A DNA stretch of 63,886 nucleotides, the filler included, from an uncultured bacterium (GTDB taxonomy: Bacteria; JAGOEH01): NCBI GenBank assembly GCA_964632485.1. It is 4 parts of 4 records of this genome, joined end to end, with 100 filler letters (N's around TTAATTAATTAA, not from the genome) between each part and the next. Parts side by side here need not be neighbours in the genome. Positions count along the whole stretch, not along the records: positions 33,298 to 61,763 come from CAZWDO010000034.1; 3 more parts are not named here. The stretch is one strand, 5' to 3'. Positions within the stretch are counted from its first letter, which is position 1. Each line of letters begins with the position of its first letter. The notes beneath the pieces are model-generated. The model worked only from the letters and a program-made list of their open reading frames with translations, searched no databases and was not told the DNA's origin. This document shows, piece by piece, positions 1-63,886 of this stretch. A program made the translations under genes and the position numbers.

Positions 1-121
1 GGAAATATACTGGCCACCCTTTAAAAGTTAAATAATTTTTATGACAGAGCACTAGATCCATCGTATGAGCTCCTTCCCAAATAAATTATCCGAATAGTTA
101 TATCCGCTAATCCATTCTGTT

Positions 122-1513
122 TCAGAAGGAAAACCGGCCATTGCGAAACAGGAAAATGCAAACATCGACCACCTGAGGATCATAGAGAGTACTTCGAAAA
201 TTGAAGATTTCCTCCAAAGCATGTTCCAAGCCTAGCGCCGGTCGGTAAGGGCGATGGCTGGACATGGCTTCCATGACATCGGCGACAGCGAGAATACGTG
301 CTCCCAACAGGATGGAATCACCGCTCAAGCCTCGCAAGTAGCCACTGCCATTCATGCGTTCATGGTGCTGACGAACTAACTCCGCCACCGGCCCTGAAAA
401 GGGGATGGAGCGCAATATTTCGAAACCCACATCCGGATGCTCCCGAATCAATTCCATTTCCGCCGGACGCAGCCGCCCTGGTTTTGAGAGGATATCCGAA
501 GGAATATAGATTTTGCCGATATCATGCAAAAGACCGGCGAAACAGATCGTCTCGATATCCTGCTCCGAAAGACTCAATTCGCGATCCACAGCCTCGCTCA
601 AATAAGCTACGCGTTGTTGATGGCCGGAGGTGTAGGGATCGCGCATTTCCAGGGTGCGGATCAGCGAATACACGGTTTCCTTAAGCGTCAAGCGCAACTG
701 CTCATAACTGACACGCAAGCGTTCTTCGTCCCTGAGCTTTTCGCTTACATCCCGCAAAACGATCACTGTTCCCAAAATTTGCTTATGATCATCCACTATA
801 GGCGCCAATTCGCCATTCACTGCCAGCGTCTGATCTGAGTTCAGCCTTTTCAAGGAACTGACCGGCACCAAAACCGTTTGTCCCTTCCTCGTTTCCACCG
901 CCAGTTGCAGCAATGACACAGGTTGGCTCCAATCGCAACAATCCAGCACGATATCCGACGACAAATAGCCATTCGGCTCCTCATCCTCAGGCAATCCAAT
1001 CAGATGCCGGGCCGCCGGATTGATAAAACGAATCCGGTTTACCAAATCGATCGAAATGACCGCATCTGAAATACTATTAAAGGTTGTGGAAAACCAGCGC
1101 TCATTTTCCACAATTTTCCTTTCCAGTTGATAGCGATTCAAAGCTACCTGTATGCAGGTGTGAATATCGCTGCCCTTGAATGGTTTCATCAGATAGCCGT
1201 AAGGATTGACTGTCTTGGCGCGATCCAGCGCCTCCTTGTCGGAGAAAGCGGTTATAAAAATAACCAGCGCTTCTCTTATCGAAAGCAGATATTGAGCAGT
1301 TTCAATCCCGTCCAGCTTCCCTCTGAGCCGAATATCCATTAATACGAGACCAAATTCTTTCTCCCTGTACGCCTCAATCGCTTTTTCGCCCGAGCCGACA
1401 ACCTCGATTCCGGAATACCCATATTGATTGAGCATCTCTTTGATTGTCAAGGCAATGATGCTCTCATCCTCGACAACCAGAATTGAAACTTTTTCCAAGT
1501 CCAAAACTGCCAC
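122..1513 (-). CDS. Response regulator with REC-PAS-HD-GYP domains (c-di-GMP phosphodiesterase family)
   Basis: N-terminal ILVVEDE...LVLMDI receiver; PAS (DAVISID...FINPAA); RDPYTSGHQQRV, LHDIGK, HHERMNGSGY motifs. Confidence 0.92.
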   Translation of the reverse strand: MAVLDLEKVSILVVEDESIIALTIKEMLNQYGYSGIEVVGSGEKAIEAYREKEFGLVLMDIRLRGKLDGIETAQYLLSIREALVIFITAFSDKEALDRAKTVNPYGYLMKPFKGSDIHTCIQVALNRYQLERKIVENERWFSTTFNSISDAVISIDLVNRIRFINPAARHLIGLPEDEEPNGYLSSDIVLDCCDWSQPVSLLQLAVETRKGQTVLVPVSSLKRLNSDQTLAVNGELAPIVDDHKQILGTVIVLRDVSEKLRDEERLRVSYEQLRLTLKETVYSLIRTLEMRDPYTSGHQQRVAYLSEAVDRELSLSEQDIETICFAGLLHDIGKIYIPSDILSKPGRLRPAEMELIREHPDVGFEILRSIPFSGPVAELVRQHHERMNGSGYLRGLSGDSILLGARILAVADVMEAMSSHRPYRPALGLEHALEEIFNFRSTLYDPQVVDVCIFLFRNGRFSF

Positions 1514-1635
1514 CTTTTTTTCTACGATTGCGATTCACTTGCGGGGAACATGCATTCCGCCATTCTATTCACTGCCATGCTTATATTTTTTATGATCGAT
1601 AAACGCCGGTTGAATCCCATCCCCGGGAAAAAGCA

Positions 1636-1658
1636 AATGCCGGAACCAAGCCGGCATT
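1636..1658 (-). terminator. Probable intrinsic terminator downstream of the sensor kinase
   Basis: AATGCCGG/CCGGCATT 8-bp stem followed on the minus strand by TGCTTTTT. Confidence 0.5.
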
Positions 1659-1690
1659 ATCGAAACCACAACAAACACACCTCATTATGT

Positions 1691-3652
1691 TTAATCGGCC
1701 AAATCCACCGTAATCCATAAGCAAGCGCCACCTTCATTTGTGATTTCCAAATGCCCGGCCAATTGTTCGACCAGCCTTTTAATCAGATTGATCCCCAGGG
1801 ATTGCATATTCTCAAACTGCATCTCTATAGGAAAGCCGATTCCATTGTCGCGGATCGATAATTCCAACCGCTTTCCAACCTTATGGCAAGAAATGCGAAT
1901 CCAACCCCGGCGATTGACTGGAAAGGCATGTTTGAAGGCATTTGTAATGATTTCATTGACAATCAATCCCAGCGGAATCGATTGCTGGATATCAACAAAT
2001 ACGCTTGATAAATCATACTGTACTTCGACAGAATCATCTCTGCAATAGATCAACACCAATTCATCGGTCAGTTGACGTAAATACTCGCTGAAATTAATTT
2101 GTGAAAAATCCTGAGATTGATATACCTTTTCATGGATCAGTGCCATCGAATTAATACGGCACTGAGTGGAGAACAATCGGGATTGAAGATCAAGATCAGG
2201 GCAATCCAATGATTGCAGATAAATCAACCCGGATATGATCTGTAGATTATTTTTAACGCGATGATGAATTTCCTTAAGCAACAGTTCCTTTTCATGAAGC
2301 GAATCCTGGATAATCTTGTAATTCTCTTCTTCTCCCCATATATATCCGATCAAAGTCGACCCGATATGTAAGATGATCCATGCCGATTTTGTCCATGAAC
2401 GAAAGCGGGATACTCGATCGAATCCGATGAATCCTCGCATTCGGCCGTTGCTATGGATGGGATACGCCAGCAAGGATACGATTCCCAGTTGTTTCAGCAC
2501 TTCTTTTTCTGCGGCCGCTTCAGCCCCCAATTGATCAACATCTTTGATAAATAATGGTTTCCCCTGAGCTAAGCGGTCGTTCCACCAGGGGAAATCAGAA
2601 ACCGGAAGCGACTGCAAGCGATCCATTTGCGGCATTACTCCGGGTTTTACCCATTCATGGGTATTACTCATCGTCGTATGGGTATTGTTATAACTGAAAA
2701 GATAAGCGCGATCGGAACGGGCAAGGCAGCCAATCTTGTTCAAAATATAGCTAATTTTCTGATCAATCTCGCGAGCTGCAATTGTCTTGCGAAAAATATC
2801 CGCGACACAATGCTGAAATCTTGCCTTACGGCGCATTTTCAATTCCAGACTCTTGCGCTCGGTGATATCCATTATATTGCCAACCACGGCGGTAATCTTG
2901 CCGTACGGATTCCGTTCCGGCTTAGCCGATGTGCGAATCCATTTCCGATGGCCCTGATTTGTTGTAAAAGGGAACTCCAAATCATATTCAAGGCCCTCGC
3001 AAACGCATTTATTGAACGCATCCAAAATTTTTAGCCGATCGGCGGGGCGATAACAGTTTACACTGCTGGCGATATGCTCAATGGAACCATTGGGAATCAT
3101 GGCCGGTTCCAAACCATGCAGTCGGTAAGTCTCTTCAGTCCAGTACATGCGTTGAGTGGAAATATCCCATTTCCAACCGCCGATTCCGACAATTTTCTGA
3201 GACATAGTCAAAATACTCTGCGCTTGGCGAAGTCTTTTCTCAATATTCACTCGCAAGGAGATATCAATGATATTTTCAATCACGCCAATCAAATGACCCA
3301 ACTCAGTGAAAATCGGCATGGCCATAACCAACCAATCTCCCTGACTTTCAGGCCAGTGCACTTGATTCTCCGACGTCATTTCAGCGGTTGCGGGCTTTCC
3401 TGTGCGAAGCGCTGTTAAAACCGGACAATCGATACATGGTTCCTCCAAATTCCAAACCCGATAGCATTTACGATCATTCCGAGTGTTCAGCGAATTTCCA
3501 GTCGCGGCCTGATATTTTTTGTTAGCCCATACAATATTCAACTCACAATCATGTATAGCAACCAAAACCGGCATGTCGTCCAATAACCTTAAAAGAAAAC
3601 CGGAATCTCTCATCCAGTGGGCAAAATCTATTTCAGACATTTTTTCAGCCAT
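1691..3652 (-). CDS. PAS/PAS/GAF sensor histidine kinase, HisKA_2 type (start uncertain; ORF extends to 3706)
   Basis: LLKEIHHRVKNNLQIISGL H-box; NEIITNAFKHAF and DNGIG HATPase boxes; GAF SNTHEW motif. Confidence 0.92.
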   Translation of the reverse strand: MAEKMSEIDFAHWMRDSGFLLRLLDDMPVLVAIHDCELNIVWANKKYQAATGNSLNTRNDRKCYRVWNLEEPCIDCPVLTALRTGKPATAEMTSENQVHWPESQGDWLVMAMPIFTELGHLIGVIENIIDISLRVNIEKRLRQAQSILTMSQKIVGIGGWKWDISTQRMYWTEETYRLHGLEPAMIPNGSIEHIASSVNCYRPADRLKILDAFNKCVCEGLEYDLEFPFTTNQGHRKWIRTSAKPERNPYGKITAVVGNIMDITERKSLELKMRRKARFQHCVADIFRKTIAAREIDQKISYILNKIGCLARSDRAYLFSYNNTHTTMSNTHEWVKPGVMPQMDRLQSLPVSDFPWWNDRLAQGKPLFIKDVDQLGAEAAAEKEVLKQLGIVSLLAYPIHSNGRMRGFIGFDRVSRFRSWTKSAWIILHIGSTLIGYIWGEEENYKIIQDSLHEKELLLKEIHHRVKNNLQIISGLIYLQSLDCPDLDLQSRLFSTQCRINSMALIHEKVYQSQDFSQINFSEYLRQLTDELVLIYCRDDSVEVQYDLSSVFVDIQQSIPLGLIVNEIITNAFKHAFPVNRRGWIRISCHKVGKRLELSIRDNGIGFPIEMQFENMQSLGINLIKRLVEQLAGHLEITNEGGACLWITVDLAD

Positions 3653-4084
3653 AGCATAAATCCATCCTTTCTTTAGCAATATAAACAAAGATATCAAGAT
3701 TATCAAGTCTGGGAAATTAATTGAAATATACTGCCCTTTTTAGATATGGCACAATCGCCGCTATCAAAAAAATGACTTATCCAAAAACGGCAGCATCTGA
3801 TTCATGTTCGGTTGAAATAATCTTTTCCAAATCTGTTGAATAGGACTTTTTTTATGACGATCAGTTCATCTCCCCGTGTGAGTAGCCTCTCCTTATCAAT
3901 ACCTGACGGATTAAGAAATATCCCTTTTTTACTTTTATCTTGATGTGTTAATTTGTTTTAATGATATATCCAATTGGAATTTGACGATCTTTAGCATCAT
4001 AGCAGGCTAATATTGCATCTGAAAAAAGAATATTAGATTCGCCATTTTTTACATCCAATTCAGTTTTGCAATTATTTTTTTTAC

Positions 4085-4113
4085 TTGACAAAATTCCAAT
4101 GATACGCTATACT
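4085..4113 (+). promoter_or_regulatory. sigma70-type promoter
   Basis: TTGACA-N17-TATACT upstream of GAGGGAGG RBS and ATG at 4171. Confidence 0.65.
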
Positions 4114-4170
4114 ATAAACATGTGAATTGATTCTTGATACCTTAATATTTCATCAATTGAGGGAGGGCGT

Positions 4171-4704
4171 ATGCCTCATGATTTTGATATGTTGAGAGGG
4201 TTTGATTCAGACTTAAACAACAAGGTTCTTAAAGCCGCTCAAAAAAAGAAGCAGCGAATCGAGGAACAGATCACTGCCCTGAATGCCAAAAAAGATCATA
4301 TCAAGAAAAAAATTCAGCAAATTAATATTTATCGCGCGACCCTTCATTCTAAACTAGCTCTTGCCAACGCAAATCAGCAATTCATCACAGCTCTTCTGAC
4401 AGGCGCTTCGGCCACAGTTCAGTCATTTTCTAACTTACCAGTGAAAGCCGGGGGAGGTAATAATTTAGCAATTACGGTTTTGATGCAACACCTGGTATCT
4501 ATTTTTAAGAAGCAAAATGAAATGTTTGGAGATATTTATGAGATATTTCTGTCTGGTGAAAAGGAAAAAATCACCAGGTATGAAGAAAGACTCGATGAAA
4601 TAAATGGTCAAATTAGCGCTTTTAATGCTGAAATTGAAGAATTGAACCGGGAAATTCAGTGGCGCACACAAGCTAAGAATTATGTTGAAAGAAATTTTAC
4701 CTGA
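4171..4704 (+). CDS. Hypothetical coiled-coil protein
   Basis: 177-aa ORF with good promoter and RBS; heptad-rich K/E/Q/I/L helices at both ends. Confidence 0.7.
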   Translation: MPHDFDMLRGFDSDLNNKVLKAAQKKKQRIEEQITALNAKKDHIKKKIQQINIYRATLHSKLALANANQQFITALLTGASATVQSFSNLPVKAGGGNNLAITVLMQHLVSIFKKQNEMFGDIYEIFLSGEKEKITRYEERLDEINGQISAFNAEIEELNREIQWRTQAKNYVERNFT

Positions 4705-5043
4705 ATCGTTCTTGGCAGTGGCAGCTATTCTCCGATACGCAGGCAAGAGACTCGATAGGTAATAGCATAACTGAATAAGCAGAGAAGTAATTCGTTTTGA
4801 TCCGGCCATCATGGAGCCAAAGACATCGAAAGAACTCCCAGAGAAACCAGCTTTTCAGATTGAAAGAGCTGTTGCTGCGTATTGTTCAGTCTTTCCAATA
4901 CACCCTTGAACGTTTCCTTGATCATCAATAAAAATTTTTTATCGGACAATGCGTTGCTTTCCGCCAAACTTTAAAACCGTTGCCGCTATACTGCTTTTCT
5001 GTTTGATTTAGCGTCCGCTTTCGCTGTTTTCAGGGTTATCCAT

Positions 5044-6177
5044 TTATCTGGAAGAAAGCAAGGCCACAATACTGGCAAAGGATTCTTCCAGCCATCGCGG
5101 AGCTTGTTTCAAGGCATCTTCAAGCGATAGAGGATGCTGGCAGATCGAAAATACCGATTTGACAGACGGCAGATGCCGTAATGTTTCTTCACTGGCAAAA
5201 TTGGCTCCACAGATAACGATAACGGGTTTACCATGCCTGGCTGCCCGATCGGCCACTCCTTTTATGGCTTTTCCGAACAATACCTGATCATCGAATCGTC
5301 CTTCTCCGACAACAACCCAATCACAAGATTTCAGCCGCGCATCGAAATCGATGATATCCAAAAACATCTCGATGCCGCTTTTCAATTCGCTCCGACAAAA
5401 GGCGATCAAACCATAACCCAGGCCGCCAGCGGCGCCCGTTCCCGGCGTGTCCGCTTCATCCACCGACAACTGATCTTTGACCGTTTGAGCGAATAGCGCC
5501 AAATTCCGATCCAATAGCGCCACATCATCCGCCGCGGCTCCTTTTTGAGGCGCATAGACCCTGGCGGCGCCAAAGTTACCGTAAAGCGGATTAGTAACAT
5601 CACACGCGACCACGAATTTGACGCAGTCGAGCCTGGGATCGACATGGGTGGTATCGATTGCGGCCACTTGGCCGAGAGTGGCCCCAGTTGGAACAAATGT
5701 CTCTCCATCGGCATTCAGAAAGCGATATCCCAAAGCGCAGGCCATACCCGCTCCCGCATCAGTGGTGGCGCTGCCGCCGATCCCCAGTATGATGCGTTCA
5801 ACTCCCCGATCCAGCGCCGCACTGATCAGTTCTCCGAATCCCAGGGTCGTTGCTGATTTTGTATCCCGTTCTGCCTCGGTCGTCAATTCGAGGCCGGAAG
5901 AACGCGCCATCTCGATAATGGCCATTTTTTTTTGCTCAACAAGGCCGAATTCCGCCAATACCGGCTGGAAATAGGGACCCCTTACCCTGCATTGAACAAT
6001 CCTCCCCCCTAAATTGTGAATCAAGGTCTCAAGGAATCCCTCTCCCCCATCGGATAATGGGCAGTAATCGGCTTCGATTTCGCGAAACCGCTTTTGTATG
6101 ACGTTTTCGCAAATAGCGCAAAATTGAAGAGCGCTCAGGCTGTGCTTGAAGGAATCGGGAGCGATCAGTAATTTCAT
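5044..6177 (-). CDS. glxK: Glycerate kinase (GlxK/GarK family)
   Basis: MKLLIAPDSFKHSL, PLSDGGEG, GIGGSATTDAGAG, GAAGGLG, GEGRFD motifs; start reassigned to ATG 6177. Confidence 0.93.
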   Translation of the reverse strand: MKLLIAPDSFKHSLSALQFCAICENVIQKRFREIEADYCPLSDGGEGFLETLIHNLGGRIVQCRVRGPYFQPVLAEFGLVEQKKMAIIEMARSSGLELTTEAERDTKSATTLGFGELISAALDRGVERIILGIGGSATTDAGAGMACALGYRFLNADGETFVPTGATLGQVAAIDTTHVDPRLDCVKFVVACDVTNPLYGNFGAARVYAPQKGAAADDVALLDRNLALFAQTVKDQLSVDEADTPGTGAAGGLGYGLIAFCRSELKSGIEMFLDIIDFDARLKSCDWVVVGEGRFDDQVLFGKAIKGVADRAARHGKPVIVICGANFASEETLRHLPSVKSVFSICQHPLSLEDALKQAPRWLEESFASIVALLSSR

Positions 6178-6201
6178 CAATACACCTCGATAAAGGTTGA
6201 A

Positions 6202-7560
6202 CAGGAGTTTCGTTTTTATCTGCAAAAATAGCGAGTTAATAGATTGCCTGGCAATCTGTTGACGTCGAAACTCTTTGCCAGTGTAATCAACTGCTGTTAA
6301 ATAATTCAATATTTAGACATTTCAGCATCCGTTTTTGAATATCTTTCTGTTCCGTTAATTTCGTTACCACACGATCCAGATCATAGACAATCGTCACCTC
6401 TTTGATATCTTCCAATAACTCAACCATCGTCGACAAACTCATCTCTTCACCGATTCGAGTCAGTTTCATCTTAACTATCTTGATCAACAGATACGACAGA
6501 ACATTCACAAATGTCTGGATGCGAATCTTCGAATCGGTCCAGTGATAAATCGGTCGGAATTCGACAATATCTCCGCCTTTGAAATTGCGGAAACATTCTT
6601 CTACTTTATAGCGGTTATGATAATGAGAAATGATTTCTTCCGCGCTCAATTCTTTGTTGTAGGTAAACAAAATCCGTTTGCCGAATTCCGTTTCTTTCGA
6701 TATGGCCAGCGCGGTTTTCTTCCAACGAATACTGATTTTATCCCGGGTTCGCTCCACCCGAAAATCCAAATAATCCGAAGCGGAACGGTTCTTGATCTTC
6801 CGTTTCTTCAGCAATCGTTCTACAACTGACTCGATGGCGCCCCGGTCGGCATCCGCATGGCTTCTCTCCAGCGTTTCTCGAATATAGGCCTGGGTTTGTT
6901 CGATTTGACGATCCAGACCGCCGACGGCTTGAGCGCGCTCTTTTTCCGGTATCAGCAGATCGTAGGCCCGCCAGAATGCATCGCTGTCAATCGCGTTGGG
7001 ATCAATATGCATGAATTCCGCCAGTTTGGTCTTGCGCAACCATTCGCCGATGCTCGCCTTGCTGTGGTGGTTGCCCACGCGATTGATGGCGGCAATCAAC
7101 AGATACTACCCCAACGATATCCCGCTTACCTTCTCCGGAACGATCGAATCGACGATGCCGATCAAACCCAATTCCTCGGCGATCCGGTATAAAGCCGCCA
7201 CTAAACCATATTCGACTTGCGATACGCGCAACGGTTCAGGCGCATTTTTAATTTTACGGAGAATTTCCTCGGCAGTTCCCAGGTAAATGCTTTGGGTAAT
7301 GACTCGGCTCTTCCCGCTGCCCTTACGTTTGCCCTGCGCCTCAGGATCGATCTTGCCCGAAAGGAATGATGATAGTAGAAATAGTTAGTGTTGCCTTTTT
7401 TCCGCTTGATAATTGAGCCGCTCATTAATACAATATAATAAAAAACAAAATAAAAATCAAAAAGTTATTTATAAATATCTTACACGGACATAAATTCCAT
7501 TTTAACTCATTGATTCAAAAATACTTACACGCTAAAAATTCTTTTAAAACGAAACTCCTG
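6202..7560 (-). mobile_element. Degenerate IS1634-family insertion sequence with intact terminal inverted repeats
   Basis: 15-bp perfect IR CAGGAGTTTCGTTTT (6202-6216) / AAAACGAAACTCCTG (7546-7560) bracketing transposase fragments. Confidence 0.8.
6287..7425 (-). pseudogene. IS1634-like DDE transposase, frameshifted and internally deleted
   Basis: Split ORFs 7201-7425 and 6287-7099; C-terminal YHNRYKVEECFRNFK...RPIYHWTDSKIR signature; too short for a full transposase. Confidence 0.8.
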
Positions 7561-7830
7561 ATAAACTTTCAATTGTCGCCTCAACAACCCCCGGAGCCTT
7601 CGGCCATGCTGTCGCCGCATTGTTCAAATATAACATATCTTCTTTCTCTGCATCGCTATTTCCTGCCGATCTTTAATCTTTTAACTCCGCATTTTCCTCG
7701 TTCTATAATTACTTCCATAATAATATCATCAAAACGCATTGGCAAGTAAAAAAAATTGGAAAAAAAGCATAAATGTGAAAAATGACAGGATAACAGTCAT
7801 TTCTCACACGGATGCGGCATCCAATTTAAG

Positions 7831-9189
7831 TTACGCATTCAGTTGCTTCTTTTCCATTTCAATAGTCTCTTCAATTTGTGCTATAATTTCCTCAATACCG
7901 GAAATTGAAATAGAATTCATTTGCCTGGTCAATATATCCATTAATTGGACAATTTCCTGGATAGTTGCCGATACCTCTTCCGTATTAGCGGCATTGTTCT
8001 GAATTGCTTGATCGATCTGTTCCATACTGTATTTAATCTGTCCAAGTCCATCCGCCTGTTCATGAGTGGATTGAGAAATTTCTTCGATCATTTGTAATGA
8101 TTGTGTACTACTGGATTTTATTTCAGATAGATTTTTTGCAACACGTTGCACTAACGTATTCATGGAATCGATATTCTTAGTATTTAATTCGATGCGGTTT
8201 GTCGTTTCTTTAACGGCTGAAGCGCTTTTTTCAGCCAATTTTCGTACTTCATCGGCTACAACTGCAAAGCCTCGTCCGGATTCACCCGCTCGCGCGGCTT
8301 CAATAGCTGCATTCAGCGCCAGCAAATTGGTCTGATCGGCAATATCATCAATCATCTTGTTGATTTCACGGATTTCTTTAAAGGAGGAATTCACCTGATG
8401 AATCGCTTTCACTAATTGCTCGACTTGATTATCGCCCTGGCTGGCTAACTGGTTGGATTGCTTGGCTTGCTGTGTAACTTGTTGTGAATTGCCTGCGGAA
8501 GCCGATGTCTTATGGGTTAATTCGGTCACATTGAGATTGATTTCCTGTAAAGAAGCCGCTTGTTCAGTGGCTCCCGATGCTAAAACTTCAATTGACTTGG
8601 AGATTTCCTGAAAGCTCATTTTGGCTTGATTACTGGTTTCATTAATGCCCTTGATCGCCTTGGTTAAGTGAAACAACGTACTAATATCCTGAACCACTTC
8701 CACATGACCAATTGTTTCTCCTTTTGTATTCGCTAAATAATGAGTATCGACTCGAAAATTGCCCCCCATTTGTGAAAAGACAGTCATCGAATGATTATTT
8801 CGCAACCGGTGTACTCCACATTTCTCTGTTTTACAGATTGCAGCCCCCCAATTATGGCACGCTTTTCCCAGAATATCCTTTCGCTTTATCTTGAGCATTT
8901 CCTCTACTGGTTTATTGATGAAGGTCCAATTCATATTATTGTCCGTTACTGATAGCGGTAGAGGAACATGATCTAATAGTTGTTCATACCAGTGTTCCTT
9001 TTCACGGTAATATCGAGAAATGCGTAAATAAAAAAAATATGAAAAAGCCGGAACCATAATGCCGGCAATCAAGAACAGAGTTACAATCACACTTAAAGGC
9101 ACAGATTCTACTGAAAATAGCAATACTGCCAACAAAATAGCTACTATCAATCCTGTTCCGAATAGATTTGACCAGAAAAAACGCATCAT
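7831..9189 (-). CDS. Methyl-accepting chemotaxis protein with two TM helices and a PAS domain
   Basis: [37 protein letters not shown] hairpin; hydrophobic N-terminus; PAS with Cys cluster. Confidence 0.95.
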
Positions 9190-9316
9190 TTACTCCTTTT
9201 AAAAATCATTTTCTATAACTACGCAATTCAACAAACAAAACAACATTTTTGGGCGAATATTAATCATAAAATTCTACAATTTTCCCATAGCTCTCCTTGT
9301 AAAAAATTAGAAAATA

Positions 9317-10609
9317 CTAAAATCTAAATTTAAAACCAGACAGGGACTCCTGATCGCGCTCGATAGCGACCTTCCCCTTGAACTGCCGAAACATACCATC
9401 AATCACCTGTAAACCAAAACCGCATGGATTCTCCAGCATAACCGATTCTGACAGGCCAATGATATCCTGTGAAAACCCTACCTCTATCAGCGGGTGATAC
9501 GTAAGTAAATTGACATTTTTTTTTGACATTTCCAACGATGGGGAATTAAACATCTTTAACACGGCAGGATTAGCCTCTAAAATTTCTCCCTGGGTGTTAA
9601 AATAAAGAAAACCGGTCAATGAATTTTCAAACATAGTGCGAACTTTATATTCAGATTCCTCGGCTCTGACTTTTGCGGCATGAAGATCGCGTTCATGTTG
9701 CTTCTGCTGAAGAATGGTATGCAAACCTTCCAATAACAATGTCAACTGGCGAATATCCGTCGAATGATAATCCGTTGATTTATTCGCTACTCCAATCAGG
9801 GCAATTACATGATTATCTTCGATCAGCGGCGCGCTCAAATAGTTCCTGATCGCCATCTGTCCGATAGGCAATCCTTTTTTGGAAGGGTACTCCCGCGTAT
9901 AGTCCTGGATAACCAACGGCTTACGAAGACGGATGACATCACCCCAAATCCCCGTTTGCGATATCCGATAATCAAAAGTAGGATTATCAACCTGACACTC
10001 TTTCATCGCGCATTGAGACCAGGCATAAATCCTGATTTGATCGCGCGCTTCATCGACAAATCCAATCAATCCAAGCTCACTGCATGTCAACTCCACTGAT
10101 CGGTCCAGTATAAACATATAGATTTCATGCTCGGGTAGATTCCGCTTCCCTGACAATTCAAGCAAGGTGTTCAAGCGAAGCTCATTTTGCTGGATTTCAG
10201 TTTCCATTAATTTTCGCTCAGTGATATCCTGAACATGGACCATATAGCCTTTGCATTCGTTTTCATTATTCGGAATTGGGTAAATCTTAATATCTGCTGA
10301 TAAAACAGTTCCATTCCTATGAAGGAATTTGACCTGCTCGTCCCAACCCAGGGCCTTTTGAGAATTTTTTAAGTCAAGGGAATACTGAAATTTTGGAAAA
10401 GAATCCGGGTGTAATAAATCACTAAACGGTTTATCAAACAATTTTTCATCTGTATAGCCAAACAGTTGGATAAATAGGCCGTTTGCATATTTCATATAAC
10501 CGTCATCGCAAATCAATGCGCTGGGTATATTTTGACTTTCCAGCAATGGTTTCAACCATTCGCATAATCCCGACCTTTTACAGTCTGGTAAACCTTCATT
10601 AGCGCTCAT
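9317..10609 (-). pseudogene. PAS-GAF-PAS sensor; probable internally deleted histidine kinase
   Basis: PAS and GAF present; second PAS breaks abruptly into GFGLQVIDGMFRQFKGKVAI, resembling the extreme HATPase tail; no H-box. Confidence 0.6.
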
Positions 10610-10859
10610 TTATATATCCTACTTTAAATAGATATTTCCATTACTCCCGAAGTAAACATTTAAATCTATTGTCAACTATCTACTCTATATCTATGATATA
10701 ATACAAATAATATACAATTTTTATAAAAAGTCAAGTAAAAAAAATAATATAAAAAAAATCTTGACTATTCCATCATGTTATATTAAATTTCATACAATTT
10801 GGTTCTTTTATAACCTGTAGAACCTTTTTTCCTATTTTACAAACCATAAAGGAGCGCCT

Positions 10860-12962
10860 ATGCGTGGAATCATCCGCATCCTGCTGCTGTTTGGCCTGAT
10901 TGTGTGGAGTTCACACATCGCCACCTACGCCCAATCGACCGATACGACCAGCGCCATTGAAGATGAATTGACAGAGTTGCTCAACCAAAAGCATGCCCAG
11001 ATGGCGGGAGGCACCAGTACTGCCGCGAAATATTTTCAATCGACCCAGGAAGCCCCATCTTCCGTATCGATTTTAACCTCGCAGGAAATTGAAATGTTCG
11101 GCTACAATACGTTTGATGAATTGCTTCAAGTGATTCGCAGCTTATATCTGACCTATGACCGGTTTTGGCATTATATCGGCATTCGCGGCTTTGGACGGCC
11201 GACCGATTACAATAACCGGATTTTGCTATTAGTCAACGGCCAGACTGTCAACAATAATATATTCGGCGCAGGTCCGTTCGGCAGTAACCTCGCCATTGAC
11301 ATAGCGATGATTGACCGAGTTGAAATTATTCGTGGTCCCGGTTCTGCTCTTTATGGAACGAATGCCATGTTCGGCGTGATCAATATAATCACCAAAACCG
11401 GTAAAACGCTCGATGGTGGAATATTCACAGGCGCTTATGGCTCCGATAACCGCCGGCAGGTCTCGTTCAGCGGGGGCAAGCGGTTGGGTGGAATTCAGTT
11501 TGCTCTTTCCGCCAATTATGCTGATATCGACGGACACGATTTAGAATTCCCCCCCTTCCAAGGGAAAAGCGTAGGAGCTGATAACGAAGAATATCAGGGA
11601 ATCCATCTAAATCTTCAGAGTGGACAGTTGAGTTTACAGGGGCATTGGGCCGAACGGGACAAGGGTATCCCCAATGCTCCCTATCGATCCAATTACAATG
11701 ATAAAAACTGCCACGGAAAGGAAACGAACGGATTTGCCGAAATCAAATACGATTTGGACTGGGGACTGGATAAAAGCCTGATGACCCGAATCTATATCAA
11801 TCATTTTAAATACGACGCCTTTTATCCATTTTCCCAATTCCCGTTGGGAACAACCTACCTTCCCTTGTATTTCCGTTCCCACGCTCTATTTGAAGGCAAT
11901 TACTGGGGCGGCGAATTCCAATTCAAGTGGGAAATCGGACTGAATAATCGCTTGACGGCAGGTATCGCTTATCGGGAAAATTCCAAGGTGAAAAATAGTT
12001 TCGAATATCTGTTCGATACAGCTCAATACGCCGGCTACGCTGCCATGTTGGGCGCTTACGGCATCACCAACCCCTTTACCGACCCGAACCGGGGCGGGGA
12101 TTTTCCCTTCTCGATTCTATCTTTTTACGCCCAGGACGAATTCATTCCCTTTGACCAGCTTTCTCTGACCGTCGGTATCCGTCGGGATCAGTATTCCGAT
12201 TTGGGGCAAAATGTGAAAAATCAAACAATGCCCCGTTTAGCAGCGGTCTGGCACCCTTTCCATGAAACATCCATCAAACTTCTTTATGGACAGGCCTACC
12301 GTGTGCCGAACGCAGATGAACTCTATTTCGACAAAGTCGGAATTGTCAATAACGATTCTTTGACATCCGAATTGATCAAAACCTATGAATTTGTTGCTGA
12401 ACATCGATTCAGCGAGAATCTGAGCGCAACAGCCGCCCTCTATCATTATACCATGTCAGACCTGATCGATAAAAAACCCATCTCCCAATCCGAAGTCCGC
12501 TTTTACAATCTGAGTGAAGTTTCAGCGACCGGATTTGAGTTGGAGTGCAACTATAAATGGGGAACCGATGTAGTTGCTTATGGCAATTATCTATTGCAGA
12601 AAGCGGAGAACACCACTGACGATCAGGAACTCAGCAACTCCCCACAACATGTGGCCAAACTCGGCGTCGCTTATGTAGTCGCGAAACTTTTCAGCGCCGC
12701 TTTTGAACTTCAGTATGAGACGGCTCGTTATACGAAAAGTAGAGAGAAAAGCGATAATATCCTCCTGGCGAACCTCTATCTGAAAAGCAGGCCGTTGGCC
12801 CGATATTTCCAGCTCTTTTTTAAAGTAAAAAATCTATTCAACCAGGAATATCAATATCCCGCCGGATTTGAGCATTTTGGCCCTTATCCCTACACCGTGC
12901 CCCTGGATATGATTCCCCAGGATAAGTTGACATTTTTAACCGGTCTGCAAATCAGAATCTGA
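10860..12962 (+). CDS. TonB-dependent receptor
   Basis: Signal peptide; plug motifs IGIRGF...ILLLVNG and IDRVEIIRGPGSALYG; beta-barrel C-terminus VKNLFNQEY. Confidence 0.93.
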   Translation: MRGIIRILLLFGLIVWSSHIATYAQSTDTTSAIEDELTELLNQKHAQMAGGTSTAAKYFQSTQEAPSSVSILTSQEIEMFGYNTFDELLQVIRSLYLTYDRFWHYIGIRGFGRPTDYNNRILLLVNGQTVNNNIFGAGPFGSNLAIDIAMIDRVEIIRGPGSALYGTNAMFGVINIITKTGKTLDGGIFTGAYGSDNRRQVSFSGGKRLGGIQFALSANYADIDGHDLEFPPFQGKSVGADNEEYQGIHLNLQSGQLSLQGHWAERDKGIPNAPYRSNYNDKNCHGKETNGFAEIKYDLDWGLDKSLMTRIYINHFKYDAFYPFSQFPLGTTYLPLYFRSHALFEGNYWGGEFQFKWEIGLNNRLTAGIAYRENSKVKNSFEYLFDTAQYAGYAAMLGAYGITNPFTDPNRGGDFPFSILSFYAQDEFIPFDQLSLTVGIRRDQYSDLGQNVKNQTMPRLAAVWHPFHETSIKLLYGQAYRVPNADELYFDKVGIVNNDSLTSELIKTYEFVAEHRFSENLSATAALYHYTMSDLIDKKPISQSEVRFYNLSEVSATGFELECNYKWGTDVVAYGNYLLQKAENTTDDQELSNSPQHVAKLGVAYVVAKLFSAAFELQYETARYTKSREKSDNILLANLYLKSRPLARYFQLFFKVKNLFNQEYQYPAGFEHFGPYPYTVPLDMIPQDKLTFLTGLQIRI

Positions 12963-12975
12963 GAGAGGAGAGAAC

Positions 12976-13530
12976 ATGTTTAAAAAGTGCTTATTCCTTT
13001 TAATGCTCGTCTCCGCCATTTGGGCTCAGTCGATGGAAGTGCCGGTGGACGTTCAGATAAATTTATACATGAAAATTTTAAATTTTGACCGCAATTTGAC
13101 AAGCCGTACTCAAAACAATATGGTCATCGGGGTTATTTTTCAAACTAAAAATAAAACCTCCGAAGAGGCTAAAGATCAATTCATCAGCGGGATCGCAAAG
13201 ATTTCCGGAGGAAAAATCAAAGAAGTCAGCGTCCGCTCTGTGGAGATTGATATTGCCTCAAATCCGAATTTATCAACTGCCATTCAGGGAGTCAACGCGC
13301 TATACATCACGCCGATGCGGGCAGTGGACATCCAACAGATTTGCACAATTGCCCAATCGCGCAAAATCGCTACCTTCACCGGAGTTGAGTCGTATGTAGA
13401 GGAGGGCATCAGTACGGGGATTGGTTCTCAGGGCGGCAAACCGAAGATTCGTATCAATCTGAATTCCGCAAAGGCGGAAGGCGTTGAATATGAAGCCACA
13501 ATTCTCAAGATCGCCGATCTGATTCAATAA
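12976..13530 (+). CDS. YfiR-family (DUF4154) periplasmic protein
   Basis: Signal peptide; C-terminal GKPKIRINLNSAKAEG...ILKIA typical of YfiR-like proteins; directly follows the TonB receptor. Confidence 0.75.
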   Translation: MFKKCLFLLMLVSAIWAQSMEVPVDVQINLYMKILNFDRNLTSRTQNNMVIGVIFQTKNKTSEEAKDQFISGIAKISGGKIKEVSVRSVEIDIASNPNLSTAIQGVNALYITPMRAVDIQQICTIAQSRKIATFTGVESYVEEGISTGIGSQGGKPKIRINLNSAKAEGVEYEATILKIADLIQ

Positions 13531-13633
13531 TTGTCTGATCCAATCGCCCATGGGTTGGAAATAAACCGAATTATCAATATTAGCGGCTGACAGACGTTAA
13601 TAATTATCCGGTTTTTCATTTAGAACTAGAACA

Positions 13634-13669
13634 TATCTCCCGCCCGAACTCTTTTTGGGGCGGGAGATA
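13634..13669. terminator. Hairpin between convergent genes, probable bidirectional terminator
   Basis: TATCTCCCGCCC / GGGCGGGAGATA perfect 12-bp inverted repeat. Confidence 0.65.
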
Positions 13670-13674
13670 CCCCT

Positions 13675-14190
13675 TTACTCCACTATAAATTCATAATAGA
13701 TGCCAAAATCATTGGCCGCGCTATAAAGCGACTGCATTTCATTGAATTTTGACATATTTTTCAGGATAGTAGCGGGATTTGTTTCCGGACTGACGCCCAG
13801 CGATTGATCGCTATTCAACACCAACTGGATTCCATACAGATTATGAAACTCTTTAGTAAAATCACCGGCAAGGGTTTTGGCGATATGAATCTTCAGTTTG
13901 CAAACATCCTCGATGGCATTTACATCTTTATCAACTGTTGATACAGTTTTTTCCAAAAATTCTTTATACAAGGCGACATATTTCCCACATTGTCCATGCA
14001 GAACTGAAAAAGCAGGAATCAGACAGCTTCCGCCCTGACTGGTGAGCATAAAACTGCCGTCCACCAAAGACACCCGGATATCCGCCGTGTTCTTTTCTCC
14101 TTCAGCCAGAATAAGAGACGAAACAGAAATCACGAACAAAAACGTTAGAAATACGATACGCTTCATTTGACGCTCCTTTTTAAATTTCAT
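13675..14190 (-). CDS. Hypothetical secreted protein
   Basis: MKRIVFLTFLFVISVSSLILA signal peptide behind an AGGAG RBS (true start probably the second Met). Confidence 0.7.
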   Translation of the reverse strand: MKFKKERQMKRIVFLTFLFVISVSSLILAEGEKNTADIRVSLVDGSFMLTSQGGSCLIPAFSVLHGQCGKYVALYKEFLEKTVSTVDKDVNAIEDVCKLKIHIAKTLAGDFTKEFHNLYGIQLVLNSDQSLGVSPETNPATILKNMSKFNEMQSLYSAANDFGIYYEFIVE

Positions 14191-14238
14191 CTGCTTTGAT
14201 TCAGGTTACGAGCTAACTGGAATCACTGTGTTTTATAG

Positions 14239-14255
14239 TTGCAATTATCATGCCA
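14239..14255 (-). promoter_or_regulatory. sigma54 -24/-12 promoter
   Basis: Minus strand TGGCATGATAATTGCAA matches TGGCAC-N5-TTGCW and lies just upstream of the 13675-14190 gene. Confidence 0.7.
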
Positions 14256-14581
14256 CAAGAAATATGCCAGTGTTATTAAATTGGGAGCTACATATCATAA
14301 ATATTTTTACACTTTATATAAATATCCTGATTTCGATCTTAATCAAGCAATGAATATCGCCGCCTACAGGATAATTAAGGTCCCCACAGTAACAGTACTG
14401 GAAATTAGCGATAGAACTGAACAAATTATAAACAATGATATACTTTAAGAGAAAATTTCAACAAAATAATAATTTGACATTCATCGGAATTCTTTTTATA
14501 TTCCTGATTGAGGTTGCTTATTTACAAGACCTCGATTCTGATTTATTGAAAAGCGGTATTTTTAGATGTAAATAAAAGGAA

Positions 14582-17023
14582 TTGATGATGAGTGGTGGAA
14601 ACCAAAAGACAATTCTTCTCGTTGAAGACGAAATTCTGATCGCCCTATCTGAAAAAATGACCCTTGAAAGATATCAGTATAACGTCATCACCGTGAATAC
14701 CGGCGAAAAAGCGATTGAAATCATTGAAAAAAATCCCGACATAAATTTGATTCTGATGGATATTGATCTGGGTAAAGGCATTGATGGAACGCAAGCCGCG
14801 GAAATTATCTTAAAGGATCGGGATATTCCAGTGGTTTTCCTTTCCAGTCACGCTGAACCCGAAATTGTGGAAAAAACGGAAAAAATCACATCTTATGGCT
14901 ATGTCGTGAAAAGTTCAAGCAACACCGTTCTTGATGCTTCAATCAAGATGGCGTTCAAACTTTTTGACTCAATGATGAAGACGAAGGAGAAAGAAGAGGC
15001 ATTACAGAAAAGCAGCGAAACGACTGAAAAATATTTAAACGTAGTCGCAGAGATCATTATCTCCCTCGATACTCATGGAACAATAACCTTATTGAACGAT
15101 AGCGGACACAAACTTTTGGGCTGGGAAACCGGTGAACTGGTTGGTAAAAACTGGTTTGATGTATGTCTGCCAATGGAAAATCAAAGTGAAGTGCGAAATG
15201 TTTTTAACATACTCATGAGCGGAAATATCGAAAATGTTGCCAATTATGAAAATACTGTAGTTACAAAAAGTGGAAAAGTAAAAATAATCAGTTGGCATAA
15301 CGTAATACTTACGGATAATCATGGAACAATCACCGGATTACTGAGCTCCGGACAAGATATTACAGAACACAACCGGGTGCAAGCAGCGCTTTTCGAAAGT
15401 GATGTCAGATATAGGAGTTTTGTTGAACACAGCAGCGAAGGTATTTATAGAATTGAAATTGCCCCTCCTGTATCGATTGATTTACCCCCAGACGAACTTA
15501 TCCGTATAATAAATGAGCGGGCTGTTGTTACTGAAGTCAATAACGCGCTGGCGAATATGTATTCTCTTTCACCGGATCAAATGATTGGACGATTGGCCAT
15601 AGACTTTGCGCCTAACTACGGCAAAAGAGCCATCCTGGTATTACAGAATCAGAAACATCAAGTCGTTAATGAGGAAACAATAGATACTGATAGGGAGGGC
15701 CGACCCATTTTCCTGGAAGAAAGCTATCATGGCGAAGTCATTGATGGTCAGCTTGTTAGAATTTGGGGTGTTCAACGGAATATCACTGAACGCAAATTGA
15801 CAGAGAATGAGCTAAAGAAAAAAACCCGGGAACTCAATCTTATCTTTGATACTGTTCCCGCGATGATTTGGCAAAAAGATGAACACGGAAAATATCTGCA
15901 GGTAAACAAAACATATTGTGATATAGTTGGGATATCCAAAGAAAATATATTGGGTAAAACGGATTATGATCTTTATCCTCAAGAGATTGCCGACATATAT
16001 GTGAACGATGATAAAAAAGTTCTACATACAGGGAACCCTCTTAAAGGAATTGAAGAGCGCCATAAAAAAAAATCCGGGGAATATGGATGGAGCTTGACCC
16101 ATAAACAAATCGTCAATAGCATTGAGGGGGAACTTGTCGGAACTATGGGTTTTGCTTTAGATATTACCAAAAGAAAACAGATAAAAAAATCCCTGGAGGA
16201 CAACGAAAGTTTACTGAGAAACATTATTGATTCCTCTACTGATTACATTTTTGTAAAGGATACTAATTTACGTACTATACTATGTAATAAAGCGTTTGCT
16301 AAAACTTTTGGGAAACAACCTTCTGAGTTTATAGGTAAAACGGACATTGAAAATGGTTGGGATGCTGAACTTGTCGAAGGAAATCCTGAGAAGGGAATAA
16401 GAGGGTATAAACATGACGACCTTGACGCTTTAAGCGGAAAAATTGTTCAAAATGTTGATAAAGCCTTTATTTCCGGAGAAATTCATTTCTTTGATTCTAT
16501 TAAAGTCCCAATCAAAAATGAGAGCGGCGAAATTTTTGGCATTCTTGGAATCAGCAGAGACGTTACCGATCGCAAGAGGATAGATGAGAAGATTCAGAAA
16601 AATGAAGAACTGTTAAGGATTATAACTGAAACTATACAAGATGCAATTTTTGCAAAGAATATAAATCGCGAATACATTTTTGTAAATCCTGCAGCAGTAA
16701 AAATCCTTGGTTTACCCATTGAAAATATTATTGGTAAAAAAGCAGAAGATATCTTTACCCTCGAAAATTGCCAAAAAATTAAAGAAGTGGACGATATAAA
16801 TTTTCAGGGCAAAGCAGTCGATCAGATTAAAAGTCTTACGATTGGAGGGGAAGAAATCTATTTTCAGACAACCCAAAGTCCGATATATAATGTTAATAAT
16901 GAAATAATAGGAATAGCTGGAGTCGTAAAAAACATAACTGAAATTGTAAAAACAGATGAAAAAATTAACCAGTTATTGAAAGAAAAAGAACTCCTCCTCA
17001 AAGAAATTCATCACAGCAAGTAG
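14582..17023 (+). pseudogene. REC plus multi-PAS sensor kinase truncated at the HisKA_2 H-box
   Basis: Receiver and about five PAS/PAC repeats; ends ...KELLLKEIHHSK* where HHRVKNN and the HATPase domain are expected. Confidence 0.8.
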
Positions 17024-17173
17024 GATCACTGTTTTTTTTAAAATTAAAAGTTTGACATTAACAGAGATTTCAATTATATTCATAAAGTGTTGTATGTTTG
17101 TTTAACACTGCGCGCCGCGCCGGACCAAACGAGACTAAATCATGGAACTTTTCAACTTACCGGAGATAATTTA

Positions 17174-20100
17174 ATGAATGAAGCCCATTTGAAAGCGCTT
17201 CTGAGCTGCCCGCTGCTCGGATATGCCCACCACCGGATTGTTCTCGATGATCAGGGTAAACCGGTCGATTATGAATTTCTGGAAGTCAATACAACATTTG
17301 AAAACCTAACCGGGTTGAAAAAAGAGAACATCATTAACCGTACGGTCAGGGAAGCCATTCCAGGTATTGATAAAGGAGATTTTGACTGGATCAGTTACTA
17401 TGGTGAAGTGGCGCTCAATAGTGGAGAAAAGGTGTTTGAGCAGTATTCAGACCTGCTGAAAAAGTGGTACCGGGTTCATGTTTATTCCTCGGAAAAGATG
17501 TATTTCACAACCATGTTTCTGGATATCGCCGACAATTTGGAAAAAGAGATTGAACTGACCCAGAGCCGCAATCAATTTGAATCTCTGGTAAACAACCTTC
17601 CCGGAATTGTTTACCGCTGCCAAAACGATCCGGACTGGACCATGCTCTACATGAGTTCCGAAGTAAGTTCTATTACAGGTTATTTAGCAAGCGAACTTCT
17701 CAACAACTCGATTATCTCATATAGCTCCATAATTGATCCGGATGACAGTTCAATGGTTGCCGATGCAGTCAATGCAGGTATCTCAGCCGATAAAGCCTGG
17801 TTAGTGGAGTATCGGATCCGGCGCAAGGATGGCTCGATCCGTTGGGTTTACGAGAAAGGACATGCTGTCCGCGATAAGGATGGGTCGGTTTGCTATCTGG
17901 ACGGATTCATTCTGGATATTACCGCGCAGAAAAAGTCGGAAGAGATAATCAAAGAAAATGAACAATTGCAACGGTCAATTCTGAACAGTATCGCGGTAGG
18001 CGTACTCCTCATTGACCCGAAAACCCGGATTATTGAAGTTGCAAATGATTATGCGGCAAAAATGATTAATGAATCCGCGGAAAACATTATTGGAAAAATT
18101 TGCCACTCTTTTATTTGTCCCGCTATGGAAAATAGCTGTCCGATATGCGACAAGAACCAGGAGATTGATAATTCTGATAAAGTCTTGTTGCGGTCTGACA
18201 GTAGTCAGCTTTCAATTTTAAAAACGGTTAAGAGAATACAGATACATGGAAAAGAGAAACTGCTTGAGAGTTTCATTGATATTTCCGAGAGAAAAAACTT
18301 TGAGGAGGAGATCAAGCTGATTTCCAACCGTCTGGCATTAGCGACACAAGCGGGGGGTGTGGGTGTCTGGGATTATGATGTTGTCAACAATGTTCTGGTG
18401 TGGGACGACCAGATGTTCGCCCTCTATGGTATAAAAAAAGAGAATTTTCTGGGCGCCTATGAAGCATGGCAAAATGGTCTTCATCCGGATGACAAAAAAA
18501 GAGGCGACGATGAAATTATGCTGGCCTTAAAAGGTGAAAAAAATTTTGATACAGAATTCCGTATCGTATGGCCCAATGGAGAGGTTCGCAATATCAGGGC
18601 AATGGCGCAGGTTGATCGGGATGCATGGGGCAAGCCCTTGCGGATGATCGGCACTAATTGGGATATCACCGGGCAAAAGAGGATTTTAGAAGAACTCCTC
18701 AAAGCCAAAGAAGCCGCCGAAACCGCTAATAAATCCAAANNNNNNNNNNGGCTAATATGAGCCATGAAATCCGGACACCCCTTAATGGCGTCATTGGATT
18801 TACTGATCTTCTACAGAGCACCCCCCTTTCACCGGTTCAGGATCAATATGTCAGAAATGCCAATACATGCGGGCATACATTGTTGGGCATTATAAACGAT
18901 ATTCTTGATTTTTCCAAAATTGAAGCCGGTATGATGGATTTGGAAATTATCAAGACAGATATAATAGAACTCCTGGAACAAAGCGTGGATATCATAAAAT
19001 ACACGGCAGCAAAAAAAAAGCTGGAAGTATTGCTGAATATCGATTCTTCCATGCCCCGTTTTGCCTTTGTTGATCCGGTGAGACTCAAACAGATCATTGC
19101 CAATCTGATGGGCAATGCCGTAAAATTTACAGCTAAGGGCGAAATTGAACTTAAAGTCAACTATGAAGATGCCGGTAACAACAAAGGCAGGTTCAGCTTT
19201 TCAGTCCGCGACACCGGAATAGGTATTACCGAAGAACAGCGGTCAAAATTGTTTAAGGCTTTCAGTCAGGCTGACAGCTCGACTACCCGTAAGTTTGGTG
19301 GAACTGGCCTTGGTTTGATTATTTCAGAAATGATTGCGAAAAAAATGGGGAGTGAAATCAGAATAAAGAGCGCCCTAGGCAAAGGCGCCACTTTCTATTT
19401 TGATATTGTTACACCCGTTGAGTATGGCGAAAAATTCGACAGCGCCACCCTGCAAACCATCAAACGCTGTTTTGTAATCGACGACAATGACAATAACCGT
19501 ATGATACTGGAACATTTAATGGCAAACTGGGGTATCGAATGCGATAGTTGCGATAATGGCTTAACCGCGCTTAAATTAATCGAAGCCTCCGAACAACCGT
19601 TTGATGTAATCATTTGCGATTATCACATGCCGTACATTGATGGCCTGGAAACTATAAAAATGGTCCGTGAAAAATTACAATTATCACCGGAGAAACAACC
19701 CATTATTCTTTTGCATTCCTCTTCAGATGATGAGGAACTGCATAAAAAATGCAATGAACTGGGTGTCAGATTCACGCTGACAAAACCAATCAAGTCAGAA
19801 GAGCTTTACCGCTATCTGCAACTTATCCATACGCCGGACTCCGAGGATAAAAGCGCTGGCAAAACTCTAATTGAAGCTCTGAATGCAAAACCTGTTACTA
19901 TATTAATCGCTGAAGACGCTCCTATCAATATGGCGCTGATTAAAGCCATTCTCCAAAAGTTAACGCCCAATGCGGAAATTCTTGAGACAACGAATGGAGA
20001 AGATACGCTGGATATGGCGATAACGCAAAAACCCGATATCATATTGATGGATATTCAAATGCCAAAAATGGATGGAATAGAGTCAACAATGGAAATACGT

Positions 20101-20248
20101 AAATTTGAACACAGAACAGAAGGCCATATTCCTATTATCGCATTAACCGCGGGAGCGGTTAAAGGGGAAGAAGAAAAGTGCCGGGAAGCCGGAATGGATG
20201 GGTTTCTAACAAAACCGATTGATCAGAAAGCCCTGTACAGACTACTTA
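17174..20248 (+). CDS. Hybrid histidine kinase (multi-PAS, HisKA, HATPase, two REC domains); split by the N gap at 18740-18749 and cut by the contig end
   Basis: AKEAAETANKSK|gap|MSHEIRTPLNGVIG; NLMGNAVKFT, DTGIGI, GGTGLGL; two receiver domains. Confidence 0.9.
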
Positions 20249-20348
20249 NNNNNNNNNNNNNNNNNNNNNNNNNNNNNNNNNNNNNNNNNNNNTTAATTAA
20301 TTAANNNNNNNNNNNNNNNNNNNNNNNNNNNNNNNNNNNNNNNNNNNN
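20249..20348. other. Assembly contig junction (N spacer with all-frame-stop linker)
   Basis: 44 N + TTAATTAATTAA + 44 N. Confidence 0.97.
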
Positions 20349-20430
20349 GGGCGTGGGTTTTTCCCGGGAGGAACGCAATATCTCGGGCTGGCTTGTCGGG
20401 TAGCTTATTCGATTACTATTATATCCCCTT

Positions 20431-20750
20431 GACATTCCGAACTTTATTGCCAGTGCGGCTCGCACCCTGAATCCATCTGCTTTCTATCATTTCGTACTCT
20501 CTAATCCGTCATTCCGGATTTGATCCGGAATCTATCTTTATCTACCCATGGATGCCGGATCGTGTCCGGCATGACGTTGTTGATCTACCCGTGGATGCCG
20601 GATCAAGTCCGGCATGACACTCGAGGTTCATGGACTCCGGGCCGGTGTCCGGAGTCCATGGTATTTATTGTTTTCTCTTCTTGGTGGCACACCCCACCCT
20701 TCCTCCGTCATTCCGGACTTGATTGCCAGTGCGGCTCGCACCCGGAATCT
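20431..20750. repeat. Cluster of REP-like palindromic repeats
   Basis: GTCATTCCGGAYTTGAT..CCGGAATC and GGATGCCGGATC..GTCCGGCATGAC copies, CATGGACTCCGG..CCGGAGTCCATG palindrome, two copies of TTGCCAGTGCGGCTCGCACCC. Confidence 0.8.
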
Positions 20751-20900
20751 ATCTCCTTTTATTCTTCGTAGCGGCGCGGCTTCAGCCCGCCTTCCTCCAA
20801 GACGCAAGCTGAAGCATTCGGCTACAAAGAAAAGGCCATGCCATCTCCATCCTGCCATTGCATGGGCGCCTCGCGCGGGTATGCGGCCCCGCGGGCGGGC

Positions 20901-23003
20901 TCAGCGCACCAGCATCATGCTACCCGAGGCCTGGTGCGCGCCGTAGCTGATGCGGTAGAGATAGACGCCGGAACCGGCGGGCGCGCCGCTCTGGTCGCGG
21001 CCGTCCCAGACCACTTCATACGCGCCGTGGTTGGGCTGGCAGGCGACGTCGTACTCGCGCACCAGGCGGCCGTCCACGGCATAGATGCGCACCCGGGCCC
21101 GGTCCGCGCCGGCTTCGTAGCGCAGGTGGAAGCGGATACGGGTGGTGGCGTTGAAGGGATTGGGATAGTTGGGTTCGATGATGATCGATTTTTTCTTCAT
21201 GTCGAGGTTTTCGTACTCGTCCACCGAAGTGGGATCGACATAGAAGGCGGTATAGGGCGTGAGTATCTGGTAGCGGATACTGAGGGCGATGATGGCTTCG
21301 ATCAGTTCGTCGCTTTCGCCGTAGAGTTCGATCAGATTGAGCAGGTCGTTGATTTTTTCGCGCGCCCACAAGCGGGTGACGAAGAGGTAACCGGATCCGC
21401 CCTCGGTATTGAAGCTCAGGCTTTTCGAGGCGGAAAATTCCTGGTCGTTCATGTCGCCATCGAGGGTGACGGTTTTCGCGCCGCCGGTCTGATAGCGGCC
21501 GGTGATCCAGAGCTGGGAGCCCACGAACAGGTTGCCCAGGGCGCCGAGCCCGGGATAGTTGTCGGTGGTCAGCAAGCCGCCCATGTCGATTTCCAGGTTG
21601 CCCATCACCGGATCGGTGAAGCGCCGGATCATTTTTTCCATTTCAGCGCTGATGTTGTCATCGCTTTCGATGAAGGTGGCATAGCCGCCGTTTTGCGATG
21701 AAATCATCTTCAACAAGTACTTTTTGATGTCCTCGCCCAGTCCGATGGTGAAAATCCCGGCATTTTTGGAATTGGCGGCGGCTACGGTATCCAGAATCGT
21801 CTGCGGGTCGGTTATGCCCACCGTGGGTTCGCCGTCGGTCAGGAACAGGATCACCTTGGTGCGGTTTTCGCCGTAATTCATTTTCACAGCCTGCAGCAGG
21901 GCGTCGGCGATATTGGTCAGGCCCTGGGCCGAGAGGGAATATACATAGCTTTTGGCGGCGGTCTTTTTTGTTTCGCCGGCATAGACCAGAGTGTCCTGGA
22001 ATTTGCTGGTGTTGGTGCTGAAGGCCAGGATGTTGAAGCGGTCCTCTTCCTCCAAATGGTCGATGAAGTAGTTCAGGGAGCTTTTCAATTGCTCCATGCG
22101 CGTGCCCAGCATGCTGGAGGAGATATCGGCCACGAACACGATGTCGCGGGGCATGGCCTGATCCGTGGTGATCTCGTTGGGCGGGCTGATCCACAGGGTA
22201 TAGAAGCCGTCCGCGCCCATCGAATCCTGCACCGTGGGGAAATAGGTCAGCAGATTGAAGTCAATCTCGTCGCGCTGGATTTCGTATTGCAGAACCAGGT
22301 CTTCCGCGGGGATATAGTTTTCGTCGCCGTAAACGACCTGATACTGGTAGTCGGAGACTTGGGTGATCGAGGTCGAGGTGTTGTGCTGATGCGAGGGCGA
22401 GGTGAAGCTGACGAATTTCTTGCCGGTGGTGGCGGTCAGCGAAACGAACACTTTATCCAGCGCTTTGGGCGTCCAGTTTTCCGAGTTGAGCAGCAGTTTG
22501 TATTCGCATTTTCCAAAGTCGTAGCCGACCGGTTCGATGTAGGTGAATTCGAAGTGCACTTCGCTGTTGGCATTGATGGGCGCAATGTTCAGCTTGAATA
22601 GGTTTTCGCCGATCTCCTCCAGCAGGGCCGGGTCGATGAGCTGGCGGATGCGGTTGTTGTACTCCTGTTCGGCTTCCTCGCGGATTTTGATTTCCGCCTT
22701 GTATTTCTGGCCGTTGAACCAGTAGAAAAACTCGGTGATGACGGCGTTTTCCGGCAGGGGGAAGATGGAAATCGCCTCGATCTGGTAGCTGTTGTCGTTA
22801 TAGAATTTCTGGTCGACGCGCGTTTCGGCGATCTGCTCGTTGATGGTGGTTTGCACTTCGTAGGATTTGATCCACAGGGCGCGGTAGGCTTCGCTGCTCT
22901 GCCACCAGGAGAGCCGGCGCGAATACATGACGCCAATGGCCTGGAGCGATACTAGCTCAGCGCCGAGCAGGATGATGGCGATGATGAGACTGAGTCGTTT
23001 CAT
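20901..23003 (-). CDS. Secreted VIT + vWA domain protein with FlgD-Ig/T9SS-type C-terminal domain
   Basis: Signal peptide; VIT (FPLPENAVITEF); MIDAS DISSSM and FLTDGEPTVG; NYPNPFN...WDGRDQSGAPAGSGVYLY tail. Confidence 0.9.
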   Translation of the reverse strand: MKRLSLIIAIILLGAELVSLQAIGVMYSRRLSWWQSSEAYRALWIKSYEVQTTINEQIAETRVDQKFYNDNSYQIEAISIFPLPENAVITEFFYWFNGQKYKAEIKIREEAEQEYNNRIRQLIDPALLEEIGENLFKLNIAPINANSEVHFEFTYIEPVGYDFGKCEYKLLLNSENWTPKALDKVFVSLTATTGKKFVSFTSPSHQHNTSTSITQVSDYQYQVVYGDENYIPAEDLVLQYEIQRDEIDFNLLTYFPTVQDSMGADGFYTLWISPPNEITTDQAMPRDIVFVADISSSMLGTRMEQLKSSLNYFIDHLEEEDRFNILAFSTNTSKFQDTLVYAGETKKTAAKSYVYSLSAQGLTNIADALLQAVKMNYGENRTKVILFLTDGEPTVGITDPQTILDTVAAANSKNAGIFTIGLGEDIKKYLLKMISSQNGGYATFIESDDNISAEMEKMIRRFTDPVMGNLEIDMGGLLTTDNYPGLGALGNLFVGSQLWITGRYQTGGAKTVTLDGDMNDQEFSASKSLSFNTEGGSGYLFVTRLWAREKINDLLNLIELYGESDELIEAIIALSIRYQILTPYTAFYVDPTSVDEYENLDMKKKSIIIEPNYPNPFNATTRIRFHLRYEAGADRARVRIYAVDGRLVREYDVACQPNHGAYEVVWDGRDQSGAPAGSGVYLYRISYGAHQASGSMMLVR

Positions 23004-23246
23004 GGTTCCTCCCTTTATCAGGGTTTAAAGTTAAGAGTTTGCTCACTTACCGATGGTGCATTATTGAATTGTATTTTCTGTTCCATATCGAAACAAAATT
23101 GAATCCTTTCTCCTGTCCAGCAAGATAATCCATTGTTCGGCAGAGAATAATTTCGCTTGATATTGGCAAATTCCATTTTTCGCATTTTTGTGAACCCGTT
23201 AAATTTTTTTACCCGGGCGAAAAAATTTTACTCGCTTCATGGATGC

Positions 23247-25268
23247 CTACCTGATCAACTGCAGTTTGAGAATTCGGCTTTGCGAACCCACCCGCAACTG
23301 GCAGAAATAGATTCCGGTGGGCAGATGCGCGGCGTTGAAGCGGAGAGCATGATAGCCGGGGGCATAGGCGCTCAGATCGATGCGTTCGACAGTCCGTCCC
23401 ATCAGGTCGCGAATGATCAGTTCCTTCGGCGCGGCCGACCGGGTTTCTTCTCCCAGGTATAAATAGATGGTCGTGCCGGCGTTGAAGGGGTTCGGGTAGT
23501 TTTTAATCAGCGCGAAATGCCCGGGTCCTTTCGGCATATCGGGATTTTCGTCCGTTGCCAGCGGCGTTGTATAATCGGCCACATAGGCGGTATATTTGCA
23601 GCGGATGTTGTGTTTCAGGCTCAGTTCGATCAGGGCAGTTTTCAGCGAATCGGTTTCTCCCCAGACCGCGATGCGGCGCTCGAGGTCGTCGATTTTCTCC
23701 CTGGCCCAGAGCTTTTCCACAAACTGGTTCTGTTCGTTGCCGGTTTCCATGGTCACGGTCGCGCCATAGCCCTGCAGGGCGCCGTTGCTGTCATTGCCGG
23801 CGATCGAGAGGGAAGCGGAGCCGGTCTGGCGGTAGCGGCCCACAAGCAGCATGGAGGAACCGGCATAGAGGTCGGGTTTGATTTCCGGCAGCAGGTCATA
23901 GATTTCGGTTCCGCCGCCCATCTCGTAGAGAACCTGGCGTAGGAGGGGCTGATTGATGCGATCGAAAACCGAGCGGATGCCGGAATAGATTTCGTCGCTG
24001 TTGCGGAAGAAGGAGGCGAATCCGTGATTGTAGGCGCTGATGGCCTGGATTTTGTAATAGTCGGGATCGTCGCCGACGCCGACCGTAAAGATGGCGGCTT
24101 GGGCTTTATTGCTGTTTTGGATGGCGTTCAGGTTGAAATAGGCATAGCCGGAAGTGATCAGCAGGACCATATTGGAACGCAGGATATCCTTGAACTGGTT
24201 CAGCGCGAACTGCATGGCGCTTTCGAGGGAAACCCCGGAATAGCGGCTGACGCCGTCGAGATAGGCGGAGGCCTGAGTGATGTTGGCGCTGTCGGCGCAT
24301 TTCAGCGTGGATTGCCAGTACTGGTAATTGTAGTTGAAGAGAACGATATTGAAGGAATCCGCCGGGTTGAGCCGGGACAGGCATTCTTTGATGGCGGTGC
24401 GGCAGAGGTTGAAGTTTTCCTGGGAGACGCGAGTGGAATTTTCGAGAACGAACACCAGCCGTTTGGGCAGGCATTGCGCCGCGCCGTCGGCATTGTCCGG
24501 CGGGTCGATCGTCAGTGAGAAATAGCCGTCGTCGCCTTCGGGTTTCGTGCAGAAAAACGAGGTTTGCAGGGTGTCGTGGGGTACCTTATACGTCAGTTTC
24601 AGGTCGTTCGCCAGATAGGTTTTGGAAAGTTCCTGGCGGTAATGGAGAAAATTTCCGCAGGGCGCCGCGTTTTGGCAGGTCCCGTAGTGGTTGGTGGCGA
24701 AATCCCGGACTTCGGGTTGGTTGTAGACATAGAAATCAGCTTCGAAAAGGTCCAGCGGGTATTGGACGAAGGGGTCCGTTTTCATGGGGATGGAGAAGGT
24801 CAGGCCGTCCTGCTGGACAGTGGCGGTTTGGATATAGCGCAGTTCGACCTTTTGCAGGGTATGGGGCTGAATATCCTTCAGCATGACCTTGATGCCGTTC
24901 TTGCCGATATAGGCGTTGACCAGCGCGGCCATGCCGCCTTCGCCCGTGCCGGGATTGACGCTTTGTTCCTTGACCTGGAGTACGGCCTGATAGACCTGAT
25001 CCCCGTACCAATAGACGAACAATGTGGCCCGGGCGTCGAAAGGCAGGGGGTAGTTATAGACGGCATCGGTTTTCTGGTCCCACTCGTTGACGAATTCCTG
25101 GTAAACGCGGGTTTCCATGACGGGGCCGTGCGTCTCCACGGTCAGTCGGGTCACGCGGGGCCGCAGCAGTTCATACGGGTAATTGGCCGCGCCGGGCACC
25201 ATGACGCCGTCGGCATAAAGGGTAGCGGCCAGCAGCAGCCAACAGAGATATTTGTAAAGATGGGACAT
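23247..25268 (-). CDS. Secreted VIT + vWA paralog with degenerate MIDAS and T9SS-type C-terminal domain
   Basis: Colinear with 20901-23003; ENSTRVS and LITSG replace DxSxS and TDG; NYPNPFN tail; start set at the Met after AAGGAG. Confidence 0.85.
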   Translation of the reverse strand: MSHLYKYLCWLLLAATLYADGVMVPGAANYPYELLRPRVTRLTVETHGPVMETRVYQEFVNEWDQKTDAVYNYPLPFDARATLFVYWYGDQVYQAVLQVKEQSVNPGTGEGGMAALVNAYIGKNGIKVMLKDIQPHTLQKVELRYIQTATVQQDGLTFSIPMKTDPFVQYPLDLFEADFYVYNQPEVRDFATNHYGTCQNAAPCGNFLHYRQELSKTYLANDLKLTYKVPHDTLQTSFFCTKPEGDDGYFSLTIDPPDNADGAAQCLPKRLVFVLENSTRVSQENFNLCRTAIKECLSRLNPADSFNIVLFNYNYQYWQSTLKCADSANITQASAYLDGVSRYSGVSLESAMQFALNQFKDILRSNMVLLITSGYAYFNLNAIQNSNKAQAAIFTVGVGDDPDYYKIQAISAYNHGFASFFRNSDEIYSGIRSVFDRINQPLLRQVLYEMGGGTEIYDLLPEIKPDLYAGSSMLLVGRYRQTGSASLSIAGNDSNGALQGYGATVTMETGNEQNQFVEKLWAREKIDDLERRIAVWGETDSLKTALIELSLKHNIRCKYTAYVADYTTPLATDENPDMPKGPGHFALIKNYPNPFNAGTTIYLYLGEETRSAAPKELIIRDLMGRTVERIDLSAYAPGYHALRFNAAHLPTGIYFCQLRVGSQSRILKLQLIR

Positions 25269-25318
25269 GATCGACTCCTTGGATGGATTGGGGGATTGTC
25301 GGGTTTGCATGGGGGCCG

Positions 25319-27622
25319 CTACTTGATGAGCATGATTTTGCGGGTCAGCCGGCGTTGGGAATGGCTGCCGGATGCGATTTGATCAAGGGCGAGGAAATAT
25401 ACGCCGGTGGGTAGGGTGGAACCGTTGCGCTCCCTGGCGTCCCATTCGAGGGCCGCTCCTGTTTGCGCCGGGTTCCAGCGTTGGGAAAAGACTTGCCGTC
25501 CCTGGATGTCGTAAACCGCCAACTGGTATTCACTGGCGGCGGCCGAGGCGGGCAGCGTGATCCGCAGGCGGCTGTTGAAGGGATTGGGATAGCAAACCGC
25601 ATCGAAGCCATCCCCCGGAACCGAAGAGCATGTTCCGGGAACGGTATAGCTGGCGGTATCCTGGCCGCCCAGGCCGGCATAATGGATTTTCAGCGTTATT
25701 CGATTTCCGCCCGTCGCGAGTGAGGGCGAAGTATAGGCAATTTGCTGCATAGTTGGGCGCAGGGAGGCGATATCGAGCAGTATGTCCCGGAAATTGCCGA
25801 ATATTGAATAAAATTTTCCGCCCGTGGGTTCAATCACCGGATTGCACCAACTGATTTGCAGGCTGGGATCGGAAATGGAATGGACGACGATCCCTTTTTG
25901 GAGCATTAAATTGGTGATTTGTTCGATGGAATAATCCCGGAAATGGTATCCTTCGTCGGTGATCCAGATGATGCTTCGGTCGCTGCCTTCCCGCCAGCTC
26001 AACTGTGCCGCCGAATAGAGCCCGGCGAGTGAGTTCTCGTCGCCTCCCCAAAGTGAAATTCCGGCTAACGCAGTTCGAATGGCTTCGGTATCTGAAGTCA
26101 AATCCCAGGTATGATCGACATAGTCACTGAACGTCACCAGCCCGATCCTGAAATTATACTGGTTGTCGGATAAGGTTTGGGCGAATTCATTTAGATTGTT
26201 GCGTACCTGATTGATGTTGTCGCCCATGCTACCGCTGACATCGATGACGAAAACAACGTCGATCAGGGAACTGCCCGAATAAACCGTTTCCAGATCGATA
26301 TCCTGAATCCGTGTATCGTTTTCGTAAAGTGTCAGGTGATAGGGCTTGATATTTTTAATCCGGGTTTGATTCGTGTTTTGAAGCGCATCGATCACAAAGC
26401 GTACCGTCGGATACGAGGATACGTCGATGCTATCGATGGAAACGGTCAGTCCCGTATCGGCCACCGGCACCGCCGGGATGAAAACGGGCAGACTCAGGAA
26501 ATCGAGCAACGTGCCGCCCGAGTTGCACGCGATTGTAACCTGCGAATAGGAGTCCTCGTAGCGTTCTTCGCTTTCGAGGGTAATGGGAAGGATATCTGCG
26601 GCGTTAGCGCTCAGGCTGAACGTCAGGTTTGAATCCGGGGTCAGCAGGGGTTCTTCTGTCCGGATGGAGATCGTGCCGTTGAGCGCTTGCGCGCTAAGTC
26701 CGCACAATTGCAGGTAGGCGGTGATCTGGCCGGGATAGAGGAGATTGTTTTCGATGGAAAGAAACCGGGGGGATTGAGCGGAAAGGAAAAGCTTGTTCGC
26801 AAACTCGCCGTCCTGGAAAAACCATTCCCATTCGAGGCGTTCACTTTCCCCGGCACTTAGGGTGGCAACCTGGCTGGAGATGCGCAGGCAAAGATCATAG
26901 ATCATCCGCCCGGCGGGGGTTTGGTTCTGATAGATGGTGTTCCAGTTCGCGATCTGAATGGCGGCGGGGCTGTCCTGGCCAAAGCGGCAGGTCAGTCCCA
27001 TGCCGTGGGCCAGTCCGGCTTTTTGCAGAATTTCAAGTGAATCCGCTGCCGCTGCCGGTGCGATTTCTCGTTCGCCGCCGATCTCCCCGCCATCGATGCG
27101 GCAAAGCCCGTCGCCGCGCCAGCCCATGGCGGGATCGACCACCAGGCCGAGGCCGGTCTCGAGGGTGGAGGCGGACAGGTTGCCGATTTCCAGCGTCATT
27201 TTCCAGGTGCGGCCCTGGTCGTGGGATTCACAGGCGAAGATGAATTCCAACTGGTTTTCCAGCCGGTTGCGGTATTCGAGGCAATTGCCCGTTGTTGTGA
27301 CCTGGCCGCCGGTTGGGAACAGAGCTTCCGCTTTTTGCCAGCCGCCGTTGAGATAGATTTCGGGGTAGGAGGTTTTGGCGTAGGGATGGCCGAAGAGCAG
27401 CGGCAGGTTGTCGTCCACTGCCAGCGAGGACGCGCCCGATGTGGTCCCCATGGTGAAATAGCCGCCGTCGAGCATGCTGATTTCGGAAATGGCGGCGCTA
27501 AGCAGGGATTGGCCATCCGTTTTGAGGAGACCGTTGACATCGAGCGCATCTTTGACCTGTGGCCAGACGGTCAGGGGTAAGAGACAGATCAGGATTAAGA
27601 GTATTCTTTGCAGTGGTTTCAA
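25319..27622 (-). CDS. Secreted vWA domain protein with T9SS-type C-terminal domain
   Basis: Signal peptide; DVVFVIDVSGSM MIDAS, WITDE; CYPNPFN...LPTGVYF tail. Confidence 0.88.
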   Translation of the reverse strand: MKPLQRILLILICLLPLTVWPQVKDALDVNGLLKTDGQSLLSAAISEISMLDGGYFTMGTTSGASSLAVDDNLPLLFGHPYAKTSYPEIYLNGGWQKAEALFPTGGQVTTTGNCLEYRNRLENQLEFIFACESHDQGRTWKMTLEIGNLSASTLETGLGLVVDPAMGWRGDGLCRIDGGEIGGEREIAPAAAADSLEILQKAGLAHGMGLTCRFGQDSPAAIQIANWNTIYQNQTPAGRMIYDLCLRISSQVATLSAGESERLEWEWFFQDGEFANKLFLSAQSPRFLSIENNLLYPGQITAYLQLCGLSAQALNGTISIRTEEPLLTPDSNLTFSLSANAADILPITLESEERYEDSYSQVTIACNSGGTLLDFLSLPVFIPAVPVADTGLTVSIDSIDVSSYPTVRFVIDALQNTNQTRIKNIKPYHLTLYENDTRIQDIDLETVYSGSSLIDVVFVIDVSGSMGDNINQVRNNLNEFAQTLSDNQYNFRIGLVTFSDYVDHTWDLTSDTEAIRTALAGISLWGGDENSLAGLYSAAQLSWREGSDRSIIWITDEGYHFRDYSIEQITNLMLQKGIVVHSISDPSLQISWCNPVIEPTGGKFYSIFGNFRDILLDIASLRPTMQQIAYTSPSLATGGNRITLKIHYAGLGGQDTASYTVPGTCSSVPGDGFDAVCYPNPFNSRLRITLPASAAASEYQLAVYDIQGRQVFSQRWNPAQTGAALEWDARERNGSTLPTGVYFLALDQIASGSHSQRRLTRKIMLIK

Positions 27623-27683
27623 AATTCCTCCAGTAAATAGGGGTTGTCAACATTCGGTATCAGGCACATTGCCCGACTAATAT

Positions 27684-27700
27684 AGCTTTTATTGTGCCAA
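27684..27700 (-). promoter_or_regulatory. sigma54 -24/-12 promoter of the vWA cluster
   Basis: Minus strand TTGGCACAATAAAAGCT (GG-N10-GC) about 60 nt upstream of the CDS. Confidence 0.6.
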
Positions 27701-28083
27701 AAATCAACCGGAAATTTATATGTCATTGCGCAAATTGATAATGCCTTATTGGATTTTATGATAGATTAGTTGTCAGATGAAAGCTTATAAATCGGCATTC
27801 AGTATCGGGTAAAAAAAATTTACTCCGCTGGAAAAAAAATTTACTCGAACGGTATTTTGCAATTAATCTGAAAAATTGCATTTGATCCGGTATTAGATCG
27901 GCTATTCATTGCCCGCTAAACATGGAAAATGTTTGTTCGGACACCGCATCAAGATGCAAGGCTCCTCCCGGACCAATTCGATTGCAGAGGGTTTAACGAT
28001 TTTGATGGTTTACTTGCGCTTTCCAGGTTGATTGCGACTATTAATAAGCCTTCAGGATTTGACATTCAATTTAAAATTCAAAT

Positions 28084-28728
28084 TTAAAATATAATCCCGG
28101 CGCTGACGCCCACACCCATTTGCAGGCGTTTGAAAAGCTCACGCGTGCCGTTGACCCTGCCCAATTTGTCGAAATATTTGTACCCCGCGGTGAAACCGTA
28201 GCAATAGCGGCGGTAATAGAATTCCAGGCCCAGGCCGATCCCGGCGGAATAGTCGCGGAATTTTCTCTTGAGTTCGCTGCTTTTTTTTTCGTAGTAATCA
28301 TCGACGGTATGATAGGCGCCGGCCAGGATAAAGGCGCGAGAAATTCGAGTATGGCGGAAGTCCCGCTGGAATTCGAATCCGTAATCGTAGTTGAATTTGG
28401 TGATTTTCTCGCTGCTTTGGCGCCATTCATAATAATAAATGACGCCGTTGAGCTTGAAATACCAGTTCTCGGTTAGCCGCTGGTTAAAATAGAGTCCGTA
28501 ACCTGTCAGATTAGCGAAAATGACGCCGAAAGAGCGCTGGAAAAGGGGCTGGCGGTCTTCGGGGTTTTGGGCGAAAGTCGGTTTGGAGGACGTTGTTGTG
28601 ATTATCATAAGAACGATGCTGAGGAATATCGGGCGTAAATCGGCCTGGCGCCTGCGTCTGCTTGGTGATAATGTTTTCATTGGGCTTTGCGACATACTTC
28701 GACCGGTGGGACAACAGATGATGGACAT
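28084..28728 (-). CDS. Small outer-membrane beta-barrel-like protein (start uncertain)
   Basis: Alternating aromatic/Gly beta-strands, terminal Phe; paralog of 28755-29324 (shared FQRD/LQRD and GxGxGxE patterns). Confidence 0.6.
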   Translation of the reverse strand: MSIICCPTGRSMSQSPMKTLSPSRRRRQADLRPIFLSIVLMIITTTSSKPTFAQNPEDRQPLFQRSFGVIFANLTGYGLYFNQRLTENWYFKLNGVIYYYEWRQSSEKITKFNYDYGFEFQRDFRHTRISRAFILAGAYHTVDDYYEKKSSELKRKFRDYSAGIGLGLEFYYRRYCYGFTAGYKYFDKLGRVNGTRELFKRLQMGVGVSAGIIF

Positions 28729-28754
28729 GGTAGGTTAGTCATGGCCAGGGTGGT

Positions 28755-29324
28755 TCAAAACATGAACCCCACCGCGACACCAATTCCCAGTTTCAGCGCC
28801 CGGGTGATCTCTTTCAGTCCTTCGTTGCGTCCGGATTCATCATTGAATTTAAAGCCGAAATCGAAATCGAGACAGAAGCGCTTCCTGACAATATACTCGC
28901 TGCCGATTCCCAATCCGACAACATTGATGTACTTATAGCTGTCACGCTCTTCATAACTATGGTTCTGGTACTCATCCTTGAACTTTTCGTAGTAGCGGTA
29001 TCCTCCCAGGAATCCATAGATGCGGGTGTTGGCGGCTTTATACAAATCGCGCTGCAGTTCCAGTCCAGCGTTGTAGAGAATCGACAACTCCTTTTCACTG
29101 GGGTCGTTATCCTCTCCCAGTTGATGAAAGTAGTAGTACACGAAGCCATTGACGCGGACAGAGTAGTTCTCGCTGAATTTTCGGTGGAAATAGGCGCCAT
29201 GGCCCGTCATAGATGAGGATTTCACTCCGATGATGTTTTTATAGGCATCGCCCTGAAAGCTAACGCCCTGGCCCAGGATTGATCCGGCCAAAGACAGCAA
29301 AAAGATCATTGCTGCAATTTTCAT
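28755..29324 (-). CDS. Small outer-membrane beta-barrel-like protein
   Basis: Signal peptide, amphipathic strands, ends GIGVAVGFMF; GAGGAG RBS. Confidence 0.7.
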   Translation of the reverse strand: MKIAAMIFLLSLAGSILGQGVSFQGDAYKNIIGVKSSSMTGHGAYFHRKFSENYSVRVNGFVYYYFHQLGEDNDPSEKELSILYNAGLELQRDLYKAANTRIYGFLGGYRYYEKFKDEYQNHSYEERDSYKYINVVGLGIGSEYIVRKRFCLDFDFGFKFNDESGRNEGLKEITRALKLGIGVAVGFMF

Positions 29325-29515
29325 TACAATTCCTCCTCGGTTTTTCGGTTGCCGGTGAATTCAGCAGTTTTCCGGATGGATTTGTTACCAGCTAAGCCCA
29401 AAGATACAGATGCGCATTTGATTCTTAATATAATAATACAAATAACAAGTAAAAAAGTCAAGCAAAATAAAAAAATTTGCCGGGTAGTTTCTCTTCTCCT
29501 CGCTCCTGTCAACTT

Positions 29516-29552
29516 TCCCCTCGCTCCTATGGGGAGAGGGCAGGGTGAGGGG
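29516..29552. repeat. REP-like palindromic element (CCCCTC...GGGAGAGGGCAGGGTGAGGGG type)
   Basis: TCCCCTCGCTCCTATGGGGAGAGGGCAGGGTGAGGGG; related copy at 55781-55811. Confidence 0.65.
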
Positions 29553-29579
29553 ATTCTAACAGGTGAGGGGAAAGATCAT

Positions 29580-29772
29580 TTATTCCGGTTTTAAGCCGCG
29601 GTATCATGGTTACTCGCGAAAGATAACCGGGCAAGCCGCCGGTATGGTGGACCATCTTTTCGCCTCTATAACCGGACACACGGAATCCCAGCGCATAGCC
29701 GCTAAAGTTGGGACGTGAAAGCATGAGTTCGGGAGCGGGTTGACGGATAGGGATTGGTGTTGTCGCTGCCAA
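29580..29772 (-). pseudogene. Fragment of a serine hydrolase (beta-lactamase/AmpC-like) C-terminus
   Basis: GYALGFRVSGYRGEKMVHHTGGLPGYLSRVTMIP contains the HTG motif; rest of the gene is absent. Confidence 0.7.
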
Positions 29773-29978
29773 AGGGATTGATTACTTTTAACTGATCGTC
29801 AATAATCCCGTGAGTGGCTGAGCTGTTTTCTTCTTTGCCGGCCTCTGAATGGCGAACCCGACATACTCGAGCTTGAGTCTTTTGCCAATATTTTTTTGGG
29901 TGTTCACCGCTATGAATCGTGAAACCACTCACTTTGTTAAGTGGTATGAACAAATTTTTTGGAATGAGGCACTGGGAT

Positions 29979-32900
29979 TTATTTTATCAGAAGCAGTTTC
30001 CCGATCTTTTGTCCGAAGGCCCCGGATTGTAATCTGCAGAAATAGACGCCGCTGGCGACCGGGCGGTTTCTTTGATTTCTTCCGTCCCACCAGATTTGGT
30101 GCCGGCCGGCTCCCAATGTCCGGTCGATTAGTTTGATCACCAATTCTCCATAAAGATTATATATTTCGATCTGGCAGGTCGCCATTCGAGGTATATAAAA
30201 CCCAATCATGGTTCCGATATTGAAGGGATTGGGGAACGCCGGAAACAATTCGAATTGGGCGGGTCCCGGTGTTGCAGTTTCCAGCAAATCGGTGGCCAGG
30301 GTATAAAAAACCTGAACTTCCTGCAACGCCACCCAGTCCTTCATCAGGTCATTAACCAGTCGGATATAGCGGGTTTGCAGAGGTTCGACCTCGAAAACCG
30401 CTTTTTTAAGGTTCTGAGAAATCACCCCCCAATTATTGATGATTGCAATTGTATCCTGTTCTCCCTGGAATTCGCCGGACAGGGAGGTTTCGATATGGAA
30501 TTTCACAAAAAAATCCGCGTCAGCGCCTTGACCCTGATAGATGGCAATTTTATTAATCCAGTAGGTTTCGTTCATTTTCACCTGCCACCAGTCTCCTTCC
30601 AGCAGGGTAAAGGGGTAATAGCGTGTGCGCCAGAAGCGGTTGACCGTCGTGGTGTCGCCATCCACGGCATAGCCCGGTTCCCAGAGCCTGGCTGGCCAAC
30701 TGACAGCGGTGGCGCCACCTCCAAAGGCCAGATTGCTATGTTCATCAGCTACATGAAGAAAAACCGGCAATGCCACCGAATAAATAGTGGAATCGGGGCT
30801 GCTGATTACCAGGGAAATCTGATCCTCCGCTCCGGGATTATATCCAGCCGCGGATAATGTCAGGGTGATCCGGATGCTATCCCTGCCGGAAACAGTTCCC
30901 GATGCCGGATCGATGGTGATCCATTGCGCGGATTGAGCGGTTTTAAAAACTGGCAGGGATGGTTGATATTTGCGGTGGAAGAGTGAATCGACCGGGTTGA
31001 TTTCAAATTGTACCGGCATGGTTTCACTATTATAAAGCGTGATCGTTTTCACAGTGGATTGTCCGGGCTGGAGCAATGCCGGAATGCTGTCATCCGCAAC
31101 TCTTAACTGGCTGGCAAAGACGTAAGGCCCGGACTGCCAATCAAGCGCCGGTTGTTGGGCAATTGCTTCCGCGCCGTTGGCATCCCATGCCGCGAATTTG
31201 AAATGTATCGCCCCGGATGCGGGCAGAGCGGTTGCATAATCGTAATAAACGCCCTGGCTGTAATGATTCATTCCAGATGTTGCCGGCTGCATGGCAAAAC
31301 TTCCTTCCGCGATTTGCCCGACTGTATCTATGCAATCGCCATCCCCATTGAAATCGAATCGGATTACCGGACAGCCCGACAGCGGGGGATCGTTGTCATA
31401 ATCTGAATATCTGACCCTGAAAGTGAAGGATTGCGTAATGTCGCCGCTATCCGGCTCAATACTCAACCGAAAGGAGGAATCGCTGATCAGCGACAATAGA
31501 GGCAGACTATTGGCCGGTTGAGGGGTTTCTTCCGGGGAAACCGCTAATATACAGGAACTGGCCTCATCGACGATAAAAATATTGTTTTCCGCATCGATGG
31601 CAATGGATTGAATATTAAGAAAGTTGTAGTGATATTGATCATTGGATTGGTGGATGATCTCCAGAAGGATTCCCAACTGATCAAAGACCAGTAGTTCGGT
31701 TTTTTCAGCGATCACGATTCGCCCCGACGCATCAAACGCTACATCGACTGGCTGTTGCAGGCTGTCATGGGAGATCGTTTGGATAAAGGAAAAAGCGGTC
31801 CCGTCAAAATCAAGAATAACCACGCGATCATTTTCGGTGTCAGCGACCAGGAGGTGTCGGGAATTTTGATCAAACGCGCAGGCCCGGGGCGATTGGAATT
31901 GACCCTCGCCGCTACCCTCTGAACCGATCATGGCGATAAAGGTTCCATCGTTGTGAAACGCCTGTATGCAATGGTTCCCGTTATCCAAAATCATCAGGTT
32001 TCGGTCGCGGTCCATATCCACATCAGTGACGGATTGGAAAAACCCGGGGCCCGATCCCCTATGGCCGAATTTTGAGACGAATGACCCGTCCGGAGCATAT
32101 TTTCGCATACCGAAGTTGTATTCTTCTTCCATCCAGGCTTCATTGTCGAATAAATAAACCGTATCCGCTTCATCGACATAAAAATTCCAGAAGGTTTTGG
32201 GCTCACTGCGTTGAATAAAGGCCCGTGTGTTAAACCCCCGGATATCCTGGATGAAGATTTCACTGTAATGATAGGATGAAATATAGCGCGCGCCTTTGGA
32301 ACTGATGACGATACCTCGCAATCCGTACCAGGGCAGTACCAGGATTTCGTTGGAAAACCCGCTTTCCACGTCTTGAGTGTCCACTGCGGTGATGCAGTAA
32401 AAGTATCCACCTCCCGAAAGGCTGATATTCAGAGTGTTTTCTGTTGTAGAATCGACCAGTTTCATGGGATACACGGGATAAAACTGGCCGTTCATGATGC
32501 AGTCACAGCGGTAGATCCGATAAATCCGGATGCCGGTTGTATCATGGTCCCAGTCAATGGTTGTCTCAGTATGATGATGCTGGCTGGCGGTCCGTAGGTT
32601 GTAAGGAGCGGCGGGCGCATCCAAATCCGGTATTGTAGTCCGGATATCATAGACTGCGGCAAGGCTGTCCCCATTCCAAAAGGCCAGGTTGGATTCAAGT
32701 ATCGTGATCCACTCATAATGGGAATGCCCGTTAAACGAAATAGCCAGAAACAAAAGTCCATTGGTTCCGACAATATCGATCCAGTCGCCATAGGGTTTCT
32801 CGCCTATTGAAAATATGCCGTTAGAATCGGTGATTCCCTCAGCGAAGGGCGTATTTGGGATTTCGCCCGATGGAAACTCTTTTCGATATGCGCGCACAGT

Positions 32901-33197
32901 AGCGCCGATCAAGGGTAGTTGGTCCCGGCCCCAAACGCGGACCCGATTATCACTGGGGATATCCAACAGGTATTCGCCGTAGTAGCCCCGTCTTTTATGC
33001 AAATCCCGGTTAAAACTATAGGCGGTATGTTCACTTAAAAAGGGGGACATATCAAACATCAGAGCATGTTCCAGGGGCTTATCGCCGGTTCCGATTCCCA
33101 CTGGCAGCCCGGACTGATCCAGTACCTTGTTTCCCGAAGGTCCAATCCCGATCTGGTAAATATCGATTCGGCCCAATTGGTGGCAGATTTCGTGGAT
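29979..33197 (-). CDS. Large secreted protein (FN3-like, NHL/6-bladed beta-propeller, F5/8 discoidin-like, FlgD-Ig tail); 5' end lost at contig edge
   Basis: GSGPGFFQSVTDVDMD and GSGEGQFQSPR NHL repeats; YCITAVD FN3; AVDGD..WWQV..TRYIRL discoidin; FPNPFN tail. Confidence 0.85.
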   Translation of the reverse strand: MHEICHQLGRIDIYQIGIGPSGNKVLDQSGLPVGIGTGDKPLEHALMFDMSPFLSEHTAYSFNRDLHKRRGYYGEYLLDIPSDNRVRVWGRDQLPLIGATVRAYRKEFPSGEIPNTPFAEGITDSNGIFSIGEKPYGDWIDIVGTNGLLFLAISFNGHSHYEWITILESNLAFWNGDSLAAVYDIRTTIPDLDAPAAPYNLRTASQHHHTETTIDWDHDTTGIRIYRIYRCDCIMNGQFYPVYPMKLVDSTTENTLNISLSGGGYFYCITAVDTQDVESGFSNEILVLPWYGLRGIVISSKGARYISSYHYSEIFIQDIRGFNTRAFIQRSEPKTFWNFYVDEADTVYLFDNEAWMEEEYNFGMRKYAPDGSFVSKFGHRGSGPGFFQSVTDVDMDRDRNLMILDNGNHCIQAFHNDGTFIAMIGSEGSGEGQFQSPRACAFDQNSRHLLVADTENDRVVILDFDGTAFSFIQTISHDSLQQPVDVAFDASGRIVIAEKTELLVFDQLGILLEIIHQSNDQYHYNFLNIQSIAIDAENNIFIVDEASSCILAVSPEETPQPANSLPLLSLISDSSFRLSIEPDSGDITQSFTFRVRYSDYDNDPPLSGCPVIRFDFNGDGDCIDTVGQIAEGSFAMQPATSGMNHYSQGVYYDYATALPASGAIHFKFAAWDANGAEAIAQQPALDWQSGPYVFASQLRVADDSIPALLQPGQSTVKTITLYNSETMPVQFEINPVDSLFHRKYQPSLPVFKTAQSAQWITIDPASGTVSGRDSIRITLTLSAAGYNPGAEDQISLVISSPDSTIYSVALPVFLHVADEHSNLAFGGGATAVSWPARLWEPGYAVDGDTTTVNRFWRTRYYPFTLLEGDWWQVKMNETYWINKIAIYQGQGADADFFVKFHIETSLSGEFQGEQDTIAIINNWGVISQNLKKAVFEVEPLQTRYIRLVNDLMKDWVALQEVQVFYTLATDLLETATPGPAQFELFPAFPNPFNIGTMIGFYIPRMATCQIEIYNLYGELVIKLIDRTLGAGRHQIWWDGRNQRNRPVASGVYFCRLQSGAFGQKIGKLLLIK

Positions 33198-33297
33198 NNN
33201 NNNNNNNNNNNNNNNNNNNNNNNNNNNNNNNNNNNNNNNNNTTAATTAATTAANNNNNNNNNNNNNNNNNNNNNNNNNNNNNNNNNNNNNNNNNNNN
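33198..33297. other. Assembly contig junction
   Basis: N spacer with TTAATTAATTAA linker. Confidence 0.97.
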
Positions 33298-33857
33298 TCC
33301 AGGCCGAACTCTTTTGCATGATCACGCGCGTGCGATTCCAACCGCCCGGGCTCCCAGTAGAGCTTCCGCTCCTTCACTCGTCGCCCCAGTTCATCGGAAA
33401 AGTTTTTGATCTCCTGATCTGTCAGTCCCCCCTCTTTCGCGCGTTCGCCGGGCGTCCGGCTGTAGCCCTTGAAGCCGCCCGGCTCGAAATAGGCCACGGT
33501 GCGCGTGCGGCAGTTGAAGTGGTAGGGCGGCATGCATGCGCCGCTGTCGTTTAGGCTTTTCGTGCTCGTCAGCTTCGACAGCCGTTCGGCCCAGTCCTGC
33601 TGGGAGATCATCGGGTGAGCTTTTTTCATTCCTTCAAGCGAGTCGCCGGAGCCAATCGCGCGGTCAAGCTGATTGCGCATTTTGCTCACGGGGATAATCC
33701 GTCCGTGCATCCGTCGGCAAATCTCCGTAGTCTTAGAGTCCATTACGGCCACGACTTCGGCATACTCGATGGCCGCTTCTTCATATCCCGATACACTGCC
33801 GTACTGCGCCAGCTTGAACATCCAATGCTGAGCCGCGACGCGTATCTGCGTCTGCAT
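33298..33857 (-). CDS. MuF-domain/toxin fusion, cassette C (3' end cut by contig edge)
   Basis: DSKTTEICRRMHG and PPYHFNCRT MuF motifs; tip begins LYWEPGRLESHARDHAKEFG like cassette A. Confidence 0.8.
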
Positions 33858-33900
33858 CTCCTGGGCGAAAGCGCCGACAGCGGGCGACCATTTCGCTATA

Positions 33901-33927
33901 GTTTCAATCCTTGTTTTACTGGATTAG
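33901..33927 (-). repeat. Truncated CRISPR repeat (27 of 37 nt) between cassettes B and C
   Basis: GTTTCAATCCTTGTTTTACTGGATTAG identical to the array repeat, then diverges to CTGTCAGG. Confidence 0.95.
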
Positions 33928-33974
33928 CTGTCAGGAGCTCAAAAGTCGATCGTGTTTAAAAAACCGGCCATGAT

Positions 33975-34277
33975 TTATTCATGATCGAACAATCGCCAAT
34001 ACCAGCGCACCGGCTTCTTCTCCCGCTTCATGTCCTTTATCTCTTCCTCGCATAACTCTTTGATGTCGTAGTAACTCTTAAAATGTTCTGCTTTCAATCT
34101 GGCTTTGAATTTTTCCTTCAATGCGGCTTCAATTTCAACATCATAGCCGGCGTCAGCCCATGCTTCCAGTTCGAAAAACAGATTGATAGCTTCTGACAAA
34201 TCCATTTGACTGTCGAAATTTATATCAGCCCAATCAATTAAAACATCCAGTTTGTCAAAGAAATCACCTATTTTCAT
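33975..34277 (-). CDS. Putative immunity protein, cassette B
   Basis: 100-aa acidic ORF whose start overlaps the toxin stop; homologous to 35209-35517 (xxLxDW, YxVEI, PVRWYWRLFDHE). Confidence 0.7.
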   Translation of the reverse strand: MKIGDFFDKLDVLIDWADINFDSQMDLSEAINLFFELEAWADAGYDVEIEAALKEKFKARLKAEHFKSYYDIKELCEEEIKDMKREKKPVRWYWRLFDHE

Positions 34278-35091
34278 TAAAAAGCTCCTGAGTCTTAATT
34301 TTTTGCCATCTTTTTTCAGACATGCCATGGTGCTGGACGATCCGGAAGCCTTCCTCCACGATCGTCACGCGCTTGCCGTCCCAAAATTGATACTGCACCG
34401 CCTCCCGCACGATCCGTCCCGTTTCGTTTTTTTCCTGATAGACCGTCACAGCCCGCTCTTTCGCGTTGCGGATCGTCTCGATCTGGCTTTTGGCGTATTC
34501 CTCCCGGCTCAACCCCATCTCGCGGGAGCCGTGTTTCTCGAAATGATAATCGAACAGCTTTTCCGGGACGATCATCTTGTTTTCCTTCACCCGTCGTCCC
34601 AGTTCATCGGAAAAGTTTTTGATCTCCTGATCCGTCAGTCCCGGGTCTTTGGCGCGTTCGCCCTTAGTCCGGCTGTAGCCTTTGAAGCCTCCGCGGCACT
34701 GCCTGTCGGCAGACAGGTCGAAATAGGCCACGGTGCGCGTGCGGCAGTTGAAGTGGTAGGGCGGCATGCATGCGCCGCTGTCGTTTAGGCTTTTCGTGCT
34801 CGTCAGCTTCGACAGCCGTTCGGCCCAGTCCTGCTGGGAGATCATCGGGTGAGCTTTTTTCATTCCTTCAAGCGAGTCGCCGGAGCCAATCGCGCGGTCA
34901 AGCTGATTGCGCATTTTGCTCACGGGGATAATCCGTCCGTGCATCCGTCGGCAAATCTCCGTAGTCTTAGAGTCCATTACGGCCACGACTTCGGCATACT
35001 CGATGGCCGCTTCTTCATATCCCGATACACTGCCGTACTGCGCCAGCTTGAACATCCAATGCTGAGCCGCGACGCGTATCTGCGTCTGCAT
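34264..35091 (-). CDS. MuF-domain/toxin fusion, cassette B
   Basis: MuF (Phage_Mu_F/SPP1 gp7-like) Cys/His motifs; distinct C-terminal ~100 aa with HFEKHG..EMG..EEY, resembling RNase-type polymorphic toxin tips. Confidence 0.8.
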   Translation of the reverse strand: MQTQIRVAAQHWMFKLAQYGSVSGYEEAAIEYAEVVAVMDSKTTEICRRMHGRIIPVSKMRNQLDRAIGSGDSLEGMKKAHPMISQQDWAERLSKLTSTKSLNDSGACMPPYHFNCRTRTVAYFDLSADRQCRGGFKGYSRTKGERAKDPGLTDQEIKNFSDELGRRVKENKMIVPEKLFDYHFEKHGSREMGLSREEYAKSQIETIRNAKERAVTVYQEKNETGRIVREAVQYQFWDGKRVTIVEEGFRIVQHHGMSEKRWQKIKTQELFNENR

Positions 35092-35134
35092 CTCCTGGGC
35101 GAAAGCGCCGACAGCGGGCGACCATTTCGCTATA

Positions 35135-35161
35135 GTTTCAATCCTTGTTTTACTGGATTAG
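35135..35161 (-). repeat. Truncated CRISPR repeat (27 of 37 nt) between cassettes A and B
   Basis: Same 27-mer and same flanks as 33901-33927. Confidence 0.95.
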
Positions 35162-35208
35162 CTGTCAGGAGCTCAAAAGTCGATCGTGTTTAAAAAACCG
35201 GCCATGAT

Positions 35209-35517
35209 TTATTCATGATCGAATAGGCGCCAATACCAGCGCACCGGCTCGCCGCGTTGCCGCTTGCGTTTGATTTCTATCGCGAATCCGGCGCGAATTT
35301 CTTCATAACCAGAAATGTCTTTCGATTTAATGTCGCAGACTGCTTGTACCCAGCAATCATACAGACGCCTTAGTATTTCTACTTCGTATTTTTTGTTCTC
35401 ATTCGCCCATCGGTCCAAAAGCTCAAGCTTCACTCCCAGCTCAATATCCATCACTCCAACATAGATTCCATCTTCGCACCAATCCAGCAGCTCTCCAAAA
35501 TTGTCAAACTGGCTCAT
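35209..35517 (-). CDS. Putative immunity protein, cassette A
   Basis: 102-aa ORF starting 1 nt after the toxin stop, GAGG RBS; divergent homolog of the cassette B small ORF. Confidence 0.7.
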   Translation of the reverse strand: MSQFDNFGELLDWCEDGIYVGVMDIELGVKLELLDRWANENKKYEVEILRRLYDCWVQAVCDIKSKDISGYEEIRAGFAIEIKRKRQRGEPVRWYWRLFDHE

Positions 35518-35518
35518 A

Positions 35519-36310
35519 TTACCTCTTTTCTACAGTTTCCCCGAATGGTTCCAATTGTCGTTCTACATAGGATGTCTGATCTTTAAAGCCGGTCTTGAAA
35601 CGAAACCCTTCTCCGATCACAATCACAAACCCATCATCATTCCGCCAGGCGGTTTGTATACCGAATTTGCGACAATTTAACCAGAAAACATCGCCGCGGC
35701 CTTCCAGCAGCTCATAGAGTTTTTTTTCATAGCCTTCCGCGTCGCCGCGTTCGAGCCCGAACTCGCGCGCATGATCCCGCGCATGCGATTCCAGCCGCCC
35801 CGGCTCCCAGTAGAGCTTTCGTTCCTTCACCCGTCGCCCCAGTTCATCGGAAAAGTTTTTGATTTCCCTATCCGTCAGTCCCGGGTCTTTCGCCCGAGTC
35901 CCCGGCGTCCGGTTGTAGCCAGTGAATCCGCCCGGCTCGAAATAGGCCACGGTGCGCGTGCGGCAGTTGAAGTGATAGGGCGGCATGCAGGCCCCGCCGC
36001 GCACCAGGTCTTTAGTGCTTGTCAGCTTCGAGAGACGATCATTCCAGTCCTGTTGCGAGATCATCGGGTGGGCTTTTTTCATGCCTTTGAGCGAGTTTCC
36101 TGCCTTGAGCGCTCCGTCGAGCTGATTGCGCATATTACTGATGGGGAGTATCCGACCGTGCATGCGTCGGCAAATATCCGTGGTCTTGGAATCCATCACT
36201 GCCACCACTTCGGCATACTCGATCTGGGCGTCTTCATATCCAGAGACGCTGCCGTACTGGGCAAGCTTGAACATCCAATGCTGAGCCGCGACGCGTATCT
36301 GCGTCTGCAT
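35519..36310 (-). CDS. MuF-domain/toxin fusion, cassette A
   Basis: MuF motifs; tip LESHARDHAREFG...GY; ATG lies 43 nt from the last full CRISPR repeat. Confidence 0.8.
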   Translation of the reverse strand: MQTQIRVAAQHWMFKLAQYGSVSGYEDAQIEYAEVVAVMDSKTTDICRRMHGRILPISNMRNQLDGALKAGNSLKGMKKAHPMISQQDWNDRLSKLTSTKDLVRGGACMPPYHFNCRTRTVAYFEPGGFTGYNRTPGTRAKDPGLTDREIKNFSDELGRRVKERKLYWEPGRLESHARDHAREFGLERGDAEGYEKKLYELLEGRGDVFWLNCRKFGIQTAWRNDDGFVIVIGEGFRFKTGFKDQTSYVERQLEPFGETVEKR

Positions 36311-36353
36311 CTCCTGGGCGAAAGCGCCGACAGCGGGCGACCATTTCGCTATA

Positions 36354-39300
36354 GTTTCAATCCTTGTTTTACTGGATTAGGGAATAAAACGTTACCAAGC
36401 GTTAATGCGCAATTGGTTCAGCGTATGTTTCAATCCTTGTTTTACTGGATTAGGGAATAAAACAAATGATACTTCAGGCCATGACGCGCGGCGTCGATGT
36501 TTCAATCCTTGTTTTACTGGATTAGGGAATAAAACCCACAGTCTATTCAATATATACATTTTAGTTATGTCAAGTTTCAATCCTTGTTTTACTGGATTAG
36601 GGAATAAAACTGACTGGCGTATGAGGAACACCGGCCATTGATCGGTTTCAATCCTTGTTTTACTGGATTAGGGAATAAAACTAGTGGCTTAATGGCTTGG
36701 TAACTATTGTTATGGCGAGTTTCAATCCTTGTTTTACTGGATTAGGGAATAAAACTTATTTGTGTTTCGTTATTGAGCGTGAAAATTTGGTTTCAATCCT
36801 TGTTTTACTGGATTAGGGAATAAAACCCAGTCCCACAGTTTCGTGTTGAAAAAATTCTTTGCAGTTTCAATCCTTGTTTTACTGGATTAGGGAATAAAAC
36901 AACGAAAAAAACAAGACTTCCATTTTTACGCCCTTGTGTTTCAATCCTTGTTTTACTGGATTAGGGAATAAAACGTGATAGCGCCGGCCTTCTAACTGTT
37001 AGTTCTGAGTTTCAATCCTTGTTTTACTGGATTAGGGAATAAAACACACCCCGGAAGTTTTGACCCCGGCAAACGTTTGGGTGTTTCAATCCTTGTTTTA
37101 CTGGATTAGGGAATAAAACACCTGTTATTTTACGAGTTCAGGATGGCTGAACATGTGTTTCAATCCTTGTTTTACTGGATTAGGGAATAAAACCACTAAA
37201 TAAGCTACATAAGACAATAGACTTTTGTGTTTCAATCCTTGTTTTACTGGATTAGGGAATAAAACATAATGGATTTTGATTTTGTTGCGCCTCGGTTGAG
37301 TTTCAATCCTTGTTTTACTGGATTAGGGAATAAAACAACATCCGCAAGATGGTTTAGACTTGCCGCGGTTTCTTGTTTCAATCCTTGTTTTACTGGATTA
37401 GGGAATAAAACCCCAATTTCGATTATGTCGCCGATCTCGATTTCAGTTTGTTTCAATCCTTGTTTTACTGGATTAGGGAATAAAACTCCGCATTTTCATC
37501 CCGGAAAGATTCAGGGTAGGTGTTTCAATCCTTGTTTTACTGGATTAGGGAATAAAACAAAGAGAAAAAAAATGAAAAAACTTATGAGTACCTGTTTCAA
37601 TCCTTGTTTTACTGGATTAGGGAATAAAACCTCAACTAGCCCGGAATCCAACAATTGTTTAAGCTGAGTTTCAATCCTTGTTTTACTGGATTAGGGAATA
37701 AAACAAAATCAATACGCCGTTTTGAAGCTGGACGTTTAAGTTTCAATCCTTGTTTTACTGGATTAGGGAATAAAACCAGAAAGTCTTTTATTATGTTTTT
37801 GCATCTGCTATGAAGTTTCAATCCTTGTTTTACTGGATTAGGGAATAAAACTTCTGCTTACTGGGACCCCGGAACCGGGCAAGCAGCGTTTCAATCCTTG
37901 TTTTACTGGATTAGGGAATAAAACGGCAAGTAGGAAACAAGATAGGGACGGCCATCTTTCGGTTTCAATCCTTGTTTTACTGGATTAGGGAATAAAACCC
38001 AAGTCAACCAACTATAAAAAGTCGAGCGCTGGATTCCGTTTCAATCCTTGTTTTACTGGATTAGGGAATAAAACTTCAATTAGTTACGAAAAAAACTTGT
38101 CTGACATGATTGGTTTCAATCCTTGTTTTACTGGATTAGGGAATAAAACCTGTTCGCCTGGTTCTGGCTCTTCAAACCCAGTGAACATAATGTGTTTCAA
38201 TCCTTGTTTTACTGGATTAGGGAATAAAACAATTTTAACGGCTTAGCTTTTTCAACTTTAACATGGTTGTTTCAATCCTTGTTTTACTGGATTAGGGAAT
38301 AAAACTGACGCATAGCGGGTTGACATTAAAATCCCAGCTAAGTTTCAATCCTTGTTTTACTGGATTAGGGAATAAAACCAATGGCAAGAATGCCAGATGG
38401 ATTTGTTGATTTATCTGGTTTCAATCCTTGTTTTACTGGATTAGGGAATAAAACTGTTGGGCGGTTATCTCGACTACTATGGTTATTTCTAGTTTCAATC
38501 CTTGTTTNNNNNNNNNNTTAGGGAATAAAACACAGCCGGAACATCCCTCCAAACCGGCAGAAGCGGCTGTTTCAATCCTTGTTTTACTGGATTAGGGAAT
38601 AAAACCCGCTCACTGCGATACCGGTGAGCGAGTTAATCGCGGTTTCAATCCTTGTTTTACTGGATTAGGGAATAAAACATTGGCAGAAAGCCTACGGCTG
38701 GGATGACCTCGACGACGTTTCAATCCTTGTTTTACTGGATTAGGGAATAAAACTTCCTCGCACTTGTGGAATCTTATCACCATTCCGAGTTTCAATCCTT
38801 GTTTTACTGGATTAGGGAATAAAACAAGGAACGAATGATGGCGCGGATGATGACCACAGCTGTTTCAATCCTTGTTTTACTGGATTAGGGAATAAAACGC
38901 CACCGATATTGTAGAAACTACCATCGTAGATGCGAGTTTCAATCCTTGTTTTACTGGATTAGGGAATAAAACGTACCATGCGTCGTAGCCATCGTACGGC
39001 GTAGAAAACGTTTCAATCCTTGTTTTACTGGATTAGGGAATAAAACCCGGAGGCAACCGTGTCATCTGATGTTTCCACTCCATGTTTCAATCCTTGTTTT
39101 ACTGGATTAGGGAATAAAACCCGTTGACGCTATAGTGTCGCTGGCCCAGCCATAAATGGGTTTCAATCCTTGTTTTACTGGATTAGGGAATAAAACGAGA
39201 TGATCGGCTCCATGTCCACGGGATCATCCGCGAGGTTTCAATCCTTGTTTTACTGGATTAGGGAATAAAACCATGCCAGCCATCTGGCGCTAAGCCTCGT

Positions 39301-39488
39301 GGATCGGGTTTCAATCCTTGTTTTACTGGATTAGGGAATAAAACTACTCGCCGATCCCGCGACACTGGACGAACTCGCGGTTTCAATCCTTGTTTTACTG
39401 GATTAGGGAATAAAACGCATGTTGCCTCCTATTCCATAATTTCATAGACTTGTTTCAATCCTTGTTTTACTGGATTAGGGAATAAAAC
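36354..39488 (-). CRISPR. CRISPR array: 43 visible 37-bp repeats (GTTTTATTCCCTAATCCAGTAAAACAAGGATTGAAAC), 42 spacers of 34-44 nt
   Basis: Repeats counted directly; one repeat is interrupted by N gap 38508-38517; orientation from the 3' ATTGAAAC end and the AT-rich leader next to cas4. Confidence 0.99.
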
Positions 39489-39690
39489 TGAGATTTTTTG
39501 TACCTAATTGTTTTTCAACTGGTTCAATAATATTTTCTCCTGTTGAATTATAAATATTCAGGTTCCAATTCCAATTTTTTTCTTGACATTCTTTCTTGGT
39601 TGCGTAATTTTTTTCTGTATTAATCATACTCTCCACTAACTAATTAGCTACATTAAACGTTTAATTTTTCCTGAAATCGACAGGAAGATT
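39489..39690 (-). promoter_or_regulatory. CRISPR leader
   Basis: AT-rich non-coding stretch between the cas4 stop and the first repeat. Confidence 0.8.
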
Positions 39691-40287
39691 CTAAGAAATG
39701 CACAGGTTATGGAAACAGCAATCCGGGCAACTTTTACGATGCCGCGTTGCTTTTGGGAAATACCCTGCGCCAATTATTCGCTGCGCATCCCGTACTGATT
39801 CCAGAACCAACTGTTTATGTTCTTCCGCAATAGGATATTGCATCAACCGGTTATGATCTCTTACATATACTATATAACAGAAATCCACATTTGTCAAGTA
39901 GTTTTTTTCGATCAGCAACGAATACAGTACATTTTGATAAAACTGAGTTTGGAACCGGGTTTTATAAAAGGCGAATTTATAATCAAGAGAACACATCTTT
40001 CCTCCTTTAAAATAAAGTAGATCGTCAATAATACCGCTGACTCCCAATTCTGCATTCGAGAGATAAACATTCCGTTCCAGTTTTATCACCCCGATTTTTC
40101 GACGCAGATACACCGGTTGAAGCGCTTTCTTTTCATGGATATCGCGCCCTATCATTACTTTAATCCGTTTTTCCTCATGCTGTCGAAGTTTCAGACACTC
40201 CATAAAATAAATGAAGCGCGGACAATACCAGTATTCAATCATAGTGGATACCGGGATGAGTATCTTGTTTTCATTAAAGGAAATCAT
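39691..40287 (-). CDS. cas4: CRISPR-associated Cas4
   Basis: YCPR, GIIDD..LDYK RecB-like motif, C-terminal CxxCxxxxxC Fe-S cysteines. Confidence 0.95.
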   Translation of the reverse strand: MISFNENKILIPVSTMIEYWYCPRFIYFMECLKLRQHEEKRIKVMIGRDIHEKKALQPVYLRRKIGVIKLERNVYLSNAELGVSGIIDDLLYFKGGKMCSLDYKFAFYKTRFQTQFYQNVLYSLLIEKNYLTNVDFCYIVYVRDHNRLMQYPIAEEHKQLVLESVRDAQRIIGAGYFPKATRHRKSCPDCCFHNLCIS

Positions 40288-40302
40288 GATCTGTTACCGA
40301 TT

Positions 40303-40605
40303 TTACAAAAAAAGTTCCCGTTTTCGGTTCGCTACTAGATCCTTGTCAAATCCTTGCCCAATCAGAGTTACTGCGTTGTAATCTTTGTCACACATGGGGA
40401 AAATATAAACGCTATCCACTTTTTCCTCAATCAGGTTCCGTGAAAAAAGGATCAACTCATCAAGACGATTGGATTCAAGCGCGCCGCAGAATACGGATTT
40501 CTGGATGCGCATCAATCCGAATCGTTGAATCTGTTTGGCAATTTTTTGACGTCGCCGGTCACCATTTGGTGAGCTTTCAATATCATATAGCACCCATGCG
40601 TTCAT
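40303..40605 (-). CDS. cas2: CRISPR-associated Cas2
   Basis: VLYDI, RIQKSVF, DSVYIFP; ATG overlaps the cas1 stop. Confidence 0.95.
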   Translation of the reverse strand: MNAWVLYDIESSPNGDRRRQKIAKQIQRFGLMRIQKSVFCGALESNRLDELILFSRNLIEEKVDSVYIFPMCDKDYNAVTLIGQGFDKDLVANRKRELFL

Positions 40606-41582
40606 TTTCCCTCCTCGATGAGTGAGTTGGCAAAACGATGGCAAAACGCCTGAATAGTCTGCCGTCGTTTCATGTTTTTACTACCGTAGTGAACAATTTT
40701 ATCCAAATATTCATTGAATGCGGTGAAAAGCTCTTTTTTACCCTCCTGATTGAGGCTGTAGCCCTTGGGTATTTCTCTCACCATGTGATTGGCAATTTTC
40801 TTTTGGCTGAATAGATGAAACACGCAGATATCGGCATAAATACGGAAATTTTCGATAATATCATATACCAGGGATGGCTTGTTGTAATTGTCCGTGTGAA
40901 TGAACCCGATATAGGGATCGAGGCCGGCGATGATACAAGCCCGTTCAACCATTGCATAGAGTATTCCATACGCATAATTGATAAAAGCGTTAAAGGGGTC
41001 TTTAGCGGGTTGGCGGGATCGACCCTCGAAATGATATCGCTCTGGGATACTCATGGCCAGAGCTTTGAAATATGAATTGGAAGCGCTGCCTTCCAATCCC
41101 TGGATCGTTCCTCGTGTATCATCAAGTGTTTTTTCTTTGATCTCGATCAGTTTTTCACGATTGATGACAATAGCATGAGCGAATCCGGAAAGAGTATCTG
41201 CCAGCGCGGGTCGATTTTTAGCCAAATCCTGAATAAAATTAATCTGATTGAGAAGCTTGCTTGCGATCCAGTCGAGCGCAATTGCCAAGCCTTGTTCTGT
41301 TTGATACAGTTCCAATTGTCGGCGGCGGATTGCGGCGATTGATCCGAAGCGTGCCAGCCAGAAACGACCGATCACATCGCCGTTGTCCTGGATCAGTATC
41401 AAGTCAATATTATTTTCCAGGCAGGTTTTAATGGCATCCGTGCTGATCGCCGCGTGAGTGGTTATAATCACTCGTTCGACACGGGATGGGGCGATTGTGG
41501 TTTTGTCCTCTCGGTTGCTGACCTGAAAAATCCCGTCATGCAAGGAAATATAGCTGCCCGGCGTTGTAATAATTAAATCCAT
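40602..41582 (-). CDS. cas1: CRISPR-associated Cas1
   Basis: GLEGSASNSYF, DPFNAFINYAYGILY, GLDPYIGFIH, SLVYDIIENFR. Confidence 0.97.
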   Translation of the reverse strand: MDLIITTPGSYISLHDGIFQVSNREDKTTIAPSRVERVIITTHAAISTDAIKTCLENNIDLILIQDNGDVIGRFWLARFGSIAAIRRRQLELYQTEQGLAIALDWIASKLLNQINFIQDLAKNRPALADTLSGFAHAIVINREKLIEIKEKTLDDTRGTIQGLEGSASNSYFKALAMSIPERYHFEGRSRQPAKDPFNAFINYAYGILYAMVERACIIAGLDPYIGFIHTDNYNKPSLVYDIIENFRIYADICVFHLFSQKKIANHMVREIPKGYSLNQEGKKELFTAFNEYLDKIVHYGSKNMKRRQTIQAFCHRFANSLIEEGK

Positions 41583-41593
41583 AAAAAAAATCC

Positions 41594-41622
41594 TTGACAA
41601 ATTATATTTTTAGCCGTATAGT
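41594..41622 (+). promoter_or_regulatory. sigma70 promoter of the interference operon
   Basis: TTGACA-N17-TATAGT. Confidence 0.65.
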
Positions 41623-41795
41623 ATGGTAATCTTTTCATATAATCGGCAACTCTGAGCGTAAACTAAAGGTTTTTATGATTTTATCGTTTAATTTAGCGAT
41701 TGGATCGAATTTTATCTTGATTCGCATATCAACCAATGGCGGTAATGGGAATATGAAAAAATTATTCGCGTAAGCTTAACGCTGAGGAGGATATT

Positions 41796-43697
41796 ATGAT
41801 TGAGGCGCTTTATCAAATCGGGAAGATTCTGCCTGGGGATGGATTGTTAGCGCAATGGGTGGATGAAATTGATTGTAAACGATATCTCCATGTTCTTAAA
41901 ATAATGTTTAATTACGATAAAATCGAAAATATTCACTATGCAGGTATTGAATTAGAAAAAAACTCACCTGAGCGAAAAATGAAATATTTATATAAGCAGT
42001 CCAAGGGAAATATAGTCAATCCAACGCCTACTACTTTGGTTACAGAACTTAAAAAAACGCTTTGCAATAAAAAACGGTTTTTTCAAAGTTTTATTAAAAT
42101 TCATAAAAACCAGTTCTCCGAAACTTCAATTAAATTTCATCATTCTCTGCAAAAATGTGTGGAAGAAAATGAGGACTTAATTTTTCAAGAAATTTTAGAG
42201 GTCTGTAAAACTGATGGGCTCATTCAGGCCAAAGGCGACGACTGGGTATTTCGTGAGGGAGGGGTCATCTCCCTTGGATTCTGTCGAAATGGAGAGAGGG
42301 AGTATGTCGGAGATATTTCTCATTTTACGGATTATCTCCTTGATGCGGAAAGCATTTATCGATCCTATTACAAGTGTTATAATGTGGAAAGCCGTTCATC
42401 GGACAAGTTCTGCTATGTGTGCCGGAAACAGGTTCCCGAGGTGTGGGGCTTTGTCAATACTTTCAACTTTTATACGGTCGATAAACCGGGCATGGTGACC
42501 GGGGGATTTGATCAAAAACGGGCGTGGCGCAATTATCCGGTCTGTCCCCAATGTTCCGCGACGCTGCTGAAGGCGCGAAAGTATATCGACGCCCATCTGA
42601 GTCGCCGGTTTTGCGGATTCAATTATTATATCGTCCCGCAATTGATAGCGCCGGATGATGAATTGTTAACGTCAGTTTTAAATGATATAATTGAATCTAT
42701 ACCAAGTTTCTCAACGAGTGGAAAAGAAGCGATGCTGATTCAACAAAGCGAAGAAGAAGTATTGGAGGTTTTGGCGCGGGAATCAAATGCGGTGAATTTT
42801 CATTTTGTCTTTTACGAAACGCATCAAAGCGAATTTAAAATATTGTTGTATTTGCAGGATATCGCTCCATCACGATTGGCGCGGTTGTTGAACGTGAAAT
42901 CGTTAGTCGATAAAACTCATTATGCCGGTAATGTTTTCGGTCAATTTGAAGAAAAATTCAACAGCGCGGATTCTCCCCCTCAATTTAAGTTTTCATTTGG
43001 GTTGTTGAGGAATTTTTTTCCGAATAGCCGATTTGAAGGCGATTTTAATGCGCTTTTTCTGGAATTAGTCAATAACATTTTTATAGGGAAAAAAATTGAC
43101 GCCACTGTTTTTTTTCAGCGTTTCATGCAGCGAATCCGACAAGCTTTTCTCAATGGGTCCGGCATCGGTTATCAAATTTGTACTGTTCAAGCGTATAAAA
43201 TATTGTTGTATGTTTATGAGATCGACCAGTTAATTTTTATCCAGGGAGGAAAAATGGAGTCTGCGGTCCCGTTTGACGAATTTTTTGCAAGCCAGAAATT
43301 ACTGGATGATTCCGCTCAGCGGGCGGTTTTTCTATTGGGCGTTCTGGCGCAGAAGCTGTTGCGCATTCAGTATCAGCAAAGCCGGAGCGCTCCCTTTCGC
43401 GCCCGGTTGAATGGACTGAAAATCGATGCGCGCGTAGTAAGGCGCTTGCTGCCGGAACTTATCAATAAGCTTGAGGAATATAAGAAAAACTATTATCATG
43501 AACTCGAATCCGCGATCAGCCGCTATCTGCTCCATGCCCGTCTGGAACGTTTCAGCGTTACGGAATTGAGTTTCTATTTTACGTTGGGCATGTCGCTGTC
43601 CGGTGAATTTAAATTTGCCAAAGAAACACACGATATAAACGAAAATTCTCATCCATCAGTTCCTGAACAATTATCCCTGGAGGTACTCAATGACTGA
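41796..43697 (+). CDS. cas8b1: Type I-B large subunit Cas8b1 (Csh1/TM1802-like)
   Basis: MIEALYQIGK start, CxxC..FYTVDKPG..CxxC zinc motif, AVFLLGVL..FYFTLG C-terminal domain. Confidence 0.9.
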   Translation: MIEALYQIGKILPGDGLLAQWVDEIDCKRYLHVLKIMFNYDKIENIHYAGIELEKNSPERKMKYLYKQSKGNIVNPTPTTLVTELKKTLCNKKRFFQSFIKIHKNQFSETSIKFHHSLQKCVEENEDLIFQEILEVCKTDGLIQAKGDDWVFREGGVISLGFCRNGEREYVGDISHFTDYLLDAESIYRSYYKCYNVESRSSDKFCYVCRKQVPEVWGFVNTFNFYTVDKPGMVTGGFDQKRAWRNYPVCPQCSATLLKARKYIDAHLSRRFCGFNYYIVPQLIAPDDELLTSVLNDIIESIPSFSTSGKEAMLIQQSEEEVLEVLARESNAVNFHFVFYETHQSEFKILLYLQDIAPSRLARLLNVKSLVDKTHYAGNVFGQFEEKFNSADSPPQFKFSFGLLRNFFPNSRFEGDFNALFLELVNNIFIGKKIDATVFFQRFMQRIRQAFLNGSGIGYQICTVQAYKILLYVYEIDQLIFIQGGKMESAVPFDEFFASQKLLDDSAQRAVFLLGVLAQKLLRIQYQQSRSAPFRARLNGLKIDARVVRRLLPELINKLEEYKKNYYHELESAISRYLLHARLERFSVTELSFYFTLGMSLSGEFKFAKETHDINENSHPSVPEQLSLEVLND

Positions 43698-44646
43698 CCT
43701 GAATACTCGACATGAAATTCTGTTCATTTACGATATAACGGACGCCAATCCCAACGGCGATCCACTGGATGGCAATAAACCCCGCATCGATGAGGAAACG
43801 CGCATTAATATTGTTACGGATGTACGGCTGAAACGCACGGCGCGCGACTATCTTCATGAATATAAAGGGTATGATGGATTGGGTGAAAAAGATATTTTTA
43901 TCCGCGAAATAGCCATGGAATCCGGCAATCCGGAAGCGGGCATCCAGGATGGTAAAACCCGCGCCAAGGATTTTAAGGGCAAGGATGATATCCTGAAAAA
44001 GTGTATCGATGTGCGGCTTTTCGGAGGCGTGATCCCGCTTGAAGGGAAAAAGAGTAAAAAAAATAAAAGCGATGATGATGATAGCGTCGAATCAGGCGAG
44101 AAAAGTTATACCTTCACCGGTCCGGTACAGTTCAAAATGGGACGCTCCCTGCATCCGGTAGAAATGCTCTATATCAAAGGCACCGGCGCTTTTGCATCAA
44201 AACCTGGGAATACGCAGAAAACGTTTCGTGAAGAATATATTTTGCCCTATTCCTGTATCGCGTTTCACGGTATTGCCAATGAAAAGGCTGCCATAGCCAC
44301 TGGCCTGACCCGGGCCGATCTCGATCTGTTGATGGAGGCGCTGTGGATGGGCACTAAAAATCTGATCAGCCGCTCCAAATTCGGCCAGGCGCCTCGTTTC
44401 CTGCTGCGAGTGGAATATCAGGAATCGGGCTTTTTCCTGGGCGATCTGGATAAACTGATTTCGTTGTCTGGTGTTGAAAATCCGCTGGCTATCCGTTCCA
44501 CGGCTGACTACCGTTTCGATCTTTCCCAATTGATCACGATCCTCGATGCAAATCGGAATCGCATTAAAAATGTCCGGTATAAAAACGATGCTCTGCTGAA
44601 AATGTCGTCTTCCATTCCCGACTGGTGGCAAGAGTTCGGGTTTTAA
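43690..44646 (+). CDS. cas7: Type I-B Cas7 (Csh2)
   Basis: ANPNGDP..NKPRID, TDVRLKR, IDVRLFG, TGPVQF. Confidence 0.95.
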   Translation: MTDLNTRHEILFIYDITDANPNGDPLDGNKPRIDEETRINIVTDVRLKRTARDYLHEYKGYDGLGEKDIFIREIAMESGNPEAGIQDGKTRAKDFKGKDDILKKCIDVRLFGGVIPLEGKKSKKNKSDDDDSVESGEKSYTFTGPVQFKMGRSLHPVEMLYIKGTGAFASKPGNTQKTFREEYILPYSCIAFHGIANEKAAIATGLTRADLDLLMEALWMGTKNLISRSKFGQAPRFLLRVEYQESGFFLGDLDKLISLSGVENPLAIRSTADYRFDLSQLITILDANRNRIKNVRYKNDALLKMSSSIPDWWQEFGF

Positions 44647-44658
44647 AGGGGATTATCC

Positions 44659-45396
44659 ATGAAAATCGTCGTCGTCGATCTTTACGGAGATTACGGACAT
44701 TTCAAAGTACCCTATACCACTACATCGCCTCTGACATTTCCGGTTCCGCCGAAATCGGCATTGATGGGTATGATCGGCGCTGTGTTCGGGTATGATAAAA
44801 CGGAATATCTGCATCGCCTTGCACAACATGAATGGCGATGCGCGATTCAATTGCTGAAACCCGTCAAAAAAATGCATATCAGCGAAAATCTGCTTCATAC
44901 CAAAAATGTCAGGCATTTCGCGCGCATGGATCCACATAAAGCGCCCCATTCGCCCACACGGATCGAATTTCTGAAAGATGCCGCTTATCGGATATTTGTT
45001 CATTGCAGCGATCAGCATGAACTGGAACGTCTCAGCCATGCCCTTGAAACCCGAACCCATGTCTATACGCTTTCCCTGGGACTCTCTGAATGCTTGTTGA
45101 ATTATCAATGGAGAGGTATGGCTGACGGGGTTGAAGTTACCGGCGGGGGGCAATGGATTCCTCTGCATTCGATTCTTCCTTTGAACCGGATATCGTCCCG
45201 TGAGGATATCGCTTTATTCAATCCCACTTCGCGCTTTCAACGCGTCCATCTGCCCGTCGAACTTTCTCCCGATCGGATACTGCTTAGTTCGGAGTTTTTT
45301 CTGATCGAAACCAACGGTGGAGCGATCGAGGCGCGCAACCTGAACTATTATCAATTGCAACTGGGACAACAACCGTTGAATATCGTTTTGTTTTGA
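44659..45396 (+). CDS. cas5: Type I-B Cas5
   Basis: GDYGHFKVP..LTFPVPPKSALMGMIGAVFG; YTLSLG. Confidence 0.95.
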   Translation: MKIVVVDLYGDYGHFKVPYTTTSPLTFPVPPKSALMGMIGAVFGYDKTEYLHRLAQHEWRCAIQLLKPVKKMHISENLLHTKNVRHFARMDPHKAPHSPTRIEFLKDAAYRIFVHCSDQHELERLSHALETRTHVYTLSLGLSECLLNYQWRGMADGVEVTGGGQWIPLHSILPLNRISSREDIALFNPTSRFQRVHLPVELSPDRILLSSEFFLIETNGGAIEARNLNYYQLQLGQQPLNIVLF

Positions 45397-45406
45397 CGGT
45401 TATAAC

Positions 45407-47761
45407 ATGATTGCCCTGAATACTGAAACCAAAGAGCCGCTTTCCCATCCCGATAAACCTCTTCTGACGCATCTCCGCCAGGTACGGGATATCGGGCTTT
45501 CATGCCTGAATGCGCTGGATGTTAGCGGTTTTCCTATATCCCGTGATTGCCTTGCTTCCAGCTTAGCGTACATTCTTTTCTATCATGATCTGGGCAAAGC
45601 GACGCCGTTCTTTCAGGATTATTTGCGCGCCGCGATAGAAGGCAAAAAGTATAAGGGAAATCGGAAACTGACGCAACACGCATTGATTTCGGCTTGCTAT
45701 ACGGCCTGGGCAGTTCATGAAAGCATCGCGGATGACCAATGGTCGGATATAATGGCGTGGATAGCGTTTGTGGTGGCGCGTCGCCATCACGGCAATCTCG
45801 AAGAGCAATTGCAAATGAGCGTCATCGAGGATGAAGAATGGGATTTGGTTGAATCGCAATGGAAAACGATTCCCTGGGCTTTGTTCGGACATGAGTCGCC
45901 ACCCGATTTCGACAGCGTTCGAAAATATAATGCGAAATGGGTGTTCAAATTTAACAGATTTAATAAAAAAAATCATGGATTTGATCTCTATTTTTTGGCA
46001 AATCTGTTTTTTTCCATTTTAACTTATTCTGATAAAACTGATGTCGTTTTCGGATCCCGTTATCTATTTCCATCTCTGGCTGAATCCTGGCTATGGGTGG
46101 ATTCCCATAAACAAAGAGCTTTTTCGGTTCAAGACGATACGCCGATGAACCGAGCGCGGGAGTCGATCTATTCGCTGAGTCTTGAATCGCTTCGACAAGC
46201 CGGTTCTGAAGAGATGATATATGTTTTAAATGCCCCGACCGGCAGCGGCAAGACCTTGGCCGCCATTAACCTGGCATTCGATCTGACTCGGGCTGATCCT
46301 TCTCTGCGACGAGTTGTTTATGCCTTACCCTTCACCTCGATTATCGACCAGACCGCCCTGGTTGTCAATCAATTAATGCAAAGCAATCAGTTGGAAAACG
46401 AGCAATTTGTGACGGTTCATCATCATTTATCAGAACCGGATTTGCAGTATGAGGAAACCCGGCTTACGCCGGATCAGGCGGAAATGCTGGTGGAAAATTG
46501 GGAAAAACCGATTGTTCTGACTACGTTCTGGCAGCTTTTCCATTCCCTGATCAGCGGTTCAAATGCGCAATTGCGTAAATTTCATCAAATGGGAAATGCA
46601 GTCGTCATTTTAGATGAAATTCAATCCCTGCCGTTCGAATACTGGTCTCTGATACGGGATTTGTTACCGCGTTTCTGCCGACTCTTTCATACCCGCATCA
46701 TCCTGATGTCCGCCACCATGCCCTTGTTGTTTCCCCAGACCAAAGGGTCCTGCCGCTTATTGCTTGGCCAGGAAGAACAGGAGCGACTTTTCAATATCTG
46801 GAATCGCTATCGGCTACATATCATAGAGAAACTCGAGGTCATCGATCTCGAAACGGTGATGAACCATTTTCTTGACAATTTTCGGGATCAACTTCCCGCT
46901 ACCTGTCTTTTTATTTTCAATACAATCGACGCCAGTATCCGTTTTTTTAAAATGGTTAGCGAAACTCTCAGTCATGCGGAGATTATCTATCTTTCGTCGA
47001 ATATCGTTCCCATCCAGCGCCGCGAACGTCTTGCGCGTATTAAGGCAAGGGCGGGAACGCGTCCTTTGCCGCCCCTGATTGTCGTCTCCACGCAATTGGT
47101 GGAAGCTGGCGTCGATCTGGATTTCGATAGTGTCTATCGTGATTTGGCTCCACTTGATTCATTGGTGCAGGCGGCGGGCCGCTGCAATCGCAATGCTCAT
47201 CTGGAGTTCGGCGATTGCTTTATTTTTCAATTGTCAAGAGAAAGAAATGGGGCGCGGAAACCCGATTGTCAATATATTTATTCGCCGTTGATGCTGGATG
47301 CGACTCGTACTATCCTGCTGGATCGCCCGGTATGGTCTGAATCGGACATTCATAGCTGGGTCAGGCGTTACTACGGGGAACTGGAACGCCGGGGATCGAG
47401 CGCGAAGAGTTCGTTGGTTGCCAAAGCAATGCAAAGGTTGGAATATAGTGAGCTTTTCCGCGAATTCAGGATCATTCAGGACTATATTCCCAGTCAGCCG
47501 GTTTTTATCGAATTGGATGGCAACGCCCGCTCCATTTTGTCGCGGTTTCAGCAATCGATGCAGATTGAAAATCGGTTTGAGCGCCAAAACGTTTTTCTTT
47601 CGTTTCGGCAGGATTTTTATAATTGCGTCGTTTCACCCTATCTGAACTCCAGGGAATCTTTCGATGATTTGTTGGAAATCGGGGGATTCCGGATTGTACC
47701 CTTCGATCAGCTCAGGCGTTACTATCATCCGGATTTCGGGTGGATTGGCGCGCGTGACTGA
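45407..47761 (+). CDS. cas3: Cas3 HD nuclease-helicase
   Basis: YHDLGKA, RHHG, APTGSGKT, DEIQ, MSAT, QLVEAGVDLD, QAAGRCNR. Confidence 0.97.
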   Translation: MIALNTETKEPLSHPDKPLLTHLRQVRDIGLSCLNALDVSGFPISRDCLASSLAYILFYHDLGKATPFFQDYLRAAIEGKKYKGNRKLTQHALISACYTAWAVHESIADDQWSDIMAWIAFVVARRHHGNLEEQLQMSVIEDEEWDLVESQWKTIPWALFGHESPPDFDSVRKYNAKWVFKFNRFNKKNHGFDLYFLANLFFSILTYSDKTDVVFGSRYLFPSLAESWLWVDSHKQRAFSVQDDTPMNRARESIYSLSLESLRQAGSEEMIYVLNAPTGSGKTLAAINLAFDLTRADPSLRRVVYALPFTSIIDQTALVVNQLMQSNQLENEQFVTVHHHLSEPDLQYEETRLTPDQAEMLVENWEKPIVLTTFWQLFHSLISGSNAQLRKFHQMGNAVVILDEIQSLPFEYWSLIRDLLPRFCRLFHTRIILMSATMPLLFPQTKGSCRLLLGQEEQERLFNIWNRYRLHIIEKLEVIDLETVMNHFLDNFRDQLPATCLFIFNTIDASIRFFKMVSETLSHAEIIYLSSNIVPIQRRERLARIKARAGTRPLPPLIVVSTQLVEAGVDLDFDSVYRDLAPLDSLVQAAGRCNRNAHLEFGDCFIFQLSRERNGARKPDCQYIYSPLMLDATRTILLDRPVWSESDIHSWVRRYYGELERRGSSAKSSLVAKAMQRLEYSELFREFRIIQDYIPSQPVFIELDGNARSILSRFQQSMQIENRFERQNVFLSFRQDFYNCVVSPYLNSRESFDDLLEIGGFRIVPFDQLRRYYHPDFGWIGARD

Positions 47762-47764
47762 TTA

Positions 47765-48439
47765 TTACATGATGCGGCGGATCCAACCGTACCCGCGACT
47801 GGGGCTTTTGCCTAATCCCACATAATCGGGCAGTTCCATGTTGATCATAAATTGACCCTGAAATCCCAACACACTTTCTCCCTTTAAATTGACCGGAATA
47901 TGTCTCACGCTGAGTTTTATCACAAGCCGATCTGGAATGGTATATTCGACAAATTTGCAAAAGGAAATAATATTGTTGATTAAGATCGCCTTGAGCTTTT
48001 CTTCCCGTTCCTGTTGAGATTTCATCTGCTGAAATAAATTGAAATTATCCTGGTTGAGCGCGATCCAGGGAGAACCGAATTCATAGAGATTCGTTTCAGA
48101 CGTCATTCCCAAGCGTATGGACTGAATATCCAAAGAACGATTGTAAAAGTAGATTTGTTTTTTTTCCAACCAGGCCGTCTCGGTTTGCAGAAATAGCAAA
48201 CGAAAAATATCGACTGCTTTATCTCCAAAGGTGATAATAGAAAATTTTCCATCAATGATCTTGAATTGAATGGCTGCATAGCGATAGAGTGTTTTTCCCG
48301 TTTCCGGATCATGGTTGTGGAGCAGATCAAATTGATGCAATTCATTGCTGAAAAAACCGCGGATTTTATGAATTTCGGAGGATTTGATTTTGGCTTCGGG
48401 GAATTGAAGCCATACCCGTTTGATCTGCTTGAACGCCAT
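47765..48439 (-). CDS. cas6: Cas6 (Cas6b-like) crRNA-processing endoribonuclease
   Basis: IRGFF..LLHNH..YRYAAIQFK, PWIALNQ, C-terminal G-loop GLGKSPSRGYG. Confidence 0.9.
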   Translation of the reverse strand: MAFKQIKRVWLQFPEAKIKSSEIHKIRGFFSNELHQFDLLHNHDPETGKTLYRYAAIQFKIIDGKFSIITFGDKAVDIFRLLFLQTETAWLEKKQIYFYNRSLDIQSIRLGMTSETNLYEFGSPWIALNQDNFNLFQQMKSQQEREEKLKAILINNIISFCKFVEYTIPDRLVIKLSVRHIPVNLKGESVLGFQGQFMINMELPDYVGLGKSPSRGYGWIRRIM

Positions 48440-48460
48440 ATTTTTTCTATTGTTTAATAT

Positions 48461-49990
48461 TCAGTTGACAAGCCAGTCGGCAATATTGCGCGCCTCGTGT
48501 GAAAAGCCGATTCCGAGCTTAATTACCTCCCGGCCGTCCATCTGGTAGGCGATGCCGTAGCCTTTCTCCTCGATCTGCTTCAAGGCTTCCTCCGCCGAGC
48601 CCATTTTGAATTCGATGACATATATGCGCTGTTTCGTCTCGATCACGGCATCGATCCGGCCCTTGTGCGTCTGTACCTCGCACGCCAATCTCACTCCGAC
48701 CAGTTTCAGCGCGATATAGATCACCGATTGATAGTAGTATTCCAGGTGCTCGATGAATATCTGATACGGGATTGAGGCGAACAGGGAGCGCAGTTGCGTG
48801 ATGAAACCTTCCACAGCGCCGCCTTCCAACGCGTCTTCCATGCTAAAGACCATGGCGCCGGTCTCGCTCTGCACCCGGTGGCTGAAGACTTCCAACAGGT
48901 TGTTTAGTAATGATATCCGCACCTCTTCGTTGGGATAGGACAGATAATAGCGTCCCGCGGCAGCGTCGTGTTCTTTGATCGTCAGGTAGCCGGTCTGATA
49001 AAGCAGGGAGTAGATATCCAATCGCCGCAGTTCGAACTTGTCGAAGAAAGCCTGGCTGACTGCCAGTCGCGAAAGCTTTTCCACATCGATCCGCTGGTCG
49101 CGAATCGTCTCCACCAGAAACGTTGGTGTGCCCGTCGTAAACCAGAAATTCCTGAACTCCATCTGGCGAAACAGATTCAGAATCGAAAATGGATTGTAAA
49201 CAAACTGCCGACCGTCCCAACTGTAACCGTTGTACCACTGCCGGATCTTGTCTAAAAGCGCCTCCGAACTCAATCCGCTTTCCTTGGCCAGACGTTTCAG
49301 GTATCCGCCGAAATACGTCTCAAGTTCCGTTTCCGTATATCCGAGCAGTTGGCTCACCCCCCGAAACAGCGTCAAGTCTTCTAAATTGTTCAGATCGCTG
49401 AAAATGGAGACCTTGCTGAACTTGGAAACGCCGGTCACGAAGACAAAGCGCAGATAATCGTCGAGTCCCTTAATGCCGGAATAGAAGTTTTTCAGGATAT
49501 CGCGGTTGGTCTCGGCTTGTTCGATATCGGTCAGGTAGTCAATAATCGGTTTATCGTACTCATCAATCAGCAATACAACTTTGGCTTTTTGGGATAATTC
49601 TTTCACCATATCGACCAGTTTCCCGCTATAGGCTGGATTCTCCAAGTTCAAACCCATTTCTCGCGCCAATTGATCCAAATAACGGCGCAGGGCCGTCTCC
49701 AATCCCAATTCCCGGTACTGAATCTGACTGAAGTCGATATGGATCACCGGATGCGCCGGCCAATCCATTTTATTGTAAATCCAGGTATCGCGGAACAGTT
49801 CGCGGTTGCCGCTGAAAAGCTCCTTGAGCGTGGAAATCAGCAGGGATTTGCCGAAACGCCGGGGACGGGAGAGGAAAAAATATCCGGCGGACGTGACCAG
49901 TTGATAGATTAATTGAGTTTTATCAACATATAGGAATCCTTCGATGATCAATTTTGAAAAGGATTGGATGCCGATGCCGAGTTTCTTCAT
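48461..49990 (-). CDS. AAA-ATPase-like + PD-(D/E)XK nuclease protein (DUF1703 type)
   Basis: GIQSF..YVDKT, SRPRRFGKSL, LIDEYDKP, TGVSKFS, GRIDAV..VIEFK..ALKQI. Confidence 0.92.
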   Translation of the reverse strand: MKKLGIGIQSFSKLIIEGFLYVDKTQLIYQLVTSAGYFFLSRPRRFGKSLLISTLKELFSGNRELFRDTWIYNKMDWPAHPVIHIDFSQIQYRELGLETALRRYLDQLAREMGLNLENPAYSGKLVDMVKELSQKAKVVLLIDEYDKPIIDYLTDIEQAETNRDILKNFYSGIKGLDDYLRFVFVTGVSKFSKVSIFSDLNNLEDLTLFRGVSQLLGYTETELETYFGGYLKRLAKESGLSSEALLDKIRQWYNGYSWDGRQFVYNPFSILNLFRQMEFRNFWFTTGTPTFLVETIRDQRIDVEKLSRLAVSQAFFDKFELRRLDIYSLLYQTGYLTIKEHDAAAGRYYLSYPNEEVRISLLNNLLEVFSHRVQSETGAMVFSMEDALEGGAVEGFITQLRSLFASIPYQIFIEHLEYYYQSVIYIALKLVGVRLACEVQTHKGRIDAVIETKQRIYVIEFKMGSAEEALKQIEEKGYGIAYQMDGREVIKLGIGFSHEARNIADWLVN

Positions 49991-50204
49991 ATTGGTAATA
50001 TACGCAATCAAAGGGAAATTGCAAGCAAAATATTTAGAGGGGTCGCATCTCGCAAATCGCTCACTACTTCCATTCCGGGCTTCTTTTCAGTCATGCCGAA
50101 CGCCGATCCGGCATCTATTCTTTTATCCATGGTTTTCGGGCGCGAGCCATAGGGGCAGACAAGCCCGGAAGGATATGAAGGGAATTGCGTTATTAATCAA
50201 GGCG

Positions 50205-50948
50205 TTATATAAGGATTCGTTTCAAGACCTGATATCCGGAGCGGCTGACGGGTAGTTCCCGTCCGTTCAGGGTCAGCAGTTTAGCGCTGCCCGAAACTGT
50301 GAGCGAAATCTGTTGAATCGCCTCGATACGAACCAGGTAGGAGCGGTGAATGCGGATGAATTGCCCGGGATCCAGTCTGGATTCGAAATAATGCATGGAT
50401 TGCTGGACTAAATGCCGTCCCTGTTGAGTCGTAATCTGGACATAATCGTCCATAGCTTCCAACAGCGTAATATCCGCGACCGAGATCAGGATAATTTTGG
50501 AACCCTCTTTGACAAAAAACCGGTTCAAATAAGCTGTCTGATTCGGCAGAGCGGATAACAGGCGATTCAGTGTTTCGGATTGATGCAAGTGATTGCGGAT
50601 CGATTTAAGCGCTTTGCGGACGGCCTGATTGAAACGTTCCTGATCATACGGTTTCAGCAGGTAATCTATGGCGTTGACCTCAAACGCCCGAATGGCGTAT
50701 TGGTCAAAGGCGGTTGAAAAGATGACTATGGGATTAGTATCGAGCATTTTCAGGAGTTCAAACCCGTTGACCTCCGGCATTTGGATATCTAAAAAGATCA
50801 AATCGGGTTTGAGTTCTCGAATTGCCGGCCAGGCTTGATGGGCGTCACGACATTCGGCCAAAAGAGTAATCTCGGGAAATGCGCCTATATATTCCCGGAT
50901 CACATCCCGCGCTAATTTTTCATCGTCGATTATGATGGCGCCGATCAT
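50205..50948 (-). CDS. LytTR-family response regulator
   Basis: IIDDE, FLDIQMP, FIRIHRSYLV, LPVSRS. Confidence 0.95.
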   Translation of the reverse strand: MIGAIIIDDEKLARDVIREYIGAFPEITLLAECRDAHQAWPAIRELKPDLIFLDIQMPEVNGFELLKMLDTNPIVIFSTAFDQYAIRAFEVNAIDYLLKPYDQERFNQAVRKALKSIRNHLHQSETLNRLLSALPNQTAYLNRFFVKEGSKIILISVADITLLEAMDDYVQITTQQGRHLVQQSMHYFESRLDPGQFIRIHRSYLVRIEAIQQISLTVSGSAKLLTLNGRELPVSRSGYQVLKRILI

Positions 50949-50952
50949 AACA

Positions 50953-52041
50953 TTAGTTTACCTTCGTTTGGGAAGTGCCGGGCAGATTCAGGGGAATCTT
51001 GAACCGGACTTCAAATTTATCGGTCATTTTCCGGAATGAAAGTTGGGAACGATCGCCATACAGTAAATGGAGCCGCTGCTGGATGTTGCTCAGCCCGATG
51101 CCGGCTTTTTCGATTGAATCCTCCGGAGATGATGAAACCGCTGTCAGTGGATTAGAGATTTCCCCTTCAATGGCCTCGCCGCGGCGATGCAAGTGAATTT
51201 GGATTTCTCCTCCATGGCGGCTGTTGGAAATGCCATGCTTCACCGCATTTTCAAGCAAGGGCTGCAGGAATAAAGCCGGGAATGGCGTATCCAGGATGCT
51301 CTCGTCAATTGTTTTCACTATGTGCATTTTATCGGCAAAACGTATATTTTCGATTTCCAGGTAGTATTCAGCCAGTTGCAATTCTTCGCGCAAGGGGATC
51401 ACGAATTGCTCACGGGTTTTCAGGCTCAGATGCAATAATCCCGACAACCGGATCAGCATCCGCCGCGCAATTTCCGGCTGGGTAGGAATCAAGGCGTGAA
51501 TTGAATTGAGCGCATTAAAAAGGAAATGGGGATTCATTTGCAGTTTCAGGGCTTTCAATTCAGCGTCCCGGGAGAGGGACCTCAACTCGGCCGCGTCGAG
51601 TTCTTTCTGTCTGTAATTTTTGTAGTGGATATAACTATAATAGAATCCCGCAATGAAAAAATAGTTCTGCATTCCCGCCAGAAACTGCCAGCCGATGAAA
51701 CGACGAACATGAATGACGTTCAGTATTTCGGGACCGAAAATGAGCGTCCATAAACCGAGATAGCATCCGAGCCAGAAACTGGTAATCACGATGGCAATGA
51801 AAAAATGAACGCCGAAAAAAAGGGCGGAGTGATAGCGTCCCATACGGATGAAGCGCGCGATGAACCAGATGGGAATGCCCATGAGAGCATAGAGATAGTT
51901 GACGGTCGCCGAGCTGAACAACGCGATCAAATATGACATCCCTTCCTGAAGACTCATGATCCAGGAATAGAAGAGTATCCAAAAGGTCCATAAGGAAAAT
52001 GCGGTCACAATGAGGCGACGATTGCGGATCAGCAGCGCCAT
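50953..52041 (-). CDS. LytS/YehU-type membrane histidine kinase
   Basis: LKLQMNPHFLFNALNSI, LQPLLENAVKHG, GIGLSNI; several TM helices. Confidence 0.95.
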   Translation of the reverse strand: MALLIRNRRLIVTAFSLWTFWILFYSWIMSLQEGMSYLIALFSSATVNYLYALMGIPIWFIARFIRMGRYHSALFFGVHFFIAIVITSFWLGCYLGLWTLIFGPEILNVIHVRRFIGWQFLAGMQNYFFIAGFYYSYIHYKNYRQKELDAAELRSLSRDAELKALKLQMNPHFLFNALNSIHALIPTQPEIARRMLIRLSGLLHLSLKTREQFVIPLREELQLAEYYLEIENIRFADKMHIVKTIDESILDTPFPALFLQPLLENAVKHGISNSRHGGEIQIHLHRRGEAIEGEISNPLTAVSSSPEDSIEKAGIGLSNIQQRLHLLYGDRSQLSFRKMTDKFEVRFKIPLNLPGTSQTKVN

Positions 52042-52059
52042 AACCTGTACACTTTTAGT

Positions 52060-52848
52060 TTAATGGTGAGTCGTTTCGGCTTGTTTTTTCTTCAATGCCG
52101 GTAAGAGTTGTCGGAGAACCCAGGCATTGTGGGGATTGATCGCCAGCGCTTTTTGGAAATCCGTGTTCGCCTGTTCTAATTGGTTGGTTTTTATATGCGC
52201 GATTCCCATCCAGGCATAGGCCTCATCGTGGCCCCATTCGGGCATTTGGGGACCGGCGCTTTGCCATGTATTGAAATAGCGAACGGCTGTTTCCAGTTGC
52301 TCTAAGGCTTTTGGGGCGCCACCCCCAAAGCTTTCAGGCTTATAATAACTGCTGATGCCGGCGATCAGCCAGGCGCGGGGATTCTCCGGTTCAAGTTTCA
52401 ATCCATTCTCGATCGCAGCGGACGATTTGGAACCGTAAAGCATAGCATTGAACATGTTGGTAATTTTTTGTCCATAAACCGACCCCAGCAGGCTGTACGC
52501 CTCGCTGCAAGCGGGATCGATCTCAATCGCTTTTTTTAACCGCTCGATGGCATCATCAATATGCTTCTCTTTCTGTTTTTCTGATTCTTTTGTAAAATAA
52601 AAGGAAATCAGCCGATAATCGGCCAACGCGACGTAATAATGGGCCCAGACACTCTTCGGCTGTGCGGTAGCTAATCGTTCGAAATAAGCGCGGGCCTTCA
52701 ATAAATCGGTCTCTTGCCATTTCCTGACCGCAAGGTTGAGTTCCTGTTTCCCGGCAATAATTAAGGAATCAAGGTTTTGAGCGTTGATGCGGGATGGTCC
52801 GATCAGTATCGATAGTAAACTGATCAATAGCGCCAGATAGTATTGCAT
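52060..52848 (-). CDS. Exported TPR-repeat protein
   Basis: Signal peptide after GAGGAG; KAIEIDP, LKLEPENPRA, KALAINP TPR turns. Confidence 0.8.
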   Translation of the reverse strand: MQYYLALLISLLSILIGPSRINAQNLDSLIIAGKQELNLAVRKWQETDLLKARAYFERLATAQPKSVWAHYYVALADYRLISFYFTKESEKQKEKHIDDAIERLKKAIEIDPACSEAYSLLGSVYGQKITNMFNAMLYGSKSSAAIENGLKLEPENPRAWLIAGISSYYKPESFGGGAPKALEQLETAVRYFNTWQSAGPQMPEWGHDEAYAWMGIAHIKTNQLEQANTDFQKALAINPHNAWVLRQLLPALKKKQAETTHH

Positions 52849-52885
52849 AATTTTCTCCTCGGTGTCGGGTTTAAATATAATACAA

Positions 52886-55060
52886 TCAGCGATTAAACAC
52901 AAGGCCAAAATAGATGGATCGGCGAAAAGCGCTTTTGACGGCAATTCGTTGGCTGTAATCGTCTGAATAGGCGTAGTCGAGTATGTTGTCGCGGTTAAAT
53001 AGATTGGCGATTGCCAGGTAGAGAATAGTCATGTTGCCGGGAAAAAGACTCACGATGTACTGGATAGTGAGATCGGTTTTAGAATAGGCAGGCACCCGGT
53101 CATCATGATAGGTAGTGGGTGAAGAGCTATAGGGTTTCCCGGTCGCATAGCGATATCCGCCGCCGAAACTCCAGTTTTCATTCAGATCGTAATTGATCAC
53201 CAGATTCAGATTATGTGTGATATCGAAGAGGGGCGATGTAGCGTGGGGGCTGTTCCGCCATCGCCGCCGGGCGTGAAGGTAGCTGTAGGAAATGCGCGTG
53301 GAAAGAGCGCCGAATGATTCTTTGAGAAATGCATCCACTCCCCAGGCATGGCCATTGCCGTCGGAAGTGTAATTGACGGATTCAGATTCGAGAGGTAAAT
53401 GACGGTAATCTTTGTAGTAGCTTTCCAGTCGCAGCATCCGGTCATCTCGCGCATAGGAATATCCGGCAATGTAGTGGATAGCCTTTGCGGGCGCTAAATC
53501 GGGATTGCCGATATCGGGATCGGTCAGCCAGTGATCGGGGGATTGATGATAAAGTCCGGTGGCCAGCGTGAAGACTGAGCGCGTCGCGATCGAGTAATTT
53601 ACAGACAGACGGGGTTCCGCGCGATATTGATGATCAGGATATGTCGTTTCAAGTCGGAAGCCGGGCGTAATCGTCGCTTTTGGATTCAATTTCCATTCGA
53701 TTTCGCTAAATCCCCAGCTATCGAAAGAATGATGATCAATACTCAGAGTATAGACGGCGGCGAATGGATTCAGATCATTTTGCGTATAGGGGACCTGACC
53801 GTAATTTTGGGATTGTTCCAGCCAACCGCCTCCTCCGGCGCGGAACAGTAGTTTTGACCTCAGACGTCGTTCAGCATGGATCGTGAATTGTCCCGAGCGG
53901 TCATGCTGGTCCAGTTCCATGACGGCCATACTTTTTTGCTGTTCGGTCAGTTCATAGCAGAGATTGCTTTCGATAAACCAGCGGCCGGCAAGTCCGCGAT
54001 AACCCAGGTTGATTATCCGGTTGACGGTTTTTCCCGCGTATTCGCCGCTGTGTACGGGATCATCCACTGCGACGCCCACCTGATCGCTTTCCATGAACAG
54101 AAACAATTTGATCTGGTGATTGGGATGCGGTTTGAATACCAGATTGAGATTGACATCGCTTGAAGCCGGAAAACTGGAAAAACTTCGACGGGAATGGTTG
54201 AAGCGGAAAAGGGCGCCGGTGTGGCTGAGATTTCCGGAAAAAGAGAACCCTAATTTGTCGTTGATCAGGGGGACGCGCGCCATGGCGGAAAAAGCCGCCA
54301 ATCCGAGTCCCAGGCTGAAGTGGGTTTTTGTGGGTAAATCGAGGGATTCCATGGCGAGAACGCCGGAAAGAGCATTGCCATAACGCGCCGAGTAACCGCC
54401 GCTGGAAAAATAGCTGCCTTTAAGCAGGAATGGCGTAAACGCGCCGAAAAAACCGCCGGTGGGCGATTCAAATTTGTAGGGATGGGATATCCGGGCGCCA
54501 TCGAGCAAAATTACTGTTTCGCTCATTTCTCCGCCTCGCACGAAAAGTCCAGCGCCTTCATCCACTTGCTGTAAACCAGGATACGATTTAATCGCCCAGA
54601 AAACGTCTGCGGCCGCGCCGGGGGTTCTCACTATTTCCAATGAGTTGAGAGTTACTCCGTTGGTATCCGCGGTTATGAACGAGGAAGCCGTTACCGTCAT
54701 CGGCTGGGACTCGAAAACAATCTCCCGTAAACGGATGGAGCGTTCCAATATCCTTTCGGCTAAAGGCGTTAATCGCTCTGAAAAGGACTCATAACCCATA
54801 TAGGCGCATAGTAAAGTGCATCCGGAATTTATGGGATCGATTGGGCAAACCAATTCAAATCGACCGTTCTCATCGCTCATCACGCCGTTCATGGTTTCCT
54901 GAATAAAAATATTGGCATAGGCCAACGGCTGATTCTCCTCACCGACGATTTGTCCGCGGATAATCAATGAATCGGACTGGGTATTACCGATACAGGGATT
55001 GAAATGACCTGCCAGGGAGAGGATTAAAAAAATATGGACGATCACAGACAGCTTAACCAT
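52886..55060 (-). CDS. TonB-dependent receptor with carboxypeptidase-regulatory-like N-domain
   Basis: PLAYANI..SDENGRFEL; LFVRGG..LLDG; GGYSARYGNALSG; EPRLS; NLFNRDN. Confidence 0.9.
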   Translation of the reverse strand: MVKLSVIVHIFLILSLAGHFNPCIGNTQSDSLIIRGQIVGEENQPLAYANIFIQETMNGVMSDENGRFELVCPIDPINSGCTLLCAYMGYESFSERLTPLAERILERSIRLREIVFESQPMTVTASSFITADTNGVTLNSLEIVRTPGAAADVFWAIKSYPGLQQVDEGAGLFVRGGEMSETVILLDGARISHPYKFESPTGGFFGAFTPFLLKGSYFSSGGYSARYGNALSGVLAMESLDLPTKTHFSLGLGLAAFSAMARVPLINDKLGFSFSGNLSHTGALFRFNHSRRSFSSFPASSDVNLNLVFKPHPNHQIKLFLFMESDQVGVAVDDPVHSGEYAGKTVNRIINLGYRGLAGRWFIESNLCYELTEQQKSMAVMELDQHDRSGQFTIHAERRLRSKLLFRAGGGGWLEQSQNYGQVPYTQNDLNPFAAVYTLSIDHHSFDSWGFSEIEWKLNPKATITPGFRLETTYPDHQYRAEPRLSVNYSIATRSVFTLATGLYHQSPDHWLTDPDIGNPDLAPAKAIHYIAGYSYARDDRMLRLESYYKDYRHLPLESESVNYTSDGNGHAWGVDAFLKESFGALSTRISYSYLHARRRWRNSPHATSPLFDITHNLNLVINYDLNENWSFGGGYRYATGKPYSSSPTTYHDDRVPAYSKTDLTIQYIVSLFPGNMTILYLAIANLFNRDNILDYAYSDDYSQRIAVKSAFRRSIYFGLVFNR

Positions 55061-55209
55061 GGGTTCCTCCTCAGGTTGAATGGATCAGTTCGTTGTGAAC
55101 GAGGGTAAAATAATTGATAGGATGGCCTAAGGCAAGAGCCAATCGGTGAATGGCTGATGGGATCGGTGAATAGTATTTTCTGCGCGGTGACTGAACAGCG
55201 TTTCCGATT

Positions 55210-55400
55210 TCAGGGACGGTTTTCGGTCGTCGTATTACATATTCCGGCGAAAGGCAAATGATGCTGCCGGGCGATTTTGTAGCGGTTGTGGCCGTCAATG
55301 ATAATATAGCTCTCGGAGTTGGCCCATATATTTAACGGAGTCAAGATGCTGTTGGTTAAAATATACTCTTCGAGTCTGCTAAATTCCGCTTCCGAAGCGA
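55210..55400 (-). pseudogene. ParB-like domain fragment
   Basis: EFSRLEEYIL..PLNIW..IIIDGHNRYKIA motif; no intact gene. Confidence 0.6.
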
Positions 55401-55548
55401 AGGCAGCGGGAACGCAAATTCCGGATCGATGACAATGGATTGAGGATCGATTGCATTCTCGGGCTTGTTTTGGTCGTTTTTCATAAACTGCTCCTTTTTT
55501 CAGCAGGATAACGGGCGCGTTAATTTTTATTAACAATAAAAAAAAAAC

Positions 55549-55577
55549 TTGACAAATGAGCTTGGGCAATGTATAAT
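55549..55577 (+). promoter_or_regulatory. Consensus sigma70 promoter within a repeated ~65-bp element
   Basis: TTGACA-N17-TATAAT; identical core at 62000-62028. Confidence 0.75.
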
Positions 55578-55811
55578 AATCTTAATGAAATCATGGGAAG
55601 TTTATGACGCCGTTACATTGACGGTGCGACAGCGTTGGAAAAGGTTAGACATCAATTGAATAGGATAAAACCCGTAATTTGTATTCAGCTATAGAAAAAT
55701 ATAAACAATTGTTCATATCCCTCCAATTTGGCTGTATAAGAACAACAATTATACACAAACGTTGGGCGAAAGGCAGAGCGCCTCTTCCTCTGGGAGAGGG
55801 CAGGGAGAGGG

Positions 55812-56046
55812 TGTCCATTACCAGGACACCAAAGGCTTCTGCAATTCGGCCAGTATCGAACGTGTAAAAGAACTGGATTATGCGCTGACTCCGGGCAGAC
55901 ATGTTGGCCTTCCTGATGACGAAGACGATTTTAATTTTAATGATCGGTTCAGTAGCCTTAAAGCCGAGTTCGACGCGCAGTTGAAGGAAGAAACAGAGTT
56001 GAACAAGCTTATACTGGAAAATCTCAAGAAGGTGAAGCTGGTATGA
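55812..56046 (+). pseudogene. Type I R-M methyltransferase (HsdM) C-terminal fragment
   Basis: YQDTKGFCNSA..DYALTPGRHVG..F..L..Q..L...I.ENL. Confidence 0.8.
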
Positions 56047-56127
56047 AAGTAAATTACAGATTTTCTTATTTTACTTTTCTATATTTAAGTAAAATAAAAT
56101 ACATTGTCTTTTACTTTGGAGAACAAT

Positions 56128-56763
56128 ATGAATATAAAGGATTTTAAGGCTGGCAGCTACAAAAAAGGGCTTGAATACCAGTATTTTTTGCCCCAAAAAT
56201 AAATCATTCATTTGTATGGACAGATGAAGGCATCAATGATTTTTTGGAGAAAGCTTCTTTCAAATTGGGTGAATTAAACTCCTTTTCCCGTCTGGTTCCG
56301 GATACGGATATGTTCATTATCATGCATATTTTTAAAGAAGCGGTAGTTTCAAGCCGGATTGAAGGAACACAGACCAACATCGAAGAAGCGTTTATCGACG
56401 AGAAAGATATAAATCCCGAAAAACGATCTCGCCCAATGGCTCAGGTTCTTTTTGACCGGAGTGATTGTCACGGCTGAAAATTCAGTTGAAACCCTTCGGA
56501 AAATAATTGAACTGAAGGCGCGCATTGAAAAAGGGCACATCATGATTATGGGTAAACGTTCAAAACAGGCTCTTGAGCTTTTTCATCATTTATTCAGGAA
56601 GCCGGTAATCAGTGTCAGCGACGCGCAGAAGATGACGGCCCTTTCACCTAAAGCAGCAAATGAACTGGTGCGGATATTTGTTGAAATGAAAATTTTGCGG
56701 GAAACAACCGGGTATCAGCGGAACAGGGTTTTTGTTTTTGATGAGTATATGAGGATGTTTTGA
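56128..56763 (+). pseudogene. Fic-family protein, frameshifted and internally deleted
   Basis: KEAVVSSRIEGTQ N-terminal motif and ETTGYQRNRVF C-terminal HTH end; catalytic HPFxDGNGR region missing. Confidence 0.8.
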
Positions 56764-56785
56764 AATGAAAGAAGGTGAAGCTGGC

Positions 56786-56896
56786 ATGAGTGATTGGAAG
56801 GAATGCAAGCTTGGCGAAGTTATTTATTCCAGTGTGTCTAGTATAACTGCAAATTATCCTCATAAAACAATCAAGTATCTTGATACTGGGTCTTGA
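56786..56896 (+). pseudogene. Type I R-M specificity subunit (HsdS) N-terminal fragment
   Basis: MSDWKECKLGEV...YLDTGS*. Confidence 0.7.
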
Positions 56897-56971
56897 AAAC
56901 GGAAGAAAACGATACATTGATGGAGTAGCGGCCTTATCTCAAGCCTTTTCAATTAACAGAGGAGTAATAAC

Positions 56972-57565
56972 ATGAGCAAGGAAAAAAACATTGATGGAGT
57001 AGCGGCCTTATCTCAAGCCTTTTCAATAGCGATACCCCATGAACAGGCTATGGACGTTAAAGATGAAGTAGCCTTTTTTCAGGCGGTAAAATCACGGCTT
57101 GTCAAGTTTGACAGTACTGGCTCTGGAAAAACTGACGAGGAAGTTGAAACTGATATAATCAAGAATTCAGTTAATCGACCGGTTTTTACTCCAGAGAAAA
57201 TAGATTCTTTATCTCCAAGTGAAATATTTGTATTTGGGAGCAACTTAGCTGGACATCACGTAGGAGGAGCCGCAAGGACAGCATTAAATAAATTTGGCGC
57301 TGTATATGGGCAGGGAGTCGGTTTGCAAGGTCAGAGTTATGCTATTCCAACTATGCAAGGAGGTGTAGAAACGATAGCTCCTTATGTAGATGAATTTATC
57401 AGTTATGCTAAAAATCATTCAGAAAATTTTTTCTATGTTACCAGAATTGGATGTGGAATTGCAGGATTTAGCGACCAGCAAATAGCTCCGCTTTTCAAAA
57501 AAGCATTGGAGTTGAAAAATGTTTGCCTTCCAGAATATTTTGTCAGTTTGCTGAATAAGCCATAA
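56972..57565 (+). CDS. Chimeric ORF: HsdR internal fragment fused to a macrodomain-like (FVFGSNLAG) domain
   Basis: ALSQAFSIAIPH..DEVAFFQAVKSRL resembles the HsdR C-terminal region; FTPE..EIFVFGSNLAGHH.GGAA..SYAIPT..VTRIGCGIAG. Confidence 0.7.
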   Translation: MSKEKNIDGVAALSQAFSIAIPHEQAMDVKDEVAFFQAVKSRLVKFDSTGSGKTDEEVETDIIKNSVNRPVFTPEKIDSLSPSEIFVFGSNLAGHHVGGAARTALNKFGAVYGQGVGLQGQSYAIPTMQGGVETIAPYVDEFISYAKNHSENFFYVTRIGCGIAGFSDQQIAPLFKKALELKNVCLPEYFVSLLNKP

Positions 57566-57889
57566 ATAAAGGAAAGTCAAAAGTTGAGAGAATATGGTCA
57601 GGTTAGAACATTAGCCCTGCAATCCCCGGCTTCCTCTAATCGATGTTGTCCGCTTCAACTAAATCAGCTCAGTTGAATCGGCTTGAAGAGCATGGCCGAT
57701 ATCACGCGGAGGTTGCAGGCGATCACACTCCACAACACCTTGGACTCGAACCGCTGCCGTCCTTTCCAGACGCATCGACGCAGCTCAAATCGTCGTTTGA
57801 TATTCGATAGCGCGCCTTCAATGCCGCTCCGCCATTTCTTCATCTGAATTTTTCGCGCTCTTTTGTGTTTCTTGGGCTAAAGGTGATTT

Positions 57890-58520
57890 ATGAATGAACT
57901 GAAGTTACCAAGAGAAACATACGTAAACAAGTTTATTGCCAGGACCAAGTTTTACGAGAAAGCCAATCTGAACGCCAAGTTACAGAAGGAGTTTATCGAT
58001 AAGATTCAACAGATCACCTGGGAATATTTGCTGGCAGAAAGCACTATAGGTATTGCCAAAACAGAGGCGGTTACTGAAATACAGATTTTTGAAATTGAGC
58101 TGAAAGAGCAGATGATACCAAAGAATGTCTTGAAGGTCATCGATAAAAGTATTCCCTATCAGATACTCTACCGCTTTGTTTATGAAGATAATATCGCCTG
58201 CGGCATTACTTTAAAAGCCGATATCAGCGTGGAAAATTACTATTTTTGTGATTGGAATGAGGATATTAGCTTTAATTTTACCGGGATAGACCTTGAAAAA
58301 GTCTATCAGAAACTGGTGAAAGCCTTTATCCGAGATGAAGCGCGAAGCAAAGTCAGTTTTAGTGAGGTAATCGATGTCGATAATAAAATCAAAACGCCGG
58401 AAGCAGAGATTGCGCTTTGGAAAGCAAGATAAGCAAAGAAAAACAGTTTAACCGCAAGATTGAAATAAACAAGGTACTGCTTGAGAAGAAAGCGATGCTT
58501 AAAAGAATGGTGAATGATGA
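57890..58520 (+). pseudogene. DUF4391-family protein, frameshifted near the C-terminus
   Basis: VNKFI.RTKFYE..EIQIFEIELK..IDKSIPY; expected KEKQFNRKIEIN tail lies in another frame after 58432. Confidence 0.7.
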
Positions 58521-58752
58521 ATTTGTTTTGCTATACATTAATTGATCAGATGGTTAAATAAAATGAAACAGCGTCTGGCGCGATATCAAACTGACATAAT
58601 CGGTTAAAAAAGAGAAAATTATAAAATCAACCGGTTCGTTTAAATTTGTACTTGACTTGTTATCCATTTTTTATTATATAATTAAAAACTTGTTCTCCGT
58701 TTTCCGATGAACCAATATAGGATAGTGCAGATTTAACCGAAAGCAAACTGCA

Positions 58753-59374
58753 ATGGGCATGCCTGATCGTATCCAGATTCAGAGCATTCAGAAAGATGGT
58801 ATTCGAGAATTGATAGTTAGATTCGGATATCGTGAAGATTGGATTAATATAATCAGGTCAATACCGGGACGATATTGGGATTCCCATGAAAAGGCTTGGC
58901 ATATTTCCAACACTTCAGAAAACATGAATATATTAATGAAATCGTTCGGTGATAGAATAGATTTTAGTGGAACCAAGACTTTTGAGTTCCGCCAATCAGT
59001 AAATCAGTCGAGTATAGAAAATAAAAAAAACAAAACAATCGATGGACGCATCCCGGATCAGTATATTGAAATGCTGAAAATGAAACGATATAGCGCCCAT
59101 ACTGTTTGAGGGACAGAAAGGCGGGAAATACAGCAGTAAATCGGTACAAAAGATATTTCAGACAGCATTGTTGAAATCAGGAATAAAGAAACATGCCAGT
59201 GTTCATACTCTGAGGCATAGTTTCGCGACACATCTGCTTGAACATGGTACAGATTTACGTTATATTCAGGAACTGCTAGGACACAAGAATTCAAAAACAA
59301 CCGAGATTTATACACATGTAACAAAAAAGGGACTTGAAAAAATAGATAGTCCGATTGATCATTTAAAACTGTAA
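58753..59374 (+). pseudogene. Tyrosine recombinase (integron-integrase-like), internally deleted
   Basis: N-terminal ..[11 protein letters not shown] joins out of frame to [46 protein letters not shown]; middle is missing. Confidence 0.85.
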
Positions 59375-59474
59375 AAGGTAGACATAAACTTCCAAATTTG
59401 GAGTTTATGTCTACCTTTTAGCGAGGCTAAAGTAAAAATATGTCTACTTTGAGACTTATACAACCGTTATCGGC
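59373..59474 (+). promoter_or_regulatory. Putative attI-like region
   Basis: 18-bp perfect IR (59373-59390 / 59402-59419), a further TATGTCTAC copy, then core site GTTATCGGC at 59466. Confidence 0.55.
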
Positions 59475-59523
59475 AAGGGCTGGGTTTGCTTTGACATAAC
59501 CAATATGATATTGAGGATAAAAA

Positions 59524-60711
59524 TTGAAAAATTTTGGAATAATAATTGGCGGATTTCTTCTTTCCTTTTCTGGTGGTGCAACCTATTCATGGGGTGTTTT
59601 TACAATTCCTCTGATGGAACTTTTTGGCTGGAACAAGTTTGAGGCAAATTTTTCTTTTACCGTTTTCATGCTGGTTTTTTCCCTGTGCATGCTACCCGCT
59701 GGGATGGCAGCAGATCGTTTTGGTTATCGGCTCATTGCTCGAGTTGGCTCAATTTTGTTTCTACCCGCATACCTTTTAGCATCGCTTGTCGGGATCGTTG
59801 GTCATACCTGGTGGCTCCCAATGACGCATGGGCTGCTGGGAGGAATCGGCTGTGCCTGTGTATATTCGGTTATCGCTCCCGCAATCCGTTCTCATGTTGA
59901 TAAGAATACATCTCTGGCTGTTTCAGTAGCCGTAATGGGATTTGGCCTTGCCTCGGTGTTTCTCGCACCGGTCAAAGCCAACCTGCTGATTACTGGACTG
60001 AGTGTCCCAAGTATACTGGCACTGATGGGGCTTATAGTTTTTGCCCTTTCGTTTTCCGCATCATTTCTGATGCCGGATAAAAACAAAGGAAAGATTGTTG
60101 TTCCTGTTATACCATTGAGTAAAGCAAGAGAAACATTGGGAAACATGAAATTTTATATGCTATGGTTTGTCTTTGCCTTTTCCGTAGTCGGGGGATTTCT
60201 TAGCATAGGACTTTTTCCATCTTTCGCAAGAATAGAGATTAATGCGGACCCGCCTTTTGCCGCTCTCGTGGTTTCCGTGTTCTCTGCCGTAAATGGATTT
60301 GGTCGACCCGTTGCCGGTTTTTTTTCAGAAAAGATTGGATTTTCAAAGATTTTGCTGGTTTCTGGCATCTTTCAGTTTCTTTTTCTTTTACTTCTAGGGA
60401 TAATGCCCTCTTCGGCTATTTTATTAATTGTTGTTTCTGCGGTTACTGGTTGGTCCTTCGCGGTTATACTTGGGCTGTTTCCATCTTTTACTGCTTCCGT
60501 TTTGGGAAGCGGAAACCTGGGTACAAAGTACGGCATGGTATTTACTGGTTTCGGCCTTGGTGCGCTGGCTCTATTGGGTGGGAGTCTTCTTTATGATTTA
60601 AACGGTAGTTTCCGGCCTGCATTTCTGTTAGCGGCGGTAGCATCACTTATTTCGGTTGTAATTCTGTTGCTCTTACTTTATTTTCATAAAGAGAAGCGGC
60701 AGGTCTCATGA
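59524..60711 (+). CDS. MFS transporter, OFA (oxalate/formate antiporter)-like; gene cassette 1
   Basis: About 12 TM helices, YSWGVF, GMAADRFG, NGFGRP. Confidence 0.88.
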   Translation: MKNFGIIIGGFLLSFSGGATYSWGVFTIPLMELFGWNKFEANFSFTVFMLVFSLCMLPAGMAADRFGYRLIARVGSILFLPAYLLASLVGIVGHTWWLPMTHGLLGGIGCACVYSVIAPAIRSHVDKNTSLAVSVAVMGFGLASVFLAPVKANLLITGLSVPSILALMGLIVFALSFSASFLMPDKNKGKIVVPVIPLSKARETLGNMKFYMLWFVFAFSVVGGFLSIGLFPSFARIEINADPPFAALVVSVFSAVNGFGRPVAGFFSEKIGFSKILLVSGIFQFLFLLLLGIMPSSAILLIVVSAVTGWSFAVILGLFPSFTASVLGSGNLGTKYGMVFTGFGLGALALLGGSLLYDLNGSFRPAFLLAAVASLISVVILLLLLYFHKEKRQVS

Positions 60712-60782
60712 TTCTGGAATATTTTAAAAGCTAGTAATTACGATTTCGGTAGATTAAGGTTGCAAATAATCACCCAGCTCCA

Positions 60783-60879
60783 GCCGATAACAGCGAGTAC
60801 CCGACTACGGCAATTCGGCCTCCGTCCAAATTGGCTCCCGTAGGTCGCCAACTTCGGGTACTCGCCGGACGTTATGCGG
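60783..60879 (+). mobile_element. attC-like recombination site 1
   Basis: GCCGATAAC...GTTATGCGG ends; inner 12-bp perfect IR GCGAGTACCCGA/TCGGGTACTCGC. Confidence 0.8.
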
Positions 60880-60902
60880 CATTTTAAAACGACACCCTAA
60901 AA

Positions 60903-61544
60903 ATGAAAATTAGACCAGAGGAATTAACAGAAAACGGTTATGTTCTGATTGATAAGTTAGGACATAAAGAACTTGTGCCTTTCATAAGGAGCTATATAAA
61001 AAAACCGACAAAATATTCAGTGTTTTATTACCTAAGTAACTTCATTGTTTTTGGACTTGTTGGATACTTTTTTGTGCAAGGTTACAACTTACCAAACTAT
61101 AGTTTTGGTGACCGTTTTACTCATTTTTCATATGGACTTGCAATTGCATTTGCCTTGCTCCCATTGCACGAATACATTCACGTTTTAGCATACAAATCCC
61201 AAGGTGCGACAAATACTTCGTATGACGCTAACCTGAAAAAATTCTACTTTATGGCGTTGGCAGATAAGTTTGTGGCGAGTAAGAAAGAATTTGAAGTAGT
61301 TGCACTAGCTCCATTTATCATTATAACTTCTTTATTGATAGTTATGTTTTTTATGGTTAATGCAAATTGGATGTTGACTATTTCTAGTGTTTTACTTGCA
61401 CACACAGCTATGTGCTCAGGTGACTTTGGACTTTTGAGCTACTTCGAATTCAACAAGAAAAAACAAGTTGTAACCTATGATGATATTGAAAACAAGATTT
61501 CATACTTCTATGGGCACATTGACGAAAGAAAAACGACCGCATAA
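60903..61544 (+). CDS. Membrane zinc-metalloprotease-like protein (DUF3267-like); gene cassette 2
   Basis: LHEYIH HExxH, ALAPF, H..C.GDF; stop codon lies in the attC TAAC. Confidence 0.75.
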   Translation: MKIRPEELTENGYVLIDKLGHKELVPFIRSYIKKPTKYSVFYYLSNFIVFGLVGYFFVQGYNLPNYSFGDRFTHFSYGLAIAFALLPLHEYIHVLAYKSQGATNTSYDANLKKFYFMALADKFVASKKEFEVVALAPFIIITSLLIVMFFMVNANWMLTISSVLLAHTAMCSGDFGLLSYFEFNKKKQVVTYDDIENKISYFYGHIDERKTTA

Positions 61545-61669
61545 CACGCGGTATAAAACATTGGGGGTGAAATTGTTAAGTTAAGTTTCTGCCTCGCATG
61601 AAGTTTGGTGTATTTCTGAAGGAAAGTGGTTTCGAAGTCCCCAACGTTTCATACCGCCAACCGTTGTGT
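61537..61669 (+). mobile_element. attC-like recombination site 2
   Basis: CCGCATAAC...GTTGTGT ends; inner IR 61548-61566 / 61639-61657 (17 of 19 match). Confidence 0.8.
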
Positions 61670-61763
61670 GAAAGGCAGAGCGCCAAGACAGTGAAAAGGA
61701 AAATGAACTGATGATAAATACATTTCTTAACCCCGCCCCAAGAACGCCCGCCGTCCATGGCGG

Positions 61764-61863
61764 NNNNNNNNNNNNNNNNNNNNNNNNNNNNNNNNNNNNN
61801 NNNNNNNTTAATTAATTAANNNNNNNNNNNNNNNNNNNNNNNNNNNNNNNNNNNNNNNNNNNN
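61764..61863. other. Assembly contig junction
   Basis: N spacer with TTAATTAATTAA linker. Confidence 0.97.
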
Positions 61864-61999
61864 ACTCTGGTTTACAAATTGGTGTCAAATTAATTTCCAA
61901 GAGTTCAGGTTCTCTGACTTTATCCTGGAATTGCACTGTCTCAGAGGACGTACATCGGAATAAAACAACAGTAAAATAAAATTGGAGTTGAAAAAAAAC

Positions 62000-62028
62000 T
62001 TGACAAATGAGCTTGGGCAATGTATAAT
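62000..62028 (+). promoter_or_regulatory. Consensus sigma70 promoter, second copy of the repeated element
   Basis: TTGACA-AATGAGCTTGGGCAATG-TATAAT. Confidence 0.75.
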
Positions 62029-62049
62029 ACTCTCTAATAAAATCATGGG

Positions 62050-62235
62050 AAGTTTGCAGCCGGAAATTTCCCGTTTAACTTTGGCCATGCGAATATCACG
62101 TTCAGCCAGATTGTTGTCGAAAGGATCGCGCCAATCATCCATGAAGCGCAGGATTTCGGTTCGGTAGTTGCATAACCGGTTGAGAGAGTGAGCTCTGAGT
62201 TTAATTTCGGGCTCTTTCGGAGAAACAGACGCCAC
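62050..62235 (-). pseudogene. IS66-family transposase fragment
   Basis: ILRFMDD..PFDNNLAERDIRMAKVKREISGC. Confidence 0.8.
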
Positions 62236-62356
62236 ATGGCGAAAAATGAACTGTATTTTACGTCTATATATAGTATGGCGCGTATCTCATCGTTATTCAA
62301 CATCCCCGCGTTCGTTGAGCAATGGGAGTGACAGTCAACCAATGAGAGGTCAAAAG

Positions 62357-63688
62357 ATGAAATATTTGAAATCTAAAATTCTAATGATTCTAACGGTCAT
62401 TTTAATTCAAATTTTTATTCCAATCAATTCTTTTCCCCAAAATGTCAATAGCAACGATAGTATTCAACTCACCGGCAGAAATCGTTTGGAGATTATTGGA
62501 AAAATTAAAGAAATCTTTATCGAATACTACCCATTGCCCGAAGTTTCATTAGCAATGATCAATCAGATATACAAGAAACAAAGACTGGGCAACTACAATC
62601 AATTTGAAAATTTAAATGATTTCACTTCTCAAATAACAAAGGATATGCGAAAAGTATCAAATGATGATCATATTCGGGTTTATCCCTACGAAAAGATACC
62701 AGATGATTTATTGGCTGAAACGAAACTGGGATATTCTGAAAACAATTATGGTTTTCAAAAAGTTGAAATACTGCCCGGAAATATTGGCTACATAAACTTA
62801 ACGACATTCAACAATCCGAAAACAGCAGGGACAACTGCAATTGCCGCCATGAATTTTGTCGCCAACAGCAAGGCTTTGATTATCGACCTTCGGCTAAATG
62901 GTGGAGGCGATGAAGCAATGGCTCAATTGATCAGCAGTTATTTTTTCGATAAAAGTACGCATTTATCTGATAATTTTACTTATAAAGACGGCATAAGCGA
63001 GCAATTATGGACACAGGAATGGGTTCCGGGTAAAAGAATGACCGAAGCGCCAATTTATATCCTGATGAGCCATTATTCATATTCCTCCGCGGAAGCCCTG
63101 GCATATCAGCTACAACAATTGAATAGAGCTAAAATTGTTGGGGAAAAAACAAGAGGAGGAGCGCATGGTGTACGATACATGAGTTTTCCTGAAATAGGAA
63201 TCAATCTGAAAGTACCCTATTCGCGGGAAATAAATCCGTATTCCAAGACCAACTACATCGGCGGCGTGATACCGGATATTCCCTGCTCTTCGGACCAGGC
63301 ATTGATTGTTGCGCATTTGGAAGCCGCAAAGGAATTACTAAGGACTGAATCAGATAGTGAAAAAAAATATAAATTGGAATGGTCCATTGAAGGGAACAAA
63401 ATTGCATTAGATCCATTGATTCTCGATCATCAACAGCTATTGGAATATCAAGGCACGTATGAGAACGTAAAAATCTGCATTGAGCGCGCCCGGTTAATGC
63501 TTCAAAGGGGTGAGGCCATACTGGAGGAAATGATACCGATGGGAAATGATATTTTTAAATATAAGGATACTAATCAAGAAAAATACCGCGTTCAATTTAC
63601 AAGAGATACGCAAGGCCACATTGATGGATTATATGAATTTGACAGTGACGGGGATCGCTATCCATTAAAGCGACTGATTAACGAATAA
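62357..63688 (+). CDS. Secreted S41-family peptidase
   Basis: Signal peptide; GNIGYI, ALIIDLRLNGGG, SSAEALA, VGEKTRGGA, GVIPDI. Confidence 0.92.
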   Translation: MKYLKSKILMILTVILIQIFIPINSFPQNVNSNDSIQLTGRNRLEIIGKIKEIFIEYYPLPEVSLAMINQIYKKQRLGNYNQFENLNDFTSQITKDMRKVSNDDHIRVYPYEKIPDDLLAETKLGYSENNYGFQKVEILPGNIGYINLTTFNNPKTAGTTAIAAMNFVANSKALIIDLRLNGGGDEAMAQLISSYFFDKSTHLSDNFTYKDGISEQLWTQEWVPGKRMTEAPIYILMSHYSYSSAEALAYQLQQLNRAKIVGEKTRGGAHGVRYMSFPEIGINLKVPYSREINPYSKTNYIGGVIPDIPCSSDQALIVAHLEAAKELLRTESDSEKKYKLEWSIEGNKIALDPLILDHQQLLEYQGTYENVKICIERARLMLQRGEAILEEMIPMGNDIFKYKDTNQEKYRVQFTRDTQGHIDGLYEFDSDGDRYPLKRLINE

Positions 63689-63886
63689 TTTACACCCCAT
63701 ACCGGCGCAAAGCAAATTTAGCCGGAAAATCGACACTGTGGCCGATAGGAAACCGCCATGAAACGCGCAGCTCAAAAAGCACGTGAACTTGCGGAAAAAA
63801 CGGGTTCGGGACCGGTTATTATAAAAGACGGGCTGATTATTGAAGAGCGCCCGGAATGACGGAGAAGGGAACTATTCGCTATCCGG

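Follow-up and report, generated by a model that had tools for sequence, protein, structure and literature searches.

The window analysed here is a stretch of 63,886 nt in which contigs of an uncultured bacterium (GTDB lineage JAGOEH01; assembly GCA_964632485.1) are strung together with N44-TTAATTAATTAA-N44 linkers. [quoted passage not shown] Its features are as follows, from low to high coordinates.

33198..33297, no strand: artificial contig linker; the DNA to its left belongs to another contig.
33298..33899, minus strand: unit 3, partial, with a type-1-like C-terminal domain; interrupted by the contig end.
33901..33927, minus strand: repeat remnant 2, covering repeat positions 11-37; separates the unit 2 tail from unit 3.
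33928..33974, minus strand: unit 2 tail, 47 nt.
33975..34277, minus strand: unit 2 small gene, 100 aa, putative immunity gene; ATG at 34277, CAGGAG 7 nt upstream.
34264..35133, minus strand: unit 2 MuF fragment with C-terminal domain type 2, 5'-truncated.
35135..35161, minus strand: repeat remnant 1, covering repeat positions 11-37; separates the unit 1 tail from unit 2.
35162..35208, minus strand: unit 1 tail, 47 nt, same sequence as the unit 2 tail; its CTGACAG end abuts the remnant.
35209..35517, minus strand: unit 1 small gene, 102 aa, putative immunity gene; AAGAGG 4 nt before the ATG.
35519..36352, minus strand: unit 1 MuF fragment with C-terminal domain type 1; frame open from the repeat boundary.
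36354..36390, minus strand: last full repeat, a perfect copy, with MuF coding sequence directly after it.
36354..39488, minus strand: type I-B CRISPR array, 43 repeats of 37 nt, spacers of 34-44 nt, leader on the high-coordinate side.
39489..39690, minus strand: AT-rich leader with promoter-like sites, TTGGAA-16-TATAAT at 39574-39547.
39691..41600, minus strand: cas4 (39691-40287), cas2 (40303-40644), and cas1 (40602-41600), by Pfam.
41796..47761, plus strand: cas8b, cas7, cas5, and cas3, by Pfam.
47765..48439, minus strand: cas6b, by Pfam Cas6b_N and Cas6b_C; PDB 4z7k/4z7l at E 5.9e-36.

The cas genes display the composition of a type I-B system. A cas8b gene (Pfam Cas_TM1802, E 1.7e-132) occurs together with Cas7, Cas5, Cas3 HD/helicase, and Cas6b, and the adaptation genes Cas1, Cas2, and Cas4 are also matched by Pfam. 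The gene that the first-pass annotation had named Cas6 is indeed a Cas6b, as both Pfam domains and the match to the two PDB structures indicate. Relatives of Cas8b with 33-39% identity occur in 8 of 86 genomes from the phylum to which G001 (titled Calditrichaceae) belongs, and none were found in the five other genome sets searched. Rfam CRISPR-DR7 on the minus strand sets the orientation of the array, with the handle at the repeat 3' end. Spacers are unique, and one of the 43 repeats is interrupted by a 10-N gap at 38508-38517. Comparison of 40 of the 41 spacers, with the one holding the N gap set aside, returned only chance-level matches of 15-19 nt in the rest of the window and in 240 loci with distant MuF relatives. 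These loci (at most 45% identity) were drawn from genome, viral, and metagenome contig collections.

Beyond the last full repeat lie three tandem units of about 1.2 kb, with start-to-start spacings of 1234 and 1219 nt. Each unit is ordered as a 5'-truncated MuF gene with a variable C-terminal domain, a small gene, and the tail. Every unit starts at the identical MuF nucleotide and, where this is visible, ends at the identical tail nucleotide. Three different C-terminal domains follow one common MuF part. For the predicted model of unit 1 (pLDDT 83), six of the eight best PDB fold matches are colicin D tRNase or CdiA-CT toxin domains. Their E-values are weak (0.02-0.2), and TM-scores on the target range from 0.50 to 0.65 but fall to 0.18-0.19 for two long colicin D chains of 5znm. 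P0008, a full-length relative of unit 2, has the same kind of C-terminal domain, and a 275-aa ORF one residue off the unit 2 ORF is on record from another assembly. Neither small gene matches a Pfam family, and it is gene order that suggests immunity proteins as their products. The 90%-identity cluster of the unit 2 small gene includes P0157 and P0158, recorded on contigs of 55.7 kb and 23 kb elsewhere; the MuF relative P0006 is carried by an 80-kb contig.

The MuF genes lack their 5' parts. The Pfam MuF profile (PF04233) is covered only at positions 48-111 of 112, at 27.5-29.8 bits for a cut-off of 29.6, and the N-terminal MuF domain is incomplete. The relatives P0006 (444 aa), P0008 (472 aa), P0003 (511 aa), and P0004 (505 aa) align from residue ~177-190 onward, so that about 176 N-terminal residues (176-195) are absent relative to full-length proteins. 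The unit 1 fragment shares 64% identity with residues 177-444 of P0006. Its first ATG, at 36310, is an internal Met; the first ATG of the toxin ORF encodes the Met of the conserved AQEMQT motif within MuF. An AGGAG stands directly against this ATG, at spacing 0, and GGAGG-like sites lie 4-7 nt upstream of both small genes, cas8b, cas7, and the TonB receptor gene. It is probable that the truncated toxin fragments are either not produced or not delivered; the working payload likely consists of the immunity genes, each equipped with a ribosome-binding site of its own.

Transcription of this payload probably depends on the array. The first-pass annotation had assumed a read-through transcript, and the sequence is consistent with it: no terminator-like site was found between array and cassettes, tails included, and minus-strand promoter-like sites upstream of the cassettes are confined to the leader and the array. 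We infer that the immunity genes are transcribed by such read-through. No RNA run is listed that contains the cassette stretch.

The junctions between units are marked by two repeat remnants. A search of the whole window with their 27-mer returned 44 copies, against 0 expected from 100 shuffles, all on the minus strand and confined to 33901-39478. They comprise 42 full repeats and the two remnants, with 0 mismatches. In both remnants the 37-nt repeat is shortened by precisely its first 10 nt (GTTTTATTCC), and the sequence ...CTCCTGACAG stands 5' of each in place of the missing segment. The AATCC/GGATT pairing and the ATTGAAAC end are retained. This search upholds the first-pass description of the remnants as repeats that have lost only 10 nt from the 5' end and keep stem and 3' handle unchanged. 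Rfam CRISPR-DR7 (RF01320) scores full repeats at 36.4 bits and remnants at 33.3 bits, both below its gathering score of 37.

The same elements had been proposed as a Cas6 substrate of hairpin plus 8-nt handle, and this proposal holds in part. Hairpin and handle are present, the consensus structure of CRISPR-DR7 is the AATCC/GGATT hairpin, and the family core is kept. The last 15 nt of the repeat are invariant among the related arrays listed (pattern search, up to 3 mismatches allowed), as is AACAAGGATTGAAAC, the cleavage-proximal sequence with the 8-nt tag, which both remnants contain. The stem itself, however, is weak (-4.2 kcal/mol for the 27-mer), and its two outer pairs are not retained in related arrays. 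At minimum energy, the full repeat instead pairs end to end. Because three of the five stem pairs involve the first three bases of the 8-nt handle, cleavage 8 nt from the end would place the cut within the stem and not at its base. The lost 10 nt include the GTTyTT start conserved across the repeats of the family, and the remnants, with positions 11-37 only, fall short of the complete 37-nt repeat.

Sequence identity across the units follows an abrupt pattern. Units 1 and 2 show 0 differences in the 27-nt remnant and the next 89 nt (~90), whereas beyond this block 62 of 321 nt differ (19%; identity 81%). At 19% divergence, the chance of 0 changes in 117 nt is 1e-11. The drop about 90 nt past the remnant thus indicates a recombination boundary. 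The absence of mismatches is common to the remnant and the adjoining 90 nt of coding DNA and so carries no information on selection on the remnant. In the diverged MuF part, dS is 0.81 and dN/dS is 0.14, which indicates that the alleles diverged elsewhere as working genes, not in place. The last ~85 nt of units 1 and 2 are nearly identical again. Units 2 and 3 share a 300-nt identical block (33484-33783 = 34718-35017); their codons 1-137 show no difference, and the identical stretch exceeds 400 nt overall. Unit 3 is a mosaic, with a 5' part as in unit 2 and a 3' part 83% identical in DNA to unit 1, in which 71 of 73 residues are identical to P0006.

The tail and remnant also occur together on contigs of the coded runs X2 and X3, from one sample and another year. 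After the remnant, X1 and X2 continue into the same non-MuF sequence and X3 into a different one, as 30-nt loose ends. Non-MuF DNA in this position in X1-X3 indicates that the remnant delimits the far side of the cassette as well, which is what a leftover of the next repeat would do. For the X1/X2 copy, the alignment ends 2 nt short of the remnant end; this fits a degenerate terminal repeat, as a weak hint. The loose-end 30-mers of these runs are absent from the window and from IMG/VR. X1 has a study on record, and X2 and X3 have none.

The exact 27-mer has 0 matches in each of the genome, viral (IMG/VR), and metagenome contig collections, cassette DNA matches none of 50,697 phage records, and IMG/VR contains no relative of the immunity protein. 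Among the 240 MuF-relative loci, none holds the 27-mer with up to 5 substitutions, and none holds two tandem MuF cores. A k-mer screen flagged four of them (L212, L069, L226, and L149). L212 contains a true CRISPR array, separated from its MuF gene by 3.7 kb and by other genes, and L069 and L226 hold simple tandem repeats. A second genome with the same layout was found neither through the 27-mer in the three contig collections nor among the 240 loci.

We favor, with a probability of roughly 60%, the view that the remnants are not evolved signals but joints left by recombination, and that an orphan toxin/immunity cassette array became captured in the end of the CRISPR array. We infer the following order of events. 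A piece of phage DNA comprising the 3' two-thirds of MuF, the immunity gene, and 47 nt would have been joined to the end of the type I-B array. The insertion would have occurred between one full repeat and the next, with the latter shortened by its first 10 nt at that step. Copies of the unit may then have arisen by unequal crossing-over of the full repeat with the 27-nt remnant, and the whole ~200-nt identical junction would later have served as crossing-over substrate. Unit interiors would have been swapped by recombination with diverged phage alleles. The left junction at the exact repeat/spacer boundary, together with the same cut position in both remnants, would also be compatible with a site-specific process. 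Any cleavage of the remnants by Cas6b, which may or may not take place, would be a by-product of the repeat core carried along.

A close known parallel is found in the orphan arrays of cdiA-CT/cdiI and rhs-CT, as portrayed in general terms in PMC3482391. These also consist of tandem 5'-truncated toxin genes with a conserved stretch before the variable C-terminal domain, each followed by its own small immunity gene, in a mosaic that points to recombination. The present units share this organization, with the small genes as candidate immunity genes. Unlike those orphans, they belong to the MuF family, hang on a CRISPR array, and are bounded by repeat remnants. A full-length toxin gene upstream is also missing; the CRISPR array occupies that place, and no other MuF gene emerged when the remainder of the window was scanned for ORFs and protein families. 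Similarity to the MuF polymorphic toxins of temperate phages, as far as part of PMC5576092 describes them, includes the MuF C-terminal half, a variable domain predicted to be RNase-like, and a small downstream gene. The units differ from phage MuF toxins in the ~176 missing N-terminal residues, the lack of a prophage head-gene context, and the lack of a start codon. The words "orphan" and "truncated" are absent from the available text of that paper, which defined the family. In a narrow search of open-access papers, neither MuF orphan cassettes nor toxin-immunity cassettes located in a CRISPR array were found described.

Among the alternatives, one interprets the first ~36 nt after the last repeat and the remnants as a former anti-MuF spacer. 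Phage DNA would have been captured by spacer-protospacer recombination, MuF-targeting crRNA would still be made from the three copies, and the remnant in PAM position would prevent self-targeting. MuF coding sequence begins exactly at the repeat/spacer boundary, and spacer lengths of 34-39 nt are compatible with this origin. Sections of PMC6546412 and PMC4326828 report that Haloferax type I-B crRNAs without a 3' handle are active, and the authors of PMC10651486 propose, in one part of that paper, that repeats borne on mobile genetic elements (MGEs) may enable viral integration into arrays. However, the protospacer-carrying phage is missing from the 50,697 phage records, the three contig collections contain no close MuF relative, and no PAM is visible. 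The scenario also requires Cas6b to cut the remnant, and homology to P0006 is detectable only from residue 8 of the frame. On balance, a fossil spacer seems unlikely.

Slightly less credit goes to the reading of the first-pass annotation, in which Cas6b would cleave read-through pre-crRNA in the last repeat and each remnant at a point 8 nt before the end. Every cassette would yield its own RNA with a 5' ATTGAAAC handle, and processing or Cascade binding would control toxin/immunity expression. Only 3.1 bits against CRISPR-DR7 are lost in the remnants, the invariant 3' part is intact, the enzyme is a clear homologue of the solved Cas6b 4z7k, and neither terminators in the tails nor minus-strand promoters directly before the cassettes are apparent. 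MmCas6b is reported to bind an AAYAA motif adjoining its cut site; the AACAA at repeat positions 23-27, retained in the remnant, we take to be such a motif, in favor of processing. Part of PMC3479195 describes, for M. maripaludis as the nearest system to have been studied, a 37-nt type I-B repeat on which Cas6b leaves the same AUUGAAAC tag, for which a single repeat suffices for in vitro cleavage. The resemblance extends to the homologous Cas6b and the predicted 8-nt tag, whereas the 5' two-thirds of the repeat differ, and cleavage at the present locus is a prediction. Since the remnants keep the conserved repeat core, Cas6b cleavage of read-through RNA is possible on sequence grounds.

Several lines of evidence run against this reading. 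The remnants lack the conserved GTTyTT start, and in P. furiosus, H. hispanica I-B, and T. thermophilus, Cas6 binds primarily to the 5' repeat segment or cannot do without it, according to portions of PMC9458426 and PMC12102369. The supposed control of toxin expression by Cas6/Cascade finds no footing in ORFs that are 5'-truncated MuF genes without a usable start, their ATG being an internal Met against AGGAG. Identity reaches 90 nt past the remnant before it stops, which speaks for recombination and not for selection on a ~35-nt guide, and the remnant precedes non-cassette DNA too. There is no PAM-flanked target for Cascade repression: what follows each remnant is DNA of the cassette, with matches only to itself at the three repeat-flanked unit starts.

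A CreTA-like reuse of the repeat, for which the first-pass annotation had cited type I-B CreTA/CreR systems, is not supported, as no pseudo-spacer matches the toxin promoter next to a PAM. In the portions of PMC9458426, PMC8501985, and 10.1101/2024.01.05.574328 that describe CreTA and CreP, repeat-derived elements likewise stand outside the repeat-spacer order, near toxin genes of type I systems. CreA repeats are degenerate, usually paired, and located within cas intergenic regions, with a pseudo-spacer that matches the toxin promoter next to a PAM (PMC9458426 and 10.1101/2024.01.05.574328, in part). By contrast, the present elements are perfect but truncated, single, and located at the array end; degenerate flanking repeats are lacking.

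Equally improbable as control by processing is a broader reading in which the array acts as a capture-and-expression site. Phage cassettes would enter by recombination at spacer or repeat and be transcribed in the pre-crRNA, and Cas6b would cut the cores, releasing immunity mRNAs together with a crRNA-like guide against phage MuF. If true, adaptive immunity and toxin immunity would be joined in one transcript.

A phage-borne origin of the repeat is very unlikely. A solitary repeat unit (SRU), a candidate RNA anti-CRISPR (Racr), would have lain downstream of a toxin-immunity module, and recombination with a host repeat would have placed the cassette in the array. The non-MuF DNA after tail and remnant in other contigs could be phage, and, in the relevant parts of PMC10651486, SRUs occur in viruses infecting hosts with matching CRISPR subtypes and SRUFinder treats 50-90% coverage as a partial match; here 27/37 gives 73%. 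The locus resembles the SRU/Racr elements of that source in having a lone repeat-like element, located on phage-derived DNA, in which the Cas-binding portion of the repeat is preserved. The 10 nt ahead of the remnant agree with 6 of 12 Rfam consensus positions, equal to the array's own 5' end, but this value is near chance. IMG/VR yielded neither the exact 27-mer nor a relative of the immunity protein, no promoter-like site precedes the element, and its 100% identity to the host repeat is what host origin predicts. Unlike SRU/Racr, for which an MGE-borne position away from array and cas genes is described (PMC10651486, in part), the remnants lie on a chromosomal contig with a full array and cas genes, the array being 1.2 and 2.4 kb away, and no viral copy was found.

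Least probable is an assembly artefact in which strain variants of a single cassette were strung together into a tandem array present in no one genome: the draft does contain the 10-N gap and the contig break inside unit 3, and short reads cannot span the >400-nt identical stretch of units 2 and 3, yet the junction of tail and remnant could not have been assembled unless real DNA contained it, it recurs in runs of another sample and year, and the near-identical 275-aa ORF is on record from another assembly. The number and order of units in one genome are nevertheless not certain, given the short-read-style draft, the array gap, and the contig break. Integration by Cas1-Cas2 of a 1.2-kb "spacer" with a 27-nt target duplication would produce the same layout and was rejected for its size mismatch; the Cas1-Cas2 integrase measures prespacers of spacer length.

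That the remnants retain exactly the family-conserved repeat core counts against the recombination joints that we favor and leaves room for a function. The locus offers a clean natural test of the repeat requirement of Cas6b, with 37-nt and 27-nt versions in one transcript. Should the layout exist in a single genome, it would show that kilobase-sized phage DNA can be inserted and amplified between the repeats of a CRISPR array, which could thereby serve as a store of orphan immunity genes against phage-borne MuF toxins.

The window consists of separate contigs joined by N44-TTAATTAATTAA-N44 linkers (20249-20348, 33198-33297 and 61764-61863) and contains 10-N scaffold gaps at 18740-18749 and 38508-38517, so that adjacency across a linker or gap is meaningless. 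One contig (33298-61763; 28,466 nt) bears a complete type I-B system, arranged as follows:

36354-39488, minus strand: CRISPR array following the leader, with a 37-nt repeat in 43 copies, one of them split by a 10-N gap
39691-41600, minus strand: cas1, cas2 and cas4
41796-47761, plus strand: cas8b, cas7, cas5 and cas3
47765-48439, minus strand: cas6b

The array repeat was assigned to the Rfam family CRISPR-DR7 on the minus strand. Adjoining cas6b, a gene at 48461-50011 (minus) encodes a 516-aa protein with predicted AAA-ATPase (PF09820) and PD-(D/E)XK nuclease (PF08011) domains and may be a further defence gene. On another contig, both ORFs scanned (20901-23003 and 23247-25310, minus) match TIGR03788, "marine proteobacterial sortase target", well under the cut-off, and a third large ORF (25319-27622, minus) adjoins the pair.

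A 27-mer covering the 3' part of the repeat occurs 44 times in the window against 0 expected, as 42 intact repeats and two extra copies. The latter, at 35135-35161 and 33901-33927, are exact but precisely without repeat positions 1-10, in place of which stands ...CTCCTGACAG; this bears out the first-pass annotation of two truncated repeats missing only their 5' 10 nt. Both the last full repeat and each remnant are followed directly by MuF coding sequence. The Pfam Phage_Mu_F match covers only profile positions 48-111 of 112. Among 684 relatives (E up to 0.001, from a library of 1.84 billion proteins), full-length members measure 440-510 aa, and the window frames align from about their residue 177-190 onwards. 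The first ATG of these frames encodes the Met in AQEMQT, a conserved motif within the domain. An AGGAG lies directly against it; GGAGG-like sites stand 4-7 nt upstream of both small genes, cas8b, cas7 and the TonB receptor gene.

The C-terminal domains behind the MuF part differ between units, and neither they nor the small genes have a Pfam family. For the AlphaFold-modelled unit 1 frame (pLDDT 83), six of the eight best PDB fold matches are colicin D tRNase or CdiA-CT toxin domains, at weak Foldseek E-values of 0.02-0.2. Given the partial MuF domain, toxin-like folds and downstream small genes, each unit is read as a MuF polymorphic-toxin gene truncated at its 5' end, a small gene that probably confers immunity, assigned from gene order, and a 47-nt tail. 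The two small proteins, otherwise very different, have a common C-terminal end, PVRWYWRLFDHE (33975-34031 and 35209-35265, minus); their homologues P0157 and P0158, from other contigs, end in VRWYWRLFE. Together with the tail, this shared end resembles a site at which the cassettes recombine on their right-hand side.

Sequence identity among the units is sharply partitioned. Across the remnant and the next 89 nt the three units show no difference. From nt 90 onwards, 19% of sites differ between units 1 and 2, a rate at which 117 unchanged nt have a chance of about 1e-11. Divergence is much greater in the C-terminal domains and small genes than in the MuF part, and the final ~85 nt are again almost identical. 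The diverged MuF part has dS 0.81 and dN/dS 0.14; its alleles split long ago while still functioning as genes and are not copies decaying in place. Unit 3 equals unit 2 across the shared MuF part and then carries a domain 83% identical to unit 1 (DNA); 71 of 73 residues of its C-terminal part are identical to P0006, a full-length MuF relative. Judged by this pattern, the units form a recombination mosaic with a ~200-nt identical junction (tail, remnant and first 90 nt). We regard the remnants as joints left by recombination in an orphan cassette array that was captured and amplified (probability about 0.6). A cassette would be bounded by a full repeat on one side and by what is left of the next repeat on the other, and unequal crossing-over between full repeat and remnant would yield a full repeat followed by a unit and a remnant, then by a second unit and a second remnant.

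That the remnants belong to a still-active guide against MuF is unlikely. Control of expression by Cas6, with toxin synthesis under Cas6/Cascade as the first-pass annotation proposed, is about as unlikely. Efficient Cas6b cleavage of the remnants is in itself possible, at odds well short of even. The remnants keep the conserved core of the family, the Rfam score falling only from 36.4 bits to 33.3, and the host enzyme is clearly homologous to a Cas6b of known structure (4z7k/4z7l). Among arrays listed for seven other genomes of the class of genome G002 (up to 3 mismatches in 25 nt allowed; G456, being unpublished, excluded), every mismatch lies within positions 1-10; the final 15 nt show no variation, whereas the first 12 nt vary between genomes. 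The type I-B repeat of M. maripaludis (PMC3479195) agrees in its 37-nt length and AUUGAAAC tag. However, the GTTyTT start common to related repeats falls within the missing segment. The AATCC/GGATT hairpin is weak, with three of five pairs inside the 8-nt handle itself, and its outer two pairs are broken without compensation in several related repeats.

Read-through transcription from the array is plausible, since promoter-like sites able to drive the cassettes lie only in the leader and array, with none before the toxin fragments, in a scan limited to sigma-70-type sites whose counts were not above shuffled controls, and a sequence scan found no terminator-like site in the tails. The defining feature of CreTA, according to PMC9458426 and 10.1101/2024.01.05.574328, is a pseudo-spacer partly matching the toxin promoter beside a PAM. 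Here, the sequence behind the remnants instead matches only the three unit starts, each repeat-flanked. Nor is the perfect conservation of the remnants evidence of selection, because the adjacent coding DNA is equally perfect. The sequence does not support the regulatory proposal.

A repeat unit borne by a phage is very unlikely; neither an exact 27-mer nor a close cassette relative was found in three contig collections or phage records. Pure assembly artefact is the least probable explanation, as tail-remnant junctions are present in sequencing runs X2 and X3, and a 275-aa ORF from another assembly differs from that of unit 2 by one residue. Within a single genome, the units may differ in number and order from those assembled here.

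Capture between a full repeat and the next repeat's remainder leads one to expect a remnant on the cassette's far side, before other DNA. Run X1 contains 74% of the sampled words and probably represents the source sample; in X2 and X3, from another sample and year, parts of the stretch are present at 90-99% identity, the tail plus remnant among them. The remnant is followed by one common non-MuF sequence in X1 and X2 and by yet another in X3, and hence also bounds the far side. Simple tandem duplication would not place it ahead of such DNA. In the X1/X2 copy, known as a 30-nt consensus only, the match ends 2 nt short of where the remnant does, which is only a hint of a degenerate terminal repeat.

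Elsewhere, repeat-like elements or tandem MuF cores occurred in 0 of 240 loci with distant MuF relatives. At locus L260 (G212:C3; ~9845-9940), from a genome of G002's class, the conserved 3' part of the repeat family occurs twice, 67 nt apart, and tblastn with the window's cas proteins found no relative across 16 kb; the pair may be a one-spacer mini-array such as has been discussed in connection with regulatory crRNA-like RNAs. Locus L259 (G260:C1; ~9997-10138) has three repeat-like elements spaced 67-74 nt apart with similar "spacers", two of three ending in GATAA not GAAAC, and no such cas relative within the 11.8 kb covered; these may represent either a tandem repeat or a mini-array in decay. 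In a Sulfurovum MAG (L212), a 25-repeat CRISPR array (2671-4322) lies 3.7 kb upstream of a MuF-matching gene (7953-8660), and an 884-aa ORF separates the two; their proximity is probably coincidental.

Compared with known systems, the locus proved to be neither a complete MuF toxin, nor CreTA, nor a solitary repeat unit. It resembles the orphan toxin/immunity cassette arrays of other polymorphic toxin systems in unit anatomy and works like one. The observation is real and the locus unusual; its novelty lies in place and boundaries, namely phage cassettes of kilobase size sitting between CRISPR-array repeats.
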